A stretch of 64,000 nucleotides of DNA from Candidatus Buchananbacteria bacterium. GTDB lineage: Bacteria; Patescibacteriota; Patescibacteriia; 2-01-FULL-39-33. Below are positions 1 through 64,000 of the stretch, piece by piece; within the stretch, counting starts at the first letter, position 1; every line of letters starts with the position of its first letter. The position numbers were made by a program, and so were the translations under genes. The stretch spans positions 8,199 through 72,198 of the forward strand of contig JAUSEE010000001.1 in NCBI GenBank assembly GCA_030650095.1, written 5' to 3'. The notes under the pieces were generated by a model. That model saw only the letters and a program-made list of their open reading frames with translations, was not told the origin of the DNA and did not search any database.

Positions 1-816
1 ATCATTCTCATACGTCACGACAGAAAAAACTCTAGAAGCTGATTTAGAAACAAAAGGTCCAGTCCCGCGGTAATCACCAAGTTCTAATTTTTCGACTTTT
101 TTTATTTCTATTGATTTATTTAGATTCTTAGCCGCTTCTTCTATAAAATCTTGAGCTATTTTGGCAGACATACCAAACCCCATCTCATCGAACACTAAAA
201 TTTTATCACCATCTTTTAAATATTTTTTACAACTTTCTTCAATTTCTTCTTTGGTTTTTAAAACGAAGGGGTTTTCCTGAATCTTAGTATTAATAAATTT
301 TTTTAAATCATCAGTTTCATTAGGCCATACACCAAATTTTTCCATTGATTCTATTTCTGGTTCAGGATGACCTGTTTCGAGAGCATATTCATGATATATC
401 CTTTTTCTCCATTCCCAGTCTTTTTGTAACGCCCTTACTCCTTTAGGATTTACAGTAAGAAATAAGGGTTGTTTTTTATCAGGGAAAGCTGTTTTGTATG
501 CTTCTTTAAAAATTATTCCATAGGGAATTGATGAAGATTGGGTTAAAAATATCACGTCGAAATTTTCTCGATCTAAGTATTTAGTTAGATGTTTAAATGT
601 CCCAATATCTCTTTCTCCTTCCAACCACTTTTTTTCAAATTCATTTATTTTTCTAAAATGTAAAACATTTTCTTCAATTGACGGTTCTTCATTGTTATTA
701 GAATCAGGATTTTCTCCACTCGCCAACCCATCAAATCCCGCCTCATTTTCCGTTGGATACTCAAGTCCTTCGTTAAGATTTTCTTGATTGATTTTTGGTT
801 CTTCAAATCTTGGCAT
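1..816 (-). CDS. Hypothetical protein, C-terminal part only (N-terminus at 816, ORF runs off the left edge). It was missed by the ORF track because it is truncated.
   Basis: Open minus-strand frame from ATG (complement of 814-816) to the window start. Translation begins MPRFEEPKINQENLNEGLEYPTENEAGF...KKQPLFLTVNPKG...ILVFDEMGFG; no family recognised. Confidence 0.45.
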   Translation of the reverse strand, partial: MPRFEEPKINQENLNEGLEYPTENEAGFDGLASGENPDSNNNEEPSIEENVLHFRKINEFEKKWLEGERDIGTFKHLTKYLDRENFDVIFLTQSSSIPYGIIFKEAYKTAFPDKKQPLFLTVNPKGVRALQKDWEWRKRIYHEYALETGHPEPEIESMEKFGVWPNETDDLKKFINTKIQENPFVLKTKEEIEESCKKYLKDGDKILVFDEMGFGMSAKIAQDFIEEAAKNLNKSIEIKKVEKLELGDYRGTGPFVSKSASRVFSVVTYEND

Positions 817-820
817 ATTT

Positions 821-1033
821 TTATTTTATTAAATCATCGACAGAAACACCTAACCCTTTAGCAATCTTTGCCATAGTTTCAATCGTTGGATTCGGAGTTG
901 CCCCCGATTCTATTTTAATAATCACATTATAAGCAATATCAGCCCGCTTCGAAAGACCGTCTTGCGAAATACCCAATTTATCTCGGTATTTTTTAATATT
1001 TCTGGCTATTGTTGGCAATTCTTTTGGTTTCAT
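821..1033 (-). CDS. XRE-family helix-turn-helix transcriptional regulator (70 aa)
   Basis: ORF track. Short HTH protein with a typical XRE/Cro-like helix (IARNIKKYRDKLGISQDGLSKRADIAYNVIIKIESG). Divergently oriented to the recombinase. Confidence 0.7.
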   Translation of the reverse strand: MKPKELPTIARNIKKYRDKLGISQDGLSKRADIAYNVIIKIESGATPNPTIETMAKIAKGLGVSVDDLIK

Positions 1034-1132
1034 AGTATAATTATACTAGTATAGTAGTTAAATAAGTTTTACTACTATAACTTTATCAAAATTCGAGTAT
1101 TTTATCAATAATTTTTTAAAGCCCGCTTTTGG

Positions 1133-1367
1133 CCAAAATGAAGTTCGAGCCGATATTTTTTCCAGGTTCTTTGGCGGTTTTTAATCCGAAAGGGCGGGCG
1201 GATGGAGGGGTTGGGGGAGGAAATCCGCCCGATCATCAATTTTTGGGGGTGAAATCGGTTCGAATTTTTTTGTAAACACACCGCCAATCGGTATTTGCCC
1301 AGTTTTCGGGCAGAAGTTTCAGAATTCGCCAACCAGTTTTGGCCTGAAATTCAAATTTTTTGGCTTC
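1133..1367. repeat. Left inverted-repeat copies. 1281-1367 is the exact reverse complement of 2790-2876 (87 bp). 1133-1161 is the reverse complement of 2762-2790 (29 bp). A 119-bp GC-rich spacer separates them, and their order is non-colinear with the right copy.
   Basis: Direct base-by-base comparison of both strands. Confidence 0.85.
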
Positions 1368-1427
1368 TAATTCTTAAAGAATTGCCAAAAGCGGACTTTA
1401 AAAAATTATTAGTTTAATCTCAAATAT

Positions 1428-2939
1428 ATGAAGTATTTTATCTACGCTCGCAAGTCCACTGATAGCGAAGAACGGCAGATATTAAGCATTGAATCCCAGA
1501 TTGCTGAGTTATATGAATTTGCCGCCAAAGAAAAACTGGAAATCGCCGCTTCGCTGTGCGAAGCGAAAACCGCCAAAGAACCTGGCCGAACGGTGTTCGG
1601 GGAAATGCTGGATCGGATTTGCGCCGGTGAAGCCGGAGGAATTTTGGCTTGGCACCCGGACCGGCTCGCAAGAAATTCAATTGACGGAGGCAAAATCATT
1701 TATCTTTTGGACACAGGCCAGATCAAGGACTTAAAATTTCCCACCTTTTGGTTTGACAGCACTCCACAAGGGAAATTCATGATGAACATTGCCTTTGGCC
1801 AAAGCAAGTACTATATCGACAATCTTAGTGAGAATATACGGCGAGGTCATCGGGCTAAGCTAAGGAAAGGTATTTGGCCAATCTTTGCCCCGTTGGGCTA
1901 CCTGAATAACCAACAGACCAAAGGCATTGATCTTGACCGAGAAAGGGCGCCTTTGGTCAAGAAATGCTTTGAGTTGTACGCTACGGGCGAATATACCCTT
2001 AAAGCCCTAAGGGATGTAATCAGTCAAGCGGGGCTAAGAAGCTACCGAGGCAATGTTCTGGCGGTGGCCTGTGTCCAAAGAATGCTCAAAAACTCAATTT
2101 ACTACGGCCTTTTCAAGTTTAACGATGAAATGCACGAGGGAACGCATGAGCCGATTATTTCCAAGAAACTTTTTGATGAAGCTCAACAAGTGATGAATAA
2201 CCGAGGCAAGAAGAAAAGAAAACGAAAACACGAGTTTACTTTTTCTGGACTGATGAAATGCGGGAAGTGCGATTGCCTCATTACTGCTGAAAAACAAAAA
2301 GGCCACAATTATTATCGCTGTACCAAGAAAAAGCAAACCTGCGACGAAAAATATCTGCGGGAAGAATCACTTGTTGAACAGATGAAAGAAATTATTCAAA
2401 AAGTTTCCTTGCCAGACGATTGGGCAAAAAACATGCTCGCCGAGATTGAGCTGGAAAGAGAGCAGGCCAGAAAAGATGGCGAGGTTTTTGGGCAAAAGTT
2501 GGAAGTGAGAAAAACAGAAATCGAGCAAACTATGGAACGCCTGCTTGATTTGTTCATTGAAGGCAAAAATATTGAGCCAGAGGAGTATCACGCTAAAAAA
2601 CAAAAACTTCTCATTGAGAAGTGTGAGGTTAGTCAGCAAATCAAGGATTTTGCCCAAAAAGGAAATAATTGGCTCGAACCCATGAAAGAAATGATTCTAG
2701 CCAGCAGCCAAGCCAAAATTCTATTGTCGCGGGGCGACAATTCGCAAATCCGAGCATTTCTAAAAAATATCGGCTCGAACTTCATTTTGGAAGCCAAAAA
2801 ATTTGAATTTCAGGCCAAAACTGGTTGGCGAATTCTGAAACTTCTGCCCGAAAACTGGGCAAATACCGATTGGCGGAGAGTGAGGGATTTGAACCCTCGA
2901 TACCTTTCGGTATACACGCTTTCCAAGCGTGCGCACTAG
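1428..2939 (+). CDS. Large serine recombinase (resolvase/invertase catalytic domain, recombinase domain and C-terminal zinc ribbon). The true stop is uncertain because the track ORF reads through the tRNA-Ser on the opposite strand.
   Basis: N-terminal YARKSTDSEERQILSIESQ catalytic-serine motif; CGKCDCLITAEKQKGHNYYRC zinc-ribbon motif; 503 aa. The last 23 codons are the antisense of the tRNA. Confidence 0.85.
   Translation: MKYFIYARKSTDSEERQILSIESQIAELYEFAAKEKLEIAASLCEAKTAKEPGRTVFGEMLDRICAGEAGGILAWHPDRLARNSIDGGKIIYLLDTGQIKDLKFPTFWFDSTPQGKFMMNIAFGQSKYYIDNLSENIRRGHRAKLRKGIWPIFAPLGYLNNQQTKGIDLDRERAPLVKKCFELYATGEYTLKALRDVISQAGLRSYRGNVLAVACVQRMLKNSIYYGLFKFNDEMHEGTHEPIISKKLFDEAQQVMNNRGKKKRKRKHEFTFSGLMKCGKCDCLITAEKQKGHNYYRCTKKKQTCDEKYLREESLVEQMKEIIQKVSLPDDWAKNMLAEIELEREQARKDGEVFGQKLEVRKTEIEQTMERLLDLFIEGKNIEPEEYHAKKQKLLIEKCEVSQQIKDFAQKGNNWLEPMKEMILASSQAKILLSRGDNSQIRAFLKNIGSNFILEAKKFEFQAKTGWRILKLLPENWANTDWRRVRDLNPRYLSVYTLSKRAH
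2762..2876. repeat. Right copy of the inverted repeat (partners at 1281-1367 and 1133-1161). It covers the recombinase 3' end and 6 nt of the tRNA-Ser 3' terminus.
   Basis: Exact reverse-complement identity, checked by eye. Confidence 0.85.
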
Positions 2940-2959
2940 ACCAACTATGCGAACTCTCC
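2871..2959 (-). tRNA. tRNA-Ser (anticodon GGA), 89 nt, CCA encoded
   Basis: Minus-strand cloverleaf: acceptor GGAGAGT/ACTCTCC, anticodon stem-loop ACGC-TTGGAAA-GCGT, long variable arm, T-arm GAGGG-TTCAAAT-CCCTC, terminal GCCA. Confidence 0.8.
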
Positions 2960-3000
2960 AAATTATTGGCTAACCGATTGGTTAGCCATTTGTGCTTTTA

Positions 3001-3177
3001 TTAATATTCTTTCTTGTCTTGTCCCTTAAACGGGCCATTATGCTTGATTAATGGCTTCGAAATGTTCTTACTGCCGCACTTGGGACAAGTACGGGGAATA
3101 TTTTCGCCTTGATCACCTGCCGGTCCACTGGTGGTGCAATCAGTGCATTGCCAACTGGGGTTGTATTGGTATACCAT
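3001..3177 (-). CDS. Small zinc-ribbon protein (58 aa, CxxC...CxxC). Not in the ORF track because it is under 60 aa.
   Basis: Translation MVYQYNPSWQCTDCTTSGPAGDQGENIPRTCPKCGSKNISKPLIKHNGPFKGQDKKEY. Paralog of the next gene. Confidence 0.55.
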   Translation of the reverse strand: MVYQYNPSWQCTDCTTSGPAGDQGENIPRTCPKCGSKNISKPLIKHNGPFKGQDKKEY

Positions 3178-3223
3178 CTTTCGTACCTCGCTTGAGTTGG
3201 TGGATTGATAAACATTTTGGATT

Positions 3224-3391
3224 TTAGTACCTTTTCAAAGAATCTTCGTCAAAGGGACCGCCTTTTTTAAGCGGCGTACAAAGTATATTCTTACTGCCAC
3301 AATTGGGACACTTTGAAGGAGTTATTGTTTTGATAGATCCAGAATGATTACAATCCGTACAATACCAAAAAGGTTCTATTTTTTGTACCAT
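3224..3391 (-). CDS. Small zinc-ribbon protein (55 aa), paralog of 3001-3177
   Basis: Translation MVQKIEPFWYCTDCNHSGSIKTITPSKCPNCGSKNILCTPLKKGGPFDEDSLKRY. A strong Shine-Dalgarno sequence (AGGAGGTG) lies 8 nt upstream. Confidence 0.6.
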   Translation of the reverse strand: MVQKIEPFWYCTDCNHSGSIKTITPSKCPNCGSKNILCTPLKKGGPFDEDSLKRY

Positions 3392-3562
3392 GTCTTACAC
3401 CTCCTGTTTCTTGTTTGGGTTTCTTAAGACTAAACAAATTTTACCTAAAATAATCGATTTTGTCCACAAAAATAACTAATTTAGCCATTTATCACAACAA
3501 ATAATGAACCCGACCCCGCTCTAAAGAGCGGGGTATCCGGGCAGCAACATTATAAAAAACCA

Positions 3563-3589
3563 AAAAGCGGCCTCATCAGCCGCTTTTTT
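3563..3589 (-). terminator. Rho-independent terminator downstream of the thioredoxin-like gene
   Basis: aaaagcggc-ctcatcag-ccgcttttttt hairpin with a T-run in the minus-strand sense. Confidence 0.6.
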
Positions 3590-3598
3590 TATGAGAAA

Positions 3599-4195
3599 CT
3601 ATTTAATTATATCTTTAATTAAAGCTTCAAATTCTGATTTCTCAGCATTCAAATCATCTTGCTGTTCAAAGCCATTGCCTATTCTGGAATATTTACAGCC
3701 GAAAACAAAAGTTGGGATTGATCCGCCCGGATTGAATTCCCTGTAAATAGCCAAGTCTTTGGCGGGCACGACAGATTCCTTTTCGGGAGTTAGGGCATTA
3801 TCATTAATGTCTACTTCCCAGTGATACGCTACGATTTTTCCGGCCTCAACATATTTTTTAACCACTTCGTCAAAAGCGTCTTTTATCCACTGACAATGAG
3901 GGCACCAGGTTGTAGAAAACAAGTAAACAACCGGTTTGCCATCTTCCTTGCAGATTTCAGCTCCGGCTTTTTCCGAAAAAGTAGCTACTCCAGCCACATT
4001 AGCCGGGTTTTGAGCTGCTGGCTGAACTTGATTGTTCTGGCCCGTGGTATCCTGTTGTCCGGCCACTTGCGGATTGGTGTCATTTTTAGAAGTTAAGAAA
4101 AAAACACCTAGGATTATTAAACCGATAACGCTCACCGAGGCTATGCCGCCGAAAAGCCCTAAAAGAAATTGCTGATTTTTTGGATCTTCACTCAT
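3599..4195 (-). CDS. Membrane-anchored thioredoxin-fold thiol:disulfide oxidoreductase (TlpA/ResA-like)
   Basis: N-terminal transmembrane helix and a WCPHCQ active-site motif. Confidence 0.7.
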   Translation of the reverse strand: MSEDPKNQQFLLGLFGGIASVSVIGLIILGVFFLTSKNDTNPQVAGQQDTTGQNNQVQPAAQNPANVAGVATFSEKAGAEICKEDGKPVVYLFSTTWCPHCQWIKDAFDEVVKKYVEAGKIVAYHWEVDINDNALTPEKESVVPAKDLAIYREFNPGGSIPTFVFGCKYSRIGNGFEQQDDLNAEKSEFEALIKDIIK

Positions 4196-4229
4196 ATTTC
4201 TTATTTTATTTATTATTATTTTTTAATTA

Positions 4230-5690
4230 TTATTTTATATTTGGTTTTTGCTGGTGCCAATCAGTAGCCAATTGATACTGATAACCGGCCCGTAAAATAG
4301 TCTTTTCATCGAATCTTTTTCCCAGGAGCTGTACACCAACGGGTAAACCGCCGACTAAACCAGCCGGGATGGCTAAACCGCAAATGCCGGCTAAAGATGC
4401 CGGAATAGTGAAAACGTCGGCCAAGTATTCTTTAAGCGGATCAGACATATTCTCGCCCATTTTCCAGGCGAGCGCAGGCGACACTGGAGTAAGTATAACA
4501 TCAACATCAGAAAATGTCTTGTCGAAATCCTGTTTAACCAAAGTTCTAACCTGCATGGCTTTCTTGTAGTAAGCGTCATAATAGCCGGCCGAAAGCGCGT
4601 AAGTGCCGATCATTATTCTTCTTTTAACCTCATCCCCAAAACCGCTTGATTTAGTGTTTAAATAAATATCCAGCAAATCCTTGCCGTCCCTCTTAGACAG
4701 GCCGTATCTGATGCCGTCATATCTGGCCATATTAGAGCTCACCTCGCTGGGACAAATAATGTAATAAACGGCCACAGCCAAATCGGTGTGAGGCAAGCTT
4801 ACATCCACAACCTCCGCGCCCATGTCCTCAAATTTTTTAGCCGCCGCCAAAACAACATTCCTCACCTCTTCATCCAGGCCCTCGATAAAATATTCCTTGG
4901 GCAAGCCGATTTTCAAGCCTTTAACATCTTTTTTAATTTCTTTTAAGTAATCATCCACTTTTTCAGCCGGAGTCGTTGAATCTTTTTTATCATATCCGGC
5001 AATTTGTTGCAAGACAAAAGCCGCATCTGCCACATTTTTAGTTATAGGCCCGATAGTATCCAAAGAAGAAGTCATAGCCATGACGCCGTATCTGGAAACG
5101 CGTCCATAGGAAACTTTCAAGCCGGTCACGTTGCAAAATGAAGCCGGTTGGCGAATTGAGCCGCCGGTGTCTGTGCCGAGGGCGTAAATGCACATATCCG
5201 AAGCGGTGGCCGCCGCCGAACCGCTGGAACTGCCGCCGGGCACACGCTCTAAATCCCAAGGATTATGAGTGGGGAAAAAACCTGATTTTTCTCCGGAATT
5301 GCCCATGCCAAATTCGTCTAAATTGGCTTTACCGATTATTACTCCGTCACCTGTCCTGATTTTTTCTACTACCGTGGCATCATAGGGCGGAATATAATTT
5401 TCCAATATCTTGGAAGCGGCCGTAGACCTTAAATCTTTGGTGCAAAAAAGATCTTTCACCGCCACCGGTATGCCGGCCAGTGGCGACAATGGTGATTTGT
5501 TTTTAATTTTCTTATCAACTGCTTTGGCCTGAAGAATAGCTCCATCTTCATTTATGGTAATGAAAGCCTTGATTTGGCCATTGAAAGACTCTATCTGCTT
5601 TAAGCAACTTTTAGTTATTTCTTCGCTAGAAAACTTTTTATCCCTTAAGCCTTCAAAAGTTTCTAAAACAGTCAGTTTATTTAAATCCAT
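4230..5690 (-). CDS. gatA: Glu-tRNA(Gln)/Asp-tRNA(Asn) amidotransferase subunit A
   Basis: Amidase signature GGSSSGSAAA and GatA-like termini; follows gatC. Confidence 0.9.
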   Translation of the reverse strand: MDLNKLTVLETFEGLRDKKFSSEEITKSCLKQIESFNGQIKAFITINEDGAILQAKAVDKKIKNKSPLSPLAGIPVAVKDLFCTKDLRSTAASKILENYIPPYDATVVEKIRTGDGVIIGKANLDEFGMGNSGEKSGFFPTHNPWDLERVPGGSSSGSAAATASDMCIYALGTDTGGSIRQPASFCNVTGLKVSYGRVSRYGVMAMTSSLDTIGPITKNVADAAFVLQQIAGYDKKDSTTPAEKVDDYLKEIKKDVKGLKIGLPKEYFIEGLDEEVRNVVLAAAKKFEDMGAEVVDVSLPHTDLAVAVYYIICPSEVSSNMARYDGIRYGLSKRDGKDLLDIYLNTKSSGFGDEVKRRIMIGTYALSAGYYDAYYKKAMQVRTLVKQDFDKTFSDVDVILTPVSPALAWKMGENMSDPLKEYLADVFTIPASLAGICGLAIPAGLVGGLPVGVQLLGKRFDEKTILRAGYQYQLATDWHQQKPNIK

Positions 5691-5701
5691 ATAAATTATA
5701 A

Positions 5702-5986
5702 TTACAAAATCTTTGGCACTTTGATGTAGCCGTTGCTGTTTTGGAAAGAAGAGGCCACCAGTTCATCACTGATGCCCGATTCTTCAATTTTATCTTCGCG
5801 CATAATATTGGTTAAGCCTGTCACTTGTGAGGTTTCTTCCACGCCGGAAGTATCCACGGCTTGTAATTTTTCTACGTAATCCAAAATATCAGACAATTGC
5901 TGGCTGTACAATTTAGCCTCATCTTCGGACAGATTTAATCTGGCCAATTTGGCGATATGCTCAATTTCTGATTTAGATAGTTTCAT
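5702..5986 (-). CDS. gatC: Amidotransferase subunit C
   Basis: 94 aa, ...IAKLARLNLSEDEAKLYSQQLSDILDYVEKL, immediately upstream of gatA. Confidence 0.85.
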   Translation of the reverse strand: MKLSKSEIEHIAKLARLNLSEDEAKLYSQQLSDILDYVEKLQAVDTSGVEETSQVTGLTNIMREDKIEESGISDELVASSFQNSNGYIKVPKIL

Positions 5987-6108
5987 TGGAATTTTATGAT
6001 TAATAACCCGTGTTGAAAGCTCTTATTTTTAGCTATAAATCCAACGCCGTAAACTAAAAAGATTCTATCATTTATAGCGCCTTTTGGCAATGTGTTCATT
6101 TTAAACAT

Positions 6109-8100
<1,992 letters not shown>

Positions 8101-9000
8101 TTAATAGCCTTTGGTGATATCTTCTTGGGAGAATAAGACGAAACCGAAGAGTCCGGATGAAGGATCACGAGGCGGTATATTGGCATAAACGGCCTGCCGG
8201 CTGCCATGATAAGTGCCAACGGCTTTAATGGTTATGTTGGAAATTCCTTTTGGATTGTAACTGTTATTATAATTAACGCTGTTGCAACCACTCAAGCCTT
8301 TCTTTTCATCATAGGCGGTTACCACTAAATTATCAACAAAGTCGCCGCTGGTGCCCAAGACTTTCAGCTCCACCAAATAATCTCTGGCCGGCAAGGAATT
8401 GCCTTGGATGTCTTTATCTTTAAAATCAAAACAAACAGGATTATTAAGCTGGGTGCTGTCGCTTATTTCTATCTTATTAATATCGGTGTAATAAACCAAA
8501 GCGCCAGCTTCGCTCACCGGATTGATTTGAGTAAAAATAACCTGCAGCTTGGGAGAATTGACGCCCTTAAACCAAGCTATTTTTATGCTCTGGGAAGTAT
8601 TGGTGCCGCCGCTCCGGCCGATAAAATATAATTTTACGCTCTGGCCGTTATAAAGACGTTGCCTAAAAAAAGTAGATTCATAATCAGACGATTCCCCGAT
8701 AGTCCAATCACTTAGGCCGTCACCATCAAAGTCGCTGCTTTTATCAATAGCCGACAAAGAATCGGGCGCGCCGGAAAAATCGCCTATTTTCTCTTTGCCT
8801 CCATGCCTGAACAAATAAAGTGTTCTCTCTATGGCTGAATCAGCAAAATAATAAGAGACGACGGAATTATCGATTTCTTGGGCTTGGCGCAAATCCGATA
8901 TTATAAAAACTCCAAAACTTAAAGCAATGGAAAGCAGAATGGCCATGATCATTAGAGCCATTATCAGTATAACGCCTTTTTCGTTTTTGTTATTTAACAT
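8101..9000 (-). CDS. PilX-like type IV pilus minor component or assembly protein
   Basis: N-terminal KGVILIMALMIMAILLSIAL hydrophobic segment typical of the PilX N-domain; sits at the distal end of the pilin cluster. Confidence 0.5.
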   Translation of the reverse strand: MLNNKNEKGVILIMALMIMAILLSIALSFGVFIISDLRQAQEIDNSVVSYYFADSAIERTLYLFRHGGKEKIGDFSGAPDSLSAIDKSSDFDGDGLSDWTIGESSDYESTFFRQRLYNGQSVKLYFIGRSGGTNTSQSIKIAWFKGVNSPKLQVIFTQINPVSEAGALVYYTDINKIEISDSTQLNNPVCFDFKDKDIQGNSLPARDYLVELKVLGTSGDFVDNLVVTAYDEKKGLSGCNSVNYNNSYNPKGISNITIKAVGTYHGSRQAVYANIPPRDPSSGLFGFVLFSQEDITKGY

Positions 9001-9002
9001 AA

Positions 9003-9611
9003 TTATCTTTTGTAAACCCGGCTGGATATGGTGGTTTGAATGGTGATTTCCTTTTGAAACGCCGGATTGATGCTTTTATTTTTCAATTTAAGAAAAATTA
9101 TCACCCGAAGCTGGCTGTTGGTTATCGGCTCGGTGTTCCATTTATCTTCTTGGGTGGGAATAATATAAAATTTGGCATCTATAACTTCCACATCATCGGC
9201 GTTAAGATTAGCGGCTAGGCCGTTGACGCTGTATTCCAAATTATTGCCGCTGGTGGATTTAGTGATAGAAACATTATTACCCAATTCATCTTTTAAAAAT
9301 TGAATGTAATCTTGGGGCTGTGTTTGCTCAATGGGATATTCTATTTCTCTGGCTCTTATCTCTCTGGCTATTTTTTCTACCATGTAGCGTCCGTCATTTT
9401 GCAATCTTTGGTAATTGGCCGTATTCCTATGAAGGTTGTTAGCATTAAAATAAACAGCGGCAATTATAACCGAAGCAATGGCAAAAATGCCTATAACCAC
9501 CACCACCTCGGCTAGGCTAAAACCAAAGCGTTTGACGCCTAACTTATAACGCCTAACGCTAATATCTTTATTTTTTAATAATGCCTCGGAGCATTTTGCC
9601 AATTTTTTCAT
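9003..9611 (-). CDS. Prepilin-type minor pilin (pseudopilin)
   Basis: Class III signal G|FSLAEVVVVIGIFAI. Confidence 0.65.
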   Translation of the reverse strand: MKKLAKCSEALLKNKDISVRRYKLGVKRFGFSLAEVVVVIGIFAIASVIIAAVYFNANNLHRNTANYQRLQNDGRYMVEKIAREIRAREIEYPIEQTQPQDYIQFLKDELGNNVSITKSTSGNNLEYSVNGLAANLNADDVEVIDAKFYIIPTQEDKWNTEPITNSQLRVIIFLKLKNKSINPAFQKEITIQTTISSRVYKR

Positions 9612-9631
9612 TTTAATTTTTTACCTTTAAG

Positions 9632-10285
9632 CTATTTCCAATTAAAAAACCTTTCATTAACAAATGTCTGCCTGTTTTGACCATTAATACTCCAAGACAC
9701 AGTTGATTTTACATCCAACCCAACTTTCAATTCTGATTCCAAACAAACCGTATCTTTAACTGTAAAATCAACTGATAAATCATCACATTTCAAATCGCTG
9801 TTTACATCAGCGCAGCAAATATTTTTAATTTCAATAAAACGACGATAAATCGTCGGCTGCCCTAAATTGTCATGGCTGTACAAACCGGAAGTCGGATCTT
9901 GATAAATCTTCGCCTTATCATCACTAATATTATCAACATTGGCATAATCAATATAAACACTGTCGGAAAATATATTCTGAGCCACGCCGGTGCCGTCACC
10001 GCTTAAGCCGCTGTCCCAATTGCAAGGATCATAATCTATACCGTTATAAGAACAATTGTCATTATTATCTATATAAAGCCAATTGGAATCCCTGATGTTT
10101 TTAACTATTTCTACGCCCTCACGAGCTAAATTAATAGCTAAAACCCTGGCGCCTGATTCCTGTTCACCATTAAAATTAGAAATAAAAAGATTCCAGACGC
10201 TGAATAAGCCAACGGTGATTACCCCAATAGCCACCACCAGTTCCAATAAGCTTTGGCCATTTTGATTTTTATTTAAACAAGGCAT
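9632..10285 (-). CDS. Prepilin-type minor pilin
   Basis: G|QSLLELVVAIGVITVGL prepilin cleavage motif with glutamate at +5. Confidence 0.65.
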   Translation of the reverse strand: MPCLNKNQNGQSLLELVVAIGVITVGLFSVWNLFISNFNGEQESGARVLAINLAREGVEIVKNIRDSNWLYIDNNDNCSYNGIDYDPCNWDSGLSGDGTGVAQNIFSDSVYIDYANVDNISDDKAKIYQDPTSGLYSHDNLGQPTIYRRFIEIKNICCADVNSDLKCDDLSVDFTVKDTVCLESELKVGLDVKSTVSWSINGQNRQTFVNERFFNWK

Positions 10286-10295
10286 TATCTCGATT

Positions 10296-10817
10296 TTAAT
10301 TATTCAATATATCCATCCGGCCCGAAACGCTATTTATCCTTATCTTTTTGGAAATAGTTTGATCACCGGTGTGCTCCAGATTGATAGAAACTTCGCTCGC
10401 CCCAGACAGCACGTCATCAATATAAATCTTAATATCGCTTCTTGGCGGAGTAATTTCTACTCTTAAAACATTGCCGGTTATATCCACAATGGATTTATCA
10501 AGCGCCACATTGTCGATGTCAATAATTTCACCGGTGGCAGTTTTGGCTTTTAAATTATAAAAGCAATCAGTTAAGCAACTGTTTATTTCAAAAATATAAG
10601 CTATGGGCACTTCGCCTGAAGCCGCTTGTCCGGAAAGAGAAGACGTTTGCATTCTTTTTATGCCATCCAGTAGCAAACGGGCCTGGTTATCCATATCCCT
10701 GGCTTTTTCATTGCCGCGAAAATTAATAATTGTTAGGCTGGAAAAAATAGCAATAATGCCAATAACGATTATCATTTCGGCTAAAGTAAAGCCCGGCGAC
10801 ATTTTAGTTTTTTTCAT
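10296..10817 (-). CDS. Prepilin-type minor pilin
   Basis: G|FTLAEMIIVIGIIAI motif. Confidence 0.7.
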   Translation of the reverse strand: MKKTKMSPGFTLAEMIIVIGIIAIFSSLTIINFRGNEKARDMDNQARLLLDGIKRMQTSSLSGQAASGEVPIAYIFEINSCLTDCFYNLKAKTATGEIIDIDNVALDKSIVDITGNVLRVEITPPRSDIKIYIDDVLSGASEVSINLEHTGDQTISKKIRINSVSGRMDILNN

Positions 10818-10821
10818 AATT

Positions 10822-11604
10822 TTAAAACCAGCTTAAATACCAATTAATTATGCCCTGTCCCCAGAATAGAGCGATGATTGTTCCAATAGCCAAAAAAGTG
10901 CCGAAAGGAATCTGGGATTTTAATTTCTTTTTTCCGCCTATAACAAAGAGAATGGAAATCACAGCCCCGATGATATAAGAAAAAAACAAAGCGACAATAA
11001 CAGCTTTAGCTCCCAGCATCAAACCCATCAAAGCGCCCAGACGCAGATCTCCTCCCCCAATCCAACTCCCTTTGGAAATAAAAAATTGCAAAGCGAAAAA
11101 ACCAAAACCGATAATTGCGCCTGTGAACAGATTAAAGAAAGAAAAACCGATGATCAGATTTAAAATCAAAGCCACAGCCATGGCCGAAAAGGTTATCCGG
11201 TCTAAAATAAGATACCACCTTAGATCATAAACAAAAATAACCACCAAAAAACTGATAAAAATAAGATTCCTAAGCCAAATCAAAAAAACCGATGAATTGT
11301 AAAAAAGATTATCAAAACTAAGCGGGCCGATAATATTATAGGTGGCTAAAACAAATAATAAGCCGGTGGTCAGTTCCACCAGCGGATACTGCCAAGATAT
11401 TTTTTTATGGCAATAGCGGCACTTCCCCGCCTGGATTATAAAGATAAAAATAGGGATGAGATCAATGGGTTCAAGAACATGGTGGCAGTGGGGGCAACTG
11501 GATCGTGATTTTACAATATTACCGCCCTCATGGATTCTAATGATAACCACATTTAAAAAACTGCCGATAACTGCCCCGAAAATAAATATTAATAGATAAA
11601 GCAT
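10822..11604 (-). CDS. pilD: Prepilin peptidase (A24 family)
   Basis: N-terminal CPHC...CRYC zinc-binding tetrad and a polytopic membrane body. Confidence 0.85.
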   Translation of the reverse strand: MLYLLIFIFGAVIGSFLNVVIIRIHEGGNIVKSRSSCPHCHHVLEPIDLIPIFIFIIQAGKCRYCHKKISWQYPLVELTTGLLFVLATYNIIGPLSFDNLFYNSSVFLIWLRNLIFISFLVVIFVYDLRWYLILDRITFSAMAVALILNLIIGFSFFNLFTGAIIGFGFFALQFFISKGSWIGGGDLRLGALMGLMLGAKAVIVALFFSYIIGAVISILFVIGGKKKLKSQIPFGTFLAIGTIIALFWGQGIINWYLSWF

Positions 11605-11621
11605 TGGATATAATTCTAAAT

Positions 11622-12029
11622 TTACCTGCCCAAACCTTCTTTAGTCAAAGCATACTTACCACTGGGCAGGCCCAGTAAACTGCCCTCCAAATAAAATTCC
11701 ACTCTAAAATTATCATCAGCCATTTGCGCCACCACATACCTTAAGTTGTCTAAATTAACAGGATCAATTATGTTAGCCGTATTTAAAGTTTTATCGCCCT
11801 GGCCGGCGCAAAAGTTTATCAGAGAGCCTTCACTGCATTCCGGTATCTTATAAGTATTGAATTTAAAAAAGTAAATGTTCATTTCCGATTCCAAAACTCT
11901 CATATCGCCCAACCTCTCATAATCTCGGCTTCTGGTGGAATTATAAAAAAACCACCATAGTAACAATATTATGGCAAAAATTAATAAAATGAAGTAAATA
12001 ATGGTTTTAAGACGTACTTTAAAAGGCAT
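11622..12029 (-). CDS. Hypothetical membrane-anchored protein in the pilus locus
   Basis: N-terminal transmembrane helix; no recognisable family. Confidence 0.4.
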   Translation of the reverse strand: MPFKVRLKTIIYFILLIFAIILLLWWFFYNSTRSRDYERLGDMRVLESEMNIYFFKFNTYKIPECSEGSLINFCAGQGDKTLNTANIIDPVNLDNLRYVVAQMADDNFRVEFYLEGSLLGLPSGKYALTKEGLGR

Positions 12030-12258
12030 AATAATAAATCACAAATTAAAAATCATAAATAACAAATGAATTACAATAACCAAAATTACAAAAATATTTT
12101 TTAAATTTTGAATGTTTTAGGCTCTTTTTACCTGCCATAAATACTATTTGGACCTGCCCGCCATTGCCTAAAGACATGGCCGATGGCAGGCGGGGCTTGA
12201 TATTTTTAATTTGATATTTATACTATTATACCATAAAACATGGTCATAACAAAAATCC

Positions 12259-12285
12259 CCCAAAAATTGGGGGATTTTATATCAA
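12259..12285 (-). terminator. Rho-independent terminator of pilA
   Basis: aaatccccc-aaaaatt-gggggattt hairpin followed by a T-run in the minus sense, immediately after the pilA stop. Confidence 0.7.
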
Positions 12286-12298
12286 AACCGGATAAAAA

Positions 12299-12697
12299 CT
12301 AGGGGCAAACCGGAGAAGCAGCCGTTGGATCGGTAGCACTTTCTACGGCTTGACCGGTAGAGTCAACGCAGAAATTACCGGTGGCCGAACACAAATCAGC
12401 ATAAGCAGCCCAAGCTGTGTCGCCAGTTCCGCCTACAACCACCTGATAAGCGGTTTCGTCGCTACAAGCTGGTGGAACAATAGCAGGAGTAACATCACCA
12501 ACATCAAAACCGGTGTAAACACCTGTTTCAAAAGTCACAGCGGCGAAAGTTCTAAGTTGGGATAAATCGCTCTTGATTTGAGCATCGTTAGCCTTATTTC
12601 TGGCCGTATTTAAAGAAACAACAGCCAAAGAAGAAAGCAAGCCGATGATAGCAATAACCACCAACAATTCAATTAAAGTAAAACCTTTTTTATTCAT
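12299..12697 (-). CDS. pilA: Major type IV pilin. The start is taken at the internal Met (MNKKG|FTLIELLVV), because the track's upstream 24-aa extension is unlikely.
   Basis: Canonical prepilin leader and G|FTLIELLVVIAIIG; Cys-rich C-terminal domain; dedicated terminator. Confidence 0.8.
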   Translation of the reverse strand: MNKKGFTLIELLVVIAIIGLLSSLAVVSLNTARNKANDAQIKSDLSQLRTFAAVTFETGVYTGFDVGDVTPAIVPPACSDETAYQVVVGGTGDTAWAAYADLCSATGNFCVDSTGQAVESATDPTAASPVCP

Positions 12698-12727
12698 AAA
12701 ATAAATTATTAATTTTCTTGATTTTTG

Positions 12728-12741
12728 TCCACTCGAGTGGA
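12728..12741. promoter_or_regulatory. 14-bp perfect palindrome tccactcgagtgga, 31-44 bp upstream of the pilA start. Candidate operator.
   Basis: Exact dyad symmetry read from the sequence. It sits in the promoter window of a gene that also has its own terminator. Confidence 0.35.
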
Positions 12742-12860
12742 TGAAAACCTGAATTGGATACTTATCCAATCAAGCATTCTTAGACTTTTCTCGACCTTTT
12801 ATTTTTTAATAATATCCACAGTCTGATTACATTATACCACAAAAAACATAATTGTCTTAA

Positions 12861-14072
12861 TTAAAATACAGCTGACAATTGCCACATGGGCAGTATGACA
12901 GCCGCCACAAACCCGCCCACTACTATGCCCAGGATTATCATAATGAGCGGTTCTATCAGTACCGACAAATTAGCCACCGAATTATCAATTTCCCGGCTGT
13001 AAAATTCCGTAATTTTATCCAAAATATCTTCCAATTTGCCGGTTTCTTCACCCACGTTTATCATCTGCGAAACCAAAGCCGGCATATATTTATTAGCTAA
13101 AATACTTTCCGAGAGCGAACCGCCTTCGTCAACATCTTTAATCGTCTGATCAATCATCTCTTCATAGATAACATTGCCCACAACACGCTTAACCACCTTC
13201 AAAGCTCGGGAAACCGGCACGCCGCCCTTGAGCAGAGTATTTAAACTCCTGGTCATGCGCACTACATAAATATTGACGGCAATCGTGCCAAAGCCTGGCA
13301 CTTTTATTTTAAATAGATCAAAGATTCTTCTGCCTTTTATTGTTCTTCTGGTAAAAAAGAAAAAGCCGTTGACAATTGCTACCACTAATATGACAACTAA
13401 GAACCAATAATATTTAAGGAAATCGGCTAGGCCGATTAAAATCCTGGTAACTAGTGGCAGACGCGCTCCCGAATCCTTTAAAACCTGAGTCATTTGCGGA
13501 ACAACAAAAATCATAATAATCAAACCGACAATAAACAAACCGGCCAAGATAATAGCTGGGTAAATCATGGCGCCTCTTACTTTTGATTGCAAATCATAAT
13601 CCTTCCCTTGCTGATCGGCTAAATAAATCATCACCTCGCTCAAGCGCCCGGAACTCTCGCCGGAAGCTATAATATTAGTGTAAAAATCGCTAAAAACATG
13701 GGGATAAGTCGCCATGGCTTGGGATAATTTAGCGCCGCCATCCACCTCATCGGCGATGCCGGCTATGATGGATTTAAAATATTTGTTATCAGACTGTTTA
13801 ACTAATATCCCCAAAGCTTTGACAATGGGCAGATTAGCGTCCACCATCACCGACAACTGCCGGAAAAATATGACTTTTTCCTTAACTTTAACTTTATTTA
13901 AAAAACCAAGAATTTTATTCTCAAAATATTTATAATTTTGTTTTTTAATTTCCAAAACTGACAGTCCCTTTTCCAACAGCAAAATAACCACCACATCTTC
14001 CGATATGGCGTCAACCACGCCCTCAATCAGCTGATTTTTTTCATTTTTAGCTTTGTAGGAAAATAATGACAT
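12861..14072 (-). CDS. pilC: Type IV pilus inner-membrane platform protein (GspF/PilC family)
   Basis: 403 aa, two GspF repeats, three transmembrane segments. Confidence 0.85.
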   Translation of the reverse strand: MSLFSYKAKNEKNQLIEGVVDAISEDVVVILLLEKGLSVLEIKKQNYKYFENKILGFLNKVKVKEKVIFFRQLSVMVDANLPIVKALGILVKQSDNKYFKSIIAGIADEVDGGAKLSQAMATYPHVFSDFYTNIIASGESSGRLSEVMIYLADQQGKDYDLQSKVRGAMIYPAIILAGLFIVGLIIMIFVVPQMTQVLKDSGARLPLVTRILIGLADFLKYYWFLVVILVVAIVNGFFFFTRRTIKGRRIFDLFKIKVPGFGTIAVNIYVVRMTRSLNTLLKGGVPVSRALKVVKRVVGNVIYEEMIDQTIKDVDEGGSLSESILANKYMPALVSQMINVGEETGKLEDILDKITEFYSREIDNSVANLSVLIEPLIMIILGIVVGGFVAAVILPMWQLSAVF

Positions 14073-14082
14073 TGATTTTAAT

Positions 14083-15150
14083 TTATCTTAAAGATGATTC
14101 TAAGATCTTCTTATCGGTGGCGTTATCCAGGGCAACTTCCCTGGAAACTTCCATGGATTTTACTAATTTTGCTAGAACATAATTAAAAGATACCATGCCT
14201 TCATTTCTGGAAGTCTGAATTATATTTTCTAGGCCGGCTACATTGCCACTTAAAATAATGGATTTAATAGCTTCATTGATTATTAAAATTTCCTGGATAA
14301 TGGTTACACCGCCTCCTATTTTAGGAATGACTTTCTGGCAGATTATGGCTTCCAAGGAAGTAGCCAGTAAATCCCTCACCCTTTCCTGGTCATAGGCTGG
14401 AAACATATCCAAAATACGAGCAATCGTATTGGAGGCCGAATCGGCGCTGACCGAGCTAAAAACAAGCGAGCTCCTGGCTATTTCCAGAGCAGGCGGAATT
14501 ACTTCCGGTTTATTCATCTCCTCCAAGAAAAGGACATCGCCGTTTTCTTCTTCAAAATATTTCAAAGCCTCCACAAAAGAATTGGTGTCAAGGCCCACTT
14601 CCCTTTGTTCAATAATGCTCTGATTATTGGTAAAAACATATTCTATCGGATCTTCAATGGTTATAATATACTCTTTACGAGACCTATTTATCTCTTCAAT
14701 CAAAGCGGCAATGGTGGTAGACCGGCCGGCGCCAAAGGGACCGGAAACTATGATAAGACCGCTTTTCCTTTTAACTAAATCAGACAAGATGGGGTTTAAT
14801 TTTAATGATTCCAGCGTTGGGACTTGGAGGGGTATATACCTTAAAGACACCGACAAAAAGCCACGCTGATAAAAAATATTTATTTTAAATCTTAAGTTAC
14901 TATCAAAATTATAAGCCAAGACAATTTCTTTATTGTCTGATAACTTCTTTTTATTCTTGCCGTCAAGCAGAAAATCCACTACGGCTTGCATAAAATCCTG
15001 GGTGATAACCGCCTGATCATCCAAAGAAACCAATTCGTCATCTATCCTTAAAACTGGATTATTGCCAACCGAAAAATGGAGATCGGAGGCCCCCCTTTTG
15101 ACAGCATCGGTTAAAATATTTTTAATGATTAGTTCTTGACTTACTGACAT
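14083..15150 (-). CDS. pilT: PilT-like hexameric ATPase (retraction-type), with an atypical Walker A
   Basis: PilT-size (355 aa) with a PilT-like N-domain. Walker A reads GPFGAGRST (Arg where the Lys is expected). Asp box reads DVLFLEEM. Confidence 0.7.
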   Translation of the reverse strand: MSVSQELIIKNILTDAVKRGASDLHFSVGNNPVLRIDDELVSLDDQAVITQDFMQAVVDFLLDGKNKKKLSDNKEIVLAYNFDSNLRFKINIFYQRGFLSVSLRYIPLQVPTLESLKLNPILSDLVKRKSGLIIVSGPFGAGRSTTIAALIEEINRSRKEYIITIEDPIEYVFTNNQSIIEQREVGLDTNSFVEALKYFEEENGDVLFLEEMNKPEVIPPALEIARSSLVFSSVSADSASNTIARILDMFPAYDQERVRDLLATSLEAIICQKVIPKIGGGVTIIQEILIINEAIKSIILSGNVAGLENIIQTSRNEGMVSFNYVLAKLVKSMEVSREVALDNATDKKILESSLR

Positions 15151-15178
15151 AAGTTTACATCCTAGTAGATTAACTGGT

Positions 15179-15565
15179 TCATTTGATTTTTACCAAATCC
15201 TTTATTTTCGCCACTACTTCGGAGGGCATAAAATGAGCCTTGATTAAATAATCATTGGCTCCCAAACTCAAGCCCCTTTCCACATCGGCTTTCTGGCTTA
15301 AATTGGTTAAAAGGATAATGGGAATATCCTTTAACTTATGATCTTTTTTAATATTTTCCAAAACTACAAAACCATTTATTTTGGGCAAAATCAAATCCAA
15401 AAGAACTACAGCCGGTTTCTTTTTAGAAACCAATTCCAAACCTTTCTCGCCATCATAAGCCACATAAACATCAAAGCCTTCCAACTCAAATTTGGTTTTA
15501 TAAAGATCGGCCAAAAAAACATCGTCTTCTATAATTAAAATAGGAATGTGATTCTTTTTAAACAT
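15179..15565 (-). CDS. Stand-alone response-regulator receiver domain (CheY/PilH-like)
   Basis: IEDD...DGEKGLEL...LLDLILPKINGF receiver motifs; 128 aa; no output domain. Confidence 0.8.
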   Translation of the reverse strand: MFKKNHIPILIIEDDVFLADLYKTKFELEGFDVYVAYDGEKGLELVSKKKPAVVLLDLILPKINGFVVLENIKKDHKLKDIPIILLTNLSQKADVERGLSLGANDYLIKAHFMPSEVVAKIKDLVKIK

Positions 15566-15592
15566 AATATCTATAATAAATTATTAATCTAA

Positions 15593-17338
15593 CTAGCTTT
15601 GGGAAGCTCTGATAATTTCTTCCACCGTGGTGATGCCTTTCAGGCATTTGATGATTCCATCCTGCATTAGAGTTACAAAGCCCTGTTTCTTCATCAAGGC
15701 CCTGACATCATCCATGACAAAATCCCTGGCTATCAAATCCCGGAATTCGCTGCTGATTTCTAGAATCTCGGCCACAACCGTTCGGCTCACATAGCCGGTA
15801 TTGCCGCATTCAACACAGCCGGCGCCTTTATAAAAATCATACTGGCCGCGGAATTCTTTCAAATATTGTTCGGGCATATCTTCTATTTCTTTCATAACTA
15901 TTTTTTCGGCTGTCGACGGCAATTTCATCTTTTGCTTGCAACTCGGGCAAATTTTTCTCACTAGGCGCTGGGCCATTAAAATATTTAAAGTGGAAGCCAA
16001 AAGAAACGGCTCTCCTTTCATATCAATCAAGCGCGGAATGGCTCCCCAAGCGCTGTTAGTGTGAAGGGTGGAGAAAACCAAATGGCCGGTTAGGCCGGCA
16101 TGAACAACCAGCTCGGCGGTTTCATTGTCTCTTATTTCTCCCACCATGATAACATTGGGATCTTGGCGCAAAATAGCTCTAAGGCCCGAAGCGAAATTAA
16201 AGCCTATTTCCGGACTAATCTGCGATTGGTTAATGCCTTCGATATAATATTCAATCGGATCTTCCAGGGTGGTGATATTTATGCCTTCGCCGTTTAGCAT
16301 ATTTAAAACAGAATAAAGAGCAGTTGTTTTACCGCTGCCGGTCGGGCCGGTTAACAAAAATATGCCGTGGGGCTTGGTGATATTATTGTCTATAATTTTA
16401 ATATGATATTCGCTAAAGCCTAATTCGGTAAGATTAGGTATGCCGGCTGAAGTGTCCAAAACCCTCATCACCACCTTTTCGGCATTTAACATGGGGAAAA
16501 CAGAAACCCTCAAATCGATTTCATCGCCGTTTAATTTCATTCTAATACGTCCGTCTTGTGGTTTCCTGGTTTCATCTAATTTTAAATTTGCCAAAACTTT
16601 TATCCTGGAAACAACGGCATTATAAAGATAGCCGGGCAAAGTGATAGTGGTGTGTAAAACGCCGTCAACCCGATACCTCACGCGCCCATCGCGATGTTTT
16701 GGTTCGATATGAATATCAGACGCCCCGCCCTCAACGGCGTGCCGGATTATAACCGAAACTATCTTGGCTACCGGCGCTGATTTTATAACATCAACACTGT
16801 CACCGGTTTCTTCCAAGTTTATATTTTCAGCCTGCTCGCCTTCGGTGAACTTTTCTCGGGCTGATTCCAGCGCTGTGCCGATTTCTTTTTTAAATCCGCT
16901 ATATTGCCTAACAATACTTTGATAATCAGACAAAGAGATGGAGAAATATTGAGGTGTAAGGCCTTGCTGGCCAGCCAAAAATTCAATAGCCTCTTGCGCT
17001 TTAAAATCTTGCGGATTAACCAACCCAACCTTAATAATTTCATCTTGCTTGTCAAAAATAACCATTTCATAGTTTTTAGCCACTTTTTGAGGCAATAGAT
17101 TTAATATTTCCGGTTCCACCTTGGCATCCGATAAACTAATCGACTCCATATTAAAAGCTTGCCCCTTAATTTTCGCGAAATCATCAGGAGAAAATATATT
17201 TTTAGATACAAAAACTTCTTCCGCTGATTTAGCGGAAACTTCCATTTCTTGTTCTACAGCCAAAAGCTGTTCTGATGTTATCAGGCTTTTTTGCAGCAGA
17301 AAATCTTTTATCTGTTCTAATTTTCTTTTATTATCCAT
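15593..17338 (-). CDS. pilB: Type IV pilus assembly ATPase (GspE family)
   Basis: GspE_N domain, Walker A GPTGSGKTT, tetracysteine CPSC...CVEC. Confidence 0.9.
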   Translation of the reverse strand: MDNKRKLEQIKDFLLQKSLITSEQLLAVEQEMEVSAKSAEEVFVSKNIFSPDDFAKIKGQAFNMESISLSDAKVEPEILNLLPQKVAKNYEMVIFDKQDEIIKVGLVNPQDFKAQEAIEFLAGQQGLTPQYFSISLSDYQSIVRQYSGFKKEIGTALESAREKFTEGEQAENINLEETGDSVDVIKSAPVAKIVSVIIRHAVEGGASDIHIEPKHRDGRVRYRVDGVLHTTITLPGYLYNAVVSRIKVLANLKLDETRKPQDGRIRMKLNGDEIDLRVSVFPMLNAEKVVMRVLDTSAGIPNLTELGFSEYHIKIIDNNITKPHGIFLLTGPTGSGKTTALYSVLNMLNGEGINITTLEDPIEYYIEGINQSQISPEIGFNFASGLRAILRQDPNVIMVGEIRDNETAELVVHAGLTGHLVFSTLHTNSAWGAIPRLIDMKGEPFLLASTLNILMAQRLVRKICPSCKQKMKLPSTAEKIVMKEIEDMPEQYLKEFRGQYDFYKGAGCVECGNTGYVSRTVVAEILEISSEFRDLIARDFVMDDVRALMKKQGFVTLMQDGIIKCLKGITTVEEIIRASQS

Positions 17339-17341
17339 GGT

Positions 17342-17629
17342 TTATGGTGTTTTCGGCTTAAACGGATCACCTCGATTCGGGTTGGCTTGGTCAATTGATA
17401 TCGGCCATTCGCCGTAATGCCTTAATTGGCTAAGTTCACTAATGATTTTTTGTTTTAACTCCTTATCAATAGTCGTTCTAAGCAAAGGAGTTGTCACAAT
17501 TTGATAATCATTGCCTAAAACCAATTTCTTGATATTGGGCCAAAATAGCCAGCCAATTATAAAAATAATTATTATTATCACAATAATGGCTAAGAAACTT
17601 TTAGATAATTTTTTATGGCTTAAAATCAT
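17342..17629 (-). CDS. Small pilus-assembly membrane protein, PilP-like. Start taken at the internal Met, which avoids an 83-nt overlap with pilO.
   Basis: Transmembrane helix, position directly after pilO, and a C-terminal GDPFKP motif reminiscent of the PilP R/NPF motif. Confidence 0.4.
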   Translation of the reverse strand: MILSHKKLSKSFLAIIVIIIIIFIIGWLFWPNIKKLVLGNDYQIVTTPLLRTTIDKELKQKIISELSQLRHYGEWPISIDQANPNRGDPFKPKTP

Positions 17630-17633
17630 AATT

Positions 17634-18257
17634 CTACTCACTGGGATAATAATAAGTTGATAATTCCAATTTATAACCGGCTTCTTCCGGCGTGAAACTG
17701 ATGGCTTTGACGTCAAAAATCATCAGACTTGATTCCAAAGCTTCTATGAATCTGCCAAAATTGCCATAATTATTTCCGCCCAAACCGCTGACTTTCATTT
17801 CCAAATCAACTCTTTTTATATGGCCGTCTTTTAAGCCGTTATCCGCCGCCTCACTCGCTTGGATATTTTCCACGATAAAACTATGCTCACTCGCCAATTG
17901 GGTTAATTGGATGATGACCGAAGATAAATCAAACTTTCCAGGCAAGGCCAAACTAAGCTGCCTTTCTTCCTCGGGAGTAAACTCAATTATTTTATTGGAA
18001 TACTGGCTTAAGAATTCGCTATCGGCTTTGAGTTTGGCCACTTCTTCTTGCAAGGCCGTAAAAGATTTATCTTGAGCTGATTTCATTTTCCATTTGGGCG
18101 CAACAATTAAATAATAGCCGACCAGCAAAATAATAATGACAACTAAAACAACAATAAGCTTGAAATATTTATTTAAAGCTTCGGCATATCTTTTACCCGA
18201 TTTGGATTGGTGGTTATTATTTTCCACCGCCTTGTTTATCTCTTTTATCTCGGCCAT
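17634..18257 (-). CDS. pilO: PilO-like inner-membrane pilus alignment protein
   Basis: Single transmembrane helix plus coiled coil, 207 aa, between pilN and the PilP-like gene. Confidence 0.6.
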   Translation of the reverse strand: MAEIKEINKAVENNNHQSKSGKRYAEALNKYFKLIVVLVVIIILLVGYYLIVAPKWKMKSAQDKSFTALQEEVAKLKADSEFLSQYSNKIIEFTPEEERQLSLALPGKFDLSSVIIQLTQLASEHSFIVENIQASEAADNGLKDGHIKRVDLEMKVSGLGGNNYGNFGRFIEALESSLMIFDVKAISFTPEEAGYKLELSTYYYPSE

Positions 18258-18293
18258 CTATGTTGGATTAATATTATGATGTTACTTTTGAAT

Positions 18294-19520
18294 TTATTTG
18301 GTAAAAACCCCGTCAGTTAAAGCCAGATTTATCTCGAATTTTACTCCCTTAACTCCGGCATTATCACCGCTGACAACCTCCAGATTATTGACTTTTATTT
18401 GGCTGACAAAATCATCAGCCTGCTCTAAAGCGGTTATTTGCCGAGCGGCTTTCCTATAGCTATCAGCTATTTGTTCTTCAACCGTATTGCCGCTGCCAAT
18501 GGAGGCCACGGCCGGCAACATGAATTCTCCGGATGTGTCGGCAGTAAATTCGGTATAATAAACATCATCCAGCGTGTATCTTTCCAGCAAGCTAAAGAAT
18601 TTGGTCCAATAAATATGCTTTTGAAGCAATTTATTTATAGCTAATAACTTGTCCTGCAACATGATATTTTTTTGCTGAATATCCTTAAAACCGTTAATAT
18701 ACGAAACTAATTCGCCCTTGTTTTTATTAAGCTGGGAAATTTTTTCTTGAGTGGACTTTTGTTGTAAATCAATGACCGTATAAGCTAAAGTGACTATCAA
18801 GGCCGGAATAACTACGGCTAATATTATGCCGATAATTTGTTGGCGGCCCTTGGGATATTTTCTAAATAAAAGCTCTTCGGGTATCAGGTTTATATCCAAT
18901 TTTGATTTTTCCATTTTAGGAGCGGTGTGATATTTACCCTTTATTTTTTCCGGCGCCTTGGGAGATTCAATTGTCTTTTTCGGCCAGGCTTTTTTATCTA
19001 TTTTCGCCGGCTTTGGAACCCTGGGCTGGGGAGAAAAAATATTTTTCCACTTGGCAAAAAATCCTCTCTTTTTAGGGGTATGGTTGTATTTAAAGTCTAC
19101 TTGCCTCTCCAGCGATTTTCTTATCGGTTCGCTGGGCATCTGTCTGGGCGCAATTTTTTCGGCACTAGGCTGTTTAACCGGTTGCGCTGGACCGGAGCTT
19201 AAAAAATTACCCTGGGGCCTGTATACAGATCGTCCCCTATTTTCTTGATATTTAATAGTCTGGTTTTTAACGGGTTCCGGCCAAGTATTTTTTTGTTCAA
19301 ACAGCGGAGTCTTGGCTAGAGAAGCTGGCTTTATTTTCCGGCCGAAAATTTCCGACCACATGGATCGGATCGGCTTAGATGGCTTTACCTGGGCAGTAGC
19401 ACTATCTTTTTTGCCGGCTGACAAATCAATGGTAAAAACTTTAGGCTTTTTAGCCGCTCTAAGCGCTTCTTTTTGTTCTCTGCTTCTCATTTCTTCCGGC
19501 AGAAGATTTATATTAGCCAT
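18294..19520 (-). CDS. pilN: PilN with a long Lys/Pro-rich insertion
   Basis: N-terminal MANINLLPEE PilM-binding motif; a second DINLIPEEL copy just before the transmembrane helix; C-terminal PilN domain. Confidence 0.7.
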   Translation of the reverse strand: MANINLLPEEMRSREQKEALRAAKKPKVFTIDLSAGKKDSATAQVKPSKPIRSMWSEIFGRKIKPASLAKTPLFEQKNTWPEPVKNQTIKYQENRGRSVYRPQGNFLSSGPAQPVKQPSAEKIAPRQMPSEPIRKSLERQVDFKYNHTPKKRGFFAKWKNIFSPQPRVPKPAKIDKKAWPKKTIESPKAPEKIKGKYHTAPKMEKSKLDINLIPEELLFRKYPKGRQQIIGIILAVVIPALIVTLAYTVIDLQQKSTQEKISQLNKNKGELVSYINGFKDIQQKNIMLQDKLLAINKLLQKHIYWTKFFSLLERYTLDDVYYTEFTADTSGEFMLPAVASIGSGNTVEEQIADSYRKAARQITALEQADDFVSQIKVNNLEVVSGDNAGVKGVKFEINLALTDGVFTK

Positions 19521-19620
19521 GTTTTTTACTTAGCTTTTTAGTTGATCAGCTAGTTAGGATTTAGTCGTATTTATTTTATAAACATCGCCTAACAAGCCTT
19601 GAAACTATGATCTAATTAGA

Positions 19621-20739
19621 TTACTCTATATCCCTCATGGACAAGCCCACGGCTATGGCGAACTTAGCGCCCAACCGGTCTAAAATCGGTTTTAATTCGG
19701 TAGGAAAAATAATTCTAGCCCAAGGATCGCCAATATAAGTATTAATATTCAACACTTTAGAAATATAACCTGGCAAATTGCCCAAAAGAGACGAACCGCC
19801 GGTTAAAATTATTTTTTCCACTTTTTTCTTGTTTTGCTCTTGATAAGAATTGAGGGTGTATTTAATTTCGTTTAAAATAGGAGAAAAGGCTTTTTCCACG
19901 GTTTGAGGCAAAGAGTTATCGGCTGTTTCGGAACCCAAGGATAAATCCTGCTTAAATTGCTCGGCTCGGTCAAAATTAACATTCAAACTGTTGGAAATAG
20001 CTCGAGTCATAACCGTTCCGCCCATTTCCAAACTGCGACTTAAAACCGGTATGCCTTTCTCCACCATCGCTATGCTGGAAGTGCTGGCGCCGAAATCAAC
20101 CAGCATAATAGTTGATTTGTCATTGCCCACCAGCGATCTGATTAAGGCAAAATTTTCCGTTTCCAAGCTTAAAAGAGTCAAACCGGCCACATTGAATATA
20201 TCAACATATTTTCTCACCAGGCTCTTGCTGGCCCCCGTGAGCAGAATCCTTAAATTTTTTTGCGGCTTGGAAAAGATCTTGCTCATGGGTTTATTAGCTT
20301 GGTTTTCACCATAGCTTTGACTAAAATCTGATATTTTAGAGCCGTCGCTTTCCTCTATTTCTTCTATTATTTTCCAATCCAATATTATATCTTCCAGCGG
20401 CATGGGAATTATCTTTTTCGCTTCCCAGCTGATAGCCGAAGCTAGTTCTTTTTTAGGCAGATTGGGCAGATTTAATATTGAAGTAAAAACAGAAAAATTG
20501 GGCAAAGCCGCAATAACTTTTTTGGAAGATGTTTTGGCTTTAGCGCATATTTCATTGATAATAGCCGCCGTGCCAGCTGTATCGTCAACCAAATTTCTTA
20601 TTTCAGCCGGCTTTTTTTCTATAAACCCATAAGTCACCAATCTGGGCCGGCCCTTGAAATTAGAAAGTTCAATCACCTTGATAGATGATGTTCCTATATC
20701 AATTCCTAAATAACTTGATTTTGAAGAAAAAATACCCAT
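19621..20739 (-). CDS. pilM: PilM actin-like ATPase
   Basis: LGIDIGTSSIKVIEL phosphate-1 motif and actin fold length. Confidence 0.85.
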   Translation of the reverse strand: MGIFSSKSSYLGIDIGTSSIKVIELSNFKGRPRLVTYGFIEKKPAEIRNLVDDTAGTAAIINEICAKAKTSSKKVIAALPNFSVFTSILNLPNLPKKELASAISWEAKKIIPMPLEDIILDWKIIEEIEESDGSKISDFSQSYGENQANKPMSKIFSKPQKNLRILLTGASKSLVRKYVDIFNVAGLTLLSLETENFALIRSLVGNDKSTIMLVDFGASTSSIAMVEKGIPVLSRSLEMGGTVMTRAISNSLNVNFDRAEQFKQDLSLGSETADNSLPQTVEKAFSPILNEIKYTLNSYQEQNKKKVEKIILTGGSSLLGNLPGYISKVLNINTYIGDPWARIIFPTELKPILDRLGAKFAIAVGLSMRDIE

Positions 20740-20763
20740 AAACTATTACGCTTTTATTTAAAA

Positions 20764-22569
20764 TTAGTAGGCAAAATCCCTTATGACCGGCAAACCTTCT
20801 ACAAAACCGCTCAAAGCTTTGGGCGGATTGGCTGTTAGGCGGCCATCATAAATAACTCTTTCAGACCCTTGTAAAATTTCAGCAAAAGTTCGGCCGAAAT
20901 CAAAGGCTTTAGCAATCACTAAACCTAAAACGGTAAAAGATTTATCGGAATCGCCGGAAAAAAATACACCGCAGCCGTTTTGTTGGTATTTATGATAATC
21001 AGGGCTAGATGAAGCTGATAACTGGCAAGCTGTGACTCCATCGCCTAAAACTACAAATACGCCAACAACATCCGTGACACTGGGATCAATAATAACATCG
21101 CCTTTTACTATCCACACCACGGAAGCTAATTCATTTAATTTTGAAGGAATGCTTGAACTGTAAGAAATATTACTTTCAATCTTTAAATTGCCATCTACAA
21201 TTATTATACCATTTCCTGGCACATTAGCGCTACCATTTACAAATTGCAGTTGACTGGTAATTTGCAGATTATCTTTAAAATGATAAACCTCACCTTTTAA
21301 TACGTCTCCGCTGGGCCCAGTCCAAGAACTTTGCGACAAATCATTAACTATTTGTCCGTATTTATTTCTGGTTCCACCGGATGCTACTTTATTAATCATG
21401 CCAGCCATATCAATTTTACCCAAAGCATTCCTATAAATACCTCCGCTAGGTGATTTCTCTAAAAAACCGGTATCCACGCCTTGCACCAGACCGCTGGCGA
21501 TATCTTCGCAATTTTGGGATTTGATGTTGGCATTAATATCTTCCGCCAAGATACAATAAGTGGCATTGTTGCCGGAAGAGCCGGCTTTCTGCCTCACCCA
21601 TTTGGGCGTATAAATAGAGCCATAAAGAGTTTGCAGCCAAGGAAAGACAGTATAACCGGAGCCGAATTCGGAATTAAAATGCACCCAACCGGCTCCGTTC
21701 AAGCCATCACCCGTTCCATTCCAGGACCAGCCCACTAATTGGCCATCGCCCAGATTTTTGTTGACACCATAGAGTTCACAACTAGTGCATTTGCCATTGT
21801 AGCCGCCATCGGTATTGCAAACTATTCTAGATGTGCCAGAAACTGCTCCACTTATCTTGTGGCAATCGGAACAACTGGTGCAAATATTGCCACTGCCGTT
21901 TACTACTGATTCTTCGTTGGGATTGGGTATGTTAACGCCGTCAAAATTAGTTTTGGTAAAACAAGTATTACAACTGTCAAATTCCGTATCTGAATAAGCT
22001 AAACAGGGCGGCACTTCCACCGGCACAGGCGGCGTGCCTTGCATCACAATAGTCCACTGTGTGCATTTGGGCTGACAATCGTAGCAAGCTTCGCCAAAAG
22101 ACGCTCCCTGATAACTGCCACGGCCCAGTTTCATCCAGCCATCGCCGTCCAAAGATAATACTTTGGCCCAGCCGGTTATCTTGCCGGTTAAACTGTCCAT
22201 GGTGGTATCCAAACCTCCAGTGGGAGGAGCGCCCAAGCAACCGACGCTGGAATCGCCTCGGCCATTGCCAAAACAAACCCAACCGACATTCTCCGACCAG
22301 CCATAACCGGAAATATTGTTGCCGGAATCTATTTTAACGCTGTAATCTACTCCGCTGGAAAGACATTCACCGGGATTAAGCAACAAGCAATTGTTGGAAT
22401 TTAAAGATATCCAGCCATAATTATCCGACCAAAGCCAGCCGGCAAAAGAAAAAGTTATGCCTTGTGATTCAACCGGCCTAAAACCATAACCAAATAATCC
22501 AACCAAGCCCACTAAGGCCACGATCAGAATAATTAAGATTGGTTTAATTATTTTATATGTTAAGAGCAT
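20764..22569 (-). CDS. Secreted or signal-anchored Cys-rich protein with repeated Gly-Trp motifs. Hypothetical; lies upstream of pilM.
   Basis: N-terminal transmembrane helix; repeated motifs GWISLN, GYGWSENVGWVCFG, GDGWMKLG, GWSWNGTGDG; 601 aa. Confidence 0.5.
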   Translation of the reverse strand: MLLTYKIIKPILIILIVALVGLVGLFGYGFRPVESQGITFSFAGWLWSDNYGWISLNSNNCLLLNPGECLSSGVDYSVKIDSGNNISGYGWSENVGWVCFGNGRGDSSVGCLGAPPTGGLDTTMDSLTGKITGWAKVLSLDGDGWMKLGRGSYQGASFGEACYDCQPKCTQWTIVMQGTPPVPVEVPPCLAYSDTEFDSCNTCFTKTNFDGVNIPNPNEESVVNGSGNICTSCSDCHKISGAVSGTSRIVCNTDGGYNGKCTSCELYGVNKNLGDGQLVGWSWNGTGDGLNGAGWVHFNSEFGSGYTVFPWLQTLYGSIYTPKWVRQKAGSSGNNATYCILAEDINANIKSQNCEDIASGLVQGVDTGFLEKSPSGGIYRNALGKIDMAGMINKVASGGTRNKYGQIVNDLSQSSWTGPSGDVLKGEVYHFKDNLQITSQLQFVNGSANVPGNGIIIVDGNLKIESNISYSSSIPSKLNELASVVWIVKGDVIIDPSVTDVVGVFVVLGDGVTACQLSASSSPDYHKYQQNGCGVFFSGDSDKSFTVLGLVIAKAFDFGRTFAEILQGSERVIYDGRLTANPPKALSGFVEGLPVIRDFAY

Positions 22570-22641
22570 TAATCTTGGTAAAAAATAAAAATTATTCTTT
22601 CAATTTAAAGTATTATGGCTCTGTTTGATAAGAATGTTGGC

Positions 22642-25600
22642 TTATAAATTACAACAATAAATTCTTTGTTCTTGAGTGCCACCCGCACCAACTTCTCTAA
22701 TGTCAACGCCAGCCATATACTGCACGCCAGGACATACCGCTCCAAGTTGACTCCAACCTGTCCAAGTACAATTCCCTCGAGAATTACTATCCGCTGTGAT
22801 ATTGCCACTCATAGTTATGCTGCCATTTGAAGTGGAATTACCATCAAGAAATAAGTCACCTGATATTCCCGTATTGTCGTTAATAAATAATCTGCCCGAA
22901 TTAGCTGTACCGTCATTGTGAATGCCGTAGCGGACATCCATCCAATCGTCAACTAAAACATCACTTTCACCAAAACCTGGCCAAATTGAACTAATAATAG
23001 AATTGCCGTTGGTCTCTAGCCGCATAGTCATATTGTGATTGCCCAAATTATCACTGGTGGCAGCGGCATTAGCCGGAGCCCAGGCCGAACCGTTCCAAGT
23101 TAGAACTTGGTTGCTACTTGGAGTAGTCGCCGAAATTACGCGTCCTTGCAATTGATTAGCATTCCATACAGCCGAACCGATTTGAGCTGAAAATTGAGTG
23201 CCACTTAGTGTTAAGCCGCTACCAGCCGTATAAGTGTTGCCAGAGCTTGGAGTTGACGGCACCCAACCCAATAATGAATCATAAGTCAATACTTGTCCGG
23301 CGGTTGGACCACCAGACCACCCATCAGAAACATTACGCCCTAATAATTTATTGGCGTTCCATATAGCCGAGCCAGCTTGAGCTGAAAATTGAGTGCCACT
23401 TAGTGTTAAGCCGCTACCAGCAGAATAAGAAGTGCCGCCCGTGTCAGCTGCCGGAGCCCAAGATGAGCCGTTCCATTTCAAGACTTGTCCGCTGGCCGGA
23501 GCGGTAACCGCAATTGAGCGTCCTTGAAGCTCATTAGAATTCCATAGGGCCGAGCCAGCTTGAGCTGAAAATTGAGTGCCAGTTAAAGTTAAGCCGCTAC
23601 CAGCAGAATAGGTGCTACCACTTGTGGGCGTGCCGCAAACCAAGCCGCCATTGAAGCCCGTGACATATTGGCCAGTCGAACAATTGGAGTTTGCGATCCT
23701 TGCCACCGGCACAGAACCGACAGCTAAGGTTCCGGACTGATCCACTCGGAATATATCGGCGTTATTGGCGCTATTTCTAATATTAAATGGACTCCAACCG
23801 CTAGCTGAAATTAATCTTAACCTCTCCCCATTGGGAAATTGGTCACTGCCATCAATTTGAAGTTTAGCTCCTGGACTAGTAGAATTTATCCCCACTGATC
23901 CAACTTGTGTAATGGTAAGAATTTTTTCTCCACCATAAGCACTTGCCTGTTCAATATAAAAATTTTTATAATCATTCCATGCGGAATATATTTCCCATGT
24001 TGCGGTATCATCTGTTTGTAATCTCAAACCTGATTTGCCATTTCCAGGCACACTACCGCCCTGGAGTGTTAGCTGGGGTCCATTAACATCGAGCACATGT
24101 AATTTGGTATTAGTTGTGCCAGGCTGGCCAATACTTAATTGCCCTTGGATATAAGCTCCATCCACAATACTTAATTTCCCACCGTAATCAGTGCCATCAT
24201 TATGAAGATTGCCCCTTACATCCATACTGTCATTAACCACCACATCGGTTTCGCCAGTGCTTAGATAGTTAATAATTTGTTGGCCATTGGTACTTAAAAC
24301 TTGAGTCATGGTGTGATTACCTAAATTATCGGCTCCACCACTAACTGTCCGCCACTCGGCATTACCAGTATTATCAATAGCTGTTAAAACTTTATTATTG
24401 GACGGACTGCCATAATTAATCTGAATTGGGCCTTCAATCCTAAGTTTATCATTTCCATCACCCACCCAAATAGTATCAGCACCGTTACCAGTGCTATAAA
24501 TTGAATTTGTATAAAGACTGCCAGCGCTTGATAAAAACACATCGCCAGCAACATCCAGTCTACGATTAGTAGACGGATTGGTTGTACCAATACCAACCTG
24601 GCCTAAAGCATTGCTAAATATTACTGAATTACCAAGAGTATCGGCTGCCGTAAATTTCGGCACATAATTAAGTGTTCCACTACCGCCGATTCCACCGGCG
24701 GCGCCACCCGCCAAACTAACCCAACCTGTGGCAGTACGGCCTTCAAAACCAGATCCTGTATAACGGATTGTCCCAGGATTGTTATTAGTCGTGTTGCCTA
24801 ATTTAACCGCCCCATTAACTTCTAATTTTTCCGCCGGTGACATAGTCCCGATGCCGACATTGCCGCCGTTTTTAATAATCATTCTAACATTACTATCTAG
24901 AGTGACATTATTAATATCATTTGCCGCTCCGGAGGGCGCCGTAGAAATCAGCCAATCGCCGCTTGGATTGCCATCACTGTCGGCGCTAAATGAAATTCTT
25001 CCGCTCGGTCCGTCATATTCGTAATACCAATTTCCCGTCACCCTGTCCCAATTAGAATTGGAAAAGATGCCGCTGGAAAACTTATCGGCTGAAGTGTAAG
25101 CACCTAATAATTGAATGACGCCCCCGCCGGCGCTGGAATTGTTGGTATTGGGAGAAATATTTAGTGTGGGAGAATAAATAGCCACTACGCCATTTTGATA
25201 TATTGTCATTTGATTGCCGGCACCGTCGCCTCCGCCCAAACTCCAAAAATTTAAGCTCTTGCCGTTTTGATCAACATATATGCCCCAATGATCATTATCA
25301 TTTCCGCCATACTGCAACTGAAGTTCCGGATTTTGAGTATAATCAGAAATTCTAGCCTGTGCGATCCCGGTAGTATCATCATTAATCTCTAATTTTACTT
25401 GCGGACTCGCTGTGCCGATGCCAATTTTGCCATTTTGGCTGATATAAAATCTAACAACGCCATTGGACATTGGGTCCCCATCCTTGGCGTTGGATTGACG
25501 CAGACTAAAATCGCCATATTGGCTCATACTGGTACCTATTGCCCAGTTCCTATTTCCACTATCATTAAACGTGTTATAAAGACCCAAAGTGGCATTGACG

Positions 25601-26418
25601 CCTGATATGGTTAGTCTTTGCTCCGGACTCGCTGTGCCAATGCCGACATTCCAACTCAAATCATTGGGATAAAGTGATGAACCTGTTTGAGTAAAGTAAC
25701 CAGCGCCGGAGCTAACCGGCCAACTGGATTTGCAATTATTGCCAATGCATAATTCACTGGCGCTGAAATGCCCGCTGGAAGTGGCATTGCCACCGGTATC
25801 AACTATAAACCTGTTGGTTCCGCCTTTTTGTAAAAGTAATAAGCTGCCGGCGGAAGCTGAAGCGCTGATATTGCCATAAAGCAAATTCTGTCCCGCTCCC
25901 AAAGTTTCGGCCAAACCGCCAAACATCAATTGTTTGCTAACTTGTAAATTACCATAAACATTCAAACCAAATCCAGTGGCGCCGACTGCCCAATTGCCAA
26001 GATTAAAATTAGTAGAACCGGTTCCATCAACTCTAATAGCTTTACCGTTATTTACGTAAATATCCTTGGTCGTACTGACATTGCCAGTTATTCCAACATT
26101 ACCGCCAAATAGAGCATTGCCGCCAACACTGATTGAACCGGGTTGCGAAGATGGATAATTAAGATAAACCGGAGTATAAATACTGCCGCCGGTTATCGTG
26201 CAAGTGGAACAATCCAGAGATTCGTGCGGGGTTGGTAGTCCAGCTGCGGGACGGCAAATACCGCCACAAACAACATCTGCGCCTTCACACACTAAATCAC
26301 CCTGACTTGCCGGGCAATGAGAAGCCAATACCGGTTGAGGTGAAATAAAAGCCAGAGTTAGAACAATAAGAGCAAGAGAGGTTAGTGATAAGCAATGGGA
26401 TGCTAATTTTAATGACAT
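22642..26418 (-). CDS. Giant secreted repeat protein (1258 aa), tail-fibre/beta-helix-like, with three tandem ~60-aa repeats
   Basis: Signal peptide; recurring xGIGTxSPxxKLxVxG motifs; three copies of the repeat YSAGSGLTLSGTQFSAQAGSAIWNxN; ends in -CCNL. Confidence 0.6.
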   Translation of the reverse strand: MSLKLASHCLSLTSLALIVLTLAFISPQPVLASHCPASQGDLVCEGADVVCGGICRPAAGLPTPHESLDCSTCTITGGSIYTPVYLNYPSSQPGSISVGGNALFGGNVGITGNVSTTKDIYVNNGKAIRVDGTGSTNFNLGNWAVGATGFGLNVYGNLQVSKQLMFGGLAETLGAGQNLLYGNISASASAGSLLLLQKGGTNRFIVDTGGNATSSGHFSASELCIGNNCKSSWPVSSGAGYFTQTGSSLYPNDLSWNVGIGTASPEQRLTISGVNATLGLYNTFNDSGNRNWAIGTSMSQYGDFSLRQSNAKDGDPMSNGVVRFYISQNGKIGIGTASPQVKLEINDDTTGIAQARISDYTQNPELQLQYGGNDNDHWGIYVDQNGKSLNFWSLGGGDGAGNQMTIYQNGVVAIYSPTLNISPNTNNSSAGGGVIQLLGAYTSADKFSSGIFSNSNWDRVTGNWYYEYDGPSGRISFSADSDGNPSGDWLISTAPSGAANDINNVTLDSNVRMIIKNGGNVGIGTMSPAEKLEVNGAVKLGNTTNNNPGTIRYTGSGFEGRTATGWVSLAGGAAGGIGGSGTLNYVPKFTAADTLGNSVIFSNALGQVGIGTTNPSTNRRLDVAGDVFLSSAGSLYTNSIYSTGNGADTIWVGDGNDKLRIEGPIQINYGSPSNNKVLTAIDNTGNAEWRTVSGGADNLGNHTMTQVLSTNGQQIINYLSTGETDVVVNDSMDVRGNLHNDGTDYGGKLSIVDGAYIQGQLSIGQPGTTNTKLHVLDVNGPQLTLQGGSVPGNGKSGLRLQTDDTATWEIYSAWNDYKNFYIEQASAYGGEKILTITQVGSVGINSTSPGAKLQIDGSDQFPNGERLRLISASGWSPFNIRNSANNADIFRVDQSGTLAVGSVPVARIANSNCSTGQYVTGFNGGLVCGTPTSGSTYSAGSGLTLTGTQFSAQAGSALWNSNELQGRSIAVTAPASGQVLKWNGSSWAPAADTGGTSYSAGSGLTLSGTQFSAQAGSAIWNANKLLGRNVSDGWSGGPTAGQVLTYDSLLGWVPSTPSSGNTYTAGSGLTLSGTQFSAQIGSAVWNANQLQGRVISATTPSSNQVLTWNGSAWAPANAAATSDNLGNHNMTMRLETNGNSIISSIWPGFGESDVLVDDWMDVRYGIHNDGTANSGRLFINDNTGISGDLFLDGNSTSNGSITMSGNITADSNSRGNCTWTGWSQLGAVCPGVQYMAGVDIREVGAGGTQEQRIYCCNL
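23060..23640. repeat. Three near-identical ~190-bp tandem DNA repeats inside the giant gene
   Basis: A core segment ...cttgagctgaaaattgagtgccacttagtgttaagccgctaccagc... recurs three times with 1-2 substitutions. Confidence 0.8.
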
Positions 26419-26453
26419 ATTTTTAATTAGAAATAATTTAGAAATAATAATTT

Positions 26454-27569
26454 TTATTTACAGCAAGCAAAGACCTTAGAGTAATTGCAAGATTTTAAAA
26501 GCGCCTTACCGCCTGTGGCGCTAAATTGCCAAACAGAAGCAATGGAATCACTAGTAGCCACATTCCAACCTCCACAATCATTGGCAGATTTAGCAAACTC
26601 CGGCGAACCACTATTTATCCAAGCTTCTGTGCCACTGGGCATGGCTACACCCGAGCGAATGCTGTAGAGAATTTCTTCGGCGCTGCAAACATGGCTGCCG
26701 GCTATAATTGTATTGCATGTGTCATTGGCGCCGACATAACCGCCTTGGTTGCCATTAAAAGTTTGAGTGGTAACTCCCTTATACTGCCCCAAACCGGCAC
26801 CGGTATCGGCTAAACATTGGCCGGCATCGGTACAAAAATTAGAAGCCGTTACCACGCCAGCGCTGGAAAACTTAACCCGGTCATTGCCGCTGCTCCAAAA
26901 TCTTAAATCATTAGTGCCATTGCCAGCCGGGCCATCATGATAAATGCCCCAATAAGCTCCAACTCCAGCTACGCTTTGAATGTCAATTTCGGCATTAGAA
27001 ACGGTGTTATAGATATGTAAATCCTTATTAGGAGTATCTGTGCCTATACCTATTTTTCCACTTTCGTGAACTCTAAAAACCGGGTTGCCAGATTCATTTT
27101 CTATATTTAAATAAGAATAACCTCCAGCAACCTCACGAGTTATATATAATCCCTCTTTATTACTTGGATTTCCCATATTTATGCTTAATTTAGCAAAAGA
27201 TAGTGGCCAAACCCCAGTTAAAACCTCGCCAATGCCGACATTGCCACCATCATAAAATATGCCGGTCGTCGTGGCTTTCCAGGTTAGAACATCAGCCCAG
27301 GTTGTTTGGCAATCAGTGCCTCCTGTGCCAAAGCATAATTCACTGGTGTTAATGGTTGTTCCTATTGTTAACCCGCCTGATTTTGTTTGATCTATTGGCC
27401 CGGCATTAAGCGGAGGAGCAATATTGCCGGAGGGCGGCGGCAAGGTTGGCTCTTGCCAAACGGCCAAGGCAAAATTAAAGCTGATTGAAAACACAGCTAA
27501 AATAACAGCGGCAAAGATGAAGCCGGCTAAAAACGAATACAATTCCCCTCTGTTTTTATTGCCTTCCAT
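26454..27569 (-). CDS. Secreted paralog of the giant repeat protein (371 aa)
   Basis: Signal anchor; IGIGTDTPNKDLHIY motif; ends in -ACCK. Confidence 0.55.
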   Translation of the reverse strand: MEGNKNRGELYSFLAGFIFAAVILAVFSISFNFALAVWQEPTLPPPSGNIAPPLNAGPIDQTKSGGLTIGTTINTSELCFGTGGTDCQTTWADVLTWKATTTGIFYDGGNVGIGEVLTGVWPLSFAKLSINMGNPSNKEGLYITREVAGGYSYLNIENESGNPVFRVHESGKIGIGTDTPNKDLHIYNTVSNAEIDIQSVAGVGAYWGIYHDGPAGNGTNDLRFWSSGNDRVKFSSAGVVTASNFCTDAGQCLADTGAGLGQYKGVTTQTFNGNQGGYVGANDTCNTIIAGSHVCSAEEILYSIRSGVAMPSGTEAWINSGSPEFAKSANDCGGWNVATSDSIASVWQFSATGGKALLKSCNYSKVFACCK

Positions 27570-27585
27570 AGAGTAATAAGTCGTG

Positions 27586-27614
27586 TTGACTTATCAACAG
27601 TTATAATATACAAT
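27586..27614 (+). promoter_or_regulatory. Candidate sigma70-like promoter for lemA
   Basis: ttgact, 17-bp spacer, tacaat, about 100 bp upstream of lemA. Confidence 0.3.
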
Positions 27615-27714
27615 TTTATTATACAATAAAATCGTGATAATAAGAAGTAAGTTTTATTTATTATAACATAAAATCAACTTCCAATTAAAGCGATCTAATA
27701 ACTAATTAAAAAAT

Positions 27715-28272
27715 ATGGAAAATCTCATTTGGATTATCTTGGCGGCCATAGTAGTAATAGCCTTCTGGCTAATCGCTGTCTACAATGGCTTAATCACTCT
27801 TAAAAACAGAACAGATGAAGCTTGGTCCGACATTGACGTCCAGCTCAAAAGACGTTATGATTTAATCCCCAATTTAATAGAGGCAGTCAAGGGTTACGTC
27901 CAGCATGAACAAGGAACTTTTCAAAAAGTTGTAGAAGCCAGAAACGCCGCCATGAACCAGTCTGGCAGTGTGGAAGACAAAGCTAAAGCGGAAAATATGC
28001 TTTCTTCAACCTTAAAGTCTATTTTTGCCTTGGCCGAAAGCTACCCTGATCTAAAAGCCAACCAAAATTTCTTAAAGCTTCAAGATGAGTTATCCGATAC
28101 CGAAAATAAAATCCAAGCCTCCAGAAGGTTCTACAATGGCAACGCCAGGGATTTCAACATTAAAATTGAAGTTTTTCCTAATAACTTAATAGTTAACATT
28201 TTGAAATTCAAAAAATTTGATTATTTTGAAGCCGAAGCCGGAGAAAAAGAAAACATTGCCGTAAAATTTTAG
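27715..28272 (+). CDS. lemA: LemA family membrane protein
   Basis: N-terminal transmembrane helix followed by a conserved LemA core (NGLITLKNRTDEAWSDIDVQLKRRYDLIPNLIE). Confidence 0.85.
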   Translation: MENLIWIILAAIVVIAFWLIAVYNGLITLKNRTDEAWSDIDVQLKRRYDLIPNLIEAVKGYVQHEQGTFQKVVEARNAAMNQSGSVEDKAKAENMLSSTLKSIFALAESYPDLKANQNFLKLQDELSDTENKIQASRRFYNGNARDFNIKIEVFPNNLIVNILKFKKFDYFEAEAGEKENIAVKF

Positions 28273-28422
28273 TTATTATTTAAACTTAATAAATCTCAAA
28301 TCCAAAATTACAAATATCAAATAAATTATAAATCTAAAATTCCAATGTATTTGTAATTTATAATTTGGTTATTGAAATTTATTTGGAGCTTGAGGTTTTT
28401 TAATTTGTAATTTTTTTAATGT

Positions 28423-29307
28423 ATGTACAATCAAATTGATTCTAACAAAAGAAAAACTTGGCTACTTATAGTTATTTTTATTGTTTTGATATCGGTTTTG
28501 GGCTATTTTCTGGATTATGCCACAGAAGCCGGTAGTGGCATACTGATTATAGCCATTGTTATATCCATATTAATGAGCCTGTTTGGTTATTTTTCCGGTG
28601 ATAAAGTGGCTCTTATGACTGCCGGGGCTAAACAAATCAAGCCAAATGACAACCCTTATGTTTATAAAATGGTGGAAAATCTTTGCATCACAGCCGGCCT
28701 GCCAACTCCTAAAGTTCATCTTATAGAAGATGAGGCCATTAACGCCTTTGCCACCGGACGTGATCCCAAGCATGCTTCTATCGCTATCACCACCGGAGCT
28801 ATAAGCAGATTAGAGAATGAGGAATTGGAAGGCGTTATCGCTCATGAACTTTCTCATATTAAAAATTATGATATTAGATTAATGACCGTGGTTATTGTTT
28901 TGGTGGGTATTATCGCCTTGCTTTCCGATATGTTCTTGCGTATGACTTTTTTTGGCGGGGGCAAAAGAGATAATGGCAAAGGCGGCCATCCGGTTTTATT
29001 GATTGTTGGATTGGTACTGATAGTACTGTCCCCTATTATCGCCCAGCTGATAAAATTTGCGGTTTCCAGAAAGCGCGAATATTTGGCCGACGCTGCCGGC
29101 TCGCTTCTAACCCGTTATCCCGAAGGACTAGCCAAAGCGCTGGAAAAAATCAAAAATGACCAGGCTGTTTTAAAACGAGCCAACAATGCCACCGCTCATC
29201 TTTATATTTCCAGTCCGTTTAGAGGCACCAAAAAATTCCTAGCCAACGCTTTCTCCACTCACCCGCCACTTGAAGACCGCGTAATTAAATTAAGATCAAT
29301 GGCTTAA
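28423..29307 (+). CDS. htpX: HtpX-like M48 zinc metalloprotease
   Basis: HELSHIKNYD HExxH motif and four transmembrane segments. The LemA-HtpX pairing is a known arrangement. Confidence 0.85.
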   Translation: MYNQIDSNKRKTWLLIVIFIVLISVLGYFLDYATEAGSGILIIAIVISILMSLFGYFSGDKVALMTAGAKQIKPNDNPYVYKMVENLCITAGLPTPKVHLIEDEAINAFATGRDPKHASIAITTGAISRLENEELEGVIAHELSHIKNYDIRLMTVVIVLVGIIALLSDMFLRMTFFGGGKRDNGKGGHPVLLIVGLVLIVLSPIIAQLIKFAVSRKREYLADAAGSLLTRYPEGLAKALEKIKNDQAVLKRANNATAHLYISSPFRGTKKFLANAFSTHPPLEDRVIKLRSMA

Positions 29308-29310
29308 ATT

Positions 29311-31788
29311 ATGGAAGAGACTTTTGAAAAATTTTCCAACAACTATAAAAAATCATTAAAAAAAGCAGCCGAACTGGCTACTGATCTTGGGCATGAACTG
29401 ATAAACCCTTGGCATATACTCTACGGTCTCATCTCCCAAAGGGGCAGCGTGGGCGCAGAACTTTTAACCTCTTTGGAAATAAAAACAGATGATATTAGGA
29501 ATAATATCGCCAGAATGTCGCAAGGCGATTTTAAAATAGAATTAAAAACAGCGCCTAAATTTTCCCAGCCGGCTAAAAGAATAATTCAGAAATCCATAAA
29601 GATTGCCTACATCAACGAACATAAATACATCGGCACCGAACATCTTTTGGCGGCTATTTTAGAAGCCAATGATGCTAACGTGGAAAGTTTGCTTAATCTG
29701 CTCAAGGTTTCTAAAAATGAAGTTTCCCAGCAAGTTATTGCCATTTTAAAAAGCGCCTCAAAAATACCGGCCCTAACCGAAACCTTCAAAGTCATAGAAA
29801 AAGAAGAAGATTATGAAGATTATGACTTTTTGGAAAAGAAACAATCGGTTTTGGATTTATTCGGCACCGAACTAACCTCCAAGAGAATGCAGAAAAAGAT
29901 TGACTCCGTTATCGGCCGAGACGAGGAAATACTTAGGATTATCCATATACTTTCCAGAAGAAATAAAAACAATCCCATCATTTTGGGCGAACCGGGCGTG
30001 GGAAAAACAGCCATTGTCGAGGGCTTGGCTAAAAAGATTGTAAATGGCGAAGTGCCCGAAACGCTTTTAAATAAAAAAATTTATATGCTGGATTTAACCT
30101 CAACTGTTTCCGGCACTATGTACCGTGGCGAATTTGAGGGCCGAATCAAACAAATAATTGATGAGGTTAGAAACAGGCCGGAAGTTATTCTATTTATAGA
30201 TGAAATACATAATATCGTCGGCACCGGCTCGGCTTCCGGCTCTATGGATGCCGCCAATATTTTAAAACCGGCTTTAGCGCGCGGTGAAATAAGATGCATC
30301 GGCGCCACCACTTTTGGCGATTACAGGAAGAGTATAGAAAACGATCCGGCTCTTAACAGAAGATTCCAGCCGGTTAAGCTGGTTGAACCGTCAGAAATCC
30401 AAACCAAAGAAATTCTGCAAGGCATTAAAAATTATTTTGAAAATTTCCATCGGGTAGAGATAAGCGATGAAGCTATAAACTTTTCCGTGGAACTGAGCCA
30501 AAAATACATCACCGACAAATTTTTGCCGGATAAAGCCATTGATCTTATAGATGAAGCCAGCGCCGCCATTAGGGTCAACAAAAAGCCTTCCGCTTTGGAA
30601 CAAAAAATAAAAAAATTAAGATTAGATATCTTAGAGTTGCAAAAAAAGAAAAATCAAGCCGTAATAGATGAAAATTATGATTTAGCTATCAAGCTAAAAA
30701 ACCAAAGCCAGGAATTGGAAGATGAATTATCTAAGATGGAGGAGCGAATTAAAACGCAAAAAGATAAAATGATCGGTACCATCTTTGGACATGATATCGC
30801 CAAAATAGTGGCTAAATCAACCGGCATACCAGCCGAAGATTTAATCGCCTCGGAAAAAAGAAAAATCATGCGCTTGGATAACTCACTGCAAAAGAAAATT
30901 ATCGGCCAAGATAAGGCGACCAGCTCTATTGCGCAATTCATAAAAAGAGCCAAAGCCGGACTCACACCAGAAAACAAGCCTCTGGCTTCATTTTTACTCC
31001 TAGGACCAAGCGGCACGGGTAAAACCCATACAGCCAGAATATTGGCCGAGGAATTATTCGGCCAACGCGATGCTTTGATCAAAATAGACATGTCCGAATA
31101 CAGTGAAAAATTCAATACTTCCAAATTAATAGGCGCTCCGGCCGGTTATGTCGGTTACAAGGAAAGCGGCCAATTGACCGAAAAAGTAAAACATAAGCCC
31201 TACTCCATAGTTTTGTTTGATGAAATCGAAAAAGCCAACCCCGACATTTTTGATCTTCTACTGCAGGTATTGGAAGACGGTTATTTAACCGACGCCGCCG
31301 GCACTAGAATAAATTTCCGCAATACTATCATTATTATGACTTCCAATATCGGCTCCCAGCACTTTAGCGATAAAAATGAGATGATTGGCTTTGATTCTCA
31401 GACTGGTAAAATTAACAGCCGGCCGAAAGAAAAAATAATGGAAGAAATTAAGGATTTCTTTAAAATAGAATTCATCAACAGACTGGATGAGATTATTTAT
31501 TTTTCTCCCCTCTTGGAAAATGACTTGGAAAAAATAACCAAACTTGAATTTGATGATTTAGCTTCAAAATTATCCAGAAAAGGCATCCAGGCTGAATTTG
31601 ATCAATCAGTGGCCAAAATCATTGCCAAAGAAAGCCAAAAAATTGATCAGGGCGCCAGAGGCATTAAAAAAACCATGCAAAAAATGATAGAATCGATTAT
31701 CTCACAAAAAATGTTGGAAGATGAAATAACTGCCGGCTCAATTATAAAAATAACAGCTGAAAAGGGAAAGATTAAAATTAAGGTTTAA
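29311..31788 (+). CDS. clpC: Clp/Hsp100 AAA+ ATPase, ClpC-like
   Basis: Two Clp_N repeats; Walker A GEPGVGKTA in NBD1 and GPSGTGKT in NBD2; short UVR-like coiled coil; 825 aa. Confidence 0.8.
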   Translation: MEETFEKFSNNYKKSLKKAAELATDLGHELINPWHILYGLISQRGSVGAELLTSLEIKTDDIRNNIARMSQGDFKIELKTAPKFSQPAKRIIQKSIKIAYINEHKYIGTEHLLAAILEANDANVESLLNLLKVSKNEVSQQVIAILKSASKIPALTETFKVIEKEEDYEDYDFLEKKQSVLDLFGTELTSKRMQKKIDSVIGRDEEILRIIHILSRRNKNNPIILGEPGVGKTAIVEGLAKKIVNGEVPETLLNKKIYMLDLTSTVSGTMYRGEFEGRIKQIIDEVRNRPEVILFIDEIHNIVGTGSASGSMDAANILKPALARGEIRCIGATTFGDYRKSIENDPALNRRFQPVKLVEPSEIQTKEILQGIKNYFENFHRVEISDEAINFSVELSQKYITDKFLPDKAIDLIDEASAAIRVNKKPSALEQKIKKLRLDILELQKKKNQAVIDENYDLAIKLKNQSQELEDELSKMEERIKTQKDKMIGTIFGHDIAKIVAKSTGIPAEDLIASEKRKIMRLDNSLQKKIIGQDKATSSIAQFIKRAKAGLTPENKPLASFLLLGPSGTGKTHTARILAEELFGQRDALIKIDMSEYSEKFNTSKLIGAPAGYVGYKESGQLTEKVKHKPYSIVLFDEIEKANPDIFDLLLQVLEDGYLTDAAGTRINFRNTIIIMTSNIGSQHFSDKNEMIGFDSQTGKINSRPKEKIMEEIKDFFKIEFINRLDEIIYFSPLLENDLEKITKLEFDDLASKLSRKGIQAEFDQSVAKIIAKESQKIDQGARGIKKTMQKMIESIISQKMLEDEITAGSIIKITAEKGKIKIKV

Positions 31789-31803
31789 TATTTATCGTTT
31801 AGC

Positions 31804-31830
31804 AAAAAATCCGCTTTAAGCGGATTTTTT
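31804..31830 (+). terminator. Rho-independent terminator of clpC
   Basis: aaaaatccgc-tttaa-gcggatttttt. Confidence 0.7.
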
Positions 31831-31845
31831 AATAACAGAAATTTT

Positions 31846-32320
31846 TTGTCATCCCGAGCCTATCCTTACTGTCATTGCGAGGCACGAAGCAATCCCGTGT
31901 GATATGAATATATCTGTCATCCCGAGCGTAGTCGAGGGATCCCTTTTTATTTAATATATAATTCCTCTTGTTACTTTTGGTCCGCCAAAAGTAACCAAAA
32001 GCTCGCGAACGTAAAAAATCATATCATTTGGCCTCCCGATATATCGGGAAGCACAATATTTTTTAATGTTCGCCTTATTTTATTATAATTTTATAAATAA
32101 ACATGGCGACAATTGAAAAGACTGTCATTGCGAGGGAGCGGAGCGAACGAAGTAATCTTATGTTTATATCACCTGGGATTGCTTCGCTATGCTCGCAATG
32201 ACTTCTTGAAACATTTTGCGGCCAAAAGGTTTCAAGAGGATATTTGGCGGACCAAAAGTAACAGAAGAAAATTTCCTTGGCTTGTTATTATAAAAAATGT
32301 TATAATAAATAAATAATTTA
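31846..32320. repeat. Composite intergenic repeat region A. It contains hairpin modules gtcatcccgagc..., gtcattgcgagg...gaagcaatc (31871-31895 and 32124-32202), ttgttacttttggtccgccaaaagtaacc..., gcacaatattttttaatgttcgcc... and ttttgcggccaaaaggttt. Paralogous to region B.
   Basis: Multiple 20-60 bp blocks identical or near-identical to blocks in 38940-39650. Confidence 0.8.
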
Positions 32321-32328
32321 AGGTAAAA

Positions 32329-32982
32329 ATGTCAGATAATTTAGCCCATAAATTAAATAATTTTGGTTTAGGCTCTCCAACCCGTCCGGCACCGGAAAGG
32401 AACGATTTTTATGATTCAACCTCACCGGAATTAGCCCTTAACAGAATGAAATACCAAGCCCGCCAGCCACAGAACGAAACAGCTAAACCGGATAAACCAG
32501 CCAGAGATAATAAGGGTGGAAGCACGGCTAATCAACTTAGCCAAGCTAAAAATATCGCCACCAAAGCCCTGTCCGGCGAGGGTGATACTGAAGAAGTTGC
32601 GGAATTAGGAGCTAAAACCGGAACAGCCTGGCTTTTAACCACCCTCTGGGGCTCAGTTTGGCTTGACTACACACTACTGTCCCTTTTGGGACTAAACGCC
32701 ATGTTGGTTGTTTCTCTGGTTTTGCCCAACTATGTCTGCCAATTCGGCGACGATTATCTAATAGGCAAATGGATACCCAGCAGGGATTTAGCCAAATGGA
32801 CAGAAATAATCATACTCATGGTTATAAATGTGATGGTTTTCTCAATTATTATCATATCGGTAGTGTTTATTTATAAGCTAGTCGCTTGTGGCACATGGGA
32901 TCTCTTCAATATTGCTCTATCTGGAGTATTGCCAGGCGGAGATACTGTTCTTTCTGAAGCGCAAAAAAGATGTTTTCAATAA
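32329..32982 (+). CDS. Hypothetical polytopic membrane protein
   Basis: Four predicted transmembrane segments; no family recognised. Confidence 0.5.
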   Translation: MSDNLAHKLNNFGLGSPTRPAPERNDFYDSTSPELALNRMKYQARQPQNETAKPDKPARDNKGGSTANQLSQAKNIATKALSGEGDTEEVAELGAKTGTAWLLTTLWGSVWLDYTLLSLLGLNAMLVVSLVLPNYVCQFGDDYLIGKWIPSRDLAKWTEIIILMVINVMVFSIIIISVVFIYKLVACGTWDLFNIALSGVLPGGDTVLSEAQKRCFQ

Positions 32983-32999
32983 ATCAATAACTTTAAAAT

Positions 33000-34250
33000 A
33001 TGAATTTAGATTGGAAAAAAATAGGCATTATCGCTTTATTCATCGGCGCTGTAGTTTTGTTTGGCTTTTTTATTTATTACTTCTTTTTCCGCCCGTTATT
33101 TTTGCCGACCGCTCCTGGAGATGAAAATATCAACCAAGTAAACGGACAACTGCCGGCCACTGTCAATATCAATGGGCGAATATATATCGTAGATTCCAAT
33201 ACCGGACTGCCGATACTCAATGCCAATGCCGATGATATAACTAATATTCCTACAAGCGAACAGCCATCAGCCACGGCCCAAGGCGGCCTAACCCAAGTTA
33301 GCCAACTAACCAATTCGCCGTCGCTTTTTTCGGCCACCTATAACAACGGCCAAGTAATTTATTACAACCCCAAAGACGGAAAATTTTATGTTATTTCCGC
33401 TGATGGAACAATTAAAGAGTTTAACAGCCAGGTATTTCATAATGTCAGCCAAGTGACTTGGTCGCAAAATAGAAACAAAGCTGTCTTAGAATATCCGGAC
33501 GGATCAAATATAATTTATGATTTTACCACCGGCAAGCAATTAACCCTGCCTCAGCATTGGTACGATTTTAATTTTTCTCCCACCGATCAGCAAATAGCTT
33601 TCAAAAGTGATGCGCTTGATCCGGAAAACAGGTTCTTGGCCGTTTCGCAATTAGACGGCTCCCAACCGATTATTTTGGAAAATATAAGTGATCAGGGGGA
33701 TAGGTTTACAGTTAATTGGTCGCCCAACAAACAAATGGTGGCCACCTACTCCCAAGGCAAGGATTTGGATAAATCAGAAATTTATTTTGTCGGCTTGGAC
33801 AACGAAAATTTTAAATATATGCTGGTAGAAGGCCGTGATTTTAGAGGCCAGTGGTCCCCCACCGGGGACAAGATGGTTTATAGTGTTTACAGCTCCAGTA
33901 ACAATTTCAAGCCTCAACTTTGGATTTCCGATGCCAACCCTGATTCCATCGGCAATAATCGCCGCAGCCTGGGATTGGAAACCTGGTCTGATAAGTGCAC
34001 CTTTTCCGGCAATAACAAAGTTTATTGCGCCGTACCGACAATTCTGCCATCCGGAGCCGGCTTAAACGACAAAATAGCCAATAGCATAGCCGATCAGATA
34101 TACGAAATCAATCTAGAAACCGGAGCTAAGACTTTAATAGCCAGTCCTAATGGTGATCATACTATTTACAATATGATTGTTAATGAAAATCTTAAATATC
34201 TGATATTCACCGATAAAAATAACAATAGAATTTATAAAATTAACTTGTAA
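33000..34250 (+). CDS. Membrane-anchored TolB-like (PD40) beta-propeller protein
   Basis: N-terminal transmembrane helix, then repeated W-x-P/S-D-G-x-x-i/v blades (VTWSQNRNKAVLEYPDGS, FNFSPTDQQIAF, VNWSPNKQMVAT, GQWSPTGDKMVY). Confidence 0.6.
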   Translation: MNLDWKKIGIIALFIGAVVLFGFFIYYFFFRPLFLPTAPGDENINQVNGQLPATVNINGRIYIVDSNTGLPILNANADDITNIPTSEQPSATAQGGLTQVSQLTNSPSLFSATYNNGQVIYYNPKDGKFYVISADGTIKEFNSQVFHNVSQVTWSQNRNKAVLEYPDGSNIIYDFTTGKQLTLPQHWYDFNFSPTDQQIAFKSDALDPENRFLAVSQLDGSQPIILENISDQGDRFTVNWSPNKQMVATYSQGKDLDKSEIYFVGLDNENFKYMLVEGRDFRGQWSPTGDKMVYSVYSSSNNFKPQLWISDANPDSIGNNRRSLGLETWSDKCTFSGNNKVYCAVPTILPSGAGLNDKIANSIADQIYEINLETGAKTLIASPNGDHTIYNMIVNENLKYLIFTDKNNNRIYKINL

Positions 34251-34253
34251 AAC

Positions 34254-34331
34254 GTCATTGCGAGGTACGAAGCAATCCTGTGTTTAATAAACCAGAAGAT
34301 TGCTTTGGTCGTTTCACTCCCTCGCAATGAC
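34254..34331. repeat. Palindromic hairpin element (family gtcattgcgagg...gaagcaatc / gattgctt...cctcgcaatgac)
   Basis: 24-nt arms with imperfect complementarity, read directly. Confidence 0.8.
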
Positions 34332-34352
34332 AAGAAAGCCATTTACCTCGTC

Positions 34353-35111
34353 ATGAACAATGGTATCCTAAATAACCAAAATATAAAAATGCTTAGGCAT
34401 AGAAAACCAAATTATTTAAAATTTATTTTGTTGGTACTGGGAGTTATATTTATTTCTTTTCTAATATTGGCTATGTTCACTCGTCCACTGGAAACAAAAA
34501 GCGATCCCCTGGCTGATGCTTTAAAAAATTTTAACCCCCAGTCAAATATCGAATCATCCAATCTTATAAGTTATGTTAAGAAAAATATCATAACCGAGCC
34601 AACTGTTAACCCTGATTCGCCTGTTTTAGGGCCCGCTGATGCTCCCGTAACCATATTTGAATTTTCTTGCTACGGTTGTCCCGCCAGCCGGGATATCCAG
34701 CCAATTTTAAAAGAGGTACTGGCCAAATACCCGGATAAAGTTAAATTGGTTTGGAAAGATTTAACCCTGCCCGATCTTTACCCTCAAGCCGAACTGGCCC
34801 ATTTAGCTTCCAGATGCGCCCAGGAGCAAAGCAAGTTTTGGCCATATCAAGAACAGCTTTGGCAAAATCAAAATGATTTTTCACTCAACAATCTAAAGAA
34901 AATCGGCCAAGATATTGGCCTCAACGCTTCTACACTAAATGATTGCATCACTAGTAAAAAATTCCAAAACTTAATAGACGCCGATGTCAGCGAGGCTGCC
35001 CAGTTGATGATTTCCGGCACTCCCCATTTTTACATCAACAGCCAAGAAATATTCGGCCTAGCCACTTTGGAAGATTTTGAAACTGTTATAAATGCAGAAT
35101 TAAACAGATGA
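34353..35111 (+). CDS. DsbA-family thiol:disulfide oxidoreductase, membrane anchored. The start is uncertain (34353 or 34389); the track's 34305 start lies inside the hairpin repeat.
   Basis: Transmembrane helix and a thioredoxin fold with a CYGC active site. Confidence 0.65.
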   Translation: MNNGILNNQNIKMLRHRKPNYLKFILLVLGVIFISFLILAMFTRPLETKSDPLADALKNFNPQSNIESSNLISYVKKNIITEPTVNPDSPVLGPADAPVTIFEFSCYGCPASRDIQPILKEVLAKYPDKVKLVWKDLTLPDLYPQAELAHLASRCAQEQSKFWPYQEQLWQNQNDFSLNNLKKIGQDIGLNASTLNDCITSKKFQNLIDADVSEAAQLMISGTPHFYINSQEIFGLATLEDFETVINAELNR

Positions 35112-36013
35112 TTAATTTGATAAACAGAAAAATAATTTTTTATTCTTTTCTATTAATAATTTTGTTATCAACTATTTTTTTTAATTTTAGAGCTAACATT
35201 GCTTCGGCCCAGGATGCAGTAGAAGTTGGATCAACAAAACAACTTTTCGTGCCCAATGTTCCTATAGGAGAATTCAAGGGCGGCCAAATTGATAATGAAC
35301 TACTGGGCAAATACTTTGGCGCTTGGTACAATTTCATCGTCGGCACTGTGGGCATACTAGCTACGGTTATTATTATGTGGGGCGGATTCAAATGGCTCAC
35401 TTCCCGGGGAAACTCAGCCGCCATATCCGATGCCAAAGACCGGATTTATTCAGCTTTAATTGGACTATTTTTAGTTTTTTTGTCTTATACTTTGCTCTAT
35501 CTTATCAATCCCAAATTACTCACCATTAATCTGCCTACGCTGGAAAAAGCCCAAACAGATATTATTGAAACACTTCAAAGGGAAGAACCGCAAGGCCAAG
35601 ATATATCTAGTGGGACTCAAATAGACCGGGCCAAACAAGATGCCAACCTGGCAACTTTTACCGGCCAAGGAATAGATGTTCAAACTCCACAAGTACGGCT
35701 TGACGGCCTAACACCGGAAATTATGAATGTCACCCAGCAAGTCAGAGAAGATTTTGGCCAAGACATAACTGTAACTTCCGGCTATGATCCTGAAAGATCA
35801 AACAGAGATTCCCAGCATATTGTGGGTGAAGCCGTTGATTTAGAAAGAAACACTCCCTTTGATAATTTTATGAGAAATGAAGTGATTGGTAATGCGCCAG
35901 AAGTTTGGAGATATAATGACCAGCCAGCCTATAGAGTTAACTACCATGGAGTAGAAATAATAGTCATAGATGAAACTGTAAATAACTGTTGGCACATAGA
36001 CACTAGATACTAG
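35108..36013 (+). CDS. Secreted protein with a TrbC/VirB2-like pilin module fused to a C-terminal M15-family (VanY-like) zinc peptidase domain
   Basis: Signal peptide; two hydrophobic helices separated by TSRGNSAAISDAKDRIYS; C-terminal SGYDPERSNRDSQHIVGEAVDL (SxHxxGxAxD motif). Confidence 0.5.
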   Translation: MINLINRKIIFYSFLLIILLSTIFFNFRANIASAQDAVEVGSTKQLFVPNVPIGEFKGGQIDNELLGKYFGAWYNFIVGTVGILATVIIMWGGFKWLTSRGNSAAISDAKDRIYSALIGLFLVFLSYTLLYLINPKLLTINLPTLEKAQTDIIETLQREEPQGQDISSGTQIDRAKQDANLATFTGQGIDVQTPQVRLDGLTPEIMNVTQQVREDFGQDITVTSGYDPERSNRDSQHIVGEAVDLERNTPFDNFMRNEVIGNAPEVWRYNDQPAYRVNYHGVEIIVIDETVNNCWHIDTRY

Positions 36014-36027
36014 CAATTAAATATTTT

Positions 36028-36900
36028 ATGCTAAAACCAAAAAAATTCTTAGCAGTTGCTCTAATATTATTTTTGATGTTGCCCTTAATTCTAGCAGCCC
36101 AAAGCCCGGACCAAGCAGGAGACCAAAATAGTTGCGACAGCACTGAAGGTTTATGCCTCAATGTGCCCATAGGCAATGTTAAACATGTTTCTGGCTTTGA
36201 GGAATATTTCAAGCTTTGGTATGAATTTATTGTCGGCACTGTGGGCATACTAGCTACGGTTATTATTATGTGGGGCGGATTCAAATGGCTCACTTCCCGG
36301 GGAAACTCAGCCGCCATATCCGATGCCAAAGACCGAATTTATTCGGCGATTATTGGCTTGTTTTTGGTTTTTTTATCTTATAATATTTTAGCTATTATCA
36401 ATCCTAATTTGGTCTCTATAGGCCTCCCCACATTGGGCACGGCTAAAACAGTAACAGTTAGCAGCTCCGGCCGTGGCACTGGCACTGGAAGCAGTTTGCC
36501 TCCATTAGAAGATATAGATACATCGCCGCTACCGGGCTCAATCAACATAGATTACGAATTTATACCAGATGATCCTGAATTAGAAGATTATTGGGAATTT
36601 AATCAAGAAGTTAGATTTTCACCAGACGGCTTGGGCGAATACTGGGCCTCTTGGGATAATATGGGTGACCAGGCAGAAATACTATACTTTTTAAGAGCCT
36701 CCAGAGATTTGGGCATGGACTTTACTATCACCGGAATTCAAACGGGAGAGGGGTTGTTTGAAGTAACTGATAATGGTACAGTTAACCCCGATGATCCGTT
36801 TGATCAAACTTATGTGAGTTTCACACTCGATGGAGAGATTGTGGGTGACATATTGGGAGTCAGGATATCACTGCCCGAGTATTTGCCCAATTTTGATTAA
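36028..36900 (+). CDS. Secreted paralog with the same TrbC/VirB2-like module and an acidic C-terminal domain
   Basis: 104 nt (36232-36335) are 100% identical to 35339-35442; signal peptide; acidic D/E-rich tail. Confidence 0.5.
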   Translation: MLKPKKFLAVALILFLMLPLILAAQSPDQAGDQNSCDSTEGLCLNVPIGNVKHVSGFEEYFKLWYEFIVGTVGILATVIIMWGGFKWLTSRGNSAAISDAKDRIYSAIIGLFLVFLSYNILAIINPNLVSIGLPTLGTAKTVTVSSSGRGTGTGSSLPPLEDIDTSPLPGSINIDYEFIPDDPELEDYWEFNQEVRFSPDGLGEYWASWDNMGDQAEILYFLRASRDLGMDFTITGIQTGEGLFEVTDNGTVNPDDPFDQTYVSFTLDGEIVGDILGVRISLPEYLPNFD

Positions 36901-36917
36901 AAATAAAAATTAGTTCA

Positions 36918-38252
36918 ATGAGTAAAATATCTATAGTTCATGAATGTTCCAATTGCGGCGCTCAATTTTCCAAATGGCAGGGCCGTTGCAATGAATGCGG
37001 ATCATGGGGCACGGTCAGCCAGGAGTCAATTAATTTGGAAACAAAAAAAGACACCCTAGTATCGCCTGACAAGCCAATAAACTTTAACGACATTGGCTTG
37101 CAGGAAAAAGAAAGAATTAAAATAGGCCTAGGCGAAGTGGATAGGGTTTTAGGAGGCGGCCTTGTTGCCGGCTCTTTAGTTTTACTGGGCGGAGACCCAG
37201 GCATAGGCAAATCAACTTTGGCCTTGCAAATAGCCCAAGGCGTGGGTGATACGCTTTATATTTCTGGTGAAGAATCAGCCCACCAGATTAAAATGAGAGC
37301 CAATAGATTAAAATCAAATCTATCCGGCTTAAAGTTTATACCGCAAACCAGCCTGGAAAAAATCATCGCCACTATTTTGGATCAAAAGCCAAAATTAGCC
37401 ATAATCGATTCCATCCAAACTATTAATTCGTCTGATTCAGCAACCGGCATCGGCTCGGCGGCTCAAATCACCGCCTGCACTAGCAAGCTGATGGAACTAT
37501 CAAAAAAATCAGGCATTCCTATAATCATCATAGGCCATGTCACCAAAGAAGGGTTTGTGGCCGGACCAAAAACATTGGAACATCTGGTAGACACGGTGCT
37601 GTATTTGGAAAGCGACAACCGGGATTTCTATAAGATACTTCGAGGCGTCAAAAACAGATTCGGCTCCACCGGAGAGATAGGCGTTTTTGAAATGACCGAA
37701 GTTGGACTGAAAGAAGTGATAAATCCAACTAATATTTTTGTCGAAAGCCACAGCTCCCCTGCTTCCGGCACAGCCATATCTATAATTATGGAAGGCACGC
37801 GCGCTTTTCTGGTAGAAATACAAGCGCTGGCCTCCAAAACCAGTTTTGGCTATCCACAAAGAAAATCAACCGGCTTTGATTTAAACCGCTTGCAAATGAT
37901 CATTGCTGTTATTTCTAAAATGGCCAAGATTAACCTGGCCAACCATGATATTTATTTAAATATTGCCGGCGGTTTAAAAATAAAAGAAACAGCTACTGAT
38001 CTGGCTGTCTGTTTGGCCATAGTTTCGGCTTATTTGGAAAAATCAATAAGCCAAAATCTATTGATTTTAGGCGAAGTGGGACTCTCGGGTGAAATAAGGG
38101 CCGTATCACAAATAGATAGAAGGATAAAAGAGGCTTCTAAACTTAAATTTAACCGTATAATCACTGCCAAAAATCAAGCTATCAGAAATGTAGAGGACTT
38201 AGAAATTATCCAAGTGTCTAACATAAGCGAAGCCATTAGAACCATATCCTAA
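36918..38252 (+). CDS. radA: DNA repair protein RadA/Sms
   Basis: CSNCGAQFSKWQGRCNECGSW zinc finger, Walker A GDPGIGKST, Lon-like C-terminal domain. Confidence 0.9.
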   Translation: MSKISIVHECSNCGAQFSKWQGRCNECGSWGTVSQESINLETKKDTLVSPDKPINFNDIGLQEKERIKIGLGEVDRVLGGGLVAGSLVLLGGDPGIGKSTLALQIAQGVGDTLYISGEESAHQIKMRANRLKSNLSGLKFIPQTSLEKIIATILDQKPKLAIIDSIQTINSSDSATGIGSAAQITACTSKLMELSKKSGIPIIIIGHVTKEGFVAGPKTLEHLVDTVLYLESDNRDFYKILRGVKNRFGSTGEIGVFEMTEVGLKEVINPTNIFVESHSSPASGTAISIIMEGTRAFLVEIQALASKTSFGYPQRKSTGFDLNRLQMIIAVISKMAKINLANHDIYLNIAGGLKIKETATDLAVCLAIVSAYLEKSISQNLLILGEVGLSGEIRAVSQIDRRIKEASKLKFNRIITAKNQAIRNVEDLEIIQVSNISEAIRTIS

Positions 38253-38330
38253 ATTATTACTGTCATTGCGAGGCACGAAGCAATCTCATATTTACATTAC
38301 CTAAGATTGCTTCGCTACGCTCGCAATGAC
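38252..38330. repeat. Palindromic hairpin element (cleanest copy of the family)
   Basis: gtcattgcgaggcacgaagcaatc - 19-nt loop - gattgcttcgctacgctcgcaatgac. Confidence 0.85.
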
Positions 38331-38359
38331 AGAAAACGTAAACAGAAGCAGCAAACAAC

Positions 38360-38902
38360 ATGCCTAAAAAACTGCCACAAAATTTTTACCAATCAGATAC
38401 TCTTAAAGTAGCTAGGGAGCTACTCGGAAAATATCTAATCAGAAAAATTGGTAGTAAAAAAATAATCGGCCAAATAATAGAAACCGAGGCTTACTGCGGA
38501 CCAAACGATTTGGCGTCCCATGCCAGTTGCGGACGCACCGCCAGAACAGAAATTATGTTCGGCCCGGCCGGTTATTTGTATGTTTATATGATCTATGGCA
38601 TGTACTATTGCCTCAATATTGTCACCGAAGAAAAAGACAATCCCAGCGCTGTTTTAATCAGAGCCGTGAAACCTGTTGCCGGCTTAGACTCTAAAATCAA
38701 AACCGACGGGCCGGGCAAATTGTGCCGGGCTTTTAAAATTGATAAAAAACAAAATAATACTAAAGTTTTTGGGAAAGAAGCAGAAATCTGGATTGAAGAT
38801 TGGCAGGAGAAAACAAATAAAATAAAATCTTCACCCCGGATTGGAGTAGACTATGCCCAAGAGTATAGGGATAAGCCTTGGAGATTTTATATTGAAGATT
38901 AA
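38360..38902 (+). CDS. mpg: DNA-3-methyladenine glycosylase (Mpg/AAG family)
   Basis: IETEAYCGPNDLASHA...GPAGYLYVYMIYGMYYCLN core motifs. Confidence 0.8.
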   Translation: MPKKLPQNFYQSDTLKVARELLGKYLIRKIGSKKIIGQIIETEAYCGPNDLASHASCGRTARTEIMFGPAGYLYVYMIYGMYYCLNIVTEEKDNPSAVLIRAVKPVAGLDSKIKTDGPGKLCRAFKIDKKQNNTKVFGKEAEIWIEDWQEKTNKIKSSPRIGVDYAQEYRDKPWRFYIED

Positions 38903-38912
38903 AAAATTCTGG

Positions 38913-38934
38913 GTAATTTTTGTTACGTAGCATG
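38913..38934. repeat. 22-bp perfect palindrome gttacgtagcatgctacgtaac just after the mpg stop
   Basis: Exact dyad symmetry. Confidence 0.7.
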
Positions 38935-38939
38935 CTACG

Positions 38940-39650
38940 TAACATTTTAGTTTTAAAATATTACTTCTGTCCCATTAAAATACCTTTATGAAACACCATG
39001 GCCTTAGAATATTTCTCTTGTTACTTTTGGTCCGCCAAAAGTAACCGAAAGCTCGCGAACGTAAAAAATCATGGCTAAATTTCTCCCCAGCTCACTAAAG
39101 ACAATAATCAAAACAGCGACAGAATATTGTCTTCTTAACGTTCGCTGGTAGGAGAAATTAGCACAATATTTTTTAATGTTCGCCTTATTTTATTATAAAA
39201 CCGGCGACAATTGAAAAATTTAAGGAGAAGGCAAAACGAGAGCACTGCGTTGGCTTATTGTCTATAAGCCGAATCTTCAATGTTTGAGCCCAACCCGTTC
39301 AATAGATAATTAAAGGGGTTGGGCGAGTTTTGAAGATTAGCGGTGCGAAGTTTTAAATTTGACTATAAATTTTTCACTGTCGCGAGTTTTGGGGAAACCT
39401 TTTGCGGCCAAAAGGTTTTAAAAAGAAATTATGTATTAAAAGTCATCTAATCGTCATTGCGAGGGAGCGGAGCGAGTGAAGCAATCCCAAGTAACATAAA
39501 CATAAGATTGCTTCGTGCCTCGCAATAACAAATAAAAAGGGATCCCTCGACTACGCTCGGGATGACAGATATATTTATATTACCTGGAATTGCTTCTCCG
39601 CCCTGGGCGGATCATAATGACAGTAAGCAGATCTAGATAGTTGAATAAAA
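38940..39650. repeat. Composite intergenic repeat region B. Same module set as region A, in the same orientation but with the modules shuffled. It adds hairpins 39463-39527 and 39541-39640 (gggatccctcgactacgctcgggatgacag is the reverse complement of a region A module).
   Basis: Block-wise identity to 31846-32320. Confidence 0.8.
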
Positions 39651-39653
39651 GTA

Positions 39654-41729
39654 TTACTCCAAATGCGAGCTAAAACTCATACTCTCTAGTTTTTCCCCAA
39701 GTTTGGGAAAATCTTCCAATTTATAATTATCAATAAAATCTTCGGCCGCTGAACTAGCTGATTTGGCTAAAACAAAATCATCCAAAGTAGCTATTTTAAG
39801 GCTAGCCAAGCCCGATTGTTCATAGCCGTAAATCTGTCCGGCGCCGCGGTATTTTAAATCCCTTTTAGCCAATTCAAAACCATCGCTGCACTCGGACATA
39901 ACATTTAATCTTTCCATGGTTTTTAGATCATTACTGTCGCTAAAGAGAAAACAATAAGACTGATAATTATTCCTGCCTACTCGTCCTCTAAACTGATGAA
40001 GCTGGGCCAAACCGAACCTCTCGGCCCCTTCGATCATTATCACGCTGGCATTTTTAACATCAACCCCCACTTCAATAACCGAAGTAGACACCAGCATTTT
40101 GGTTTGTCCTCTGACAAAATCAGACATGGCTTTTTCTTTTTCCATCGGCTTCATTTTGCCATGAAGCAAGCCTATAGCTAAATCAGGAAATACCTGTTTG
40201 TCCAGCTTGGCAAATTCTTCCGTTACAGATTTGGCTCCTAATTTATCCGATGGATCAATTAAAGGACAGACCACAAATACTTGACGGCCAGCTTTAATCT
40301 GCCGATTGATAAAATCATAAGCAGCTATTCTTTTTTCTGGCGGCACAACCTTGGTAATAATTTTTTTCCGGCCCAAGGGCATTTGCCTGACAATAGACAA
40401 ATCCAAATCTCCATAAACAGTCAAAGCCAAAGATCTCGGTATGGGTGTGGCGGTTAAGGACAAGAAATGAGCAATCTTGTGGCTTTTCTGTTTGATCTCT
40501 TCCCTTTGGGAAACGCCAAAACGGTGCTGTTCATCGACTACCACTAAAGCCAGCTGATCAAATTCCACGCTTTTTTGGATTAGAGCGTGTGTTCCTATAA
40601 TAATATCTATTTCTCCTTTTTTACATTTTTCTAAAAATTCAGATTTAGAAACGTTTTCACCGTTTATTATTCTTTGGCTTCCGGTTAATAGACCGATGTT
40701 TAATAAACTGCCTAATAAACTATTGAATGTTTCAAAATGCTGTCTGGCTAATATTTCCGTGGGTGATAAAAAAGCGGATTGTTTTTTATTTAAAGCAATA
40801 TTATAAGCGGCGATAGCGGCTACTATGGTTTTGCCGGATCCGACATCGCCTTCAACCAGCCTGTTCATCGGCAAACCGTTTTTCATATCAATTATTATTT
40901 CCCAAGCGGCTTTCCTTTGATCATCGGTGAGCGTAAAAGGCAAATTGGCTACAAATTCCTTAGTTTCGTTTTCAAAAAAAACTATTCTGTACGATTTGCG
41001 CTCATTAAGCTGTTTTCTTAAAATTTTCGACCAAAGTTGAATAACAAAAAGCTCATCAAAGGCCAATCTTTTTCTGGCCCCATCAATATCATTTTTATTT
41101 TCAGGAAAATGAATATTTTTTACCGCTCGATTTAAGGAGAGCAGGGATTGCTTTTTAACTATGGGAGCGGGCAAATAATCAGCCACATGATTAGCTAAAC
41201 TGATGACGCTTTTTATTAAAAATCTTAACTGCTTTTGGCTTAGGCCGTGAGTTAAAGGATAAATCGGGACTATCCGGGCGGTATGAGTAGGACTTTTGCC
41301 TACTTTTTCATATTCGGGAGAATTGAGATAAACATTAATCAAGTCACCCGACACTTTGCCCGATAAGCTCACTTTATCTCCTGGTTTTAAACTTTTAGCA
41401 ATCCAAGGCTGATTAAACCATATTACTTTTATAGAGCCAGTGTCATCTGTCACCATGGCCTCGATTAAAACCTTTCTTTTTCTAAAACTGCGCCGGCTGG
41501 AAATCAATTCTATTTGGCCGACTACGGTAGCTAAACTATCTATCTCTAAATTTTTGATAGGCGTAATTTTCGAAAAGTCCTCGTAACGGAAGGGATAATA
41601 AAAAATGAGATCGTAGACGGTCTCAATTCCTAATCTTTTCAGTTTTGAATAAGTAGATAATCCTACCTTATTCAACTCTTTAACTTTTGTCTCTAAACTG
41701 ATCATTTGCCAAAAATATGTTACTGACAA
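39654..41729 (-). CDS. recG: ATP-dependent DNA helicase RecG
   Basis: Wedge N-domain, helicase motifs (GDVGSGKT, DEQHRFGV), 691 aa. Confidence 0.9.
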   Translation of the reverse strand: MSVTYFWQMISLETKVKELNKVGLSTYSKLKRLGIETVYDLIFYYPFRYEDFSKITPIKNLEIDSLATVVGQIELISSRRSFRKRKVLIEAMVTDDTGSIKVIWFNQPWIAKSLKPGDKVSLSGKVSGDLINVYLNSPEYEKVGKSPTHTARIVPIYPLTHGLSQKQLRFLIKSVISLANHVADYLPAPIVKKQSLLSLNRAVKNIHFPENKNDIDGARKRLAFDELFVIQLWSKILRKQLNERKSYRIVFFENETKEFVANLPFTLTDDQRKAAWEIIIDMKNGLPMNRLVEGDVGSGKTIVAAIAAYNIALNKKQSAFLSPTEILARQHFETFNSLLGSLLNIGLLTGSQRIINGENVSKSEFLEKCKKGEIDIIIGTHALIQKSVEFDQLALVVVDEQHRFGVSQREEIKQKSHKIAHFLSLTATPIPRSLALTVYGDLDLSIVRQMPLGRKKIITKVVPPEKRIAAYDFINRQIKAGRQVFVVCPLIDPSDKLGAKSVTEEFAKLDKQVFPDLAIGLLHGKMKPMEKEKAMSDFVRGQTKMLVSTSVIEVGVDVKNASVIMIEGAERFGLAQLHQFRGRVGRNNYQSYCFLFSDSNDLKTMERLNVMSECSDGFELAKRDLKYRGAGQIYGYEQSGLASLKIATLDDFVLAKSASSAAEDFIDNYKLEDFPKLGEKLESMSFSSHLE

Positions 41730-41760
41730 ATTATACTTGTAGATTTATACCAATAACTAG

Positions 41761-41832
41761 TGTCCTCAAGAGGAATTGAACCTCTATTTCAGGCTCCGCA
41801 AGCCGGCGCTCTATCCTTTGAGCTATGAGGAC
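41761..41832 (-). tRNA. tRNA, anticodon reads GCG (Arg?). CCA is not encoded.
   Basis: Acceptor GTCCTCA/TGAGGAC, D-arm GCTC-AAAGGATA-GAGC, anticodon arm CCGGC-TTGCGGA-GCCTG with one C/U mismatch, T-arm AGAGG-TTCAATT-CCTCT. Confidence 0.6.
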
Positions 41833-41857
41833 GAATAAAAGAATAATCTTTTAAAAA

Positions 41858-42361
41858 TTAAATCCTCAATAGACGGCGCAATCTTTCAGATAATGGTTCA
41901 GCTTCCCTTTCCAAATCTTCTTTTAAGAATTGCAACAGGAATTCCCTTATCCCAATAACATCCAAGCCGTCTAAATCAACAACCAATCTACCCCTAAGCG
42001 GATTTTTGAAATCCACGTATAAATTCTTAATGCCATGATCCTGATAAATGATAAAGAAATTATCAATATGTTTATAGAAAAAGAAGTTCTTGCCATGCTT
42101 TATGCCATCATTGGTGATAGTACAATCCACCAACTCCGGTTGCTTGAATTCATACATTATGACTACCAAATAAAACAAGACCAGGAAGACGGCAAAAAGA
42201 TAATTAATGGTGTATATCGCCCAACCAACCATTAGAGCAATAATTAAAAACGATATTAAATACCAAGCTACGCTCTTTTGATATTTAACATAATCATGGC
42301 ATTTCCAAGAAAAAACCACCTCGCTTAATTGTTGATTTTCTGTTTTGTTTGGCATGGACAT
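41858..42361 (-). CDS. Hypothetical membrane protein (two transmembrane helices plus a cytoplasmic domain)
   Basis: ORF track; hydrophobic hairpin; no family recognised. Confidence 0.45.
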   Translation of the reverse strand: MSMPNKTENQQLSEVVFSWKCHDYVKYQKSVAWYLISFLIIALMVGWAIYTINYLFAVFLVLFYLVVIMYEFKQPELVDCTITNDGIKHGKNFFFYKHIDNFFIIYQDHGIKNLYVDFKNPLRGRLVVDLDGLDVIGIREFLLQFLKEDLEREAEPLSERLRRLLRI

Positions 42362-42400
42362 ATTTTTAATAAAAATTATTTTATAATCTTTTTAAAATAC

Positions 42401-42631
42401 CTATAAACCGCACAAATGCATGCTAACAGCGGCTTTTATGGCTTTAAACCTATCTTCTGATAATTCCGGAAAAACATCTCTGATTTTTTGTTCAAATTTA
42501 TTCCAACTGCCATCATCATCTTTGTTTAAATCTTCTTCGACAAATTGTTCTATCCTCTCATTAAAGAGAGCTAATTCTTCAGCCGCGGTCATTTTTTCTT
42601 CATCAACTTCACTTTTATTTTCAAAATTCAT
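42401..42631 (-). CDS. Small acidic hypothetical protein (76 aa)
   Basis: ORF track; Glu/Asp-rich. Confidence 0.35.
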   Translation of the reverse strand: MNFENKSEVDEEKMTAAEELALFNERIEQFVEEDLNKDDDGSWNKFEQKIRDVFPELSEDRFKAIKAAVSMHLCGL

Positions 42632-42716
42632 GGTTAGAAAAATTATTAATTACTTTATCTCAAAAATTGGGATAAAAATTTATATGCGGAGAGGGTGGCC
42701 TGGCCTGCCGGTAGGC

Positions 42717-42868
42717 AGGGATTTACGGAATAATTTGCCACCAAAAAGTGGCAAATTATTCTGTCCTGGGTGGCCGCCAATCCTGCGCCAGCTCGGATTG
42801 GCTTAAAGTTTCGTTTCGACGCTCGGCTTCCGCCTTGCTTCTCACTCAACTTGCCACCCGTTCAAATC
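42717..42868. repeat. 152-bp structured element R, copy A. It is preceded by a displaced 14-nt tRNA-Ser(TGA) 3'-end fragment plus 25 nt of that tRNA's downstream flank (42658-42696).
   Basis: Near-identical to 43045-43196 (3 substitutions). Contains a 14-bp perfect stem (gaataatttgccac/gtggcaaattattc) and an 8-bp stem (gccaatcc/ggattggc). Confidence 0.8.
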
Positions 42869-42922
42869 CCGCTATCTCATATCTAAATTTTTATCCTAAA
42901 AATTGGGATAAAAATTTATATG

Positions 42923-43009
42923 CGGAGAGGGTGGGATTCGAACCCACGGTCCCCGTGAAGGGACTTCAGTTTTCAAGACTGACACATTCGACCACTCTGT
43001 CACCTCTCC
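42923..43009 (-). tRNA. tRNA-Ser (anticodon TGA)
   Basis: GGAGAGG acceptor, anticodon loop CTTGAAA, long variable arm, T-arm GTGGG-TTCGAAT-CCCAC. Confidence 0.8.
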
Positions 43010-43044
43010 ATCTAAAATTGTATTATCACTTACTGCAGAGAAGG

Positions 43045-43196
43045 AGGGATTTACGGCATAATTTGCCACCAAAAAGTGGCAAATTATTCTGTCCTGGGTG
43101 GCCGCCAATCCTGCGCCAGCTCGGATTGGCTTAAAGTTTCGTTTCGGCGCTCGGCTTCCGCCTTGCTTCTCACTCAACTTGCCACCTGTTCAAATC
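43045..43196. repeat. Element R, copy B. It is preceded by an 18-nt fragment (tgcagagaaggagggatt) matching the 3' end of tRNA-Ser(GCT) with 1 mismatch.
   Basis: See copy A. Confidence 0.8.
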
Positions 43197-43255
43197 TTAG
43201 CTTCTTTCATAAGCTGATTTGAGAATGAGGATAAACCACATTATCAAATCATCTG

Positions 43256-43345
43256 CGGAGAAGGAGGGATTCGAACCCTCGATACGCTTAAAAAACGTAT
43301 AACGGATTAGCAATCCGCCGCTTTCAGCCACTCAGCCACCTCTCC
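43256..43345 (-). tRNA. tRNA-Ser (anticodon GCT)
   Basis: Acceptor GGAGAGG, anticodon arm CGGAT-TGCTAAT-CCG, long variable arm, T-arm GAGGG-TTCGAAT-CCCTC. Confidence 0.8.
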
Positions 43346-43491
43346 AGTTATTCGAAGATAACTAAAGCATTTTATCACAAAAAAGTCGTCTTGTAAATAC
43401 CCTAAATTAAAGATAAAAATGTGCAAACTGATGCTAATCTTGTCTTTATTATAACATAATACCGCTAAGCTATCAAAAACAGTTTATTTTA

Positions 43492-44196
43492 TTAACTTCT
43501 TATTAAAACCAAGCCCCAAACCGTTTTATAGCCCGCTTCTTTTAATTTTTTGGCGCATTCCTCCAGAGTTGATCCGGTAGTATAGACATCGTCTACTATA
43601 ACAATCGGCTTATTATAATCGGCTTGCAAATTGACAGTGGTTTTGAAACTGCCGGTAATATTAACATGCCTTTTACTGGCGCCCAGACCCACTTGATGGC
43701 GATTGTACTTTATCTTTTTTAACAATTGATCATTAATTTTATTACCACCAATACCGCTGATGATATCGCAAATCAATTGCGATTGATTAAAGCCTCTCTC
43801 CAAAAATCTCCTAGGGTGAAGCGGCACGGGTGTTAAAACAAAAAAATCCCGCCAAAGGGGATTCTTGCCAAAGTATTCCACAAATCTTGGTTTCAAATGA
43901 TTAAAAATATCAGGAATAAAATTATATTTTACCAGATGTATCATTTTCTGGCTTAACTTGTTGTTCTCCAAAATTACCAACAGTCCATCCAGATTGGAAA
44001 TATGACGGCAATAGCCGCAAACCTGTCCGTCTTTGTTTTCCAAACCGCAAATCGGGCATAAATTATAATTATACAACCTTAATTGGCTCAAACATCTAAG
44101 GCAAAGCCAGTCGCCTTCAGCTCTACAAGACAAGCACTTAATGGGAAAAATAATGTCTAAAAATATTTTTTTTAATTTACTGCCAAACAGCTTCAT
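43492..44196 (-). CDS. comFC: ComF-family protein (competence; phosphoribosyltransferase domain)
   Basis: N-terminal Cys4 (CLSCR...CLRC...CPIC...CGYC) and the PRTase motif IVIVDDVYTTGST. Confidence 0.8.
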   Translation of the reverse strand: MKLFGSKLKKIFLDIIFPIKCLSCRAEGDWLCLRCLSQLRLYNYNLCPICGLENKDGQVCGYCRHISNLDGLLVILENNKLSQKMIHLVKYNFIPDIFNHLKPRFVEYFGKNPLWRDFFVLTPVPLHPRRFLERGFNQSQLICDIISGIGGNKINDQLLKKIKYNRHQVGLGASKRHVNITGSFKTTVNLQADYNKPIVIVDDVYTTGSTLEECAKKLKEAGYKTVWGLVLIRS

Positions 44197-44740
44197 CTAC
44201 TTTCCAGTCATCGCCTGTTTTTAAAACACTAAGTTGAACTTTGGAATAATCAATTATCGGTTCGGCTTGCTCGCCTTGGAATTTACTTAGCTGAAGCGAT
44301 ATTAAAACCATGGCCTTATCTGCGCTTAAATATATAAGCTGGTTATTTAGAGCCTTGGCTTCTTGAGCTTCAAAACCATTAGTTCCTATTCGAGAAGTGG
44401 CGATGAAACTATCAATGGAAGATTGCATTTTAGATGTGGACAATATTTTTAAATCTTCTAAATTCTTAAACTTGGCATCGCTGGAATAGCTGGCAAACCT
44501 CTCGGCAAAGGAAGAAGTAAGCGATTCTAGCCCCAAAGGGTAATCCTTTTCCGTGCTTTGTCTTTCGGCGCTAGGCGGAGGCAACAAATCAATTTGGCCA
44601 AGAGACGTGGGCTGATTGCCATTTTCATTTTCTGGCGGATTAACTTCGGCCGGTTTTTTATTGAAAAAAAATAAAAATATCAAAACTGCCGCCACTAAGG
44701 CCAGCGCTGAAATTAAAATTATTTTATTTCTTCTGGACAT
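44177..44740 (-). CDS. Membrane-anchored extracytoplasmic protein, possible VirB8-like T4SS component
   Basis: N-terminal transmembrane helix, ~150-aa periplasm-type domain, position directly downstream of virB4. The VirB8 assignment is speculative. Confidence 0.3.
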   Translation of the reverse strand: MSRRNKIILISALALVAAVLIFLFFFNKKPAEVNPPENENGNQPTSLGQIDLLPPPSAERQSTEKDYPLGLESLTSSFAERFASYSSDAKFKNLEDLKILSTSKMQSSIDSFIATSRIGTNGFEAQEAKALNNQLIYLSADKAMVLISLQLSKFQGEQAEPIIDYSKVQLSVLKTGDDWKVDEAVWQ

Positions 44741-44759
44741 GTTATTAAATATTTAATAT

Positions 44760-46658
44760 TTATTCTCTGGCTAACGACTGCTCGAATTCTTTCTTGGCTT
44801 GTTCAATTTCCAGTAGCTGCCTGGGATCAGAAGTTATCAATTGATCTTCCGAATAAGAAGCAACTACTCTTATGGCCGCATGCTTAGCGCCGGCAAAAAA
44901 GATGCCTTCACCCACACCGCATTCCAACAGCAAGTATTTTTCCCCTTCGGTAAGCAGGAATGTCTTTTGAATCAAACTGGCGGCAGCAGGCGACTGCTTC
45001 ATAAGAAGCTGTAAAGACGAGTTATTAACAATGGCTTGGCCATAAGGAGAAGTCAAAAAATCATTAACATCTTGGGTAATCGTGGTAACGCCCAAATAAT
45101 ACTTACGGCATCTTTTGACCAAGGCAAATATAAACTTGGCGCTATCCTCTCTTTGCATCAGCCACCAGGCTTCATCCACTACCAGTATCCTTCTTTTGGT
45201 TTCGCTTCTAACCACATTCCAAATATAATTAACGATGGTATAAATGGCCAGGGGTTTTAATTCATCCTCTAAATCACGCACACTGAAAGCCACCAATTGA
45301 TTATTCATGGCCACATTGGTGGGATTATTCAAGAGTCCGGCAAAAGTGCCTTCGGTGTATTTTTTTAATCTTAAAACTATATTTTCACCATTTTCCATGC
45401 CTTCCAAAATCTCTGCAAAATCCTGCATAATAGGCGGTTCCACCAGAGATAAATCAGTATTGGCTGTTATATCTTTTTTGGCGTAAGTCTCCAGCAGGGC
45501 TCTGTCGATTATGGAATCTTCTTCCGGTGTGATATCGCCGATCATCAGTTTAATCAAACCCTTGACTGTTATCACCGCTCCCCTGATGATATCATCGGTC
45601 CTGGCATCTTCGCCAATGGATCTGGGCAAATCAAAAGGATTTATCTTGCTCTCGGAATTAAGGGAAACATCAATATAGGTTCCACCGACAGCATCGCACA
45701 GATGCTTGTATTCCCTTTCGGGATCAATAATGATAACTTCGGTGCCAAACATCAAGCTTCTTAAAACTTCTAATTTTATGGCGTATGATTTGCCGGCGCC
45801 GGAAGTGGCAAAAACAACCGAGTTGGCATTTTGCAGAGAAAATCTGTCAAACAGAATCAAACTGTTATTATGCCTATTGATGCCAAAGAGCACTCCGTTG
45901 TCAGAGGTTAAATCGGAAGAAACAAAGGGAAAAGAACTGGCCGCCGGAGAGGTGTTCATATTGGTTAGAATCTGCAGATCATCGGAAGCAATGGGCAAAG
46001 TGGAATTAAAGCCTTGTTCGGCTTGATAAAAAACCCTTCTGGAATAAACCAAAGTGGAACCCAAAATATTTTCTACGCTTTCACAAGAATTGTCTAAGGC
46101 CTCCAGAGTCTTATCATAAACAGTTATATACAAAGCTGTCTGAAAAAAATGCTCAATGCCTTGGGTTAAATCATCCCTTAATTTTTCCATATCTCTTAGA
46201 GCCGTTTCCCGAAGCGGATCGCGAGGAGCGCCTTTTTCGGCATCAGAAATAAGTCCGGCTTGCAAGGCGCCGACTTTTTTCTTGAGCTGTTTTAAAATGA
46301 TAGGAGCTTTAACCGGATAAAAATAAATAGCCATATCAGCCGTAACATTAAGGTTGATAATGGGGGCAAACCAGCCCACATTTATATATCTGGGATATTC
46401 AATGACAAAAATCGTTTTGATAAAATAATCCCCCAATTTAATATACGAGCCGGTTACTTCCAGTGAAGCCGGAGAAATAAAATCACGCACCGAAACAATG
46501 CCCCGCCTATAAACCCTTTCTTCCTCCAGGGCTTTTTTGCTGGTTTGTATCTCTTGAGAGAGCATTTCTTTTCTTTGGCTGGCAGTCAAAGCCGGAGCCC
46601 GGTCCAGTTCCTGTGCTCTTGTTTTATCAACCTTATTCAGTTGACTTGGATCAAACAT
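44760..46658 (-). CDS. virB4: VirB4/TrbE/CagE-family type IV secretion ATPase
   Basis: Walker A ATSGAGKS, Walker B VVDEAWW, 632 aa (a short N-domain). Confidence 0.8.
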   Translation of the reverse strand: MFDPSQLNKVDKTRAQELDRAPALTASQRKEMLSQEIQTSKKALEEERVYRRGIVSVRDFISPASLEVTGSYIKLGDYFIKTIFVIEYPRYINVGWFAPIINLNVTADMAIYFYPVKAPIILKQLKKKVGALQAGLISDAEKGAPRDPLRETALRDMEKLRDDLTQGIEHFFQTALYITVYDKTLEALDNSCESVENILGSTLVYSRRVFYQAEQGFNSTLPIASDDLQILTNMNTSPAASSFPFVSSDLTSDNGVLFGINRHNNSLILFDRFSLQNANSVVFATSGAGKSYAIKLEVLRSLMFGTEVIIIDPEREYKHLCDAVGGTYIDVSLNSESKINPFDLPRSIGEDARTDDIIRGAVITVKGLIKLMIGDITPEEDSIIDRALLETYAKKDITANTDLSLVEPPIMQDFAEILEGMENGENIVLRLKKYTEGTFAGLLNNPTNVAMNNQLVAFSVRDLEDELKPLAIYTIVNYIWNVVRSETKRRILVVDEAWWLMQREDSAKFIFALVKRCRKYYLGVTTITQDVNDFLTSPYGQAIVNNSSLQLLMKQSPAAASLIQKTFLLTEGEKYLLLECGVGEGIFFAGAKHAAIRVVASYSEDQLITSDPRQLLEIEQAKKEFEQSLARE

Positions 46659-46683
46659 AAATAAAAAAATAAAAAATTATTAA

Positions 46684-47358
46684 CTACTGCTCCACATCTA
46701 ATTTATTGATATCAGCTATCTTCTGGCTTTCAGAAATAGTCGGATTATAGGTATTATAAAATAGTTCTATCAGTGATTGGGTGTTTAAAATAGAAACTCT
46801 AAGTCCCATGCTCATTAAGCCGGAAATTATTTTATCAACTTCAATGAAAAGCTCCTGATGGCGCTTGGAAAATTCTTTTTGGCTTAATTTAATCAGTTTG
46901 GTCGGTGAAACAACATCGGTGCTTCTTTCCCAAAAATTTCTTTTTTTGCCAAAAGACGCGTTATAATAAACCACTACGTAGAATTTTTTGGTCATGATAT
47001 CTCCTAATTCCACTAATTCGGAAATATATTTTCGGTATTCCGATGTTTGGAGTTTGAGTAAATCATTGGCCTGCTCCTCTTCGGCTCTTTTGATATCCGC
47101 CAAGTAATTATCCAAATTCAACTTCCGGGATTGTATCACTATTTGCAAAGTGGTATCCAAGGAATTTAAAAAAGATATATAGCCGGCCACAATGGCATTT
47201 TGTTCTTCTTCTGATTTCAAAGCAAAATTCATGCTGGATACCAGAAGAACGGATCGAAGAGTGCCATCTTTCATAATAACAGCATCATCCCTTATTTCAG
47301 AAATAGTCATGTAGCTTTGGGTGCTGGGTGTGGATTTTGTCGCTTTTCTGTTAGCCAT
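46684..47358 (-). CDS. Hypothetical protein between the PrgI-like gene and virB4. Possibly a detached N-terminal VirB4 domain.
   Basis: Position and size only. The VirB4 ORF lacks the ~200-aa N-domain seen in longer homologs. Confidence 0.3.
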   Translation of the reverse strand: MANRKATKSTPSTQSYMTISEIRDDAVIMKDGTLRSVLLVSSMNFALKSEEEQNAIVAGYISFLNSLDTTLQIVIQSRKLNLDNYLADIKRAEEEQANDLLKLQTSEYRKYISELVELGDIMTKKFYVVVYYNASFGKKRNFWERSTDVVSPTKLIKLSQKEFSKRHQELFIEVDKIISGLMSMGLRVSILNTQSLIELFYNTYNPTISESQKIADINKLDVEQ

Positions 47359-47379
47359 ACTTGCTTAACTTTAGCTATT

Positions 47380-47841
47380 TTATTTCTTTAAATTATTTAC
47401 ATGATTGATTACGCCTTCTCCTTGATAAACGCCGCCGGTATCAACTATCAGGGCTAATTCAGACAGATTAGAAGCATTGATAATCTTTTTTCTAACAGCC
47501 ACTTCCGGCCCCTTTTCTTCTTTGGGCTTTTTTAAACTCATTTTTATATCCGCCTCACTGATGGTTTTACGCCAAATTTTAAGCTTGGGATTTTTGATGG
47601 TAGTTATAAAATTAAGCAGGAAATTATGAAAATGCTGGCCGTTTATTTTAATGAAAGCAAAGGTAACGGTGATGACCAAAACCAGCAAGCCGGAAACCAC
47701 AAACAAAGAAAAATCAAAAATTTTATAAAAGATAAAAATAATGATTCCTCCTATTACCATCTCTATAAACTGGCGGACAGTTATGGGGCCGATTATCCTG
47801 TCTTCAACATCTAAAAATTGTGGTACGGTTATTTGTTCCAT
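47380..47841 (-). CDS. PrgI/VirB3-like small membrane protein
   Basis: EDRIIGPITVRQFIEMVIGGIII motif, two transmembrane helices, position upstream of virB4. Confidence 0.55.
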   Translation of the reverse strand: MEQITVPQFLDVEDRIIGPITVRQFIEMVIGGIIIFIFYKIFDFSLFVVSGLLVLVITVTFAFIKINGQHFHNFLLNFITTIKNPKLKIWRKTISEADIKMSLKKPKEEKGPEVAVRKKIINASNLSELALIVDTGGVYQGEGVINHVNNLKK

Positions 47842-47905
47842 AAACCATGAATAGTAAATTATAAATTCAAAATATCAAGCTCCAAATAAATATCAAATCT
47901 CAAAC

Positions 47906-48274
47906 TCAAATTGGCTTATTTTTGCTCTTTTCTATTATAGCAGCAAATATTTTTAAAAGCTGACAGGTTTCATCCAAAAGCAGCTCCATTTTCACCTTAA
48001 GCCGCGGATTGGCTTCAATAATCAGTTTTAACCAATAGACTGTCTCTTTAGCTTCTTTACGACATATCCTCATTCTAAATTGAAAATCTTTTTTTGTTTC
48101 AGTTTCATTAGCTTCTCTATAATTAGCCCCTAGCGATAACCCCGATCTAACCACCTGCCTTACCAATACATTATTAACAATGTTTAGTGGAATATTCTTC
48201 GCCATTTTTATTATTCTCTTGCCATATTCCAGTGTTCTATCTTCAAGGTCATAACTATTTGTAATTTCTACCAT
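47906..48274 (-). CDS. Four-helix-bundle protein (23S rRNA intervening-sequence protein family)
   Basis: YGKRIIKMAKNIP...QVVRSGLSLGANYREANE core typical of this family; 122 aa. Confidence 0.65.
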   Translation of the reverse strand: MVEITNSYDLEDRTLEYGKRIIKMAKNIPLNIVNNVLVRQVVRSGLSLGANYREANETETKKDFQFRMRICRKEAKETVYWLKLIIEANPRLKVKMELLLDETCQLLKIFAAIIEKSKNKPI

Positions 48275-48328
48275 TGTGATTTATTTGATATTTGAAATTT
48301 TGAATTTGTTATTTTATATTTTTAGTGT

Positions 48329-49819
48329 TTAATATCTTAAATCTTTATTTATCTCCCCAATAGAGTTGAATTCTTCTATAGATAAGGTGGGCTTATGGCT
48401 TTCTATTCTCTCATTAATTATATCATCAATGCTGCGTCCCTGTCGCATGCTTTCCTGGCCCAACAACCTGTAAAATCTGTTAATTTCATTTTTATGCCAG
48501 GCTTCTACCGCTTCTAATTTCTTTATATAGGAATCTTTCTCCAGCAGTTCTATCTTGTCTTTTATTTTAGCGGTAGCCTCATGAGGCGTCTGTCCCAGCC
48601 GGCGGAAATTTATCAAAGTCATAGTGCCCAGCTCTTCCACTGGCCCGACCAGTGTAGTGTTTATCCTAACGCCATCCACCGATGGCTTGCCAAATCTGAT
48701 ATTTCTGGGTGAGAGTGTTGATTTGGCCATAGGCTGAGGCTGTGGAGCAATAGGAACTTTAGTTTCCAGCGGTTTTATGGCCGCTGGCAAAACTAGTGGA
48801 GTTGGAGCCACCGGCACAGGAGGAACAATTTTAATTTTTTCTGGAACATTAATGGGTTGAACTTTTCTGATTTGATTAAAATCAGTTATCTTCGGCCGAA
48901 TCATTAAATCATCGCCTTGCGGTGATTTTATCACCGGCAAACCGTCTTCTTCTTCAATTTTAGGCGCCAAAGACAAATCCGGTTTGACTAGCCTTTTTTC
49001 TGCCACTTTCGGCTCACTTACCGCTGGCGCCGGTTCTTTTATTATCGAGCCATTCTTTTTGGCTTCCAAAGTGGTTTTAGCCGGAACAAAGGGCTTTTTA
49101 ACCGGAAAGTTAATTGGTTTTTTTTCACTGGATGTTTCCCCTTCTTTAGGCAAAAGTCCTTGGCTTATTTTTTCACGAATTAAAGCAATCACTTTTCCCG
49201 CTTCGTCCTCGGTCATGGCCAAACCGCCTACCTTACGGCTTTTCTTTAAAACTTCCAATGTTTCCATTTCGTCTCTGATATCTTTTAGCCGCGCCATAAT
49301 TATATTTTTAAAACGGCTTAAAATAACTTCATCTCCATTAATGCTGTAACCGGACTGCGAAATAATAAGTTCGGCCAAAGAAGAATAATCATGTGCTTTT
49401 GGCTTACTAGCAGAAGAAGAAATTATTTTTTTTATTTCTTCGTCGTCTTCGGGTGAAAAAGAAATGTGGGTATTAGGTTGAACTGGTTGTTTTATTTGTG
49501 GCTCTTTACTGTCTATTTCAGCCGATCCGCCCAAGCCGTTAAGCAATTCTTCCACCCCGCTGATTTGATCTTTGAGCGGCATAAACCTGCTTAAAACGGC
49601 AGCCAGAGCTATTTTTTTTACAGTCTCTTCGTCTTTTCTAACCGCTTTTTTAAGTTCGGGCAAAAAATCAGCCAGTTTAACCGAACCTAAAATAATTCTG
49701 GAAATCAACTTGATTATTTCTTTGATTTCACTATCGGTCAAAGCAAAAGATGCCAGCCAAGCATTGGCCTTTTTTAATTCTACCACATCATCAAAAATAT
49801 TTTTAATTTCTTCCGACAT
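48329..49819 (-). CDS. Hypothetical protein with a Pro/Lys-rich linker (T4SS accessory?)
   Basis: ORF track; low-complexity middle; no family recognised. Confidence 0.35.
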   Translation of the reverse strand: MSEEIKNIFDDVVELKKANAWLASFALTDSEIKEIIKLISRIILGSVKLADFLPELKKAVRKDEETVKKIALAAVLSRFMPLKDQISGVEELLNGLGGSAEIDSKEPQIKQPVQPNTHISFSPEDDEEIKKIISSSASKPKAHDYSSLAELIISQSGYSINGDEVILSRFKNIIMARLKDIRDEMETLEVLKKSRKVGGLAMTEDEAGKVIALIREKISQGLLPKEGETSSEKKPINFPVKKPFVPAKTTLEAKKNGSIIKEPAPAVSEPKVAEKRLVKPDLSLAPKIEEEDGLPVIKSPQGDDLMIRPKITDFNQIRKVQPINVPEKIKIVPPVPVAPTPLVLPAAIKPLETKVPIAPQPQPMAKSTLSPRNIRFGKPSVDGVRINTTLVGPVEELGTMTLINFRRLGQTPHEATAKIKDKIELLEKDSYIKKLEAVEAWHKNEINRFYRLLGQESMRQGRSIDDIINERIESHKPTLSIEEFNSIGEINKDLRY

Positions 49820-49831
49820 TTTAGATTATTT

Positions 49832-52510
49832 TTAGATGTCTTTTAACTGATCAGCTCTCTTTTGTTCTGTAGAAGCAGGAGCTGTACCAACTGCCTGTCT
49901 TCTGACTTCGGTAGCGATCTTGCTAGCCAAAGCTCCACCCTCAGTGGAAGTACTTAGTGTTTTGATAACATTAATATTCATTTTTTCACCAGCTATTTCC
50001 ATTTGGGAACCACTTCTATTTAAACCTTTCATAAATTCAGCGTCTTTAGCTGATACAGTAGCCATAACATCTTGAAGTATGGCTCGTTTTTCGGCATTAA
50101 CTTTTACGCCACCCACGGTACTATCAGCAATATTAACTTCATTGAATGAGGCGCCAGAAGCTAGAGCATTTTTAAACGTTCTTTGGTATTGTAATTTATC
50201 ACCAGTGGCAATCTCGGCTTCTGTTATTTTATTAATAACAGCTTCAAAACTATCAGATAATTTCTTTTTGATAATTGGTGATTGATCTTTAAACTGGTTG
50301 GGACTAACCAAGTCACCAAAACTCTTAACAAATTCCTCGCTGACCTCCTTCATCTTTTTGCCAATATCACTGCTATTGTTGGACACAAAAGTTCTAATAG
50401 AGTCAACATCATCGGTATTAGTCTGGTCAAAGGTCTGCATGACATGATTAAAGCTGGTAGCTTTATTAAATCTGTCACGCATTTTTTCACCGCTATCAGT
50501 AAGTTTACCACTGCCATCACGTTCAAAAGTGTTATGATCAACCTTGCCATAAATCGCTGTCTTTTGTTTATCGGTTAAATCACTATACATTTCACTTTCA
50601 TCTTTTTCTTTGGTATGTTTAGCCATGAATGTAGCCAATTCATCACCTTTGGGTGTAGAACCTTTAGGCGCCAGGGCATCGTTCAAAGATAAAAGCTGAG
50701 TTTCACTCAAACTGCCCATCATTTCATGAGCTTTAACCTTGCCCGTCCTAACATCAGAAGTAAAGGCATCTGTGCGGAAAGTTTTGCCGTCATCACCCAT
50801 ATAAACCGTATCATAAGCCAAGCCCGGATTATATTTTTTGGTGTTGTCCATAAAGGTAGCAGCCAACTCTGGCGGCAACATCTTTTTGGCATCGTTGATC
50901 AATTTAATATTTTCGGCTCTGTTGGCTGTGTCATCATCTCTAAACATGCCTTGCTTCATCATAGCTTGAGTAGCGGCAATCTTAGCATATTTATCACCTT
51001 TAGTAGCCAGTGATCGCAAGTCTTTTTCACTCATGTCATCAACCTTAAGGGCGCTGGCTCTAGTAGTAATCCTTTCTTGTTCGGCTTTAGCTTTGGTGGT
51101 AGCCAGTTTAATTTGTCGTTTGTCCACTGCTTGCCCACCTAGCCTGCCAAGTATGGGTATTTTTCTAGCTAGCGGTATAGCCATAGCACCAGCTAATACT
51201 CCGGCGCCAGCCAAGCCGGCGGTGCCAGCTACAGTACCAATAGCGGCCTTTTTGCCCCATTTTTGCAAACCAGCCACGCCTTTGCCGGCCCACTGGGCTC
51301 CGGCCACACCGGTTTTTTGGCCAAAAACCAAACTGCCCACCATTAAGCCGATAATTATTAAGAAATCAAAAACGTTTACCGGATCTTCTAATTCCGATAA
51401 TCCTATTTTCTTATTCAAATCATCTGTTTTACTTAGAAGTATGCTGGCGCCATCATTAACTTGGTATGCTCCCTCTTTGCCACTGCTAATTGTACTAGGA
51501 TCTTGAACATTAATTGAACCGCTGAAAAACGACAGGTAAAGAAAAAACAACATTATCGGTCCCACCACCAAATATTTAGTTATTTCACTCCACCACATGC
51601 CGGCGTATTGCTGGCCTTTGGGGAAAGTGGTGAGAAGATAGGCCAGGGGTGACAGAATAATCAAAAACCAGAGCATAACGATCCTATAAACCAAAATAAT
51701 GGTAATAATGGCAATTACCACTACAGCCACCACCGATAATATTAGGGCAAATAAAAGCGTTTTAATGGCTGCCCCAGGGCTTAAACTGCCAGGAACTGGC
51801 TCGGTCCAATCAAACTGTCCGGCATCAATGCGGTAAAGCTTGTCCAAGCCTAGAGCTAAAAGTATGATATTGCCACCACTGCTAACACCCTGTATGGTCC
51901 CGGCAAACCAGAGTGTTAAGACTTGGGAACCGTCAATCATAATGCCGGTAAAAGTTTTGGAGAAATTTATTAAAACCGCCATCACCAGCAGTTTGGGCAG
52001 AAGCTGGCGATTATAATTGGGCACCCTTAAAATCGTGCCCACAGCTATGGCTAAAAGAATAACGATAAAGAAATTATTAGCCACATCACGCACAATCGCC
52101 CAACCATTGATAACTATTTGATTATCTAAGAAATGATTATAACTGGCTACTTTAACCATGACTATTATTAAAAGATTAACCAGCCAGCTGAAAAAGGTGG
52201 CGATATAAAAAACTATCCAAGCAAAGACATTGGCAATGGAATTTTCGGTGCTGTTAGCATCATCGCCTGCCTTAGGCACGCCACTCGCCATACAATCATT
52301 ATAAATACGTTTAAGTTCACTTCCATCCGGATCAGTTGTGTTACTTGTTTTACTGGCAGCATAATCACCGCATTCTTTGTCTCGTGAATCAATAAAGCTA
52401 CTTCCAGCAGCTATTGCCTGAACAAAAGAAACGGAACTACTAAAAACTACCACCAACAAAAGAGTAGTTAGTAGTACGGCGCTGATTAATTTTTTTCTTT
52501 TGGTGGTCAT
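49832..52510 (-). CDS. VirB6/TrbL-like polytopic membrane protein with N- and C-terminal soluble extensions
   Basis: Signal peptide, 6-7 transmembrane helices in the middle, Gly/Ala-rich segment, long C-terminal domain; 892 aa. Confidence 0.5.
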   Translation of the reverse strand: MTTKRKKLISAVLLTTLLLVVVFSSSVSFVQAIAAGSSFIDSRDKECGDYAASKTSNTTDPDGSELKRIYNDCMASGVPKAGDDANSTENSIANVFAWIVFYIATFFSWLVNLLIIVMVKVASYNHFLDNQIVINGWAIVRDVANNFFIVILLAIAVGTILRVPNYNRQLLPKLLVMAVLINFSKTFTGIMIDGSQVLTLWFAGTIQGVSSGGNIILLALGLDKLYRIDAGQFDWTEPVPGSLSPGAAIKTLLFALILSVVAVVVIAIITIILVYRIVMLWFLIILSPLAYLLTTFPKGQQYAGMWWSEITKYLVVGPIMLFFLYLSFFSGSINVQDPSTISSGKEGAYQVNDGASILLSKTDDLNKKIGLSELEDPVNVFDFLIIIGLMVGSLVFGQKTGVAGAQWAGKGVAGLQKWGKKAAIGTVAGTAGLAGAGVLAGAMAIPLARKIPILGRLGGQAVDKRQIKLATTKAKAEQERITTRASALKVDDMSEKDLRSLATKGDKYAKIAATQAMMKQGMFRDDDTANRAENIKLINDAKKMLPPELAATFMDNTKKYNPGLAYDTVYMGDDGKTFRTDAFTSDVRTGKVKAHEMMGSLSETQLLSLNDALAPKGSTPKGDELATFMAKHTKEKDESEMYSDLTDKQKTAIYGKVDHNTFERDGSGKLTDSGEKMRDRFNKATSFNHVMQTFDQTNTDDVDSIRTFVSNNSSDIGKKMKEVSEEFVKSFGDLVSPNQFKDQSPIIKKKLSDSFEAVINKITEAEIATGDKLQYQRTFKNALASGASFNEVNIADSTVGGVKVNAEKRAILQDVMATVSAKDAEFMKGLNRSGSQMEIAGEKMNINVIKTLSTSTEGGALASKIATEVRRQAVGTAPASTEQKRADQLKDI

Positions 52511-52590
52511 TAAGATACTATTAGATGTTTTTTATTTGTTTATAACATGGGATTGCAAATCTTACTGTCACTAGGAGCTGTCTTCCTTTT

Positions 52591-52684
52591 GTCATTACGA
52601 GGGAGCGAGGCGGGTCCTCGCAAAGGCGGGGAAGCAATCTTATGGTTTGCATCACCTGGGATTGCTTCATTCTTCGCAATGACA
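52591..52684. repeat. Palindromic hairpin element (gtcattacgagggagcgagg...cttcgcaatgac) between the giant gene and the VirB6-like gene
   Basis: Same family as 38252-38330. Confidence 0.75.
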
Positions 52685-52736
52685 GTTTAGGACATAGGGT
52701 TGTTTGCCCGCCTTAGACAAATCGCCATGACACATA

Positions 52737-55700
52737 TTATTGATTTTTATTTATGGTAAGTGAAACTGTTACCGGGTCATTAGATTTATTCCAATTATCA
52801 TAAACAGTTATTTCCACCTCCACAGTACAACTATCATTATTGCAATCAGTGTCCGGAATACTGCTAACTTTATTAAAATCATAAAGATGGTACAAAAGGA
52901 AAGGATTTTCCGGATTGGTTCTGTTTCTAAGCGACACACCGCTAACTTTTGATTTTTCTCCATCTTTCCAATCAATGACATAGGCGGTAAGAGGCAGCTG
53001 ATCAGGATCAATCAAGGTGGTAAAAGCCAGTTTGGCCAAACCAACACCATTATAAATAGTGGGATCGATGCTATTGTTTATTATTTTGCTGGTTACTTTT
53101 GGCTTAACATAACAAGGCTGAACACTAGATTCTTCCCTTTTATCGCCAGTAGCGCCACCATTGCATTCCCCACTGGGTATGGATAAATAATCTTCCCGGC
53201 TAGGATCCTCCTTATATACTCCGCCTCTATCAGCCACTGGGCCATCTAGACAGTCGCCATTGGCCGCGCGATTATCACCTTCACATTTATTCCAGCGCCA
53301 CTTCCAAGCTCCATAGCTTTGAGCGAATAACTGCTGTAGACCATCTTGGCTATGAATTTCGCCCATTCTGGCTTGATAAGGAGGGGCAAAACCGCCCAGT
53401 CGCGGTGGCTCATAAAGCAAGGGAGTATTAAAAATGCCGGCGCGGCTGCTCCAATTAACCGGATTTGGACTGCCGGAAGGAGAAACTATGGCGCCAAAAG
53501 GCTGATAATCAGATGATTGATAAGTGGAGGCATCAAGCGCAGAAACATCCCCGCCGGATCCACCGCCAAACCAACCACCCAATTGGCCTAGAAGCCCTTG
53601 GAGAAACTCAATAAATACTCCGCTACCGGGCACTTCGGCTGCATCTGATCCATTATATGTAAAATCAATATTATCCAAGAATTTATTAAAATCAAACGGA
53701 TCATAATAATAATACTTGCCCGTAGTTTCACCCTCGGCTTTATTTCTGGCTTCGGCATCATTATTGATAAAGCCCGATCCTGGAGTTACCCGATTAGCAT
53801 AAGCCTTATTGGTGCCCGAAGAAGTTACCACTCTCACTAAGCTGTCACAATAATTAATATCAAAATCACCTTTGATAGTCATACGTATATAGACCGCGTC
53901 GGCTTCGGCTGTGGATCTAACAAACCAAGACGCGCCCAAAATATCACCATCCAAATCCGGAATCGGATCAGTGGCGCCACCAGTAATGCCACCAGCTTGC
54001 GTATCATCTATGATTTTCAGTCCCATGAGCGGACCAAAATAAACTCCTAAATCTCCCTGAGACTGCAACAACTGTGTTAATTGTTCAATTATACCGCCAA
54101 TATTACCTGTAGCTATTTCATAAGGGATAGGTATTGGCAGACAAATCAAGAAACCGCCTTCTCCACCTAAACCGACACAAAATGGTATGGCCGCCCAACC
54201 TTTCCACTCGCGCTTATCAGTATCATAGGTTAGGGTTTTATTAACCGGAATCATAACAACAAAGCCCACATCATGCTGAAAACCAAAACCGGTAACTTTA
54301 AGCTTGATTCTATCAACATAAGGGAACCTAAAGAGCGAGCGGTAATCATCTTTGATATTCATCGGACTAAAGTTCATTTGCTGGCCGGTGTTGATATCCG
54401 AAAAACCAGATACCACTTCTTGGGCATCAGAGCTTAAAGACAGGGCTACGCCTGATTTAGAAAAATCCACATTAAATCTCTTTTTTTCCACGCAATAATC
54501 CAAAGGCAATCTGTCGTTATAACCGCCAACCTCGTTTAATATCTCGCCCTGAAGCTGATCTACCGGCCACCATTGCAAGCATTGTTTGGAATTGTTGGGA
54601 TCCACTAGTAAGCAATAGCCGTAACTGCCGTAGAATAAATTATTGCCTTCCAAATACCGGCAAGACAGCGCATCTTCGGCCGGATAAATACGGCAACTTC
54701 GGGTTAAATAATTATCAGTTAAATCATTTGGCGTGGACAGATCATTGCTAACCTTTAGAATCGGCTTAAGAGAAATATCGTCAAATAAAGCCGTCCCGCC
54801 CAAAGCGCATTCAGTGAGCTGGTTGTTATCATTACAACCGCCTATATTAACATGATTTTTCAATTTAATTCTTATTTTATCGGTGTTAAGGGAGGGATTA
54901 AACTCAAACATTCTTTTGGTCCAAGACAAGCCACTCACTAAAGACAATTCGGTGGGATATTTCCAGTCGCCCCAACTGCCTCCTTCGGTGTGTTCCCGGT
55001 ACTGAATCTGCGATTGGATTACTTCATTTCCATCGGGATAATTCAAGCCAGAAGAATTAATCCAGCCGGAAAGGATATAGGGATCACCGCCGAAAACATC
55101 AATTTCCTCCGACAGGGCTTCGTAGAAAGAGTTTAAAATCAAATGCCTGGATCCGTCCGGACTGCTCTTGGTATCTTTGGCTACGCTAAACTTATAATCA
55201 TGCCAACCCACAGCTTCCGACTTATACGATTCACTGTCATCACCGGTAGATTCCGAGGGGCTCCAGCCCAAAGGTTCGGTGGAATTGGTTACCACCGATT
55301 CAAAATTGCCGTTGGTAATAGAACCGGCATTGCCGAATTGAGTCATTAGATAATAAGGGAAATAACCTGCCACATTAATGCCGCCGGGGAAATTCTTGCC
55401 CACGGAAGCATAGCCGGTTTTATAAAAATCTTTCTCGCTGTAATTTTCATCGGTTATTTCGCCTGATTTCAAAATAAAATTATTACAGACGCCTTTTTCA
55501 TCAACCGAAGCGCACAGCCCCAAATCCAAGCAACGGTCGTTATTGCCATAAATCGGATCAACACTATTGGGATCATCTTTTTCATAGGTAGTACAATAAA
55601 GCCAATTGTAACAAGTTCTATCCGGCTGGACTTTTAAAATAACATTAGCATCGCCTTTGGCCGGCGGGGTAGCCGATATAGGCGTCGTCGGATCTTGGTT

Positions 55701-58700
55701 TGGCTTGTCCATTTGCTCCTTGTAACTGGCGCCGGCATCAAAAGTGAGGTAGTTAACATTTCTGTCTGAAACACTTTTAGCTGAATAATTAATCGAGCCT
55801 CTGTCGTTAAACAAAACACAACCGGAATTATAATCTATTAAGCCGTTGCAGCCGGTGTAATCAACTTTGGCGGAGAGGGCATAATAAACGCCTGATTGCA
55901 CCAATCTTAGATTATTAACTGCTTGGGGCGCAGGGATAACTAATTTTACGAGGCAAGTCGTATGGGAATTATAAATTATATAAAACCGGCCGCTGGCAGA
56001 TTTGGGCGAACCTATATTGCCACCGGTGATATTCATACTGTCATCAGGTGAAACCATTAGCCCGGTGCAGGGAGTCGAAGATGCTATTTCGATTTTAGCT
56101 TTGGTAGTAGCACTCTCATCCACCGAGAAAGAATAAAGCGTGTGAGACAATAGATTTATATTTTGTGACAAGCCGGTGCCATTTCCATCCCAATGATCTG
56201 GAATATCATTGCCATCAGCATCTTGACTTAAATCAACATTTAATATTTCATTTTTATAAACTTCGGTTATCGGATCAATGTATTCGGTGCAACTGCTTTG
56301 TTCGGCCGGGCAAAGCCCCACCCAATTCTGATAGCTGGCGGTGGTGCCACCGGGCGTCGGCCAAGCATCTTCACTAGGCATTCTGTAGCTGTTAAACCAG
56401 CCCACGGGCTGGACTTTATTTTCCGGAGAACCGGTGCCAATGGTTTGAAGATAAGTGACATCGCAGGGTTCGGTAGTGCCTTTCTTATACCACTGCGCCT
56501 GGGCTTGGCCTAAATCCGTCCTGTATTCACAAACCCTATCTCTGGGGTCTTTGAAATAAGAAACATTCCTGGAGCCGACAAATTCCTGGCACCAGAGGGC
56601 GCTGGCCTGGCATAAATCAGTGGCGTATCTATCGGGCTGATTTTTAAGATAAGAATCAGCATAGCCAACAACTTCATCTTGATTGTTAATTTTGGGCAAG
56701 CCGTAAGCTAAGCAACCCTTATCTTCCGATTTGCAATTATATTTAGAATCATTAACTATGTAAACAAAATTGTCACTGGGCACAGTTACCTGCGATGGGT
56801 CGCCTGAATTATAAGTTGCGCCGTAATAAGAATCGGAATTGTAGGTATCTATTAATTGTTCGCAACCCACGGCATCGCGACGGCACAAATTTTCAAAAGA
56901 TTTTAAAAACCAATTCTTATTGGAACGATCACGATACTCTTGACAGCCGATCATTTTTCCCGGATTGCTCCTCTCTGGATTTAGAGCATCGCCGGCACCG
57001 TAAGGCTGACTAATAATATTGTCGCAAACAAAAGGAGTAAACCAAGAATTTTCAATGGCATAGACGCTTTGAGGCAATTCTTTAAGCAAAATATTATCAA
57101 TGTAAATCACCTGTCCGCTGGGGATATTTATTTCTATATTCTGCTCGAAATAACCAGTGCCACTGCCCCAGCTAACTTGCACCGGGCCAAGATCATAACG
57201 ATTCCATTCATTGGTTATGGGAATAGGCAAATCTCCGGCTGTTACCACATCCGGATGGCCAACTATAAATGAGCCCTCTGGCGGCGCCTGTGAAAACCTG
57301 ATGGAATCAAGATCAAAGCCAGCATTGCCTTTAGCCCAAAAACTAATGGCATAAGATTTGTCTTTTTTGATTAAGACTGTTTTGGAGAACTGGCGAGAAC
57401 TATTGAGGCTGTTGGTAAGAGAATTTCCGCCCGGATGGGTAGCTTCGCTGGCTATCGTACCTCCCTGCCAATCCATGGCGCCGGATTCAAAATCAGACAA
57501 AAAGATATTCCTAAAGCTGCTGCCCTTATTGCCGGTGTATTCCCGACAGCCTTTTAAATTAGCCGAGCAAGTCTGGCCTTGGCCGGGAATGGCCATATAA
57601 ATACACTCGCCAAACTGATTATAATAGCCTTGATTGTTTCGACAATCCTGGGCGGCTTCAGCCTCATCATTTTGAGTTTGGGTTCGGCGGTAAGGATGGC
57701 AATCGCTGGAAACATAAATAACCCGTGACAACAACCGGTAATGAATATTGCCACTGACATCATAAAATTCACGGCAGTCCGGATTGGAATTCAAATCAGA
57801 AGACAAACAAGCGGCATCGTTAGTGTTTGGATCATCACTGGGCACAGGATCACCGCAAACATTGTCGCCGTTTAAATTATTAGGGTAGCTTAAATTGGTA
57901 CAGGGAGGAGTGCCCACGCCAGAAGTATCATTGGAGCCTTTCAAAGTGAAAACTTTAAGCTGATAACCGGTGGTATCACTGCCTTCCCAAGTATAATAAG
58001 TGACTTCATCGCCGTAGGCATCAGGCTTCTGGCAAGTCCTAAACTGAGTATAGTATTCCAAACCTTCTCCGCCTCTGGCTACTTCGTCTAAATTGGTGAA
58101 TTCGTCACAGCCGGCAGCGGCGGCAGAACAATATTGAATAGGATCTTTGGCAATGAATTGCTTGTATTTGGCCGAAACAAAACTGGTCGGCTCCTGCTTA
58201 TAAACCTGATAGCCGGCGCACTCCGACGGACAGACATCAGCCGAAGTGATTGTTCCGGGCACAGCCGGATCGCCATTTACCGGAGTATAGAGTTCGCAGT
58301 TCATCTCGCTTTTTATGCAAACACTGGAATAATTGGCACAAGCCGGATTGCGGCCGAATATAACCTGCTGCAGTTCGGTTAAATTGGTAGGCCAGTTACC
58401 AGCAGAGGTTAAATAGCAATCGTAATAATCGGGCGCTTTTTTAAGATAAGTTAATTGCGAGGCCGGCCTCTGGCTGGGGTTGTAAGAGGTGTAAGATGTA
58501 GGAATATTAATGCCGGCTGAAACCGCTTCTAGTTTGACAGCGTCAAAGTAAGCTTCTTTTAGACCGCTGCTACCTTGGTTGATAAACAAGCGCGGACTAA
58601 CTACTTCGTCCGGGCTGTTCCAAACAAAGCTAGTGCTAACCGTTGTCCATTTATACAAATCCGCTTCGGCAAATGTATTCGGTTCGGTGGTTATGCTGGC

Positions 58701-61700
58701 GTCATCGTTAAGAGATACAAAATAACTGCCTATTTTTTGAATATAAACCCTGGCTGATAAAATATATTTATTGCCATTTATTAAAGTAAGCGGACTAAGA
58801 GAAGCGGTGGCCGAAAAATAAGCGCAATGTTGAGAGTTTGAATCAAAATCAGATCTTAAACCGATAGATTTATCGCCATCTGCGCCGGAATTAACGACAA
58901 ATATTTCACAGGAGCCGTGATTGCCACTAGCGCCGGGCTCCCCTATCCAATGATTTAAATCACTGTAATAATCTTCAAAACTGCCATCAACTATCAAGTT
59001 GCTGCCCAAATCTGATTTCACTCTGATAAACTGGCTGCAGCCGACAGCTGATGAACTGCAAGCCTGGGCATCGCGATCAAAGTATATTTCTGAATCGGTA
59101 TTATCTTGAGAGCCAATATTAAGCCAAACATCACCGGTAGTGCAAGAACCAAGCGCTTCTTTTAGGCTAAAGTCATCAAAAAATACCGTACCCGTTGTGC
59201 CGGCATTAGTGATAACCCTTATTTCTATGCTATCACCGGCCTGGATATTCTGGGTGCTGAAATTAACGGAATATTCTTGCCAATTATCGCTCAAAAGGCC
59301 AATGGTTTGACTGCCAACTTCCAAACTGGAAGAAAATACTTTGACATCAAAACTGCCCAAGCTGATATTGCCGCGCAAATAAAATGATAATTTATAATTC
59401 TTGTTCGCCTCTACGCCGGAATTAACTGACAAGGTGGTTGAAAGGGGCGTGGTATTATTAAAACTCACACTCTCCAGTGAATACGAGCCGGTACGCTTGC
59501 TAATGTCGGATCTAAATTGCCTATTGGTATCATTTTGATAGCTTTCCTGCCAAAAACGGGCATCCCAACTGGCATTACCGATTAATTCAAAACTGTTATT
59601 GAAAGGAGTTAAAATATCAATGGAGTTCAAACACTTATCCAACGAGCATCTCACACCGTCAAAAGGCACGGTGCAAGACTCCCCGCTAAAATCACAACCG
59701 CCGTCAGTGGCACAAACTTTATCCATCACTATGCCGGCGTTAGCGGAATAAGCCGTTTGCTTCCATTGTTCTACTTCTAAACCGGAAACTGTACAACCAA
59801 CCAATGTATTGCAAGTTTTAAGTGTTTTTTCACTCTCGCTATTTAGCCAAGTGTTATCTTTGATATTATACAGTGTGCTGTACCACCGGCAACCGGCCGA
59901 CTGGGAACTGCAATCGCTATAATCAAGAGTATTGGCCAGATAAGACCCGGTGGTGCCATTTTTCGATTGGAAAGTTTGGCAAGTGTTGAAGCGCGGCTGG
60001 CAATTGGTGGAGTTTAAATTCCAAATTTTTCTTTCTTCGGTGCAATAGCCATAAGCCGTGCAATTGCCATCGGAATCTTCGGTTAAGCATTGCTGTTCAT
60101 CAGCGCAATACTGATTGCGAACCACCGATCCGTCTTGAGAACTGGCTCTGGTATTTTGATCGCCATAACCCTCACGGCGGCAGAAAAGTTCCGGCGCTTT
60201 TAAAACCCACTGGGGATCAATCAGATTTTGGAAGGTGGAAGAAGCATGATTAAATTCTTTGAGCAAATCGCCCAAGGTGTAATTCTGCTGTTCCTGTTTG
60301 GACTGGCTGATATACCTAGCGGCGATTTCCCAACCAACCGGCACGATTCTGTATTTTCTTAAAATAACAATATTTCTTAAAGAAAAAGATTCCTGCGGAT
60401 TGACATTATCAATCGGCGGCACAAATTGCCTGTTTAAAATCGAGGCCGGCAGATCTTTGACTAATTTCTTTTCCCTGATCGCTTGGGACAAAATGGGATC
60501 TATCACGCAATCAGTCGGGCCGGGATTTATTTTATTAGCTTCGGTGCAATTGGTTAATTTGTTTAAAATATCATATGGACCGCCTATGGCCAGATTGCTT
60601 TCGATTAAGTTTAAAAATCTTTCTTTGGCGCCAATGGAACCTTCCACATAAGGCGATGATTCCGGATTAAGAAGTGAAGCAAAGCGGGAAAGATTGGGCA
60701 GATTAAAGCCTTTATTTCCGTCCGAGCTGCCACTCTTAAAATAACCGGTTTTTAGGTTCTCTAAAAGTTGGCCGACTAAGGTGTCCAAAAATGTCTGTAT
60801 AAAATCCCAAACAGTTCCAGTGAAAGTGGAATCTTCTTTACCAGCTCTTTCTTGAGCTACTTCGTGTTGGTTTTTTACCATAGTGCCGGGAGTCAAAACC
60901 CAGCCGGTTAGGGTTTTTAGATCTTTAAAACCTTGATTGATGGAGGCTTCCAAGGCGGAAACACCGGTTTTTTCTTTAACCTTATCCATCAAAGACGAGC
61001 TGGTTTTTAAATAGATGCCAATATCGTTTTCGCTGGCATTTAAATAATTGCTGTATTCAACATTAAAATTAGCATCAGTAATGGCTGATCGCCAGTTTTT
61101 AACCATGCCGGTAAAATTACAGGTTGGTTTCTTGATCCGATCGCCTCTTAAGCTGGTTTTGATCATCAGTTCCACATTAAAATTGGGCCGGCATAAATTA
61201 ACGCCGAATTCCTTGTCTATTTCATCAATAAAAGTGCCGGCGGCATTATCGGCCGTGTTTTTCAAATAAGCGCCGATGCCTTCGGTGATAAACAACGGCT
61301 TTTGGCCTTTGCCGCCGGAAGCGATCCAAGAAGCGGTATCATAAGCCAGTTGTTTGGAAAAAGCGCTTAACATGGATTTCCAAGCGCCAGCCAAAACATC
61401 TCTCCAAGTCTGTTTTTCTACCTCTCTTAAGCTATCAGCGGCGATGTGTATTTGGTTGTTTTCGGTGACAACAACATTCTGGCATTGGCTGGCATTAATA
61501 GCCGACTGCACAGCTGTTTTCATAGCCTGGCTACAATCAAAAGTCACGCCATTTGCTGTTCCTGTTATAGGTACAGGAATACATTCTATGGCTAGAGCTT
61601 CGGCTAGCGCTTTTCCATTACAGGCTATAGCAGATTCAATCGCCGCGCCCGAGCCGGCAGTAGCTTCAGCCGCAGTTAGAGCTAACGTCCCCATTGTACT

Positions 61701-61790
61701 AGGAGATAGAGCCCTAACAAATCCAATTGATGCCAAAAACAAAAATAGCGGAACAAGCAAAAATAAAAATTTTATCCTAAGACTCTTCAT
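52737..61790 (-). CDS. Giant secreted Cys-rich protein (3017 aa) with multiple CBM4/9-like carbohydrate-binding modules
   Basis: Signal peptide. At least five modules start with (S/N)GNFE/SFEDY...W and end in beta-sandwich-like segments. More than 100 Cys. Confidence 0.6.
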   Translation of the reverse strand: MKSLRIKFLFLLVPLFLFLASIGFVRALSPSTMGTLALTAAEATAGSGAAIESAIACNGKALAEALAIECIPVPITGTANGVTFDCSQAMKTAVQSAINASQCQNVVVTENNQIHIAADSLREVEKQTWRDVLAGAWKSMLSAFSKQLAYDTASWIASGGKGQKPLFITEGIGAYLKNTADNAAGTFIDEIDKEFGVNLCRPNFNVELMIKTSLRGDRIKKPTCNFTGMVKNWRSAITDANFNVEYSNYLNASENDIGIYLKTSSSLMDKVKEKTGVSALEASINQGFKDLKTLTGWVLTPGTMVKNQHEVAQERAGKEDSTFTGTVWDFIQTFLDTLVGQLLENLKTGYFKSGSSDGNKGFNLPNLSRFASLLNPESSPYVEGSIGAKERFLNLIESNLAIGGPYDILNKLTNCTEANKINPGPTDCVIDPILSQAIREKKLVKDLPASILNRQFVPPIDNVNPQESFSLRNIVILRKYRIVPVGWEIAARYISQSKQEQQNYTLGDLLKEFNHASSTFQNLIDPQWVLKAPELFCRREGYGDQNTRASSQDGSVVRNQYCADEQQCLTEDSDGNCTAYGYCTEERKIWNLNSTNCQPRFNTCQTFQSKNGTTGSYLANTLDYSDCSSQSAGCRWYSTLYNIKDNTWLNSESEKTLKTCNTLVGCTVSGLEVEQWKQTAYSANAGIVMDKVCATDGGCDFSGESCTVPFDGVRCSLDKCLNSIDILTPFNNSFELIGNASWDARFWQESYQNDTNRQFRSDISKRTGSYSLESVSFNNTTPLSTTLSVNSGVEANKNYKLSFYLRGNISLGSFDVKVFSSSLEVGSQTIGLLSDNWQEYSVNFSTQNIQAGDSIEIRVITNAGTTGTVFFDDFSLKEALGSCTTGDVWLNIGSQDNTDSEIYFDRDAQACSSSAVGCSQFIRVKSDLGSNLIVDGSFEDYYSDLNHWIGEPGASGNHGSCEIFVVNSGADGDKSIGLRSDFDSNSQHCAYFSATASLSPLTLINGNKYILSARVYIQKIGSYFVSLNDDASITTEPNTFAEADLYKWTTVSTSFVWNSPDEVVSPRLFINQGSSGLKEAYFDAVKLEAVSAGINIPTSYTSYNPSQRPASQLTYLKKAPDYYDCYLTSAGNWPTNLTELQQVIFGRNPACANYSSVCIKSEMNCELYTPVNGDPAVPGTITSADVCPSECAGYQVYKQEPTSFVSAKYKQFIAKDPIQYCSAAAAGCDEFTNLDEVARGGEGLEYYTQFRTCQKPDAYGDEVTYYTWEGSDTTGYQLKVFTLKGSNDTSGVGTPPCTNLSYPNNLNGDNVCGDPVPSDDPNTNDAACLSSDLNSNPDCREFYDVSGNIHYRLLSRVIYVSSDCHPYRRTQTQNDEAEAAQDCRNNQGYYNQFGECIYMAIPGQGQTCSANLKGCREYTGNKGSSFRNIFLSDFESGAMDWQGGTIASEATHPGGNSLTNSLNSSRQFSKTVLIKKDKSYAISFWAKGNAGFDLDSIRFSQAPPEGSFIVGHPDVVTAGDLPIPITNEWNRYDLGPVQVSWGSGTGYFEQNIEINIPSGQVIYIDNILLKELPQSVYAIENSWFTPFVCDNIISQPYGAGDALNPERSNPGKMIGCQEYRDRSNKNWFLKSFENLCRRDAVGCEQLIDTYNSDSYYGATYNSGDPSQVTVPSDNFVYIVNDSKYNCKSEDKGCLAYGLPKINNQDEVVGYADSYLKNQPDRYATDLCQASALWCQEFVGSRNVSYFKDPRDRVCEYRTDLGQAQAQWYKKGTTEPCDVTYLQTIGTGSPENKVQPVGWFNSYRMPSEDAWPTPGGTTASYQNWVGLCPAEQSSCTEYIDPITEVYKNEILNVDLSQDADGNDIPDHWDGNGTGLSQNINLLSHTLYSFSVDESATTKAKIEIASSTPCTGLMVSPDDSMNITGGNIGSPKSASGRFYIIYNSHTTCLVKLVIPAPQAVNNLRLVQSGVYYALSAKVDYTGCNGLIDYNSGCVLFNDRGSINYSAKSVSDRNVNYLTFDAGASYKEQMDKPNQDPTTPISATPPAKGDANVILKVQPDRTCYNWLYCTTYEKDDPNSVDPIYGNNDRCLDLGLCASVDEKGVCNNFILKSGEITDENYSEKDFYKTGYASVGKNFPGGINVAGYFPYYLMTQFGNAGSITNGNFESVVTNSTEPLGWSPSESTGDDSESYKSEAVGWHDYKFSVAKDTKSSPDGSRHLILNSFYEALSEEIDVFGGDPYILSGWINSSGLNYPDGNEVIQSQIQYREHTEGGSWGDWKYPTELSLVSGLSWTKRMFEFNPSLNTDKIRIKLKNHVNIGGCNDNNQLTECALGGTALFDDISLKPILKVSNDLSTPNDLTDNYLTRSCRIYPAEDALSCRYLEGNNLFYGSYGYCLLVDPNNSKQCLQWWPVDQLQGEILNEVGGYNDRLPLDYCVEKKRFNVDFSKSGVALSLSSDAQEVVSGFSDINTGQQMNFSPMNIKDDYRSLFRFPYVDRIKLKVTGFGFQHDVGFVVMIPVNKTLTYDTDKREWKGWAAIPFCVGLGGEGGFLICLPIPIPYEIATGNIGGIIEQLTQLLQSQGDLGVYFGPLMGLKIIDDTQAGGITGGATDPIPDLDGDILGASWFVRSTAEADAVYIRMTIKGDFDINYCDSLVRVVTSSGTNKAYANRVTPGSGFINNDAEARNKAEGETTGKYYYYDPFDFNKFLDNIDFTYNGSDAAEVPGSGVFIEFLQGLLGQLGGWFGGGSGGDVSALDASTYQSSDYQPFGAIVSPSGSPNPVNWSSRAGIFNTPLLYEPPRLGGFAPPYQARMGEIHSQDGLQQLFAQSYGAWKWRWNKCEGDNRAANGDCLDGPVADRGGVYKEDPSREDYLSIPSGECNGGATGDKREESSVQPCYVKPKVTSKIINNSIDPTIYNGVGLAKLAFTTLIDPDQLPLTAYVIDWKDGEKSKVSGVSLRNRTNPENPFLLYHLYDFNKVSSIPDTDCNNDSCTVEVEITVYDNWNKSNDPVTVSLTINKNQ

Positions 61791-61796
61791 AAAAAA

Positions 61797-62612
61797 TTAA
61801 TTGCTCTCGGCGTTAAGCTTGGTTAAAAACATGGTTTTTAGTTCTTCATCGCTAACCTGTGATAAAATCTCGGCCGATGCGCCCTGCTCTATCATCAGTT
61901 GCCTGATTTGAGCGCCGGTTAGATTTTTTAAATCATCAATTGAATTCAAGCCGCTCGAATTAACATTAGTGGAATCAGCCGGATTCTGGCCGGCCAAAGC
62001 TTGCTGATAAGTGGTTAAAAGTTGATCATCAGTTATCTTGTCCAGCTGATCTTGGGGAAAACCGTTTTGTAAAAGCAGCGCCCGAAGAGCTTGCGGATCA
62101 GACCCGCTTAGTAACAACGTTTGCCCACTTCCTGAATTTAAGTTCTGGTTCAAATAAACAGCCTCGGTTCTAAAACAGTTATCACCAGTAGAGCAATTAG
62201 GATCGTGGCCAGCAGTAATCTCCTCTTTATCGGAAACGCCGTCACTGTCGCTGTCAGCCAAATAGGGGCTGGTGCCATAAACACTTAGCTCATCATAATC
62301 GGATAAGCCGTCGCCGTCGGTGTCTTTTTGCTGCTGGGCTAAGATAGCTAAAGCATCACTAGAAGAACTGGTATCTTGGCCAGCCAGAAGCATTAAATCG
62401 GTTACCGGCTTTCTTAGCGAGCTGGAAAATTGAGTTATGCCTAAAATAACAGCAAAAAAAGACACAACCAAAACCAAAGCCACAACTGCTTTTTCTTTGG
62501 CGGATCTTTTGTCAACAGATATACTGCCCTCTTCTTGCAAAAAAACATCTTGATTTTCATCCTGCAGATACTCTGCCGACTGATTGTTGTTAAACTGATT
62601 TTCACCTTCCAT
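61797..62612 (-). CDS. Membrane-anchored protein with thrombospondin type-3-like Ca-binding repeats
   Basis: Transmembrane helix; DTDGDGLSDYDE and DSDSDGVSDKEE repeats. Sits 7 nt upstream of the giant gene. Confidence 0.55.
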   Translation of the reverse strand: MEGENQFNNNQSAEYLQDENQDVFLQEEGSISVDKRSAKEKAVVALVLVVSFFAVILGITQFSSSLRKPVTDLMLLAGQDTSSSSDALAILAQQQKDTDGDGLSDYDELSVYGTSPYLADSDSDGVSDKEEITAGHDPNCSTGDNCFRTEAVYLNQNLNSGSGQTLLLSGSDPQALRALLLQNGFPQDQLDKITDDQLLTTYQQALAGQNPADSTNVNSSGLNSIDDLKNLTGAQIRQLMIEQGASAEILSQVSDEELKTMFLTKLNAESN

Positions 62613-62788
62613 TAAGTGTGGATAAAACAGTTAAGTACAAATTAATTATAACATAAAAAGACGTTTGCAACAAAATAATAAAGCTGGCGTTTTGCCAGCA
62701 GTATTAGAAAAGTGATTTTAAACTAAATAAAGTTAAGTTAAATTGTTTATTTGAATATTATCAGTATTAAAAAAGTCAGAAAAATATT

Positions 62789-63625
62789 TTATTTTTGTGT
62801 TTTTGTGATTTCGAGTTTTTGTAATAATTTCACCCAATCTTCCATAGCCAGATCCTGGGCCCTGATCTTTTCTGTTAGACCCATATCTTTTAAGAAGCCT
62901 TTTATTTGATCATTTCCTAGGTGCAAGCCATTGGCCAAATTGTTATGAAGCTGTTTCCTTTTGGCCGAAAAGCCTATCTTGGCCACTTTAAAGAATGCTT
63001 TAGGATCAGAAAAAGGCAGAGAACTTTTTAATTTTAAGCTAATAACAGCCGAATCAACCTGGGGCGATGGCCAAAAAGAATTACGGCTCACCTCAAAGAG
63101 AATTTTAGGCTCGGCATAAAACTGAACCGACAAAGACAGCAAACTCATCTCCCCTTTCTTAGCTACAATCCTTTGAGCCACTTCCTTTTGGATCATGATA
63201 ATCATCTCGATTGGCGGATTTTCTGTTTCCAAAAAATTCCTAATGAAATTAGAAGTGATATTATAAGGTAGATTAGCCACTATTTTATAAGGTCTTTTTA
63301 AGTCCAGCGTCGAGATGTTAAGCTTTAAAATATCGCCTTCAATTATTTTTAAATTAGGCGCTGAAGCGTATTTTTTCCGTAAAAAATAAATTAATTTTTT
63401 ATCTAATTCTACTGCTGTCACCTGGCCCGATTGTTTAATCAAATCATCGGTTAAAACTCCCAAGCCGGGGCCTATTTCCAAAACCACATCTTTTGGGCCT
63501 AATTTGGCTGATTGGATTATCTTTTCCATCACATTCTGATCAAATAAAAAATTCTGCCCCTTGCTTTTAGTCGGGGTGATGTTATATTCTTGGCAAATAG
63601 CTTTAATTTCAGAGATTGTGAGCAT
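62789..63625 (-). CDS. rsmA: 16S rRNA (adenine1518/1519-N6)-dimethyltransferase
   Basis: KSKGQNFLFD and VLEIGPGLGVLT SAM-binding motifs. Confidence 0.9.
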   Translation of the reverse strand: MLTISEIKAICQEYNITPTKSKGQNFLFDQNVMEKIIQSAKLGPKDVVLEIGPGLGVLTDDLIKQSGQVTAVELDKKLIYFLRKKYASAPNLKIIEGDILKLNISTLDLKRPYKIVANLPYNITSNFIRNFLETENPPIEMIIMIQKEVAQRIVAKKGEMSLLSLSVQFYAEPKILFEVSRNSFWPSPQVDSAVISLKLKSSLPFSDPKAFFKVAKIGFSAKRKQLHNNLANGLHLGNDQIKGFLKDMGLTEKIRAQDLAMEDWVKLLQKLEITKTQK

Positions 63626-63649
63626 ATATAAAAATTTTCAATTTATCAT

Positions 63650-64000
63650 TTAAAATAAAAGATAAAGTAAAGACATAGCTGCCGCCAAAATAAACACCGC
63701 ATTCCAGCCGGGAGTAAAAAATTGTAAGAGAATTATAGCTAAAACAATAGCTATAATCTTGCCCAAAACCAAAGACATTTCAAAAAATAATATGGTTTTG
63801 GTAATGGAAGTGTCTTGGGCATTCTTGTAGGTGATAGCGGTCATCGGAATAGCCACCAACTGTTTGGATATTCTGGAATACGAATCAACTAAGAAAACCC
63901 CTAAGATGCTTCTGGTGACCAGCCGGAGCAGCCAACTGAAAAAATACAAAACAACGCCGAATTTTAAAAGCCACTTGCCATCGCCTTTATCGGTTACCCG
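63650..64000 (-). CDS. Hypothetical polytopic membrane protein, partial. The reading frame stays open to the right edge, and the track's TTG start at 63949 is probably internal.
   Basis: No stop in frame between 63949 and 64000; hydrophobic segments. Confidence 0.4.
   Translation of the reverse strand, partial: RVTDKGDGKWLLKFGVVLYFFSWLLRLVTRSILGVFLVDSYSRISKQLVAIPMTAITYKNAQDTSITKTILFFEMSLVLGKIIAIVLAIILLQFFTPGWNAVFILAAAMSLLYLLF

Follow-up and report, generated by a model that had tools for sequence, protein, structure and literature searches.

tRNA genes are classic landing sites of genomic islands, and the known elements that use them are defined by their integrases. CIMEs and MITEs are short, lack ORFs, need an enzyme in trans and occur in several copies at related targets. 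Among mobile-element RNAs that bear guides are those of group I and group II introns, the bridge RNA of IS110, the omega RNA of IS605 and the msr-msd of retrons. An island in a tRNA gene (tDNA) is defined by a junction in the T-loop, a regenerated tRNA and a displaced tRNA fragment (PMC4383910). The ssrA islands of Dehalococcoides encode a CcrB-family serine recombinase, DsiB, on the reverse strand beside attL; insertion occurs mid T-loop, the islands carry 20-bp direct repeats and lie in tandem, and a conserved 15-bp motif adjoins the repeat (PMC3146451). Free-standing GIY-YIG endonuclease cassettes also occur at tRNA genes, as exemplified by T4 SegB (PMC2330249).

The conserved unit at the locus described here is a folded, non-coding module of 155 nt, called R, which has no Rfam match and lies at the T-loops of Ser and Tyr tRNA genes. 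The module recurs in several uncultured lineages of the candidate phyla radiation (CPR), also at the edge of defence cargo. In the window (the whole 64-kb stretch of DNA that was analysed), an initial annotation had placed two copies at 42717-42868 and 43045-43196, and BLASTN confirmed these as 98.0% identical over 152 nt (3 mismatches, E ~ 3e-72); no third copy was found in the window by BLASTN or with a covariance model. A repeat search returned a direct repeat of 164 nt at 95% identity (42705-42868 vs 43033-43196). Some initial measurements needed adjustment: R as first delimited takes in, at its end, the 7 nt (AGGGATT) with which the T-loop-derived fragment begins, and the intact tRNA genes, which do adjoin R, are separated from it by spacers of 53 and 58 nt rather than 55 and 60 bp. 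The two copies lie only 328 bp apart, so gene conversion could account for their 98% identity without recent movement, and copy A could in principle have arisen by local duplication followed by deletion. A template/variable repeat pair of a DGR was rejected, as the three mismatches between copies A and B are not adenine-specific.

In the sense of the tRNAs, the array (Table 1) runs from the promoter through tRNA-Ser(GCT), a leader, R and a displaced GCT tail to tRNA-Ser(TGA), a second leader, R, a possible old GCT tail and a displaced TGA tail with its flank. The promoter motifs upstream of tRNA-Ser(GCT), TTGATA-17-TATAAT (11 of 12 matches) and TTTACA-17-TAAAAT (10 of 12), are the only minus-strand promoter-like sites near the array. 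No terminator-like site was found on the minus strand from the tRNAs to the R copies, the sole minus-strand match of that kind being inside tRNA-Ser(GCT), in the anticodon arm (43301-43319). The whole tRNA-R array most likely forms a single transcript, and R would then be made as RNA along with the tRNAs. The window belongs to a Candidatus Buchananbacteria genome, and a gene adjoining the array encodes a ComF protein 100% identical to one from a MAG of this lineage.

Table 1. Features of the tRNA-R array and parts of the predicted R fold, listed in tRNA sense (window positions).
Feature	Position	Strand	Basis
Two sigma-70-like promoters, upstream of tRNA-Ser(GCT)	43369..43476	-	motif matches
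tRNA-Ser(GCT), intact	43256..43345 (lower end 43255/6)	-	ARAGORN; Rfam tRNA 60.6 bits
Leader B, lineage-specific spacer from tRNA-Ser(GCT) to R copy B	43199..43255	-	sequence
R copy B	43045..43198	-	covariance model R1, 169.7 bits
R copy B, 5' motif AAGATTTGAAC	43198-43188	-	
R copy B, helix P1	43187-43181 pairing with 43102-43096	-	
R copy B, P2 domain with CGGAAG hairpin	43180-43131	-	
R copy B, P3	43130-43104	-	
R copy B, junction AGGACAGA	43095-43088	-	
R copy B, P4 hairpin	43087-43058	-	
Displaced tRNA-Ser(GCT) 3' end, AATCCCTCCTTCTCTGCAG	43033..43051	-	1 mismatch
tRNA-Ser(TGA), intact	42923..43009 (lower end 42922/3)	-	ARAGORN; Rfam tRNA 62.8 bits
Proximal copy of 45-nt direct repeat (tRNA-Ser(TGA) end and flank)	42890..42934	-	repeat search, 96%
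Leader A, 19 nt	42871..42889	-	alignment with leader B
R copy A	42717..42870	-	covariance model R1, 173.5 bits
R copy A, 5' motif GGGATTTGAAC	42870-42860	-	
R copy A, helix P1	42859-42853 pairing with 42774-42768	-	
R copy A, P2 domain	42852-42803	-	
R copy A, P3	42802-42776	-	
R copy A, junction	42767-42760	-	
R copy A, P4 hairpin	42759-42730	-	
Possible degenerate GCT-type tRNA tail, AATCCCTGCCTACCGGCAGGCCAGG	42699..42723	-	14/19 matches, weak similarity
Distal copy of 45-nt direct repeat (displaced tRNA-Ser(TGA) 3' end from T-stem, and flank)	42654..42698	-	repeat search

The folding energy of R lies far below that of shuffled controls (z -4.3 to -7.2), and in a common fold of six sequences 94.7% of cells are paired, as against 28-48% when the alignment is slid. 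Compensatory (double) changes occur in 14 of the 35 pairs, a count that none of 500 shuffles reaches, and the CGGAAG hairpin with its GNRA loop is invariant across the R sequences. G.U cells outnumber A.C cells in the alignment by 12 to 3, favouring the tRNA-sense strand, which also folds more stably in four of the six sequences. Together, the base changes indicate that R is under structural selection, and the initial view of R as a decayed attL/attR scar does not hold; the alternative offered with it, that R is a small structured RNA transcribed along with the tRNAs, is in line with the covariation, with the bias between strands and with where the promoters lie, and the two stems noted at that stage exist as a hairpin of 13-15 bp and one of 8 bp. 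Comparison with Rfam 15, whose families include tRNA, tmRNA, ribozymes, HEARO, retron-like RNAs and group I/II introns, added no family to this stable fold: nothing matched over the R core in the window (E up to 10) or at four other loci (E up to 5), and the sub-threshold hits that reach R (sX4, STnc361 and several miRNA models) score far below gathering thresholds and are based on the neighbouring tRNA or the ends of R. No open frame is common to all R members, and ARAGORN found no tmRNA.

The 5' motif of R, GGGAUUYGAA, is invariant and is the exact complement of the T-loop and the 3' strand of the T-stem, UUCGAAUCCC. We infer that R acts as an RNA and that this motif may recognise the target, although the T-arm is palindromic and the motif may be a copied T-arm half instead of a guide. 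R resembles the guide-bearing RNAs of mobile elements in being a structured RNA of ~150 nt at an element's end, with a 10-nt motif complementary across the insertion point, and its layout (an end-pairing helix, a multi-stem domain and a long hairpin) is similar to that of the retron non-coding RNA. It differs from them in having neither an adjacent partner gene (reverse transcriptase, TnpB or DEDD recombinase) nor an Rfam match, and it falls short of the size of a group I or group II intron. The tRNA is intact, so R is not excised from it. A tRNA-like minihelix mimicking the acceptor and T-arm was dropped, since in every instance the energy of the leader/tail duplex was no better than with shuffled leaders.

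A regenerated tRNA accompanied by a displaced 3' fragment in direct orientation is found at both window copies and also at L022, L030 and L018, with R directly abutting the downstream tail copy. For copy B and for L022, L030, L038 and L018 the junction lies between A58 and A59, and copy A has it in the T-stem, at position 62/63; the T-loop junction described in the initial annotation was thus borne out. Copy B is followed by a tRNA-Ser(GCT) end that begins at A58 of the T-loop, stops 3 nt beyond the discriminator base and has the single mismatch reported initially; its overlap with R as first delimited covers R's final 7 nt. Relatives have a native tRNA flank (L022 GCAGTTAATG, L014 GCATTAAATC) that the sequence following the displaced fragment (GCAGTAAGTG) resembles, whereas the flank of the intact tRNA-Ser(GCT) (GCAGATGATT) is unlike it. 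Copy A lies between the two copies of a 45-nt direct repeat that consists of the last 13-14 nt of tRNA-Ser(TGA) and 31-32 nt of its downstream flank; the tail and flank were recognised from the start, but the repeat is longer than the 14 + 25 nt then assigned to it. Across loci the tail duplications are 16 nt long at the shortest and at least 67 nt at the longest; they reach into unique flank by 31 nt at copy A, 14 nt at L022 and 50 nt at L030, while those of copy B and L018 (19 and 16 nt) fit confinement to a tRNA-derived att core. Duplication that starts in the T-loop and extends 0-50 nt into unique flank makes target duplication likelier than mimicry carried by the element. The stretch that separates R copy A from the TGA-type fragment now forms a small hairpin and may be an old GCT-type tail (Table 1); the similarity is weak, so this reading is suggestive only.

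A search for R elsewhere found it at tRNA-Ser(TGA), at tRNA-Tyr and at other sites, with relatives in at least four further uncultured lineages. The sample is small, comprising five independent lineages of long R, all members of which score 136-174 bits with the covariance model, and two short variants. Relatives share a conserved neighbourhood in which the tRNA-Ser pairs are rearranged. In L022 a divergent R follows tRNA-Ser(TGA) and has a 29-nt duplicate; it occupies the syntenic slot of the window R, as does a short form at L018, and L014 and L027 have no R between the tRNAs. Scanning of metagenomes placed R after tRNA-Tyr in L030, where a 209-nt unit is repeated at 100% identity as far as the contig end, a tandem that may be an assembly loop arising from a long direct repeat. 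At L034, R lies 60 nt past a restriction-modification (R-M) cassette and no tRNA tail comes after it. L038, a fragment of an Avs4 island, has a long R at its far end, after Avs4 and a 219-aa ORF, followed by a tRNA-Ser(GCT)-like tail, and the related L048 island has in the same position a weakly matching short R-like variant (10.3 bits, E 0.04) followed by a tRNA-Ser(GGA)-like tail. The leaders between tRNA and R show no conservation across lineages, and leader A bears a weak resemblance to the final 17 nt of leader B. The G+C content of R is constant at 49-58%, with hosts at 32-48%. Inserts of the same architecture, with an intact tRNA-Ser, a short leader, the insert and a T-loop tail, contain a small GIY-YIG ORF in place of R in the relatives L046 and L018/L019, from which R differs in having no ORF; these inserts show the tRNA-Ser sites concerned to be recurrent landing pads. 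We saw no filled-versus-empty polymorphism of R inside one species, no match that would point to a viral, phage or plasmid origin came from four pattern scans over viral contigs or from blastn searches of phage and plasmid collections, an exact 20-mer scan of GTDB species representatives returned only chance hits (in high-GC genomes and one Saccharibacteria MAG), and literature searches found no published description.

The initial annotation had postulated tRNA-Ser-targeting integrative elements that end in R; R does occur in other lineages, but no integrase lies beside any R. The inserts are 191-228 bp long and contain no ORF. The recombinase in the window, correctly placed next to tRNA-Ser(GGA) at the outset, is a large serine recombinase of XisF/CcrB-like type (1428-2939), antisense to that gene and ~40 kb from R; a CcrB-like serine recombinase adjoining a regenerated gene was found at tRNA-Ser(GGA), and neither R copy has one. 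The scan of 38 window ORFs showed no other recombinase and no tyrosine integrase, reverse transcriptase, TnpB or IS110 protein; about a dozen window ORFs, including one of 3017 aa at 52737-61790, fell outside this recombinase and reverse transcriptase scan. The scanned ORFs of the window and the R loci contain no reverse transcriptase domain, and neither the window nor the R loci have a GIY-YIG gene that could serve as helper. The L048 island encodes a large serine recombinase 37% identical to that of the window, on its other side and ~10 kb from the R variant, together with ParB-MTase and Avs4-like genes; no tRNA was found in the 20 kb of L048, so its attL side is out of view.

R is probably a small mobile element that has so far not been described. 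Its occurrence at different tRNAs and in different genomes, the target duplications and the constant G+C of R point to mobility. We hold it about an even chance that a small non-autonomous insertion element, co-transcribed with tRNA-Ser and tRNA-Tyr genes and inserting at their T-loop or 3' end, has R as its conserved structured core. In bacteria of the candidate phyla radiation, such an element would land at the T-loop or 3' end of a tRNA gene with a long variable arm (Ser-GCT, Ser-TGA, Ser-GGA-like or Tyr), would leave the target tRNA intact, and would come to be flanked on both sides by the stretch that starts in the T-loop and ends variably, at the tRNA end or beyond it; the enzyme that moves it would have to act in trans. 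Large serine recombinases are able to integrate islands in the T-loop of Dehalococcoides ssrA (PMC3146451), but the variable extent of the flank duplication agrees better with a staggered-cut or copy-based process. R is similar to CIMEs and MITEs in its shortness, lack of an ORF, dependence on an enzyme in trans and presence in several copies at related sites. It differs from a MITE in its conserved internal structure and in lacking long terminal inverted repeats and a target duplication of fixed length, its only terminal repeat being GGGATT/AATCCC, 6-7 nt long, of which half belongs to the target. Should R be an RNA with a role in its own targeting or processing, structured RNAs would gain a new class and tRNA genes a new mode of use as insertion sites, in organisms whose mobilome is poorly known.

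Alternatively, R could be DNA at the far end (attP arm) of tRNA-Ser islands that a site-specific recombinase (probably of the large serine type) moves, with the window copies being cargo-less remnants or mini-elements moved in trans; we consider this unlikely. The T-loop junction, regenerated tRNA and displaced fragment are what define a tDNA island (PMC4383910), and R shares with Islander-type islands the regenerated target, the direct 3' fragment at the far end and the junction in the T-loop. The Dehalococcoides ssrA islands with their CcrB-family serine recombinase provide a precedent (PMC3146451). As in those islands, the window has a reverse-strand serine recombinase at the 3' end of a t(m)RNA gene (here tRNA-Ser(GGA), to which it is antisense), and the R loci show mid T-loop insertion, 3'-end direct repeats, tandem accretion and an abutting motif; the ParB-domain methylase of L048 adds to the likeness. 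Moreover, the L048 serine-recombinase island ends in an R-like variant and a tRNA tail, and its homologue L038 in a long R. However, R inserts differ from Islander-type islands in being ~200 bp long with no integrase or cargo, and in their covarying folded core, flank-reaching duplicate and non-conserved leaders. They likewise lack the integration module of the ssrA islands, whose 15-bp motif and fixed 20-bp repeat contrast with R's 155-nt structured unit and repeats of 16 to >=67 nt. Serine-recombinase att sites are ~50 bp long, which leaves the multi-helix covariation with G.U pairs unexplained; the supposedly element-borne leaders are unrelated across lineages; and the 14-50 nt of unique flank in the duplicates would not be predicted by classical attP mimicry. 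For an attP x attB reaction into tRNA-Ser(TGA), copy A's possible old GCT fragment would be on the wrong (distal) side of R, inspection by eye of the reconstructed attP (the junction of R's end with the leader) found no consistent dyad symmetry, and the 20 kb of L048 contain no tRNA.

R might also be a gene for a host small RNA or a processing element of the tRNA operon, inherited vertically or carried along passively, with the tail copies as by-products of local duplication. The strong structural conservation and sense-strand signature, the likely co-transcription with essential tRNAs and the shared syntenic slot of the window, L022 and L018 (short form) all speak for such a gene. We nevertheless regard it as decidedly unlikely, given that close relatives (L014, L027) lack R at the locus, that R occurs near defence and R-M cargo and at tRNA-Tyr on unrelated contigs, and that only two copies were seen in the 64 kb, with no match among GTDB species representatives in the one exact 20-mer scan. 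That extended acceptor-like pairing of leader and tail is no better than shuffled speaks against the version in which R mimics a tRNA minihelix.

A further reading, which we treat as very doubtful, is that R is a bacterial counterpart of SINEs or, more generally, an RNA-guided mobile RNA: transcription reading through from a tRNA promoter would make the structured RNA, its 5' motif GGGAUUYGAA would pair across the T-loop insertion point, and an enzyme supplied in trans would copy it back into the T-loops of Ser and Tyr tRNA genes. Copying of this kind would yield a 3' junction that is precise, target duplications that vary and leaders that are truncated. In a SINE-like retroposon model, a trans-acting reverse transcriptase would copy a read-through transcript containing R, and the copy would be inserted at a T-loop nick. 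The precise 3' junction with duplications of variable length (16 to at least 67 nt), the variable, truncated-looking 5' leaders (the 19 nt of copy A resemble the end of leader B), the possible older tail between R copy A and the new tail, the absence of an ORF and a core that appears RNA-like, structured, sense-oriented and co-transcribed are all in keeping with it. It is highly improbable all the same: we know of no such element in bacteria, no reverse transcriptase was found among the scanned ORFs of the window or any R locus, source and insert are merely 328 bp apart for copy A, and the 6 nt past copy A's old tail mismatch the donor locus.

Local tandem duplication of a ~330-bp unit of tRNA and R, with no wider meaning, would account for the collinear units and their spacing of 328-336 bp but has next to no probability, because the tRNAs are old paralogues (77-83% identical, in two aligning repeat segments, vs 98% for R), the leaders differ, and the presence of R at other tRNAs in other genomes, with the same T-loop junction, largely refutes it. 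The variable tRNA-tail duplicates and mini-elements break metagenome assemblies at the R locus, and together they could mislead island finders that rely on displaced tRNA fragments.

The features of the tRNA-Ser array all lie on the minus strand (see table). The two copies of R, a structured non-coding element, are 152 nt long and 98% identical, with three mismatches (BLASTN, E ~3e-72), and the 64-kb window holds no third copy. The 19 nt beyond copy B reproduce the tRNA-Ser(GCT) 3' end, starting at T-loop position A58, with one mismatch, and copy A is enclosed by a 45-nt direct repeat (96%) to which tRNA-Ser(TGA) contributes its last 13-14 nt and its flank a further 31-32 nt. The R pair, the displaced tRNA tails and the 45-nt repeat thus confirm the initial annotation, which had described two R copies beside tRNA-Ser genes with displaced 3' ends; the repeat and tails of its layout stand, while its spacer lengths and repeat extent need small corrections.

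Features of the array (in tRNA sense), duplicated tRNA segments, the serine recombinase region and restriction-modification (R-M) cassette repeats; positions are those of the window unless an L number (locus or contig from relatives or metagenomes) is given
Feature	Position or extent	Strand	Length or remark
Two strong sigma-70-like promoters	43476-43448 and 43397-43369	-	
tRNA-Ser(GCT)	43345-43256	-	
Leader of copy B, tRNA-Ser(GCT) to R		-	57-58 nt
R copy B	directly after 57-58-nt leader, before AATCCCTCCTTCTCTGCAG	-	
AATCCCTCCTTCTCTGCAG after R copy B		-	19 nt
Linker, AATCCCTCCTTCTCTGCAG to tRNA-Ser(TGA)	43010-43032	-	23 nt
tRNA-Ser(TGA)	43009-42923	-	
Spacer, tRNA-Ser(TGA) to R copy A	31 nt duplicated flank, then 19-nt leader	-	53 nt
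R copy A	between 53-nt spacer and AATCCCTGCCTACCGGCAGGCCAGG	-	
AATCCCTGCCTACCGGCAGGCCAGG after R copy A		-	25 nt
CCACCCTCTCCGCA + 31 nt flank	distal to AATCCCTGCCTACCGGCAGGCCAGG	-	45 nt
L018 duplicate	ends at discriminator base		16 nt
Copy B duplicate	ends 3 nt past discriminator		19 nt
L022 duplicate	ends 14 nt into flank		29 nt
Copy A duplicate	ends 31 nt into flank		45 nt
L030 duplicate	ends 50 nt into flank		at least 67 nt
Large serine recombinase, XisF/CcrB-like	1428-2939	+	503 aa
tRNA-Ser(GGA)	2871-2959	-	69-nt overlap with antisense serine recombinase
R-M cassette repeat sites	L042 3937-4140 and 6632-6810; L034 2570-2720		related sequence in window 1130-1290

A gapped pattern built from blocks common to the window and L022 and run on metagenomes recovered three more lineages, in which R lies after tRNA-Tyr(GTA) (L030), 60 nt outside an HTH/MTase/R.Pab1 cassette, counted from its terminal inverted repeat (L034), or behind an Avs4 gene's C-terminal half and a 219-aa ORF, with a tRNA-Ser(GCT)-like tail coming next (L038). 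The family sample comprises five lineages of long R and two short variants; an exact 20-mer scan of species representatives gave chance matches alone. A covariance model built on six sequences gives every long member a score of 136-174 bits. In the consensus, P1 closes a three-way junction, P2 is an irregular hairpin with an invariant CGGAAG loop at its tip, P3 is a hairpin and P4 a long hairpin, and the junction CCCAGGRCAGAAUAA is invariant. Pairing holds in 94.7% of alignment cells (six sequences), and 14 of 35 pairs carry two-sided changes that keep it (for example GGGUGGC/GCCACCC, GGGUUGG/CCAACCC and GGGACAG/CUGUCCC); 0 of 500 shuffles reach the observed values, and sliding the 3' partners lowers pairing to 28-48%. 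Covariation therefore supports the consensus structure. The tRNA-sense strand is favoured: there the fold has twelve G.U cells versus three A.C cells, and single-sequence energy is lower on that strand in 4 of the 6 members. No Rfam family matched R in any locus scanned, no reading frame is conserved across its members, and its G+C content is 49-58% in contigs of 32-48%. Judging from the promoter-like sites, R is probably made as RNA together with the tRNAs.

Wherever a displaced tail is present after R it begins in the T-loop at A58/A59, except in copy A, where it begins four bases later, in the T-stem; the junctions reported initially are borne out. The far end of the duplicated segment varies between instances. 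In L030, a 209-nt unit is repeated at 100% identity as far as the contig end, reflecting either a real tandem array or assembly looping through the duplicate of at least 67 nt. Different lineages have no leader sequence in common between the intact tRNA and R. The displaced tail and flank of copy B (..TCTCTGCAGTAAG) resemble the native tRNA end of relatives (..TCTCTGCAGTTAA in L022, ..TCTCTGCATTAA in L014), which the flank of the intact tRNA-Ser(GCT) in the window does not. A degenerate GCT-type tail may also have been kept between copy A's R and its TGA-type tail, from a weak similarity of 14/19 matches; such an old tail would be expected if a copy consisting of short leader, R and old tail had inserted at tRNA-Ser(TGA). 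Together, the junctions look like insertion with target duplication anchored in the T-loop, and less like an element-borne imitation of a tRNA end.

Every R opens with GGGAUUYGAA (GAGAUUCGAA in L018), which exactly complements the T-loop and T-stem sequence across the insertion point, UUCGAAUCCC. In L018, the adjoining intact tRNA has an unusual T-stem (CUC), and the motif agrees with it. The window motif has U where other members have C; this U pairs with the neighbouring tRNAs through G.U and makes the motif a perfect match to tRNA-Ser(GGA). Once R has inserted, AAUCCC in the displaced tail becomes the motif's pairing partner in cis. It could be either a guide or a copied T-arm half, readings that sequence does not distinguish because the T-arm is palindromic. 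A longer acceptor-like pairing between leader and tail was suspected and rejected as no better than chance.

On the best-supported reading, R forms the conserved structured core of a small insertion element that is non-autonomous and targets tRNA-Ser and tRNA-Tyr genes at their T-loop or 3' end; the initial view of the two copies as decayed attL/attR scars did not hold. No within-species filled/empty pair was seen. A copy-based route through RNA would account for the fold, the unrelated leaders and the flank duplications, although no enzyme for such copying was found. The conventional candidate, a serine recombinase acting in trans, has a precedent but leaves those same three features unexplained. 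Alternatively, R could be a host small RNA with a function that spread passively.

The 503-aa large serine recombinase is the sole recombinase among 38 window ORFs scanned with Pfam, a set that takes in RecG, RadA, ComFC, ligase, pilus and T4SS-like genes and leaves about a dozen ORFs outside. It is flanked by 95-nt inverted repeats (97%; 1276-1370 versus 2787-2881), within which the last 11 nt of tRNA-Ser(GGA) fall, and the region (1107-2959) resembles a palindromic or invertible cassette more than an island that simply integrated. Positions 1107-1181 contain further pieces of the gene's 3' part in inverted orientation. The proposed link of R to larger islands also stood. The L038 island has a longer homologue in L048, where a serine recombinase (37% identical) is accompanied by a ParB-methylase, a LexA-like gene and Avs4-like genes. 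Some 10 kb from the recombinase, L048 ends in a short R-like variant (just 10.3 bits, E 0.04 with the R covariance model), the tRNA-Ser(GGA)-like tail TTCGAATGGCCCTCCCTCTCTGCA and then a terminator. This arrangement resembles Dehalococcoides ssrA islands, where a CcrB-family serine recombinase located by the regenerated gene integrates islands mid-T-loop in tmRNA, leaving 20-bp repeats (PMC3146451). Upstream of R, L038 (238-330) and L048 (10700-10790) share a conserved T-arm-like hairpin with an acceptor-like end (GGGTACTTAACCCGACTACACCG), situated where an intact tRNA would be expected; neither ARAGORN nor Rfam called a tRNA there.

In tRNA sense, the tRNA-Ser pair is preceded by T4SS-like genes and ComFC and followed by two small ORFs, tRNA-Arg and RecG, a neighbourhood kept in relatives with ComFC identities of 60-70%; the adjoining ComF-family protein is 100% identical to a Candidatus Buchananbacteria MAG protein. 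PrgI-like, TraC-like and TraG/VirB4-like P-loop genes and a 23S_rRNA_IVP (Avd-like) gene adjoin ComFC (44760-48274), a cluster conserved in the window and all relatives examined. The arrangement of the pair differs lineage by lineage: TGA then GCT with a divergent R in between (L022), inverted, just 58 nt apart and without R (L014), or GCT then TGA, 33 nt apart (L027). In L018, a shorter R-like element follows tRNA-Ser(TGA), whose 5' half also occurs displaced, together with a small GIY-YIG ORF; tRNA-Ser(GCT) is followed there by an R-M system. Among close relatives, contigs tend to break off in or just short of this region (L013, L017, L026, L028). In place of the window's tRNA/R units, L014 (5724-6050) has ~330 nt of GC-rich nested palindromes (repeats of the GTCATTGCGAGC...GCAATGAC type) that look like another miniature-repeat family.

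Other inserts also occupy these genes. Small GIY-YIG ORFs in relatives take R's slot between intact tRNA-Ser and displaced tail (L046), and an HTH/N6-MTase/R.Pab1 R-M cassette bounded by ~150-bp inverted repeats (GGCGGTGTTTTTTGGACGAAGTTCGAAC...) adjoins a tRNA-Ser gene in both contexts inspected (L042, L046). The L034 cassette MTase has >2000 homologues (the best 120 at >= 83% protein identity), spread across many CPR lineages and phyla and a DPANN archaeon. With islands, GIY-YIG ORFs and R-M cassettes all found at them, tRNA-Ser genes thus serve as general landing pads in these organisms, and R is one passenger among several. The sequence related to the R-M cassette ends adjoins the window's serine recombinase cassette.

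The L046 insert (9444-9876) comprises a 99-aa GIY-YIG ORF between intact tRNA-Ser(GGA) and the displaced tail GATACCCTCCCTCTCCGCCA, with terminal inverted repeats of ~21 bp; here, as in L018, CCA is encoded by the displaced tail and not by the intact gene. At L018/L019 (5856-6258), a perfect 36-nt copy of the tRNA-Ser(TGA) 5' half stops inside the anticodon; two small hairpins come next, and then an 88-aa GIY-YIG ORF running into the intact tRNA start. This insert mirrors the R arrangement, lying on the 5' side and in the anticodon loop. The same 5'-half pattern occurs at tRNA-Ser(GGA) in L046 (9150-9460), and partial duplicates of the tRNA-Tyr 5' part (TATCTAAGCGGTCAA, TAAATCTGCTGG) lie ~80 nt upstream of the intact gene in L030 (2144-2200), which suggests a displaced 5' fragment at tRNA-Tyr too.

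Follow-up and report, generated by a model that had tools for sequence, protein, structure and literature searches.

A chromosomal, probably non-conjugative type IV secretion system of the Patescibacteria type, with a putative host-interface role, in Candidatus Buchananbacteria

The minus-strand gene cluster located at 44177-52510 of the window (the whole stretch of DNA analysed, 64,000 nucleotides) probably encodes a chromosomal and vertically inherited type IV secretion system (T4SS) of the Patescibacteria type, class ABY1, which would derive from conjugation machinery of the MPF-FATA group, would now be non-conjugative and would play a putative role at the interface with a host. The assignment to ABY1 follows from the VirB4, which shows 100% identity with a protein of a Candidatus Buchananbacteria MAG, and from a published dataset (PMC12102498) that counts Buchananbacteria among the ABY1. 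Systems of this kind are already known: a survey published in 2025 (PMC12102498, Quinonero-Coronel et al. 2025) described a monophyletic clade of Patescibacteria VirB4 proteins in 2,407 of 3,035 assemblies, accompanied by TrsD, PrgI, VirB6 and VirB2 arrays, with relaxases being rare and with comF, recG and radA at the ABY1 loci. The locus described here is typical of ABY1. In Patescibacteria, the T4SS is considered central to the life of these ultrasmall auxotrophic bacteria on other cells; over 2,400 genomes with the system are on record, and the window adds nothing decisive on its substrate.

The seven ORFs of the cluster, all on the minus strand and followed by comF, occupy in the ORF listing exactly the coordinates given in the original prediction, and they are intact and tightly spaced. 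Profile searches of the individual ORFs, which had been proposed as a check, confirm that the T4SS cluster is real, its VirB3 and VirB4 scoring over curated cutoffs. The promoter and terminator scan did not inform on operon boundaries, the number of terminators being that expected from shuffled sequence, and the Rfam scan of the window yielded four tRNAs and nothing else.

The motor of the system, encoded at 44760-46658 (minus), is a 632-aa VirB4 ATPase of the CD1110/MPF-FATA type devoid of the N-domain. It passes the cutoff of the CD1110 model NF045971 (348 bits against 325; E 8e-104), aligning with model positions 151-729, and contains the Walker A motif ATSGAGKS at residues 284-291 and the Walker B motif ILVVDE at 491, in agreement with the original prediction of a VirB4 carrying both motifs. 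Its best relative in the PDB is the Thermoanaerobacter VirB4 (4AG5, E 3e-48), and the nearest plasmid-borne VirB4 proteins, 28-36% identical, belong to Firmicutes and Actinobacteria. Proteobacterial VirB4 models match with E values of 1e-9 or worse, and the CedB model gives 42.8 bits for a cutoff of 700. As had been suspected, the N-domain is detached: the 224-aa TrsD-like ORF at 46684-47358 (minus) aligns with N-terminal regions of VirB4 models, namely positions 93-236 of NF045975 (E 2.5e-12) and positions 2-128 of CD1110, as well as with the TrsD model NF041427 (TrsD/TraD family, E 4e-7); no meaningful sequence relative of it was found in the PDB. The junction consists of a clean stop, a 25-nt spacer and the ATG of virB4. 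The split is fixed in the lineage, since a separate TrsD gene lies beside virB4 in 79 of 79 loci and the VirB4 homologues listed with whole-query coverage are all of about 630-670 aa (the totals of 79, 77, 75 and 68 loci used here and below are those with enough flank, taken from 80 species-level genomes). In pGO1 (the pGO1/pSK41 Trs system) the VirB4 N-domain is split off in the same TrsD-type manner. In the assembled machine, the split VirB4 would dock on PrgI and power the assembly of the membrane channel.

The PrgI/VirB3-like protein (153 aa; 47380-47841, minus) scores 32.9 bits against PrgI PF12666, over the threshold of 27, and contains two TM helices at residues 20-38 and 46-64; its gene is kept in all 77 loci. 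Hence, the PrgI/VirB3 identity proposed originally stands, whereas the VirB6/TrbL one is weaker, with matches that stay below threshold but recur in orthologues. The 892-aa protein (49832-52510, minus) matches Pfam TrbL/VirB6 with E 1.4e-4 and 22.1 bits (threshold 25.9), and TrbL is the sole family recurring among the VirB6-like orthologues, in 11 of 32, always below threshold and with a best E of 4.6e-5. The hydrophobicity profile displays an N-terminal signal/TM segment, about seven hydrophobic helices between residues 92 and 445 and then some 450 aa of hydrophilic character that form the C-terminal half, and the gene occupies, relative to those of PrgI and VirB4, the position of PrgH in pCF10. 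Judged from its sequence, topology and gene position, the protein is probably an extended VirB6-like polytopic channel protein. The profile of the 32 orthologues gave, among PDB sequences, low-complexity matches to the C-terminal half only. Comparisons of VirB6, the VirB8-like protein, PrgI and TrsD with single pCF10 proteins (hhalign/BLASTP) gave weak collinear matches, with E 0.009-0.03, that were not used as evidence; hhalign of the 892-aa protein against PrgH was uninformative.

The last gene of the cluster (44177-44740, minus) encodes a bitopic protein of 187 aa in which a TM helix at residues 7-25 is followed by a disordered linker and an NTF2-like domain closest to VirB8, DotI and PrgL. 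This architecture, within a T4SS operon, upholds the VirB8-like identity put forward before. At the sequence level no match to VirB8 was obtained in the Pfam scan, and hhalign against PrgL was weak. ABY1 operons thus encode, by structural evidence, a VirB8-like subunit of a sort that sequence profiles mostly miss; VirB8 matches in the Patescibacteria survey amount to only about 50 (PMC12102498). While Southlakia epibionticum yielded no structural homologue of VirB8, the fold is clear here, and the gene is present in 69 of 75 loci. The near-universal occurrence of a VirB8-fold partner in the ABY1 relatives is a small addition of this work.

The core gene order coincides with that of the MPF-FATA system of pCF10, PrgH(VirB6)-PrgI(VirB3)-PrgJ(VirB4)-(PrgK)-PrgL(VirB8). 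This order, together with CD1110 being the best VirB4 model and with the Firmicutes and Actinobacteria origin of the nearest plasmid VirB4s, points to a monoderm ancestry. The present system differs from those of pCF10 and pGO1 in the low identity to plasmid VirB4s given above, in lacking a relaxase, a T4CP, a PrgK-type hydrolase and a PrgB-type adhesin, in possessing VirB2-like pilins and in not being placed on a mobile element.

Two genes for VirB2-like T4SS pilins, of 301 and 290 aa, are located on the strand opposite to the cluster, at 35108-36900 (plus); they were absent from the original prediction. The pilins score 36.6 and 33.9 bits against PF18895 (threshold 26.6), and pairwise comparison reveals a near-identical pilin core with differing C-terminal domains, the first one bearing a Peptidase_M15_3 domain (E 2.8e-8) in a fusion that is kept in the closest relatives only. 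A membrane-anchored beta-propeller protein and a DsbA-like thioredoxin (33000-35111, plus) are part of the same module. Several loci (e.g. L003, L005, L031 and L051) keep these genes in the order beta-propeller, DsbA, pilin, and the module, here 8 kb away from the T4SS operon, adjoins it in other genomes. A VirB2-type filament, assembled by the power of VirB4, would reach the host cell, and the M15 domain of one pilin could conceivably supply the missing VirB1-type wall-cutting activity. Since the pilins are far longer than canonical VirB2, they may instead be membrane anchors for exported domains and not filament subunits. A complete type IV pilus cluster is also located within the 64-kb window.

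Family scans of every ORF of at least 100 aa in the 64-kb window gave no match to relaxase, VirD4/TcpA, VirB9, VirB10 or VirB11. The sole T4SS-DNA_transf match was the sub-threshold P-loop match of VirB4, and the window contains no T4CP. The contig continues for 3.7 kb past the right end of the window, up to its own end, with ksgA, two MFS transporters and FemAB, and with neither relaxase nor coupling protein. The absence of conjugation genes that had been noted around the cluster therefore extends to the whole window and, for relaxase and T4CP, beyond it; the description of the system as a minimal T4SS of Gram-positive/CPR style, lacking relaxase and coupling protein in the stretch covered, is upheld. 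In many genomes, VirD4-like matches lie far from virB4 (PMC12102498), and outside the one contig covered here this genome may likewise encode a distant T4CP or relaxase.

Such a gene content could also be that of an integrated conjugative element (ICE) that was inserted at a tRNA cluster, lost its relaxase and coupling protein, and is now degraded or cryptic. Three tRNA genes, tRNA-Ser(GCT), tRNA-Ser(TGA) and tRNA-Arg(GCG), which enclose a conserved ORF of 167 aa (41760-43345, minus), are found no farther than 2.5 kb from the cluster, whose components are homologous to Firmicutes ICE/plasmid machinery, and a further tRNA-Ser has a large serine recombinase directly beside it at 1428-2959. However, that recombinase is 41 kb off, no integrase lies beside the cluster, and degradation is not apparent in ORFs that are all intact and closely spaced. 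Moreover, the order VirB6, 496-aa protein, PrgI, TrsD, VirB4, VirB8-like is fixed in 80 related species-level genomes of ABY1 type, the VirB4 of which is at least 68% identical, and many relatives have the tRNA trio after comF, at the corresponding position. Taking into account that: (i) the gene order is fixed; (ii) the components are near-universal; (iii) VirB4 is conserved to that degree, and (iv) the GC content of the cluster, 0.394, is like that of its flanks and of the window (0.403), we consider the cluster as core. On the question of core versus accessory status, synteny hence identifies a vertically inherited chromosomal block, of which the tRNA trio is an ancestral part, and the tRNA integration hotspot of the original prediction, like an accessory-island reading, has to be given up. 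The island/ICE reading is effectively refuted by synteny, and the degraded element is extremely improbable.

Nothing essential differs between the locus and the Patescibacteria-clade T4SS (PMC12102498; SEML1_0006-0019 of S. epibionticum), with which it shares an MPF-FATA-related VirB4, a TrsD encoded separately, PrgI/VirB3, VirB2-like pilins, a conserved chromosomal location with no nearby relaxase or T4CP and the ABY1 signature neighbours comF, recG and radA, ksgA lying nearby as well; its VirB6 is a probable counterpart. The identity of the VirB4, at least 68% with those of the 80 ABY1-type genomes against 28-36% with the nearest plasmid ones, would indirectly favour a place inside the monophyletic Patescibacteria clade. 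S. epibionticum cannot grow epibiotically without its T4SS and pilin array (PMC10633639, Wang et al. 2023; PMC12857230), the essentiality data coming from Saccharimonadia, a class other than ABY1 (PMC10633639). A host-interface role in support of epibiotic growth, either the export of proteins or the uptake of material from the host, is favoured over DNA self-transfer; macromolecules would cross the channel without the participation of a coupling protein or a relaxase. That the role is non-conjugative, as originally supposed, is also the published view (PMC12102498, PMC10633639).

DNA uptake by a T4SS similar to ComB of Helicobacter pylori is the main alternative. The pilus and the channel would carry DNA, from the host or from the environment, to the membrane, where ComF, with a ComEC encoded elsewhere, would take in single strands to be processed by RadA and RecG for transformation or as a source of nucleotides. 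ComB likewise works without coupling protein or relaxase. The comF gene (43492-44196, minus), whose ComFC-type product combines a double zinc ribbon and a PRTase (TIGR00201, E 3.5e-25), shares 20 nt at its start with the VirB8-like gene, and is the next recognised gene after it in 30 of 60 loci; of the 34 loci with sufficient flank, most have radA (22) and recG (26) no more than 10 kb away. The association of ABY1 loci with comF, recG and radA was noted in PMC12102498, and DNA import has been proposed there and in PMC11665869. Nevertheless, comF is not beside the operon in the other half of the loci, which look like the result of an inversion of the downstream conserved housekeeping block; as the two arrangements resemble a single inversion, the linkage may reflect synteny and not function. 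In S. epibionticum, ComEC, ComF and DprA have no fitness effect, whereas the T4SS is essential (PMC10633639), and the usual partner of Com proteins, a type IV pilus, has its complete cluster in the same window. Furthermore, ComB operates in a diderm with VirB7, VirB9 and VirB10 homologues, absent here, and the VirB4 scores given above place it far closer to Firmicutes conjugative types than to CedB or proteobacterial models. Thus, the link with comF pointed out originally holds here as a gene overlap but, with com genes dispensable in Saccharibacteria, is weak as a sign of DNA uptake, and we regard the DNA-uptake reading as a whole as unlikely, though not negligible.

Two components of the putative host-interface system that we prefer are absent from the main text of PMC12102498. 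The 496-aa protein (48329-49819, minus), lineage-specific and soluble, had no match in family scans and has neither TM helix nor signal peptide; its predicted model consists of three confident helical domains separated by disordered Pro/Lys-rich linkers, Pro and Lys making up 30% of residues 225-390. Its gene is present in 68 of 68 loci, and the family is large (about 2,800 clusters at 50% identity), unannotated and always encoded between VirB6 and VirB3. The four-helix-bundle protein of 122 aa (47906-48274, minus; TIGR02436/23S_rRNA_IVP) matches TIGR02436 with E 6e-20. Genes of this family occur as 25 copies in the 80 loci, at differing slots of the operon, and at locus L001 the equivalent slot, with conserved flanks, is filled by a TIGR02436 gene without BLASTP similarity to the 122-aa protein; the gene is a variable cassette and not a core T4SS component. 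The 496-aa family, the two pilins with the M15 fusion in one of them, and these cassettes inside the operon are small additions to what is known. A bolder proposal, with a slim chance of being right, is that the ABY1 operon encodes a true importer, coupled in translation to ComF, from which host DNA or nucleotides would pass into a RadA/RecG pathway, with the 496-aa protein replacing the coupling protein and, separately, with the TIGR02436 (Avd-like) hypervariable cassettes being functional, fast-evolving accessories instead of passengers. The VirB8-like subunit, the 496-aa family and the pilins with enzymatic C-terminal domains are targets for experimental work.

At 52737-61790 (minus), a giant secreted Cys-rich protein of 3017 aa is encoded, with 84 Cys, an N-terminal hydrophobic segment, weak CBM_4_9 matches and no relative among PDB sequences. 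It is a frequent neighbour of VirB6, which has a recognisable homologue of it on the upstream side in 20 of 51 loci.

Seven minus-strand ORFs between positions 44177 and 52510 of the window, encoding proteins of 892, 496, 122, 153, 224, 632 and 187 aa, constitute a type IV secretion system (T4SS) cluster at exactly the positions originally predicted and are followed by comF (43492-44196, minus strand). In the ORF listing they are closely spaced, with intergenic gaps of 12-64 nt; comF begins inside the last T4SS gene, the two sharing 20 nt. The GC content of the cluster (0.394) matches that of the window (0.403).

The 632-aa VirB4 scores 348 bits with the model of the Firmicutes CD1110 VirB4 family, whose curated cutoff is 325 bits; the match spans model positions 151-729. 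The protein carries a Walker A motif, ATSGAGKS, at residues 284-291 and a Walker B motif, ILVVDE, at 491. Among solved structures it is closest to 4AG5, the C-domain of Thermoanaerobacter VirB4 (E 3e-48); proteobacterial TrwK reaches only 4e-7. The protein is 100% identical to one of a Candidatus Buchananbacteria MAG, and the nearest plasmid VirB4s, from Firmicutes and Actinobacteria, share 28-36% identity with it. The absent N-terminal part of the VirB4 models is matched by the 224-aa protein, at CD1110 positions 2-128 and at positions 93-236 of NF045975 (E 2.5e-12). This protein also matches the TrsD/TraD family, and the proposal that it represents a detached VirB4 N-domain was correct. At the TrsD/VirB4 junction an AT-rich spacer of 25 nt separates a clean stop from an ATG.

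The 153-aa protein passes the Pfam threshold for PrgI/VirB3 and has the expected two transmembrane helices, which bears out its assignment. The VirB6 identity of the 892-aa protein is the least secure of the component calls. TrbL scores under threshold on it, and is the only family recurring in its orthologues (11 of 32, every match under threshold). Its topology is the expected one, with about seven transmembrane helices and, after them, some 450 hydrophilic residues that form the other half, and the protein agrees with the 'extended VirB6' type of PMC12857230. The gene occupies the PrgH position of pCF10, whose core order, PrgH-PrgI-PrgJ-(PrgK)-PrgL, equals that of the T4SS core genes in the window.

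The 496-aa protein gave no family match, no transmembrane helix or signal peptide was found in it, and a fold search returned nothing informative. Its predicted structure consists of three helical domains with disordered Pro/Lys-rich linkers between them. The family comprises 2,798 clusters at E<=1e-3, and nearly all of its best-scoring 150 members are full-length; a role as cytoplasmic adaptor is a speculation that we put forward. In the closest relative an extra 289-aa ORF of no family (5958-6827 of locus L001), absent from the window, lies between the VirB6 and 496-aa genes.

Two VirB2-like pilin genes at 35108-36900 on the plus strand (PF18895, over threshold) had escaped the original component list. 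Genes for a DsbA-like and a beta-propeller protein precede them and, since this module directly adjoins the VirB8-like gene in other genomes, it belongs to the T4SS. A nearly identical core (about residues 70-127) is common to both pilins, whereas their C-terminal domains are unrelated: that of one is an M15 peptidase, and that of the other is acidic and without family. The pilin-M15 fusion is retained only in the closest relatives. The pair looks like a modular design of pilin anchor plus displayed domain, or like recent gene conversion. From established knowledge of T4SSs, PrgI would anchor VirB4, VirB6 and VirB8 would form the membrane channel, and VirB4 would power assembly and pilin extraction; more speculatively, the pilin-borne M15 domain might replace VirB1. 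A 3017-aa secreted protein and the TSP3-repeat protein preceding it occupy 52737-62612 (minus strand). The former contains 84 cysteines, with only weak CBM_4_9 matches, and is often, not universally, found upstream of VirB6; a DsbA-like gene is present in the linked pilin module.

Whether the cluster is core or accessory was addressed by a scan of species-representative genomes, which yielded 80 loci from Buchanan-, Falkow-, Magasanik- and Uhrbacteria with VirB4 identities of 68-91%. The order VirB6, 496-aa protein, PrgI, TrsD, VirB4, VirB8-like is fixed across them. Counting only loci with enough flank, TrsD is present in 79/79, PrgI in 77/77, the 496-aa protein in 68/68, the VirB8-like protein in 69/75, a recognisable VirB6 in 43/55 and a recognisable giant upstream protein in 20/51. 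Of 60 loci, 30 have comF as the next recognised gene downstream and the others radA, DsbA or a pilin gene, a variation that resembles inversion of one conserved block. The tRNA-Ser/Ser/Arg trio after comF recurs in many relatives. Given this recurrence and the fixed gene order, the cluster is a block of the chromosome passed on by vertical descent, and not an island at the tRNA integration hotspot that had been suggested.

No ORF of at least 100 aa in the 64-kb window matches relaxase, VirD4/TcpA or VirB9/10/11 families, in line with the predicted lack of relaxase and coupling protein; to the right of the window the contig ends after ksgA, two MFS transporters and FemAB. The original observation holds, and its interpretation is supported in part: the T4SS without conjugation genes stands and the tRNA-hotspot reading does not. 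The system itself is already known. Patescibacteria VirB4s form a monophyletic clade nested in MPF-FATA, in 2,407 of 3,035 assemblies; their commonest partner is TrsD, and PrgI/VirB3, VirB6 and VirB2 arrays accompany it; few relaxases occur, and homologues of the T4CP seldom lie close to virB4; ksgA is nearby, with comF, recG and radA in loci of ABY1, the class that includes Buchananbacteria; and VirB8 hits are few, mostly in ABY1 (PMC12102498). The preference for host contact or uptake over conjugation is likewise already published (PMC12102498, PMC10633639). Our additions are incremental: a subunit of VirB8 fold that is near-universal in ABY1, the family of the 496-aa protein, the pilin fusions and the four-helix-bundle cassettes.

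Import of DNA by the T4SS through ComF is possible, but is weakened by the variable comF adjacency among loci and by Saccharibacteria genetics, as epibiotic growth of Southlakia epibionticum requires the T4SS and pilins and not ComEC, ComF or DprA (PMC10633639). The presence of a complete type IV pilus cluster at 9003-20739 (minus strand), which means that both machineries are encoded within 35 kb of genome, weakens it further. This cluster contains PilM, a PilO-like protein, PilB, a response regulator, a PilT-like protein, PilC, the major pilin, a prepilin peptidase and three pseudopilins. Next to it, at 20764-27569 (minus strand), three large ORFs in a row, of 601, 1258 and 371 aa, gave zero Pfam/NCBIfam matches.

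The 122-aa protein is a TIGR02436 four-helix-bundle protein (23S_rRNA_IVP, Avd-like), encoded at 47906-48274 on the minus strand within the T4SS operon. Such genes recur inside T4SS operons (25 copies over the 80 loci), always on the operon strand and at most three per operon, in varying slots: VirB6|p496 (the 496-aa gene), p496|PrgI, PrgI|TrsD, TrsD|VirB4 and VirB4|VirB8-like. Nineteen of the 25 copies fall within the operon span, which makes up 46% of bases (rough binomial p ~0.002, uncorrected for phylogeny). The copy of the closest relative (8355-8699 of L001) has no BLASTP similarity to that of the window, though the slot is equivalent, the flanks are conserved and the VirB4s are 91% identical.

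At the left of the window, a large serine recombinase gene (XisF/Ccr-like, 503 aa; 1428-2959) overlaps with its 3' end an opposite-strand tRNA-Ser(GGA), and an assembly made independently from the same sample has a break that separates this tRNA from the thioredoxin gene at 3599. An integrated element may lie off this edge.

What the first reader, a model, noticed from the sequence alone, without database searches (positions are those of the whole stretch)
52737..62612. Operon of a TSP3 calcium-binding membrane protein and a 3017-aa Cys-rich multi-CBM secreted protein immediately upstream of the T4SS-like cluster
The 271-aa protein has a transmembrane helix and two DxDxDGxxDxxE thrombospondin-type Ca2+ sites. 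Seven nucleotides downstream, the 9-kb gene encodes a signal-peptide protein with at least five modules of the CBM4/9 or galactose-binding-like type (starts such as NGNFESV...GWS, GSFEDYYSDLNHW, SDFESGAMDWQGG, NNSFELIGNASWDARFW) and more than 100 cysteines. A giant carbohydrate-binding surface protein coupled to a T4SS is what one would expect from a host-attachment or host-surface-recognition apparatus in an episymbiont. The pairing is not a textbook arrangement.
Basis: partly seen in the sequence, partly recalled or inferred. Interest (0 to 1): 0.7.

Follow-up and report, generated by a model that had tools for sequence, protein, structure and literature searches.

The report
Giant lectin-like protein partnered with T4SS
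A 3017-residue secreted, disulfide-rich protein with lectin-like modules and its small calcium-binding membrane partner sit directly upstream of the type IV secretion genes in at least 60 related ultra-small (Patescibacteria) genomes examined, which makes them the best candidate for the missing host-contact part of that machine.

Summary
The two ORFs are real: a 271-aa protein with one TM helix and two TSP3 repeats, and a 3017-aa protein with a Sec signal peptide. Some details differ from the finding: 84 Cys rather than more than 100, four supported CBM4/9-like modules rather than five or more, and a 6-nt gap. The window is from a Candidatus Buchananbacteria MAG (100% protein match). The giant belongs to a large, collinear, unannotated Patescibacteria family. 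A profile of its N-terminal domain hits 1154 50%-identity clusters, and 578 stretches in species-representative genomes encode a relative. Gene order ksgA, TSP3, giant, VirB6-like, p496, PrgI, TrsD, VirB4 is conserved: TSP3 upstream in 59/59 loci, VirB6-like downstream in 50/52, TrsD in 33/41 and VirB4 in 32/41 within 10 kb. Gaps are operon-like (medians 11 and 46 nt). About 50 Cys are invariant, scaffold regions are conserved, and modules M1/M2 and one C-terminal stretch are variable. The N-terminal domain matches no solved structure. Published surveys of the Patescibacteria T4SS report no adhesin and do not mention this family. Best reading: a Sec-exported extracellular host-contact module of this lineage's T4SS. 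The linkage is shown; the function is inferred. The reverse linkage is not universal.

The parts
62789..63625 (-). ksgA/RsmA rRNA adenine dimethylase; conserved upstream boundary gene of the cluster
   Evidence: Pfam RrnaAD E 5.5e-62. Found upstream in 52/58 related loci.
62683..62699 (-). Terminator-like hairpin plus T-run between ksgA and the TSP3 gene; probable end of the ksgA transcript, so TSP3 would start a new unit
   Evidence: Consensus scan only; weak evidence. No such site lies between the giant gene and the VirB6-like gene.
61797..62612 (-). 271-aa single-pass membrane protein. Variable N-terminal tail, TM helix 37-66, two TSP3 Ca2+-binding repeats (about 97-135), a conserved C-x5-C pair, and two C-terminal helical repeats (LR..L...G.....L...SD..L)
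   Evidence: 63 orthologues were recovered, median 277 aa, 48/63 with two full DxDxDGxxDxxE motifs. Immediately upstream of the giant gene in 59/59 loci.
52737..61790 (-). 3017-aa Sec-exported, Cys-rich giant protein; member of a collinear family found only in Patescibacteria
61710..61790 (-). Signal peptide, residues 1-27, with predicted cleavage after VRA
   Evidence: Read from the sequence. Hydrophobicity. Homologues carry equivalent AxA signal peptides.
60189..61508 (-). Conserved N-terminal domain, residues 95-534. Long helices (95-403) followed by a confidently modelled alpha/beta subdomain (404-534; motifs GGKGQKPLF, NPGPTDCVID, ILRKYRIVPVGWE)
   Evidence: Present in all 120 homologue clusters. 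Mean pairwise identity 0.30 for 95-403 and 0.43 for 404-534. AF2 mean pLDDT 67, with 85-97 for residues 404-534. No PDB match by sequence or fold.
59628..60188 (-). Cys-rich region, residues 535-721 (YCADEQQC...YGYCTEER...), with many invariant Cys
59136..59627 (-). Module M1, residues 722-885: CBM4/9-like jelly-roll. The most variable module and often absent
   Evidence: Pfam HpiC1-like 6e-5 and CBM_4_9 2e-3. hhalign to M2/M3/M4 97.6-98.0%. Identity 0.07, occupancy 0.49.
58506..59033 (-). Module M2, residues 920-1095: CBM4/9-like
   Evidence: Pfam CBM_4_9 1.6e-3. hhalign 97-98%. Identity 0.17.
57528..58505 (-). Conserved Cys-rich core, residues 1096-1421, with C-x6-C 'GC.E[YF]' hairpin motifs
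   Evidence: Identity 0.39. No Pfam hit.
57051..57527 (-). Module M3, residues 1422-1580: CBM4/9-like; gives the best Pfam match
56259..57050 (-). Conserved Cys-rich core, residues 1581-1844
   Evidence: Identity 0.35. Motifs.
54741..55343 (-). Module M4, residues 2150-2350: related to M1/M2 by profile comparison only
   Evidence: hhalign 97.2-97.8% to M1/M2 and 88.8% to M3. No Pfam hit.
53541..54485 (-). Hypervariable stretch, residues 2436-2750
   Evidence: Identity 0.11, occupancy 0.58. Covered by only about 35 of 120 homologues.
52740..53150 (-). Conserved C-terminal domain, residues 2881-3017 (IDWGDG...DNW motif). No LPXTG motif and no C-terminal TM helix
   Evidence: Terminal in 95/120 homologues. 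No LPXTG. No Pfam hit.
49832..52510 (-). 892-aa 'extended VirB6'-like polytopic membrane protein: 8 hydrophobic segments in residues 1-450, then a roughly 440-aa hydrophilic domain
   Evidence: Pfam TrbL 1.4e-4, 22.1 bits, below the 25.9 cutoff. TM scan. Downstream of the giant gene in 50/52 loci.
48329..49819 (-). 496-aa conserved cluster protein of unknown function, no TM helix
   Evidence: No Pfam or NCBIfam hit. Present in 36/41 loci.
47380..47841 (-). PrgI (VirB3-like) membrane protein
   Evidence: Pfam PrgI 9.4e-8, 32.9 bits against a cutoff of 27. Present in 35/41 loci.
46684..47358 (-). TrsD / VirB4-N-terminal-like protein
   Evidence: NCBIfam VirB4_plasma 2.5e-12 and TrsD 4.2e-7. Present in 33/41 loci.
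44760..46658 (-). VirB4 ATPase (monoderm, CD1110-like)
   Evidence: NCBIfam conju_CD1110 348.4 bits against a cutoff of 325; Pfam P-loop_TraG 2.4e-30. Present in 32/41 loci.
44177..44740 (-). 187-aa protein with an N-terminal TM helix and an ectodomain; conserved downstream of virB4. A VirB8-like role is a guess and was not tested
   Evidence: No family hit.

Best explanation
The TSP3 gene and the giant gene form the extracellular front end of the chromosomal T4SS-like machine of this Patescibacteria lineage (Buchananbacteria, Falkowbacteria, Uhrbacteria and relatives, i.e. GTDB class ABY1).

Shown: the two genes are co-oriented and nearly always contiguous with the VirB6-like, p496, PrgI, TrsD and VirB4 genes, with operon-like spacing, across relatives down to 28% identity.

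Inferred:
1. The giant is exported by Sec and its signal peptide is cleaved.
2. It folds outside the cell into an elongated scaffold held rigid by disulfides. About 50 Cys are invariant, and C-x6-C hairpins sit next to the modules.
3. It has no TM helix or sortase anchor of its own. It would be held at the membrane by its conserved N-terminal domain, bound to the Ca2+-loaded ectodomain of the single-pass TSP3 protein and/or the extracellular loops of the extended VirB6.
4. Its four CBM4/9-like jelly-roll modules and its hypervariable stretches would contact surface glycans or proteins of the host cell, positioning the VirB4-powered translocon (and the VirB2-like pilins encoded 17 kb away) against the host.

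In role this matches the surface adhesins that Gram-positive conjugative T4SSs use instead of pili. It is not homologous to them.
For: - Organism: 100% match to a Candidatus Buchananbacteria MAG protein (lineage).
- Family: 120 homologue clusters, all 2200-3900 aa and collinear. A profile of the N-terminal domain finds 1154 clusters at E<=1e-30, and the domain is always N-terminal. 578 stretches in GTDB species genomes encode a relative.
- Linkage: TSP3 59/59, VirB6-like 50/52, p496 36/41, PrgI 35/41, TrsD 33/41, VirB4 32/41. The same order appears in independently fetched contigs at 28-40% identity. In L002 the virB4 part is elsewhere, yet the giant stays with the VirB6-like gene and its neighbour.
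- Spacing: medians of 11 nt (TSP3 to giant) and 46 nt (giant to next gene).
- Cluster genes are retained more often (26-31 of 31 loci) than the flanks (0-23 of 31).
- Export and lack of an anchor.
- Lectin-like modules.
- Mosaic conservation, with a conserved scaffold and variable M1, M2 and 2436-2750.
- A DsbA-like oxidoreductase and VirB2-like pilins are in the same window.
- Literature: the Patescibacteria T4SS lacks a relaxase, is essential for epibiotic growth in a Saccharibacterium, and no adhesin had been found for it (PMC12102498, PMC12857230, PMC10633639).
Against: - No experiment or structure ties the giant to the T4SS. Synteny is the only link, and this lineage keeps a good deal of gene order anyway: three genes upstream of ksgA are kept in 20-21 of 31 loci.
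- Close VirB4 relatives (69-85% identity) often lack this family upstream of VirB6: 10 of 19 judged loci. The T4SS can therefore do without it, or uses other partners.
- The CBM_4_9 evidence is weak for each module taken alone, and sugar binding is untested.
- Adhesins usually evolve fast, whereas most of this protein is strongly constrained.
- The N-terminal domain has no recognisable fold. The model is only moderately confident (pLDDT 67, pTM 0.38), so the proposed docking role has no support from structure.
- No TSP3-giant fusions were found.
Confidence: 0.55

Rival explanations
1. The giant is a structural part of the secretion machine, not a host-specific adhesin. [quoted passage not shown] The jelly-roll modules would bind the cell's own wall or S-layer to fix the apparatus in place.
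For: Domain order is fixed and about 50 Cys plus many Gly/Trp/Pro are invariant across members at 28-70% identity. The N-terminal domain and the cores are the most conserved parts. The protein is always paired with an 'extended VirB6' and a small Ca2+-binding membrane protein.
Against: M1, M2 and residues 2436-2750 are hypervariable or missing in many members, which is what surfaces exposed to hosts tend to look like. VirB2-like pilins are already encoded in this genome. Related T4SS clusters exist without this family.
Confidence: 0.2
2. The giant and TSP3 pair is a general cell-surface or nutrient-scavenging lectin system with no functional tie to the T4SS. The adjacency would be inherited gene order in a slowly rearranging, origin-proximal region.
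For: Flanking genes outside the cluster are also fairly conserved, in 20-23 of 31 loci. ksgA, a housekeeping gene, is part of the same conserved block. Large Cys-rich extracellular proteins are common in CPR genomes in other contexts (PMC4736985; PMC11809585).
Against: Linkage to the VirB6-like gene (50/52) exceeds that of any flank. Intergenic gaps are operon-like. No terminator-like site lies between the giant and virB6 in the window. When the cluster is split (L002), the giant stays with the VirB6-like gene and its neighbour. Other lineages place different Cys-rich giants at the same position upstream of VirB6 (L126, L145).
Confidence: 0.17
3. It is a polysaccharide- or cell-wall-degrading enzyme. 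Its unrecognised N-terminal domain would be catalytic, for example a VirB1-like hydrolase acting on the host wall, and the CBMs would target it to the substrate.
For: CBM4/9 modules are classically attached to glycoside hydrolases (general knowledge). VirB1 homologues are rarely found near virB4 in most Patescibacteria classes (PMC12102498).
Confidence: 0.05

Closest known systems
Patescibacteria (CPR) chromosomal T4SS, MPF-FATA-like clade (Quinonero-Coronel et al. 2025, PMC12102498; Wang et al. 2023, PMC10633639)
   Same: The downstream genes here are that system: VirB4 (CD1110-like), TrsD, PrgI/VirB3 and VirB6. VirB2-like pilins are present elsewhere in the window. ksgA lies nearby, and comF, recG and radA are neighbours as described for class ABY1. 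No relaxase or coupling protein was seen in the cluster.
   Different: The published descriptions list no adhesin and do not mention a giant CBM-bearing protein or a TSP3 protein as cluster members. This finding adds two conserved genes at the 5' end of the ABY1 cluster.
Surface adhesins of Gram-positive conjugative T4SSs (PrgB/aggregation substance of pCF10, with PrgA and PrgC)
   Same: A Sec-exported surface protein encoded within a monoderm T4SS operon, thought to make the cell-cell contact that pili provide in diderms.
   Different: No sequence or domain homology. No LPXTG sortase anchor. About three times larger. Disulfide-rich. Lectin-like jelly-rolls in place of the PrgB polymer-adhesin domain. 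PrgB homologues were explicitly not found in Patescibacteria (PMC12102498).
CBM4/CBM9 carbohydrate-binding modules (Pfam PF02018)
   Same: Modules M1-M3 match the family profile, and M4 is related to them by profile-profile comparison. The same Pfam family is precomputed for most homologue clusters.
   Different: The per-module scores are below the family threshold. No catalytic glycoside hydrolase is attached. Ligand binding is unknown.
Large Cys-rich extracellular proteins of CPR bacteria (Peribacteria, PMC4736985) and FhaB-type giants of Patescibacterium danicum (PMC11809585)
   Same: Large, exported proteins in ultra-small symbiotic bacteria, proposed to act in attachment.
   Different: Those proteins are lineage-restricted or fast-evolving (no full-length homologues were found for the P. 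danicum giants) and are not linked to a T4SS. This family is collinear in all 120 homologue clusters retrieved, with relatives found at 578 stretches in species-representative genomes, and sits at a fixed place in the T4SS cluster. It has no FhaB or haemagglutinin domains.
Bacterial TSP3-repeat proteins (for example Myxococcus CglD and MtsD)
   Same: Thrombospondin type-3 Ca2+-binding loops in an envelope protein involved in cell-cell or surface adhesion.
   Different: Only the repeat is shared (NCBIfam scores 18-21 bits against cutoffs of 400-800). This is a 271-aa single-pass protein with just two repeats.

Membership tests
Pfam CBM_4_9 (PF02018) | Sequence match at or above the curated gathering score | tested here: met
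   The whole protein scores 32.4 bits against a cutoff of 25.9, E 1.4e-7. No single stretch is significant alone. M1, M2 and M3 scanned separately give 18.7, 19.3 and 21.4 bits.
Pfam CBM_4_9 (PF02018) | Beta-jelly-roll fold with a carbohydrate-binding cleft; actual sugar binding | not testable with these tools
M1-M4 are mutually related by hhalign at 89-98%.
Pfam TSP3_bac (PF18884) | DxDxDGxxDxxE Ca2+-binding repeat at or above the gathering score | tested here: met
   34.4 bits against a cutoff of 25, two stretches. Two full motifs in 48 of 63 orthologues.
Patescibacteria / monoderm MPF-FATA-like T4SS | VirB4 ATPase of the monoderm type | tested here: met
   NCBIfam conju_CD1110 scores 348.4 bits against a cutoff of 325.
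Patescibacteria / monoderm MPF-FATA-like T4SS | VirB3 (PrgI), TrsD and VirB6 encoded next to virB4 | tested here: inconclusive
   PrgI is met (32.9 bits against 27). TrsD gives only sub-threshold hits (30 bits against 200). VirB6/TrbL scores 22.1 bits against 25.9 but has 8 hydrophobic segments.
Patescibacteria / monoderm MPF-FATA-like T4SS | The giant and TSP3 proteins are physical components of, or functionally required by, the system | not testable with these tools
   Only conserved gene order and spacing are available.
PrgB-type Gram-positive T4SS adhesin | LPXTG sortase anchor and PrgB adhesin domains | tested here: not met
   No LPXTG motif. No Pfam or NCBIfam adhesin family.
FhaB / filamentous haemagglutinin-type giant exoproteins | Haemagglutinin/FhaB repeat domains | tested here: not met
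   No such Pfam or NCBIfam hit in the giant.
Sec-dependent secreted protein | N-terminal signal peptide with n-, h- and c-regions and an AxA-type cleavage site | tested here: met
   Read from the sequence: the K/R-rich n-region, a 19-residue hydrophobic core and VRA/LS. Equivalent peptides occur in most of the 20 homologues inspected. No dedicated predictor was run.

The most novel reading that the evidence does not exclude
The 3000-aa protein is not merely an adhesin attached to a T4SS. Together with the two-repeat TSP3 membrane protein and the extended VirB6, it would form a new kind of extracellular T4SS superstructure for monoderm episymbionts: a Ca2+-dependent, disulfide-rigidified fibre or conduit with a novel N-terminal docking fold. 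This structure would replace the outer-membrane core complex and bridge the gap to the host envelope. Different Patescibacteria lineages would place different Cys-rich giants at the same position upstream of VirB6 (as in L126 and L145) to match their hosts.
Probability: 0.15. Interest if true: 0.85.

Novelty: new variant of a known kind. Interest (0 to 1): 0.62.

Why it matters
The Patescibacteria T4SS is widespread and chromosomal, lacks a relaxase, and is essential for epibiotic growth in the one lineage where genetics exists. What it touches and what it moves are unknown, and the published surveys found no adhesin. This work identifies a conserved, secreted, lectin-like giant and a Ca2+-binding membrane partner as fixed neighbours of virB6/virB4 in a large uncultured class. 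That gives two concrete candidates for the host-contact end of the machine.

The proteins can be expressed in pieces, used as baits to find hosts of uncultured ABY1 bacteria, looked for in cryo-ET maps, and tracked in metatranscriptomes. The variable modules (M1, M2, 2436-2750) could serve as markers of host specificity. The N-terminal domain appears to be a fold with no solved relative.

Tried and rejected
- BLASTP of the giant against itself found no internal repeats. Module relatedness only showed up with profile-profile comparison.
- phmmer of the whole protein and a 45-sequence profile of the N-terminal domain against PDB sequences gave nothing below E=0.2.
- The first AF2 model of residues 95-700, built on 18 sequences, was unusable (pLDDT 47). 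The second, residues 95-564 with 45 sequences, reached pLDDT 67.
- The afdb50 library was unavailable.
- The search for homologous proteins with the N-terminal alignment returned only 14 proteins, most of them on short contigs or marked partial.
- A search for TSP3-giant fusions or TSP3 motifs inside the giants found scattered single motifs in 8 of 216 proteins and none in this one. No LPXTG motif was found either.
- Reverse test from VirB4: tblastn found the giant's C-terminus upstream of VirB6 in only 6 of 19 loci. A family HMM added 3 weaker cases. The other 10 have only short ORFs or no long ORF upstream of VirB6 in the 1-4 kb available, so the linkage is specific to a lineage, not to every close VirB4.
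- NCBI record titles reading 'uncultured Gammaproteobacteria' on many TPA MAG contigs were treated as likely placeholder labels, because their genes are the same Patescibacteria cluster. This was not verified.
Full report
**Observation**

The window carries two co-oriented ORFs on the minus strand: 61797..62612 (271 aa) and 52737..61790 (3017 aa), separated by 6 nt.

The small protein has one strongly hydrophobic helix at residues 37-66. It has two Pfam TSP3_bac repeats, scoring 34.4 bits against a cutoff of 25.

The giant begins with a textbook Sec signal peptide. It has no other convincing TM segment, no LPXTG motif and no C-terminal anchor. It has 84 cysteines, not more than 100.

Pfam reports CBM_4_9 for the whole protein at 32.4 bits against a cutoff of 25.9. 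Scanned separately, three segments each give a weak CBM_4_9 hit: M1 722-885, M2 920-1095 and M3 1422-1580. Profile-profile comparison of family sub-alignments links M1, M2, M3 and a fourth module, M4 2150-2350, at 89-98% probability. BLAST finds no internal repeats.

**Surroundings**

Upstream lies ksgA (62789..63625), followed by a terminator-like hairpin. Downstream on the same strand, in order:
- an 892-aa polytopic protein with a sub-threshold TrbL/VirB6 match, eight hydrophobic segments and a large hydrophilic tail;
- a 496-aa protein of unknown function;
- an inserted 23S-rRNA-IVP gene;
- PrgI (VirB3-like);
- a TrsD/VirB4-N-like protein;
- a VirB4 ATPase that passes the NCBIfam CD1110 cutoff;
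- a 187-aa protein with an N-terminal TM helix;
- comF.

Further along are recG, radA, two VirB2-like 'T4SS_pilin' genes and a DsbA-like oxidoreductase. This matches the neighbourhood published for the T4SS of Patescibacteria class ABY1, with ksgA, comF, recG and radA nearby (PMC12102498). The giant is 100% identical to a protein of a Candidatus Buchananbacteria MAG (lineage).

**The family**

The giant retrieves 120 homologue clusters. All are 2200-3900 aa, and every source name is Patescibacteria (Buchananbacteria, Falkowbacteria, Parcubacteria). None has a functional name beyond 'carbohydrate binding domain-containing'.

The architecture is collinear. The N-terminal domain (about 100-650) and the central core (about 1150-1800) are covered by essentially all homologues. 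The C-terminal domain is terminal in 95 of 120.

An exhaustive HMM search with the N-terminal domain finds 1154 50%-identity clusters at E<=1e-30. The top 150 are all giants or fragments, and the domain always sits at the N-terminus.

In a 32-member alignment most invariant columns are cysteines, about 50 of them. A C-x6-C motif of the form 'C..(A/S)..GC.E[YF]' recurs nine times, several of them just before a jelly-roll module.

Conservation is mosaic. Mean pairwise identity by region:

| Region (residues) | Identity |
|---|---|
| N-terminal alpha/beta subdomain (404-534) | 0.43 |
| 2351-2435 | 0.44 |
| Cores (1096-1421, 1581-1844) | 0.35-0.39 |
| M1 | 0.07 (present in about half of members) |
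| 2436-2750 | 0.11 |
| M2 | 0.17 |

**Linkage**

Three contigs fetched through distant homologues (28-40% identity) show ksgA, a small gene, the giant and a ~900-aa membrane-protein gene in the same order. The small protein carries a weak TSP3 hit in L001 and L003; in L002 it has no Pfam hit but matches the window's TSP3 protein by tblastn. L001 and L003 continue with an unknown gene, PrgI, a TraC-like gene and VirB4. In L002 the giant stays with the ~900-aa membrane protein, which matches the window's VirB6-like protein by tblastn, and its neighbour, while virB4 lies elsewhere.

Across 73 loci from species-representative genomes:

| Gene and position | Loci with it / loci with room to judge |
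|---|---|
| TSP3 immediately upstream | 59/59 |
| ksgA upstream | 52/58 |
| VirB6-like downstream | 50/52 |
| p496 within 10 kb downstream | 36/41 |
| PrgI | 35/41 |
| TrsD | 33/41 |
| VirB4 | 32/41 |

Several of the misses occur because the cluster runs off the 10-kb flank.

Median intergenic distances are 11 nt from TSP3 to the giant (n=57) and 46 nt from the giant to the next gene (n=55).

As a control, genes of one reference locus were counted across the 31 loci with full flanks. Cluster genes are kept in 26-31 of them. Genes beyond the cluster are kept in 0-23, and three genes upstream of ksgA are kept in 20-21. The cluster is the best-conserved block, but background synteny in this lineage is substantial, so gene order alone is not proof of a functional link.

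**Reverse test**

Starting from VirB4 (80 metagenome loci at 69-85% identity), 19 loci had a VirB6-like gene plus at least 0.9 kb further upstream. Six showed the giant's C-terminus by tblastn. A family HMM added three weaker cases. Ten did not. Among the three HMM-only cases, L126 and L144 carry an even more Cys-rich (about 5%) giant ORF upstream of VirB6 (directly upstream in L126) that matches only weakly or partially. Among the ten, L145 carries such an ORF directly upstream of VirB6 with no detectable relation to the family, several have only 250-550-aa ORFs, and one (L122) shows no long ORF there.

This family is therefore a lineage-specific addition to a more widespread T4SS. The slot upstream of VirB6 may be filled by other large Cys-rich proteins in other lineages.

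**N-terminal domain**

A first AF2 model built on 18 sequences was unusable (pLDDT 47). With 45 sequences the model reached pLDDT 67 and pTM 0.38: long helices, then a confident alpha/beta subdomain at residues 404-534.

**Mechanism**

Shown:
- export signal;
- no anchor of its own;
- lectin-type modules, at the sequence-profile level;
- invariant cysteines;
- mosaic conservation;
- near-obligatory adjacency to a single-pass Ca2+-binding protein and to VirB6 and the rest of the T4SS.

Inferred: the giant is a disulfide-stabilised extracellular fibre. It would be held at the membrane through its conserved N-terminal domain by the TSP3 protein and/or VirB6. It would use its variable jelly-roll modules to bind the host surface, positioning the VirB4-driven translocon.

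This is the role played by surface adhesins in Gram-positive conjugative systems. The family is not a PrgB homologue and lacks a sortase anchor. I put 0.55 on this reading. The rivals are a purely structural machine part (0.20), a surface lectin unrelated to the T4SS (0.17) and an enzyme (0.05).

**Novelty**

The held literature describes the Patescibacteria T4SS and states that no adhesins such as PrgB were detected. The main text and the two held supplements of that survey contain no mention of CBM, TSP3 or carbohydrate binding. The T4SS nomenclature review and the Southlakia genetics paper likewise do not describe such a component.

Large Cys-rich or FhaB-type proteins have been noted in other CPR genomes. 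Those are different families and are not T4SS-linked. My literature searches cover open-access papers only, so earlier mention elsewhere cannot be excluded.

I rate this a new variant of a known kind: a T4SS with an accessory surface protein, here of an undescribed family. Interest is moderately high.

Noticed in passing
window 34305..36900 (+): A DsbA-like thioredoxin gene (34305..35111) overlaps by 4 nt the first of two VirB2-like 'T4SS_pilin' genes. The first (35108..36013) also carries a Peptidase_M15_3 domain; the second is at 36028..36900. An extracytoplasmic disulfide oxidoreductase beside T4SS pilins is notable in a genome whose T4SS-linked giant has about 50 invariant cysteines.
   Followed up: partly
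window 47906..48274 (-); also L018, L019, L037, L041, L052, L061, L073: A 23S-rRNA-intervening-sequence protein gene (PF05635, E 1.7e-13) is inserted between p496 and prgI. Copies sit at different intergenic positions of the same cluster in other genomes (between the giant and virB6, or between ksgA and TSP3), which suggests sporadic, mobile insertion.
   Followed up: partly
L126:1-4059, L145:2-3424, L144:3-2375: In some T4SS clusters with a close VirB4, the position upstream of VirB6 is taken by a different giant ORF that is even more Cys-rich (about 5% Cys) and runs off the locus end. These ORFs are only weakly or partially related to this family by HMM (L126, L144) or not detectably related (L145).
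   Followed up: partly
window 20764..26418 (-): Two adjacent large ORFs of 1258 aa and 601 aa have no Pfam match. They lie next to what looks like a type IV pilus gene cluster (T2SSE-type ATPase at 15593..17338).
   Followed up: no
window 1428..2939 (+): A large serine recombinase (Resolvase, Recombinase and Zn_ribbon_recom domains) sits at the edge of the window. It may mark an integrated element.
   Followed up: no
window 36918..44196: radA (36918..38252), a methylpurine-DNA glycosylase gene (38360..38902), recG (39654..41729) and comF (43492..44196) flank the T4SS cluster, as reported for class ABY1. This would fit a DNA-uptake or recombination link for this T4SS. I did not pursue it.
   Followed up: no
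L004, L006, L011, L013 and many other loci (record titles): Many TPA MAG contigs that carry this Patescibacteria-specific cluster are titled 'uncultured Gammaproteobacteria bacterium' in their public records. These are probably placeholder or erroneous taxonomic labels.
   Followed up: no
window 61797..62612 (-), residues about 170-265: The C-terminal third of the TSP3 protein holds two copies of a conserved helical motif (LR..L...G.....L...SD..L...Y) with no Pfam match. It is conserved across 63 orthologues.
   Followed up: partly
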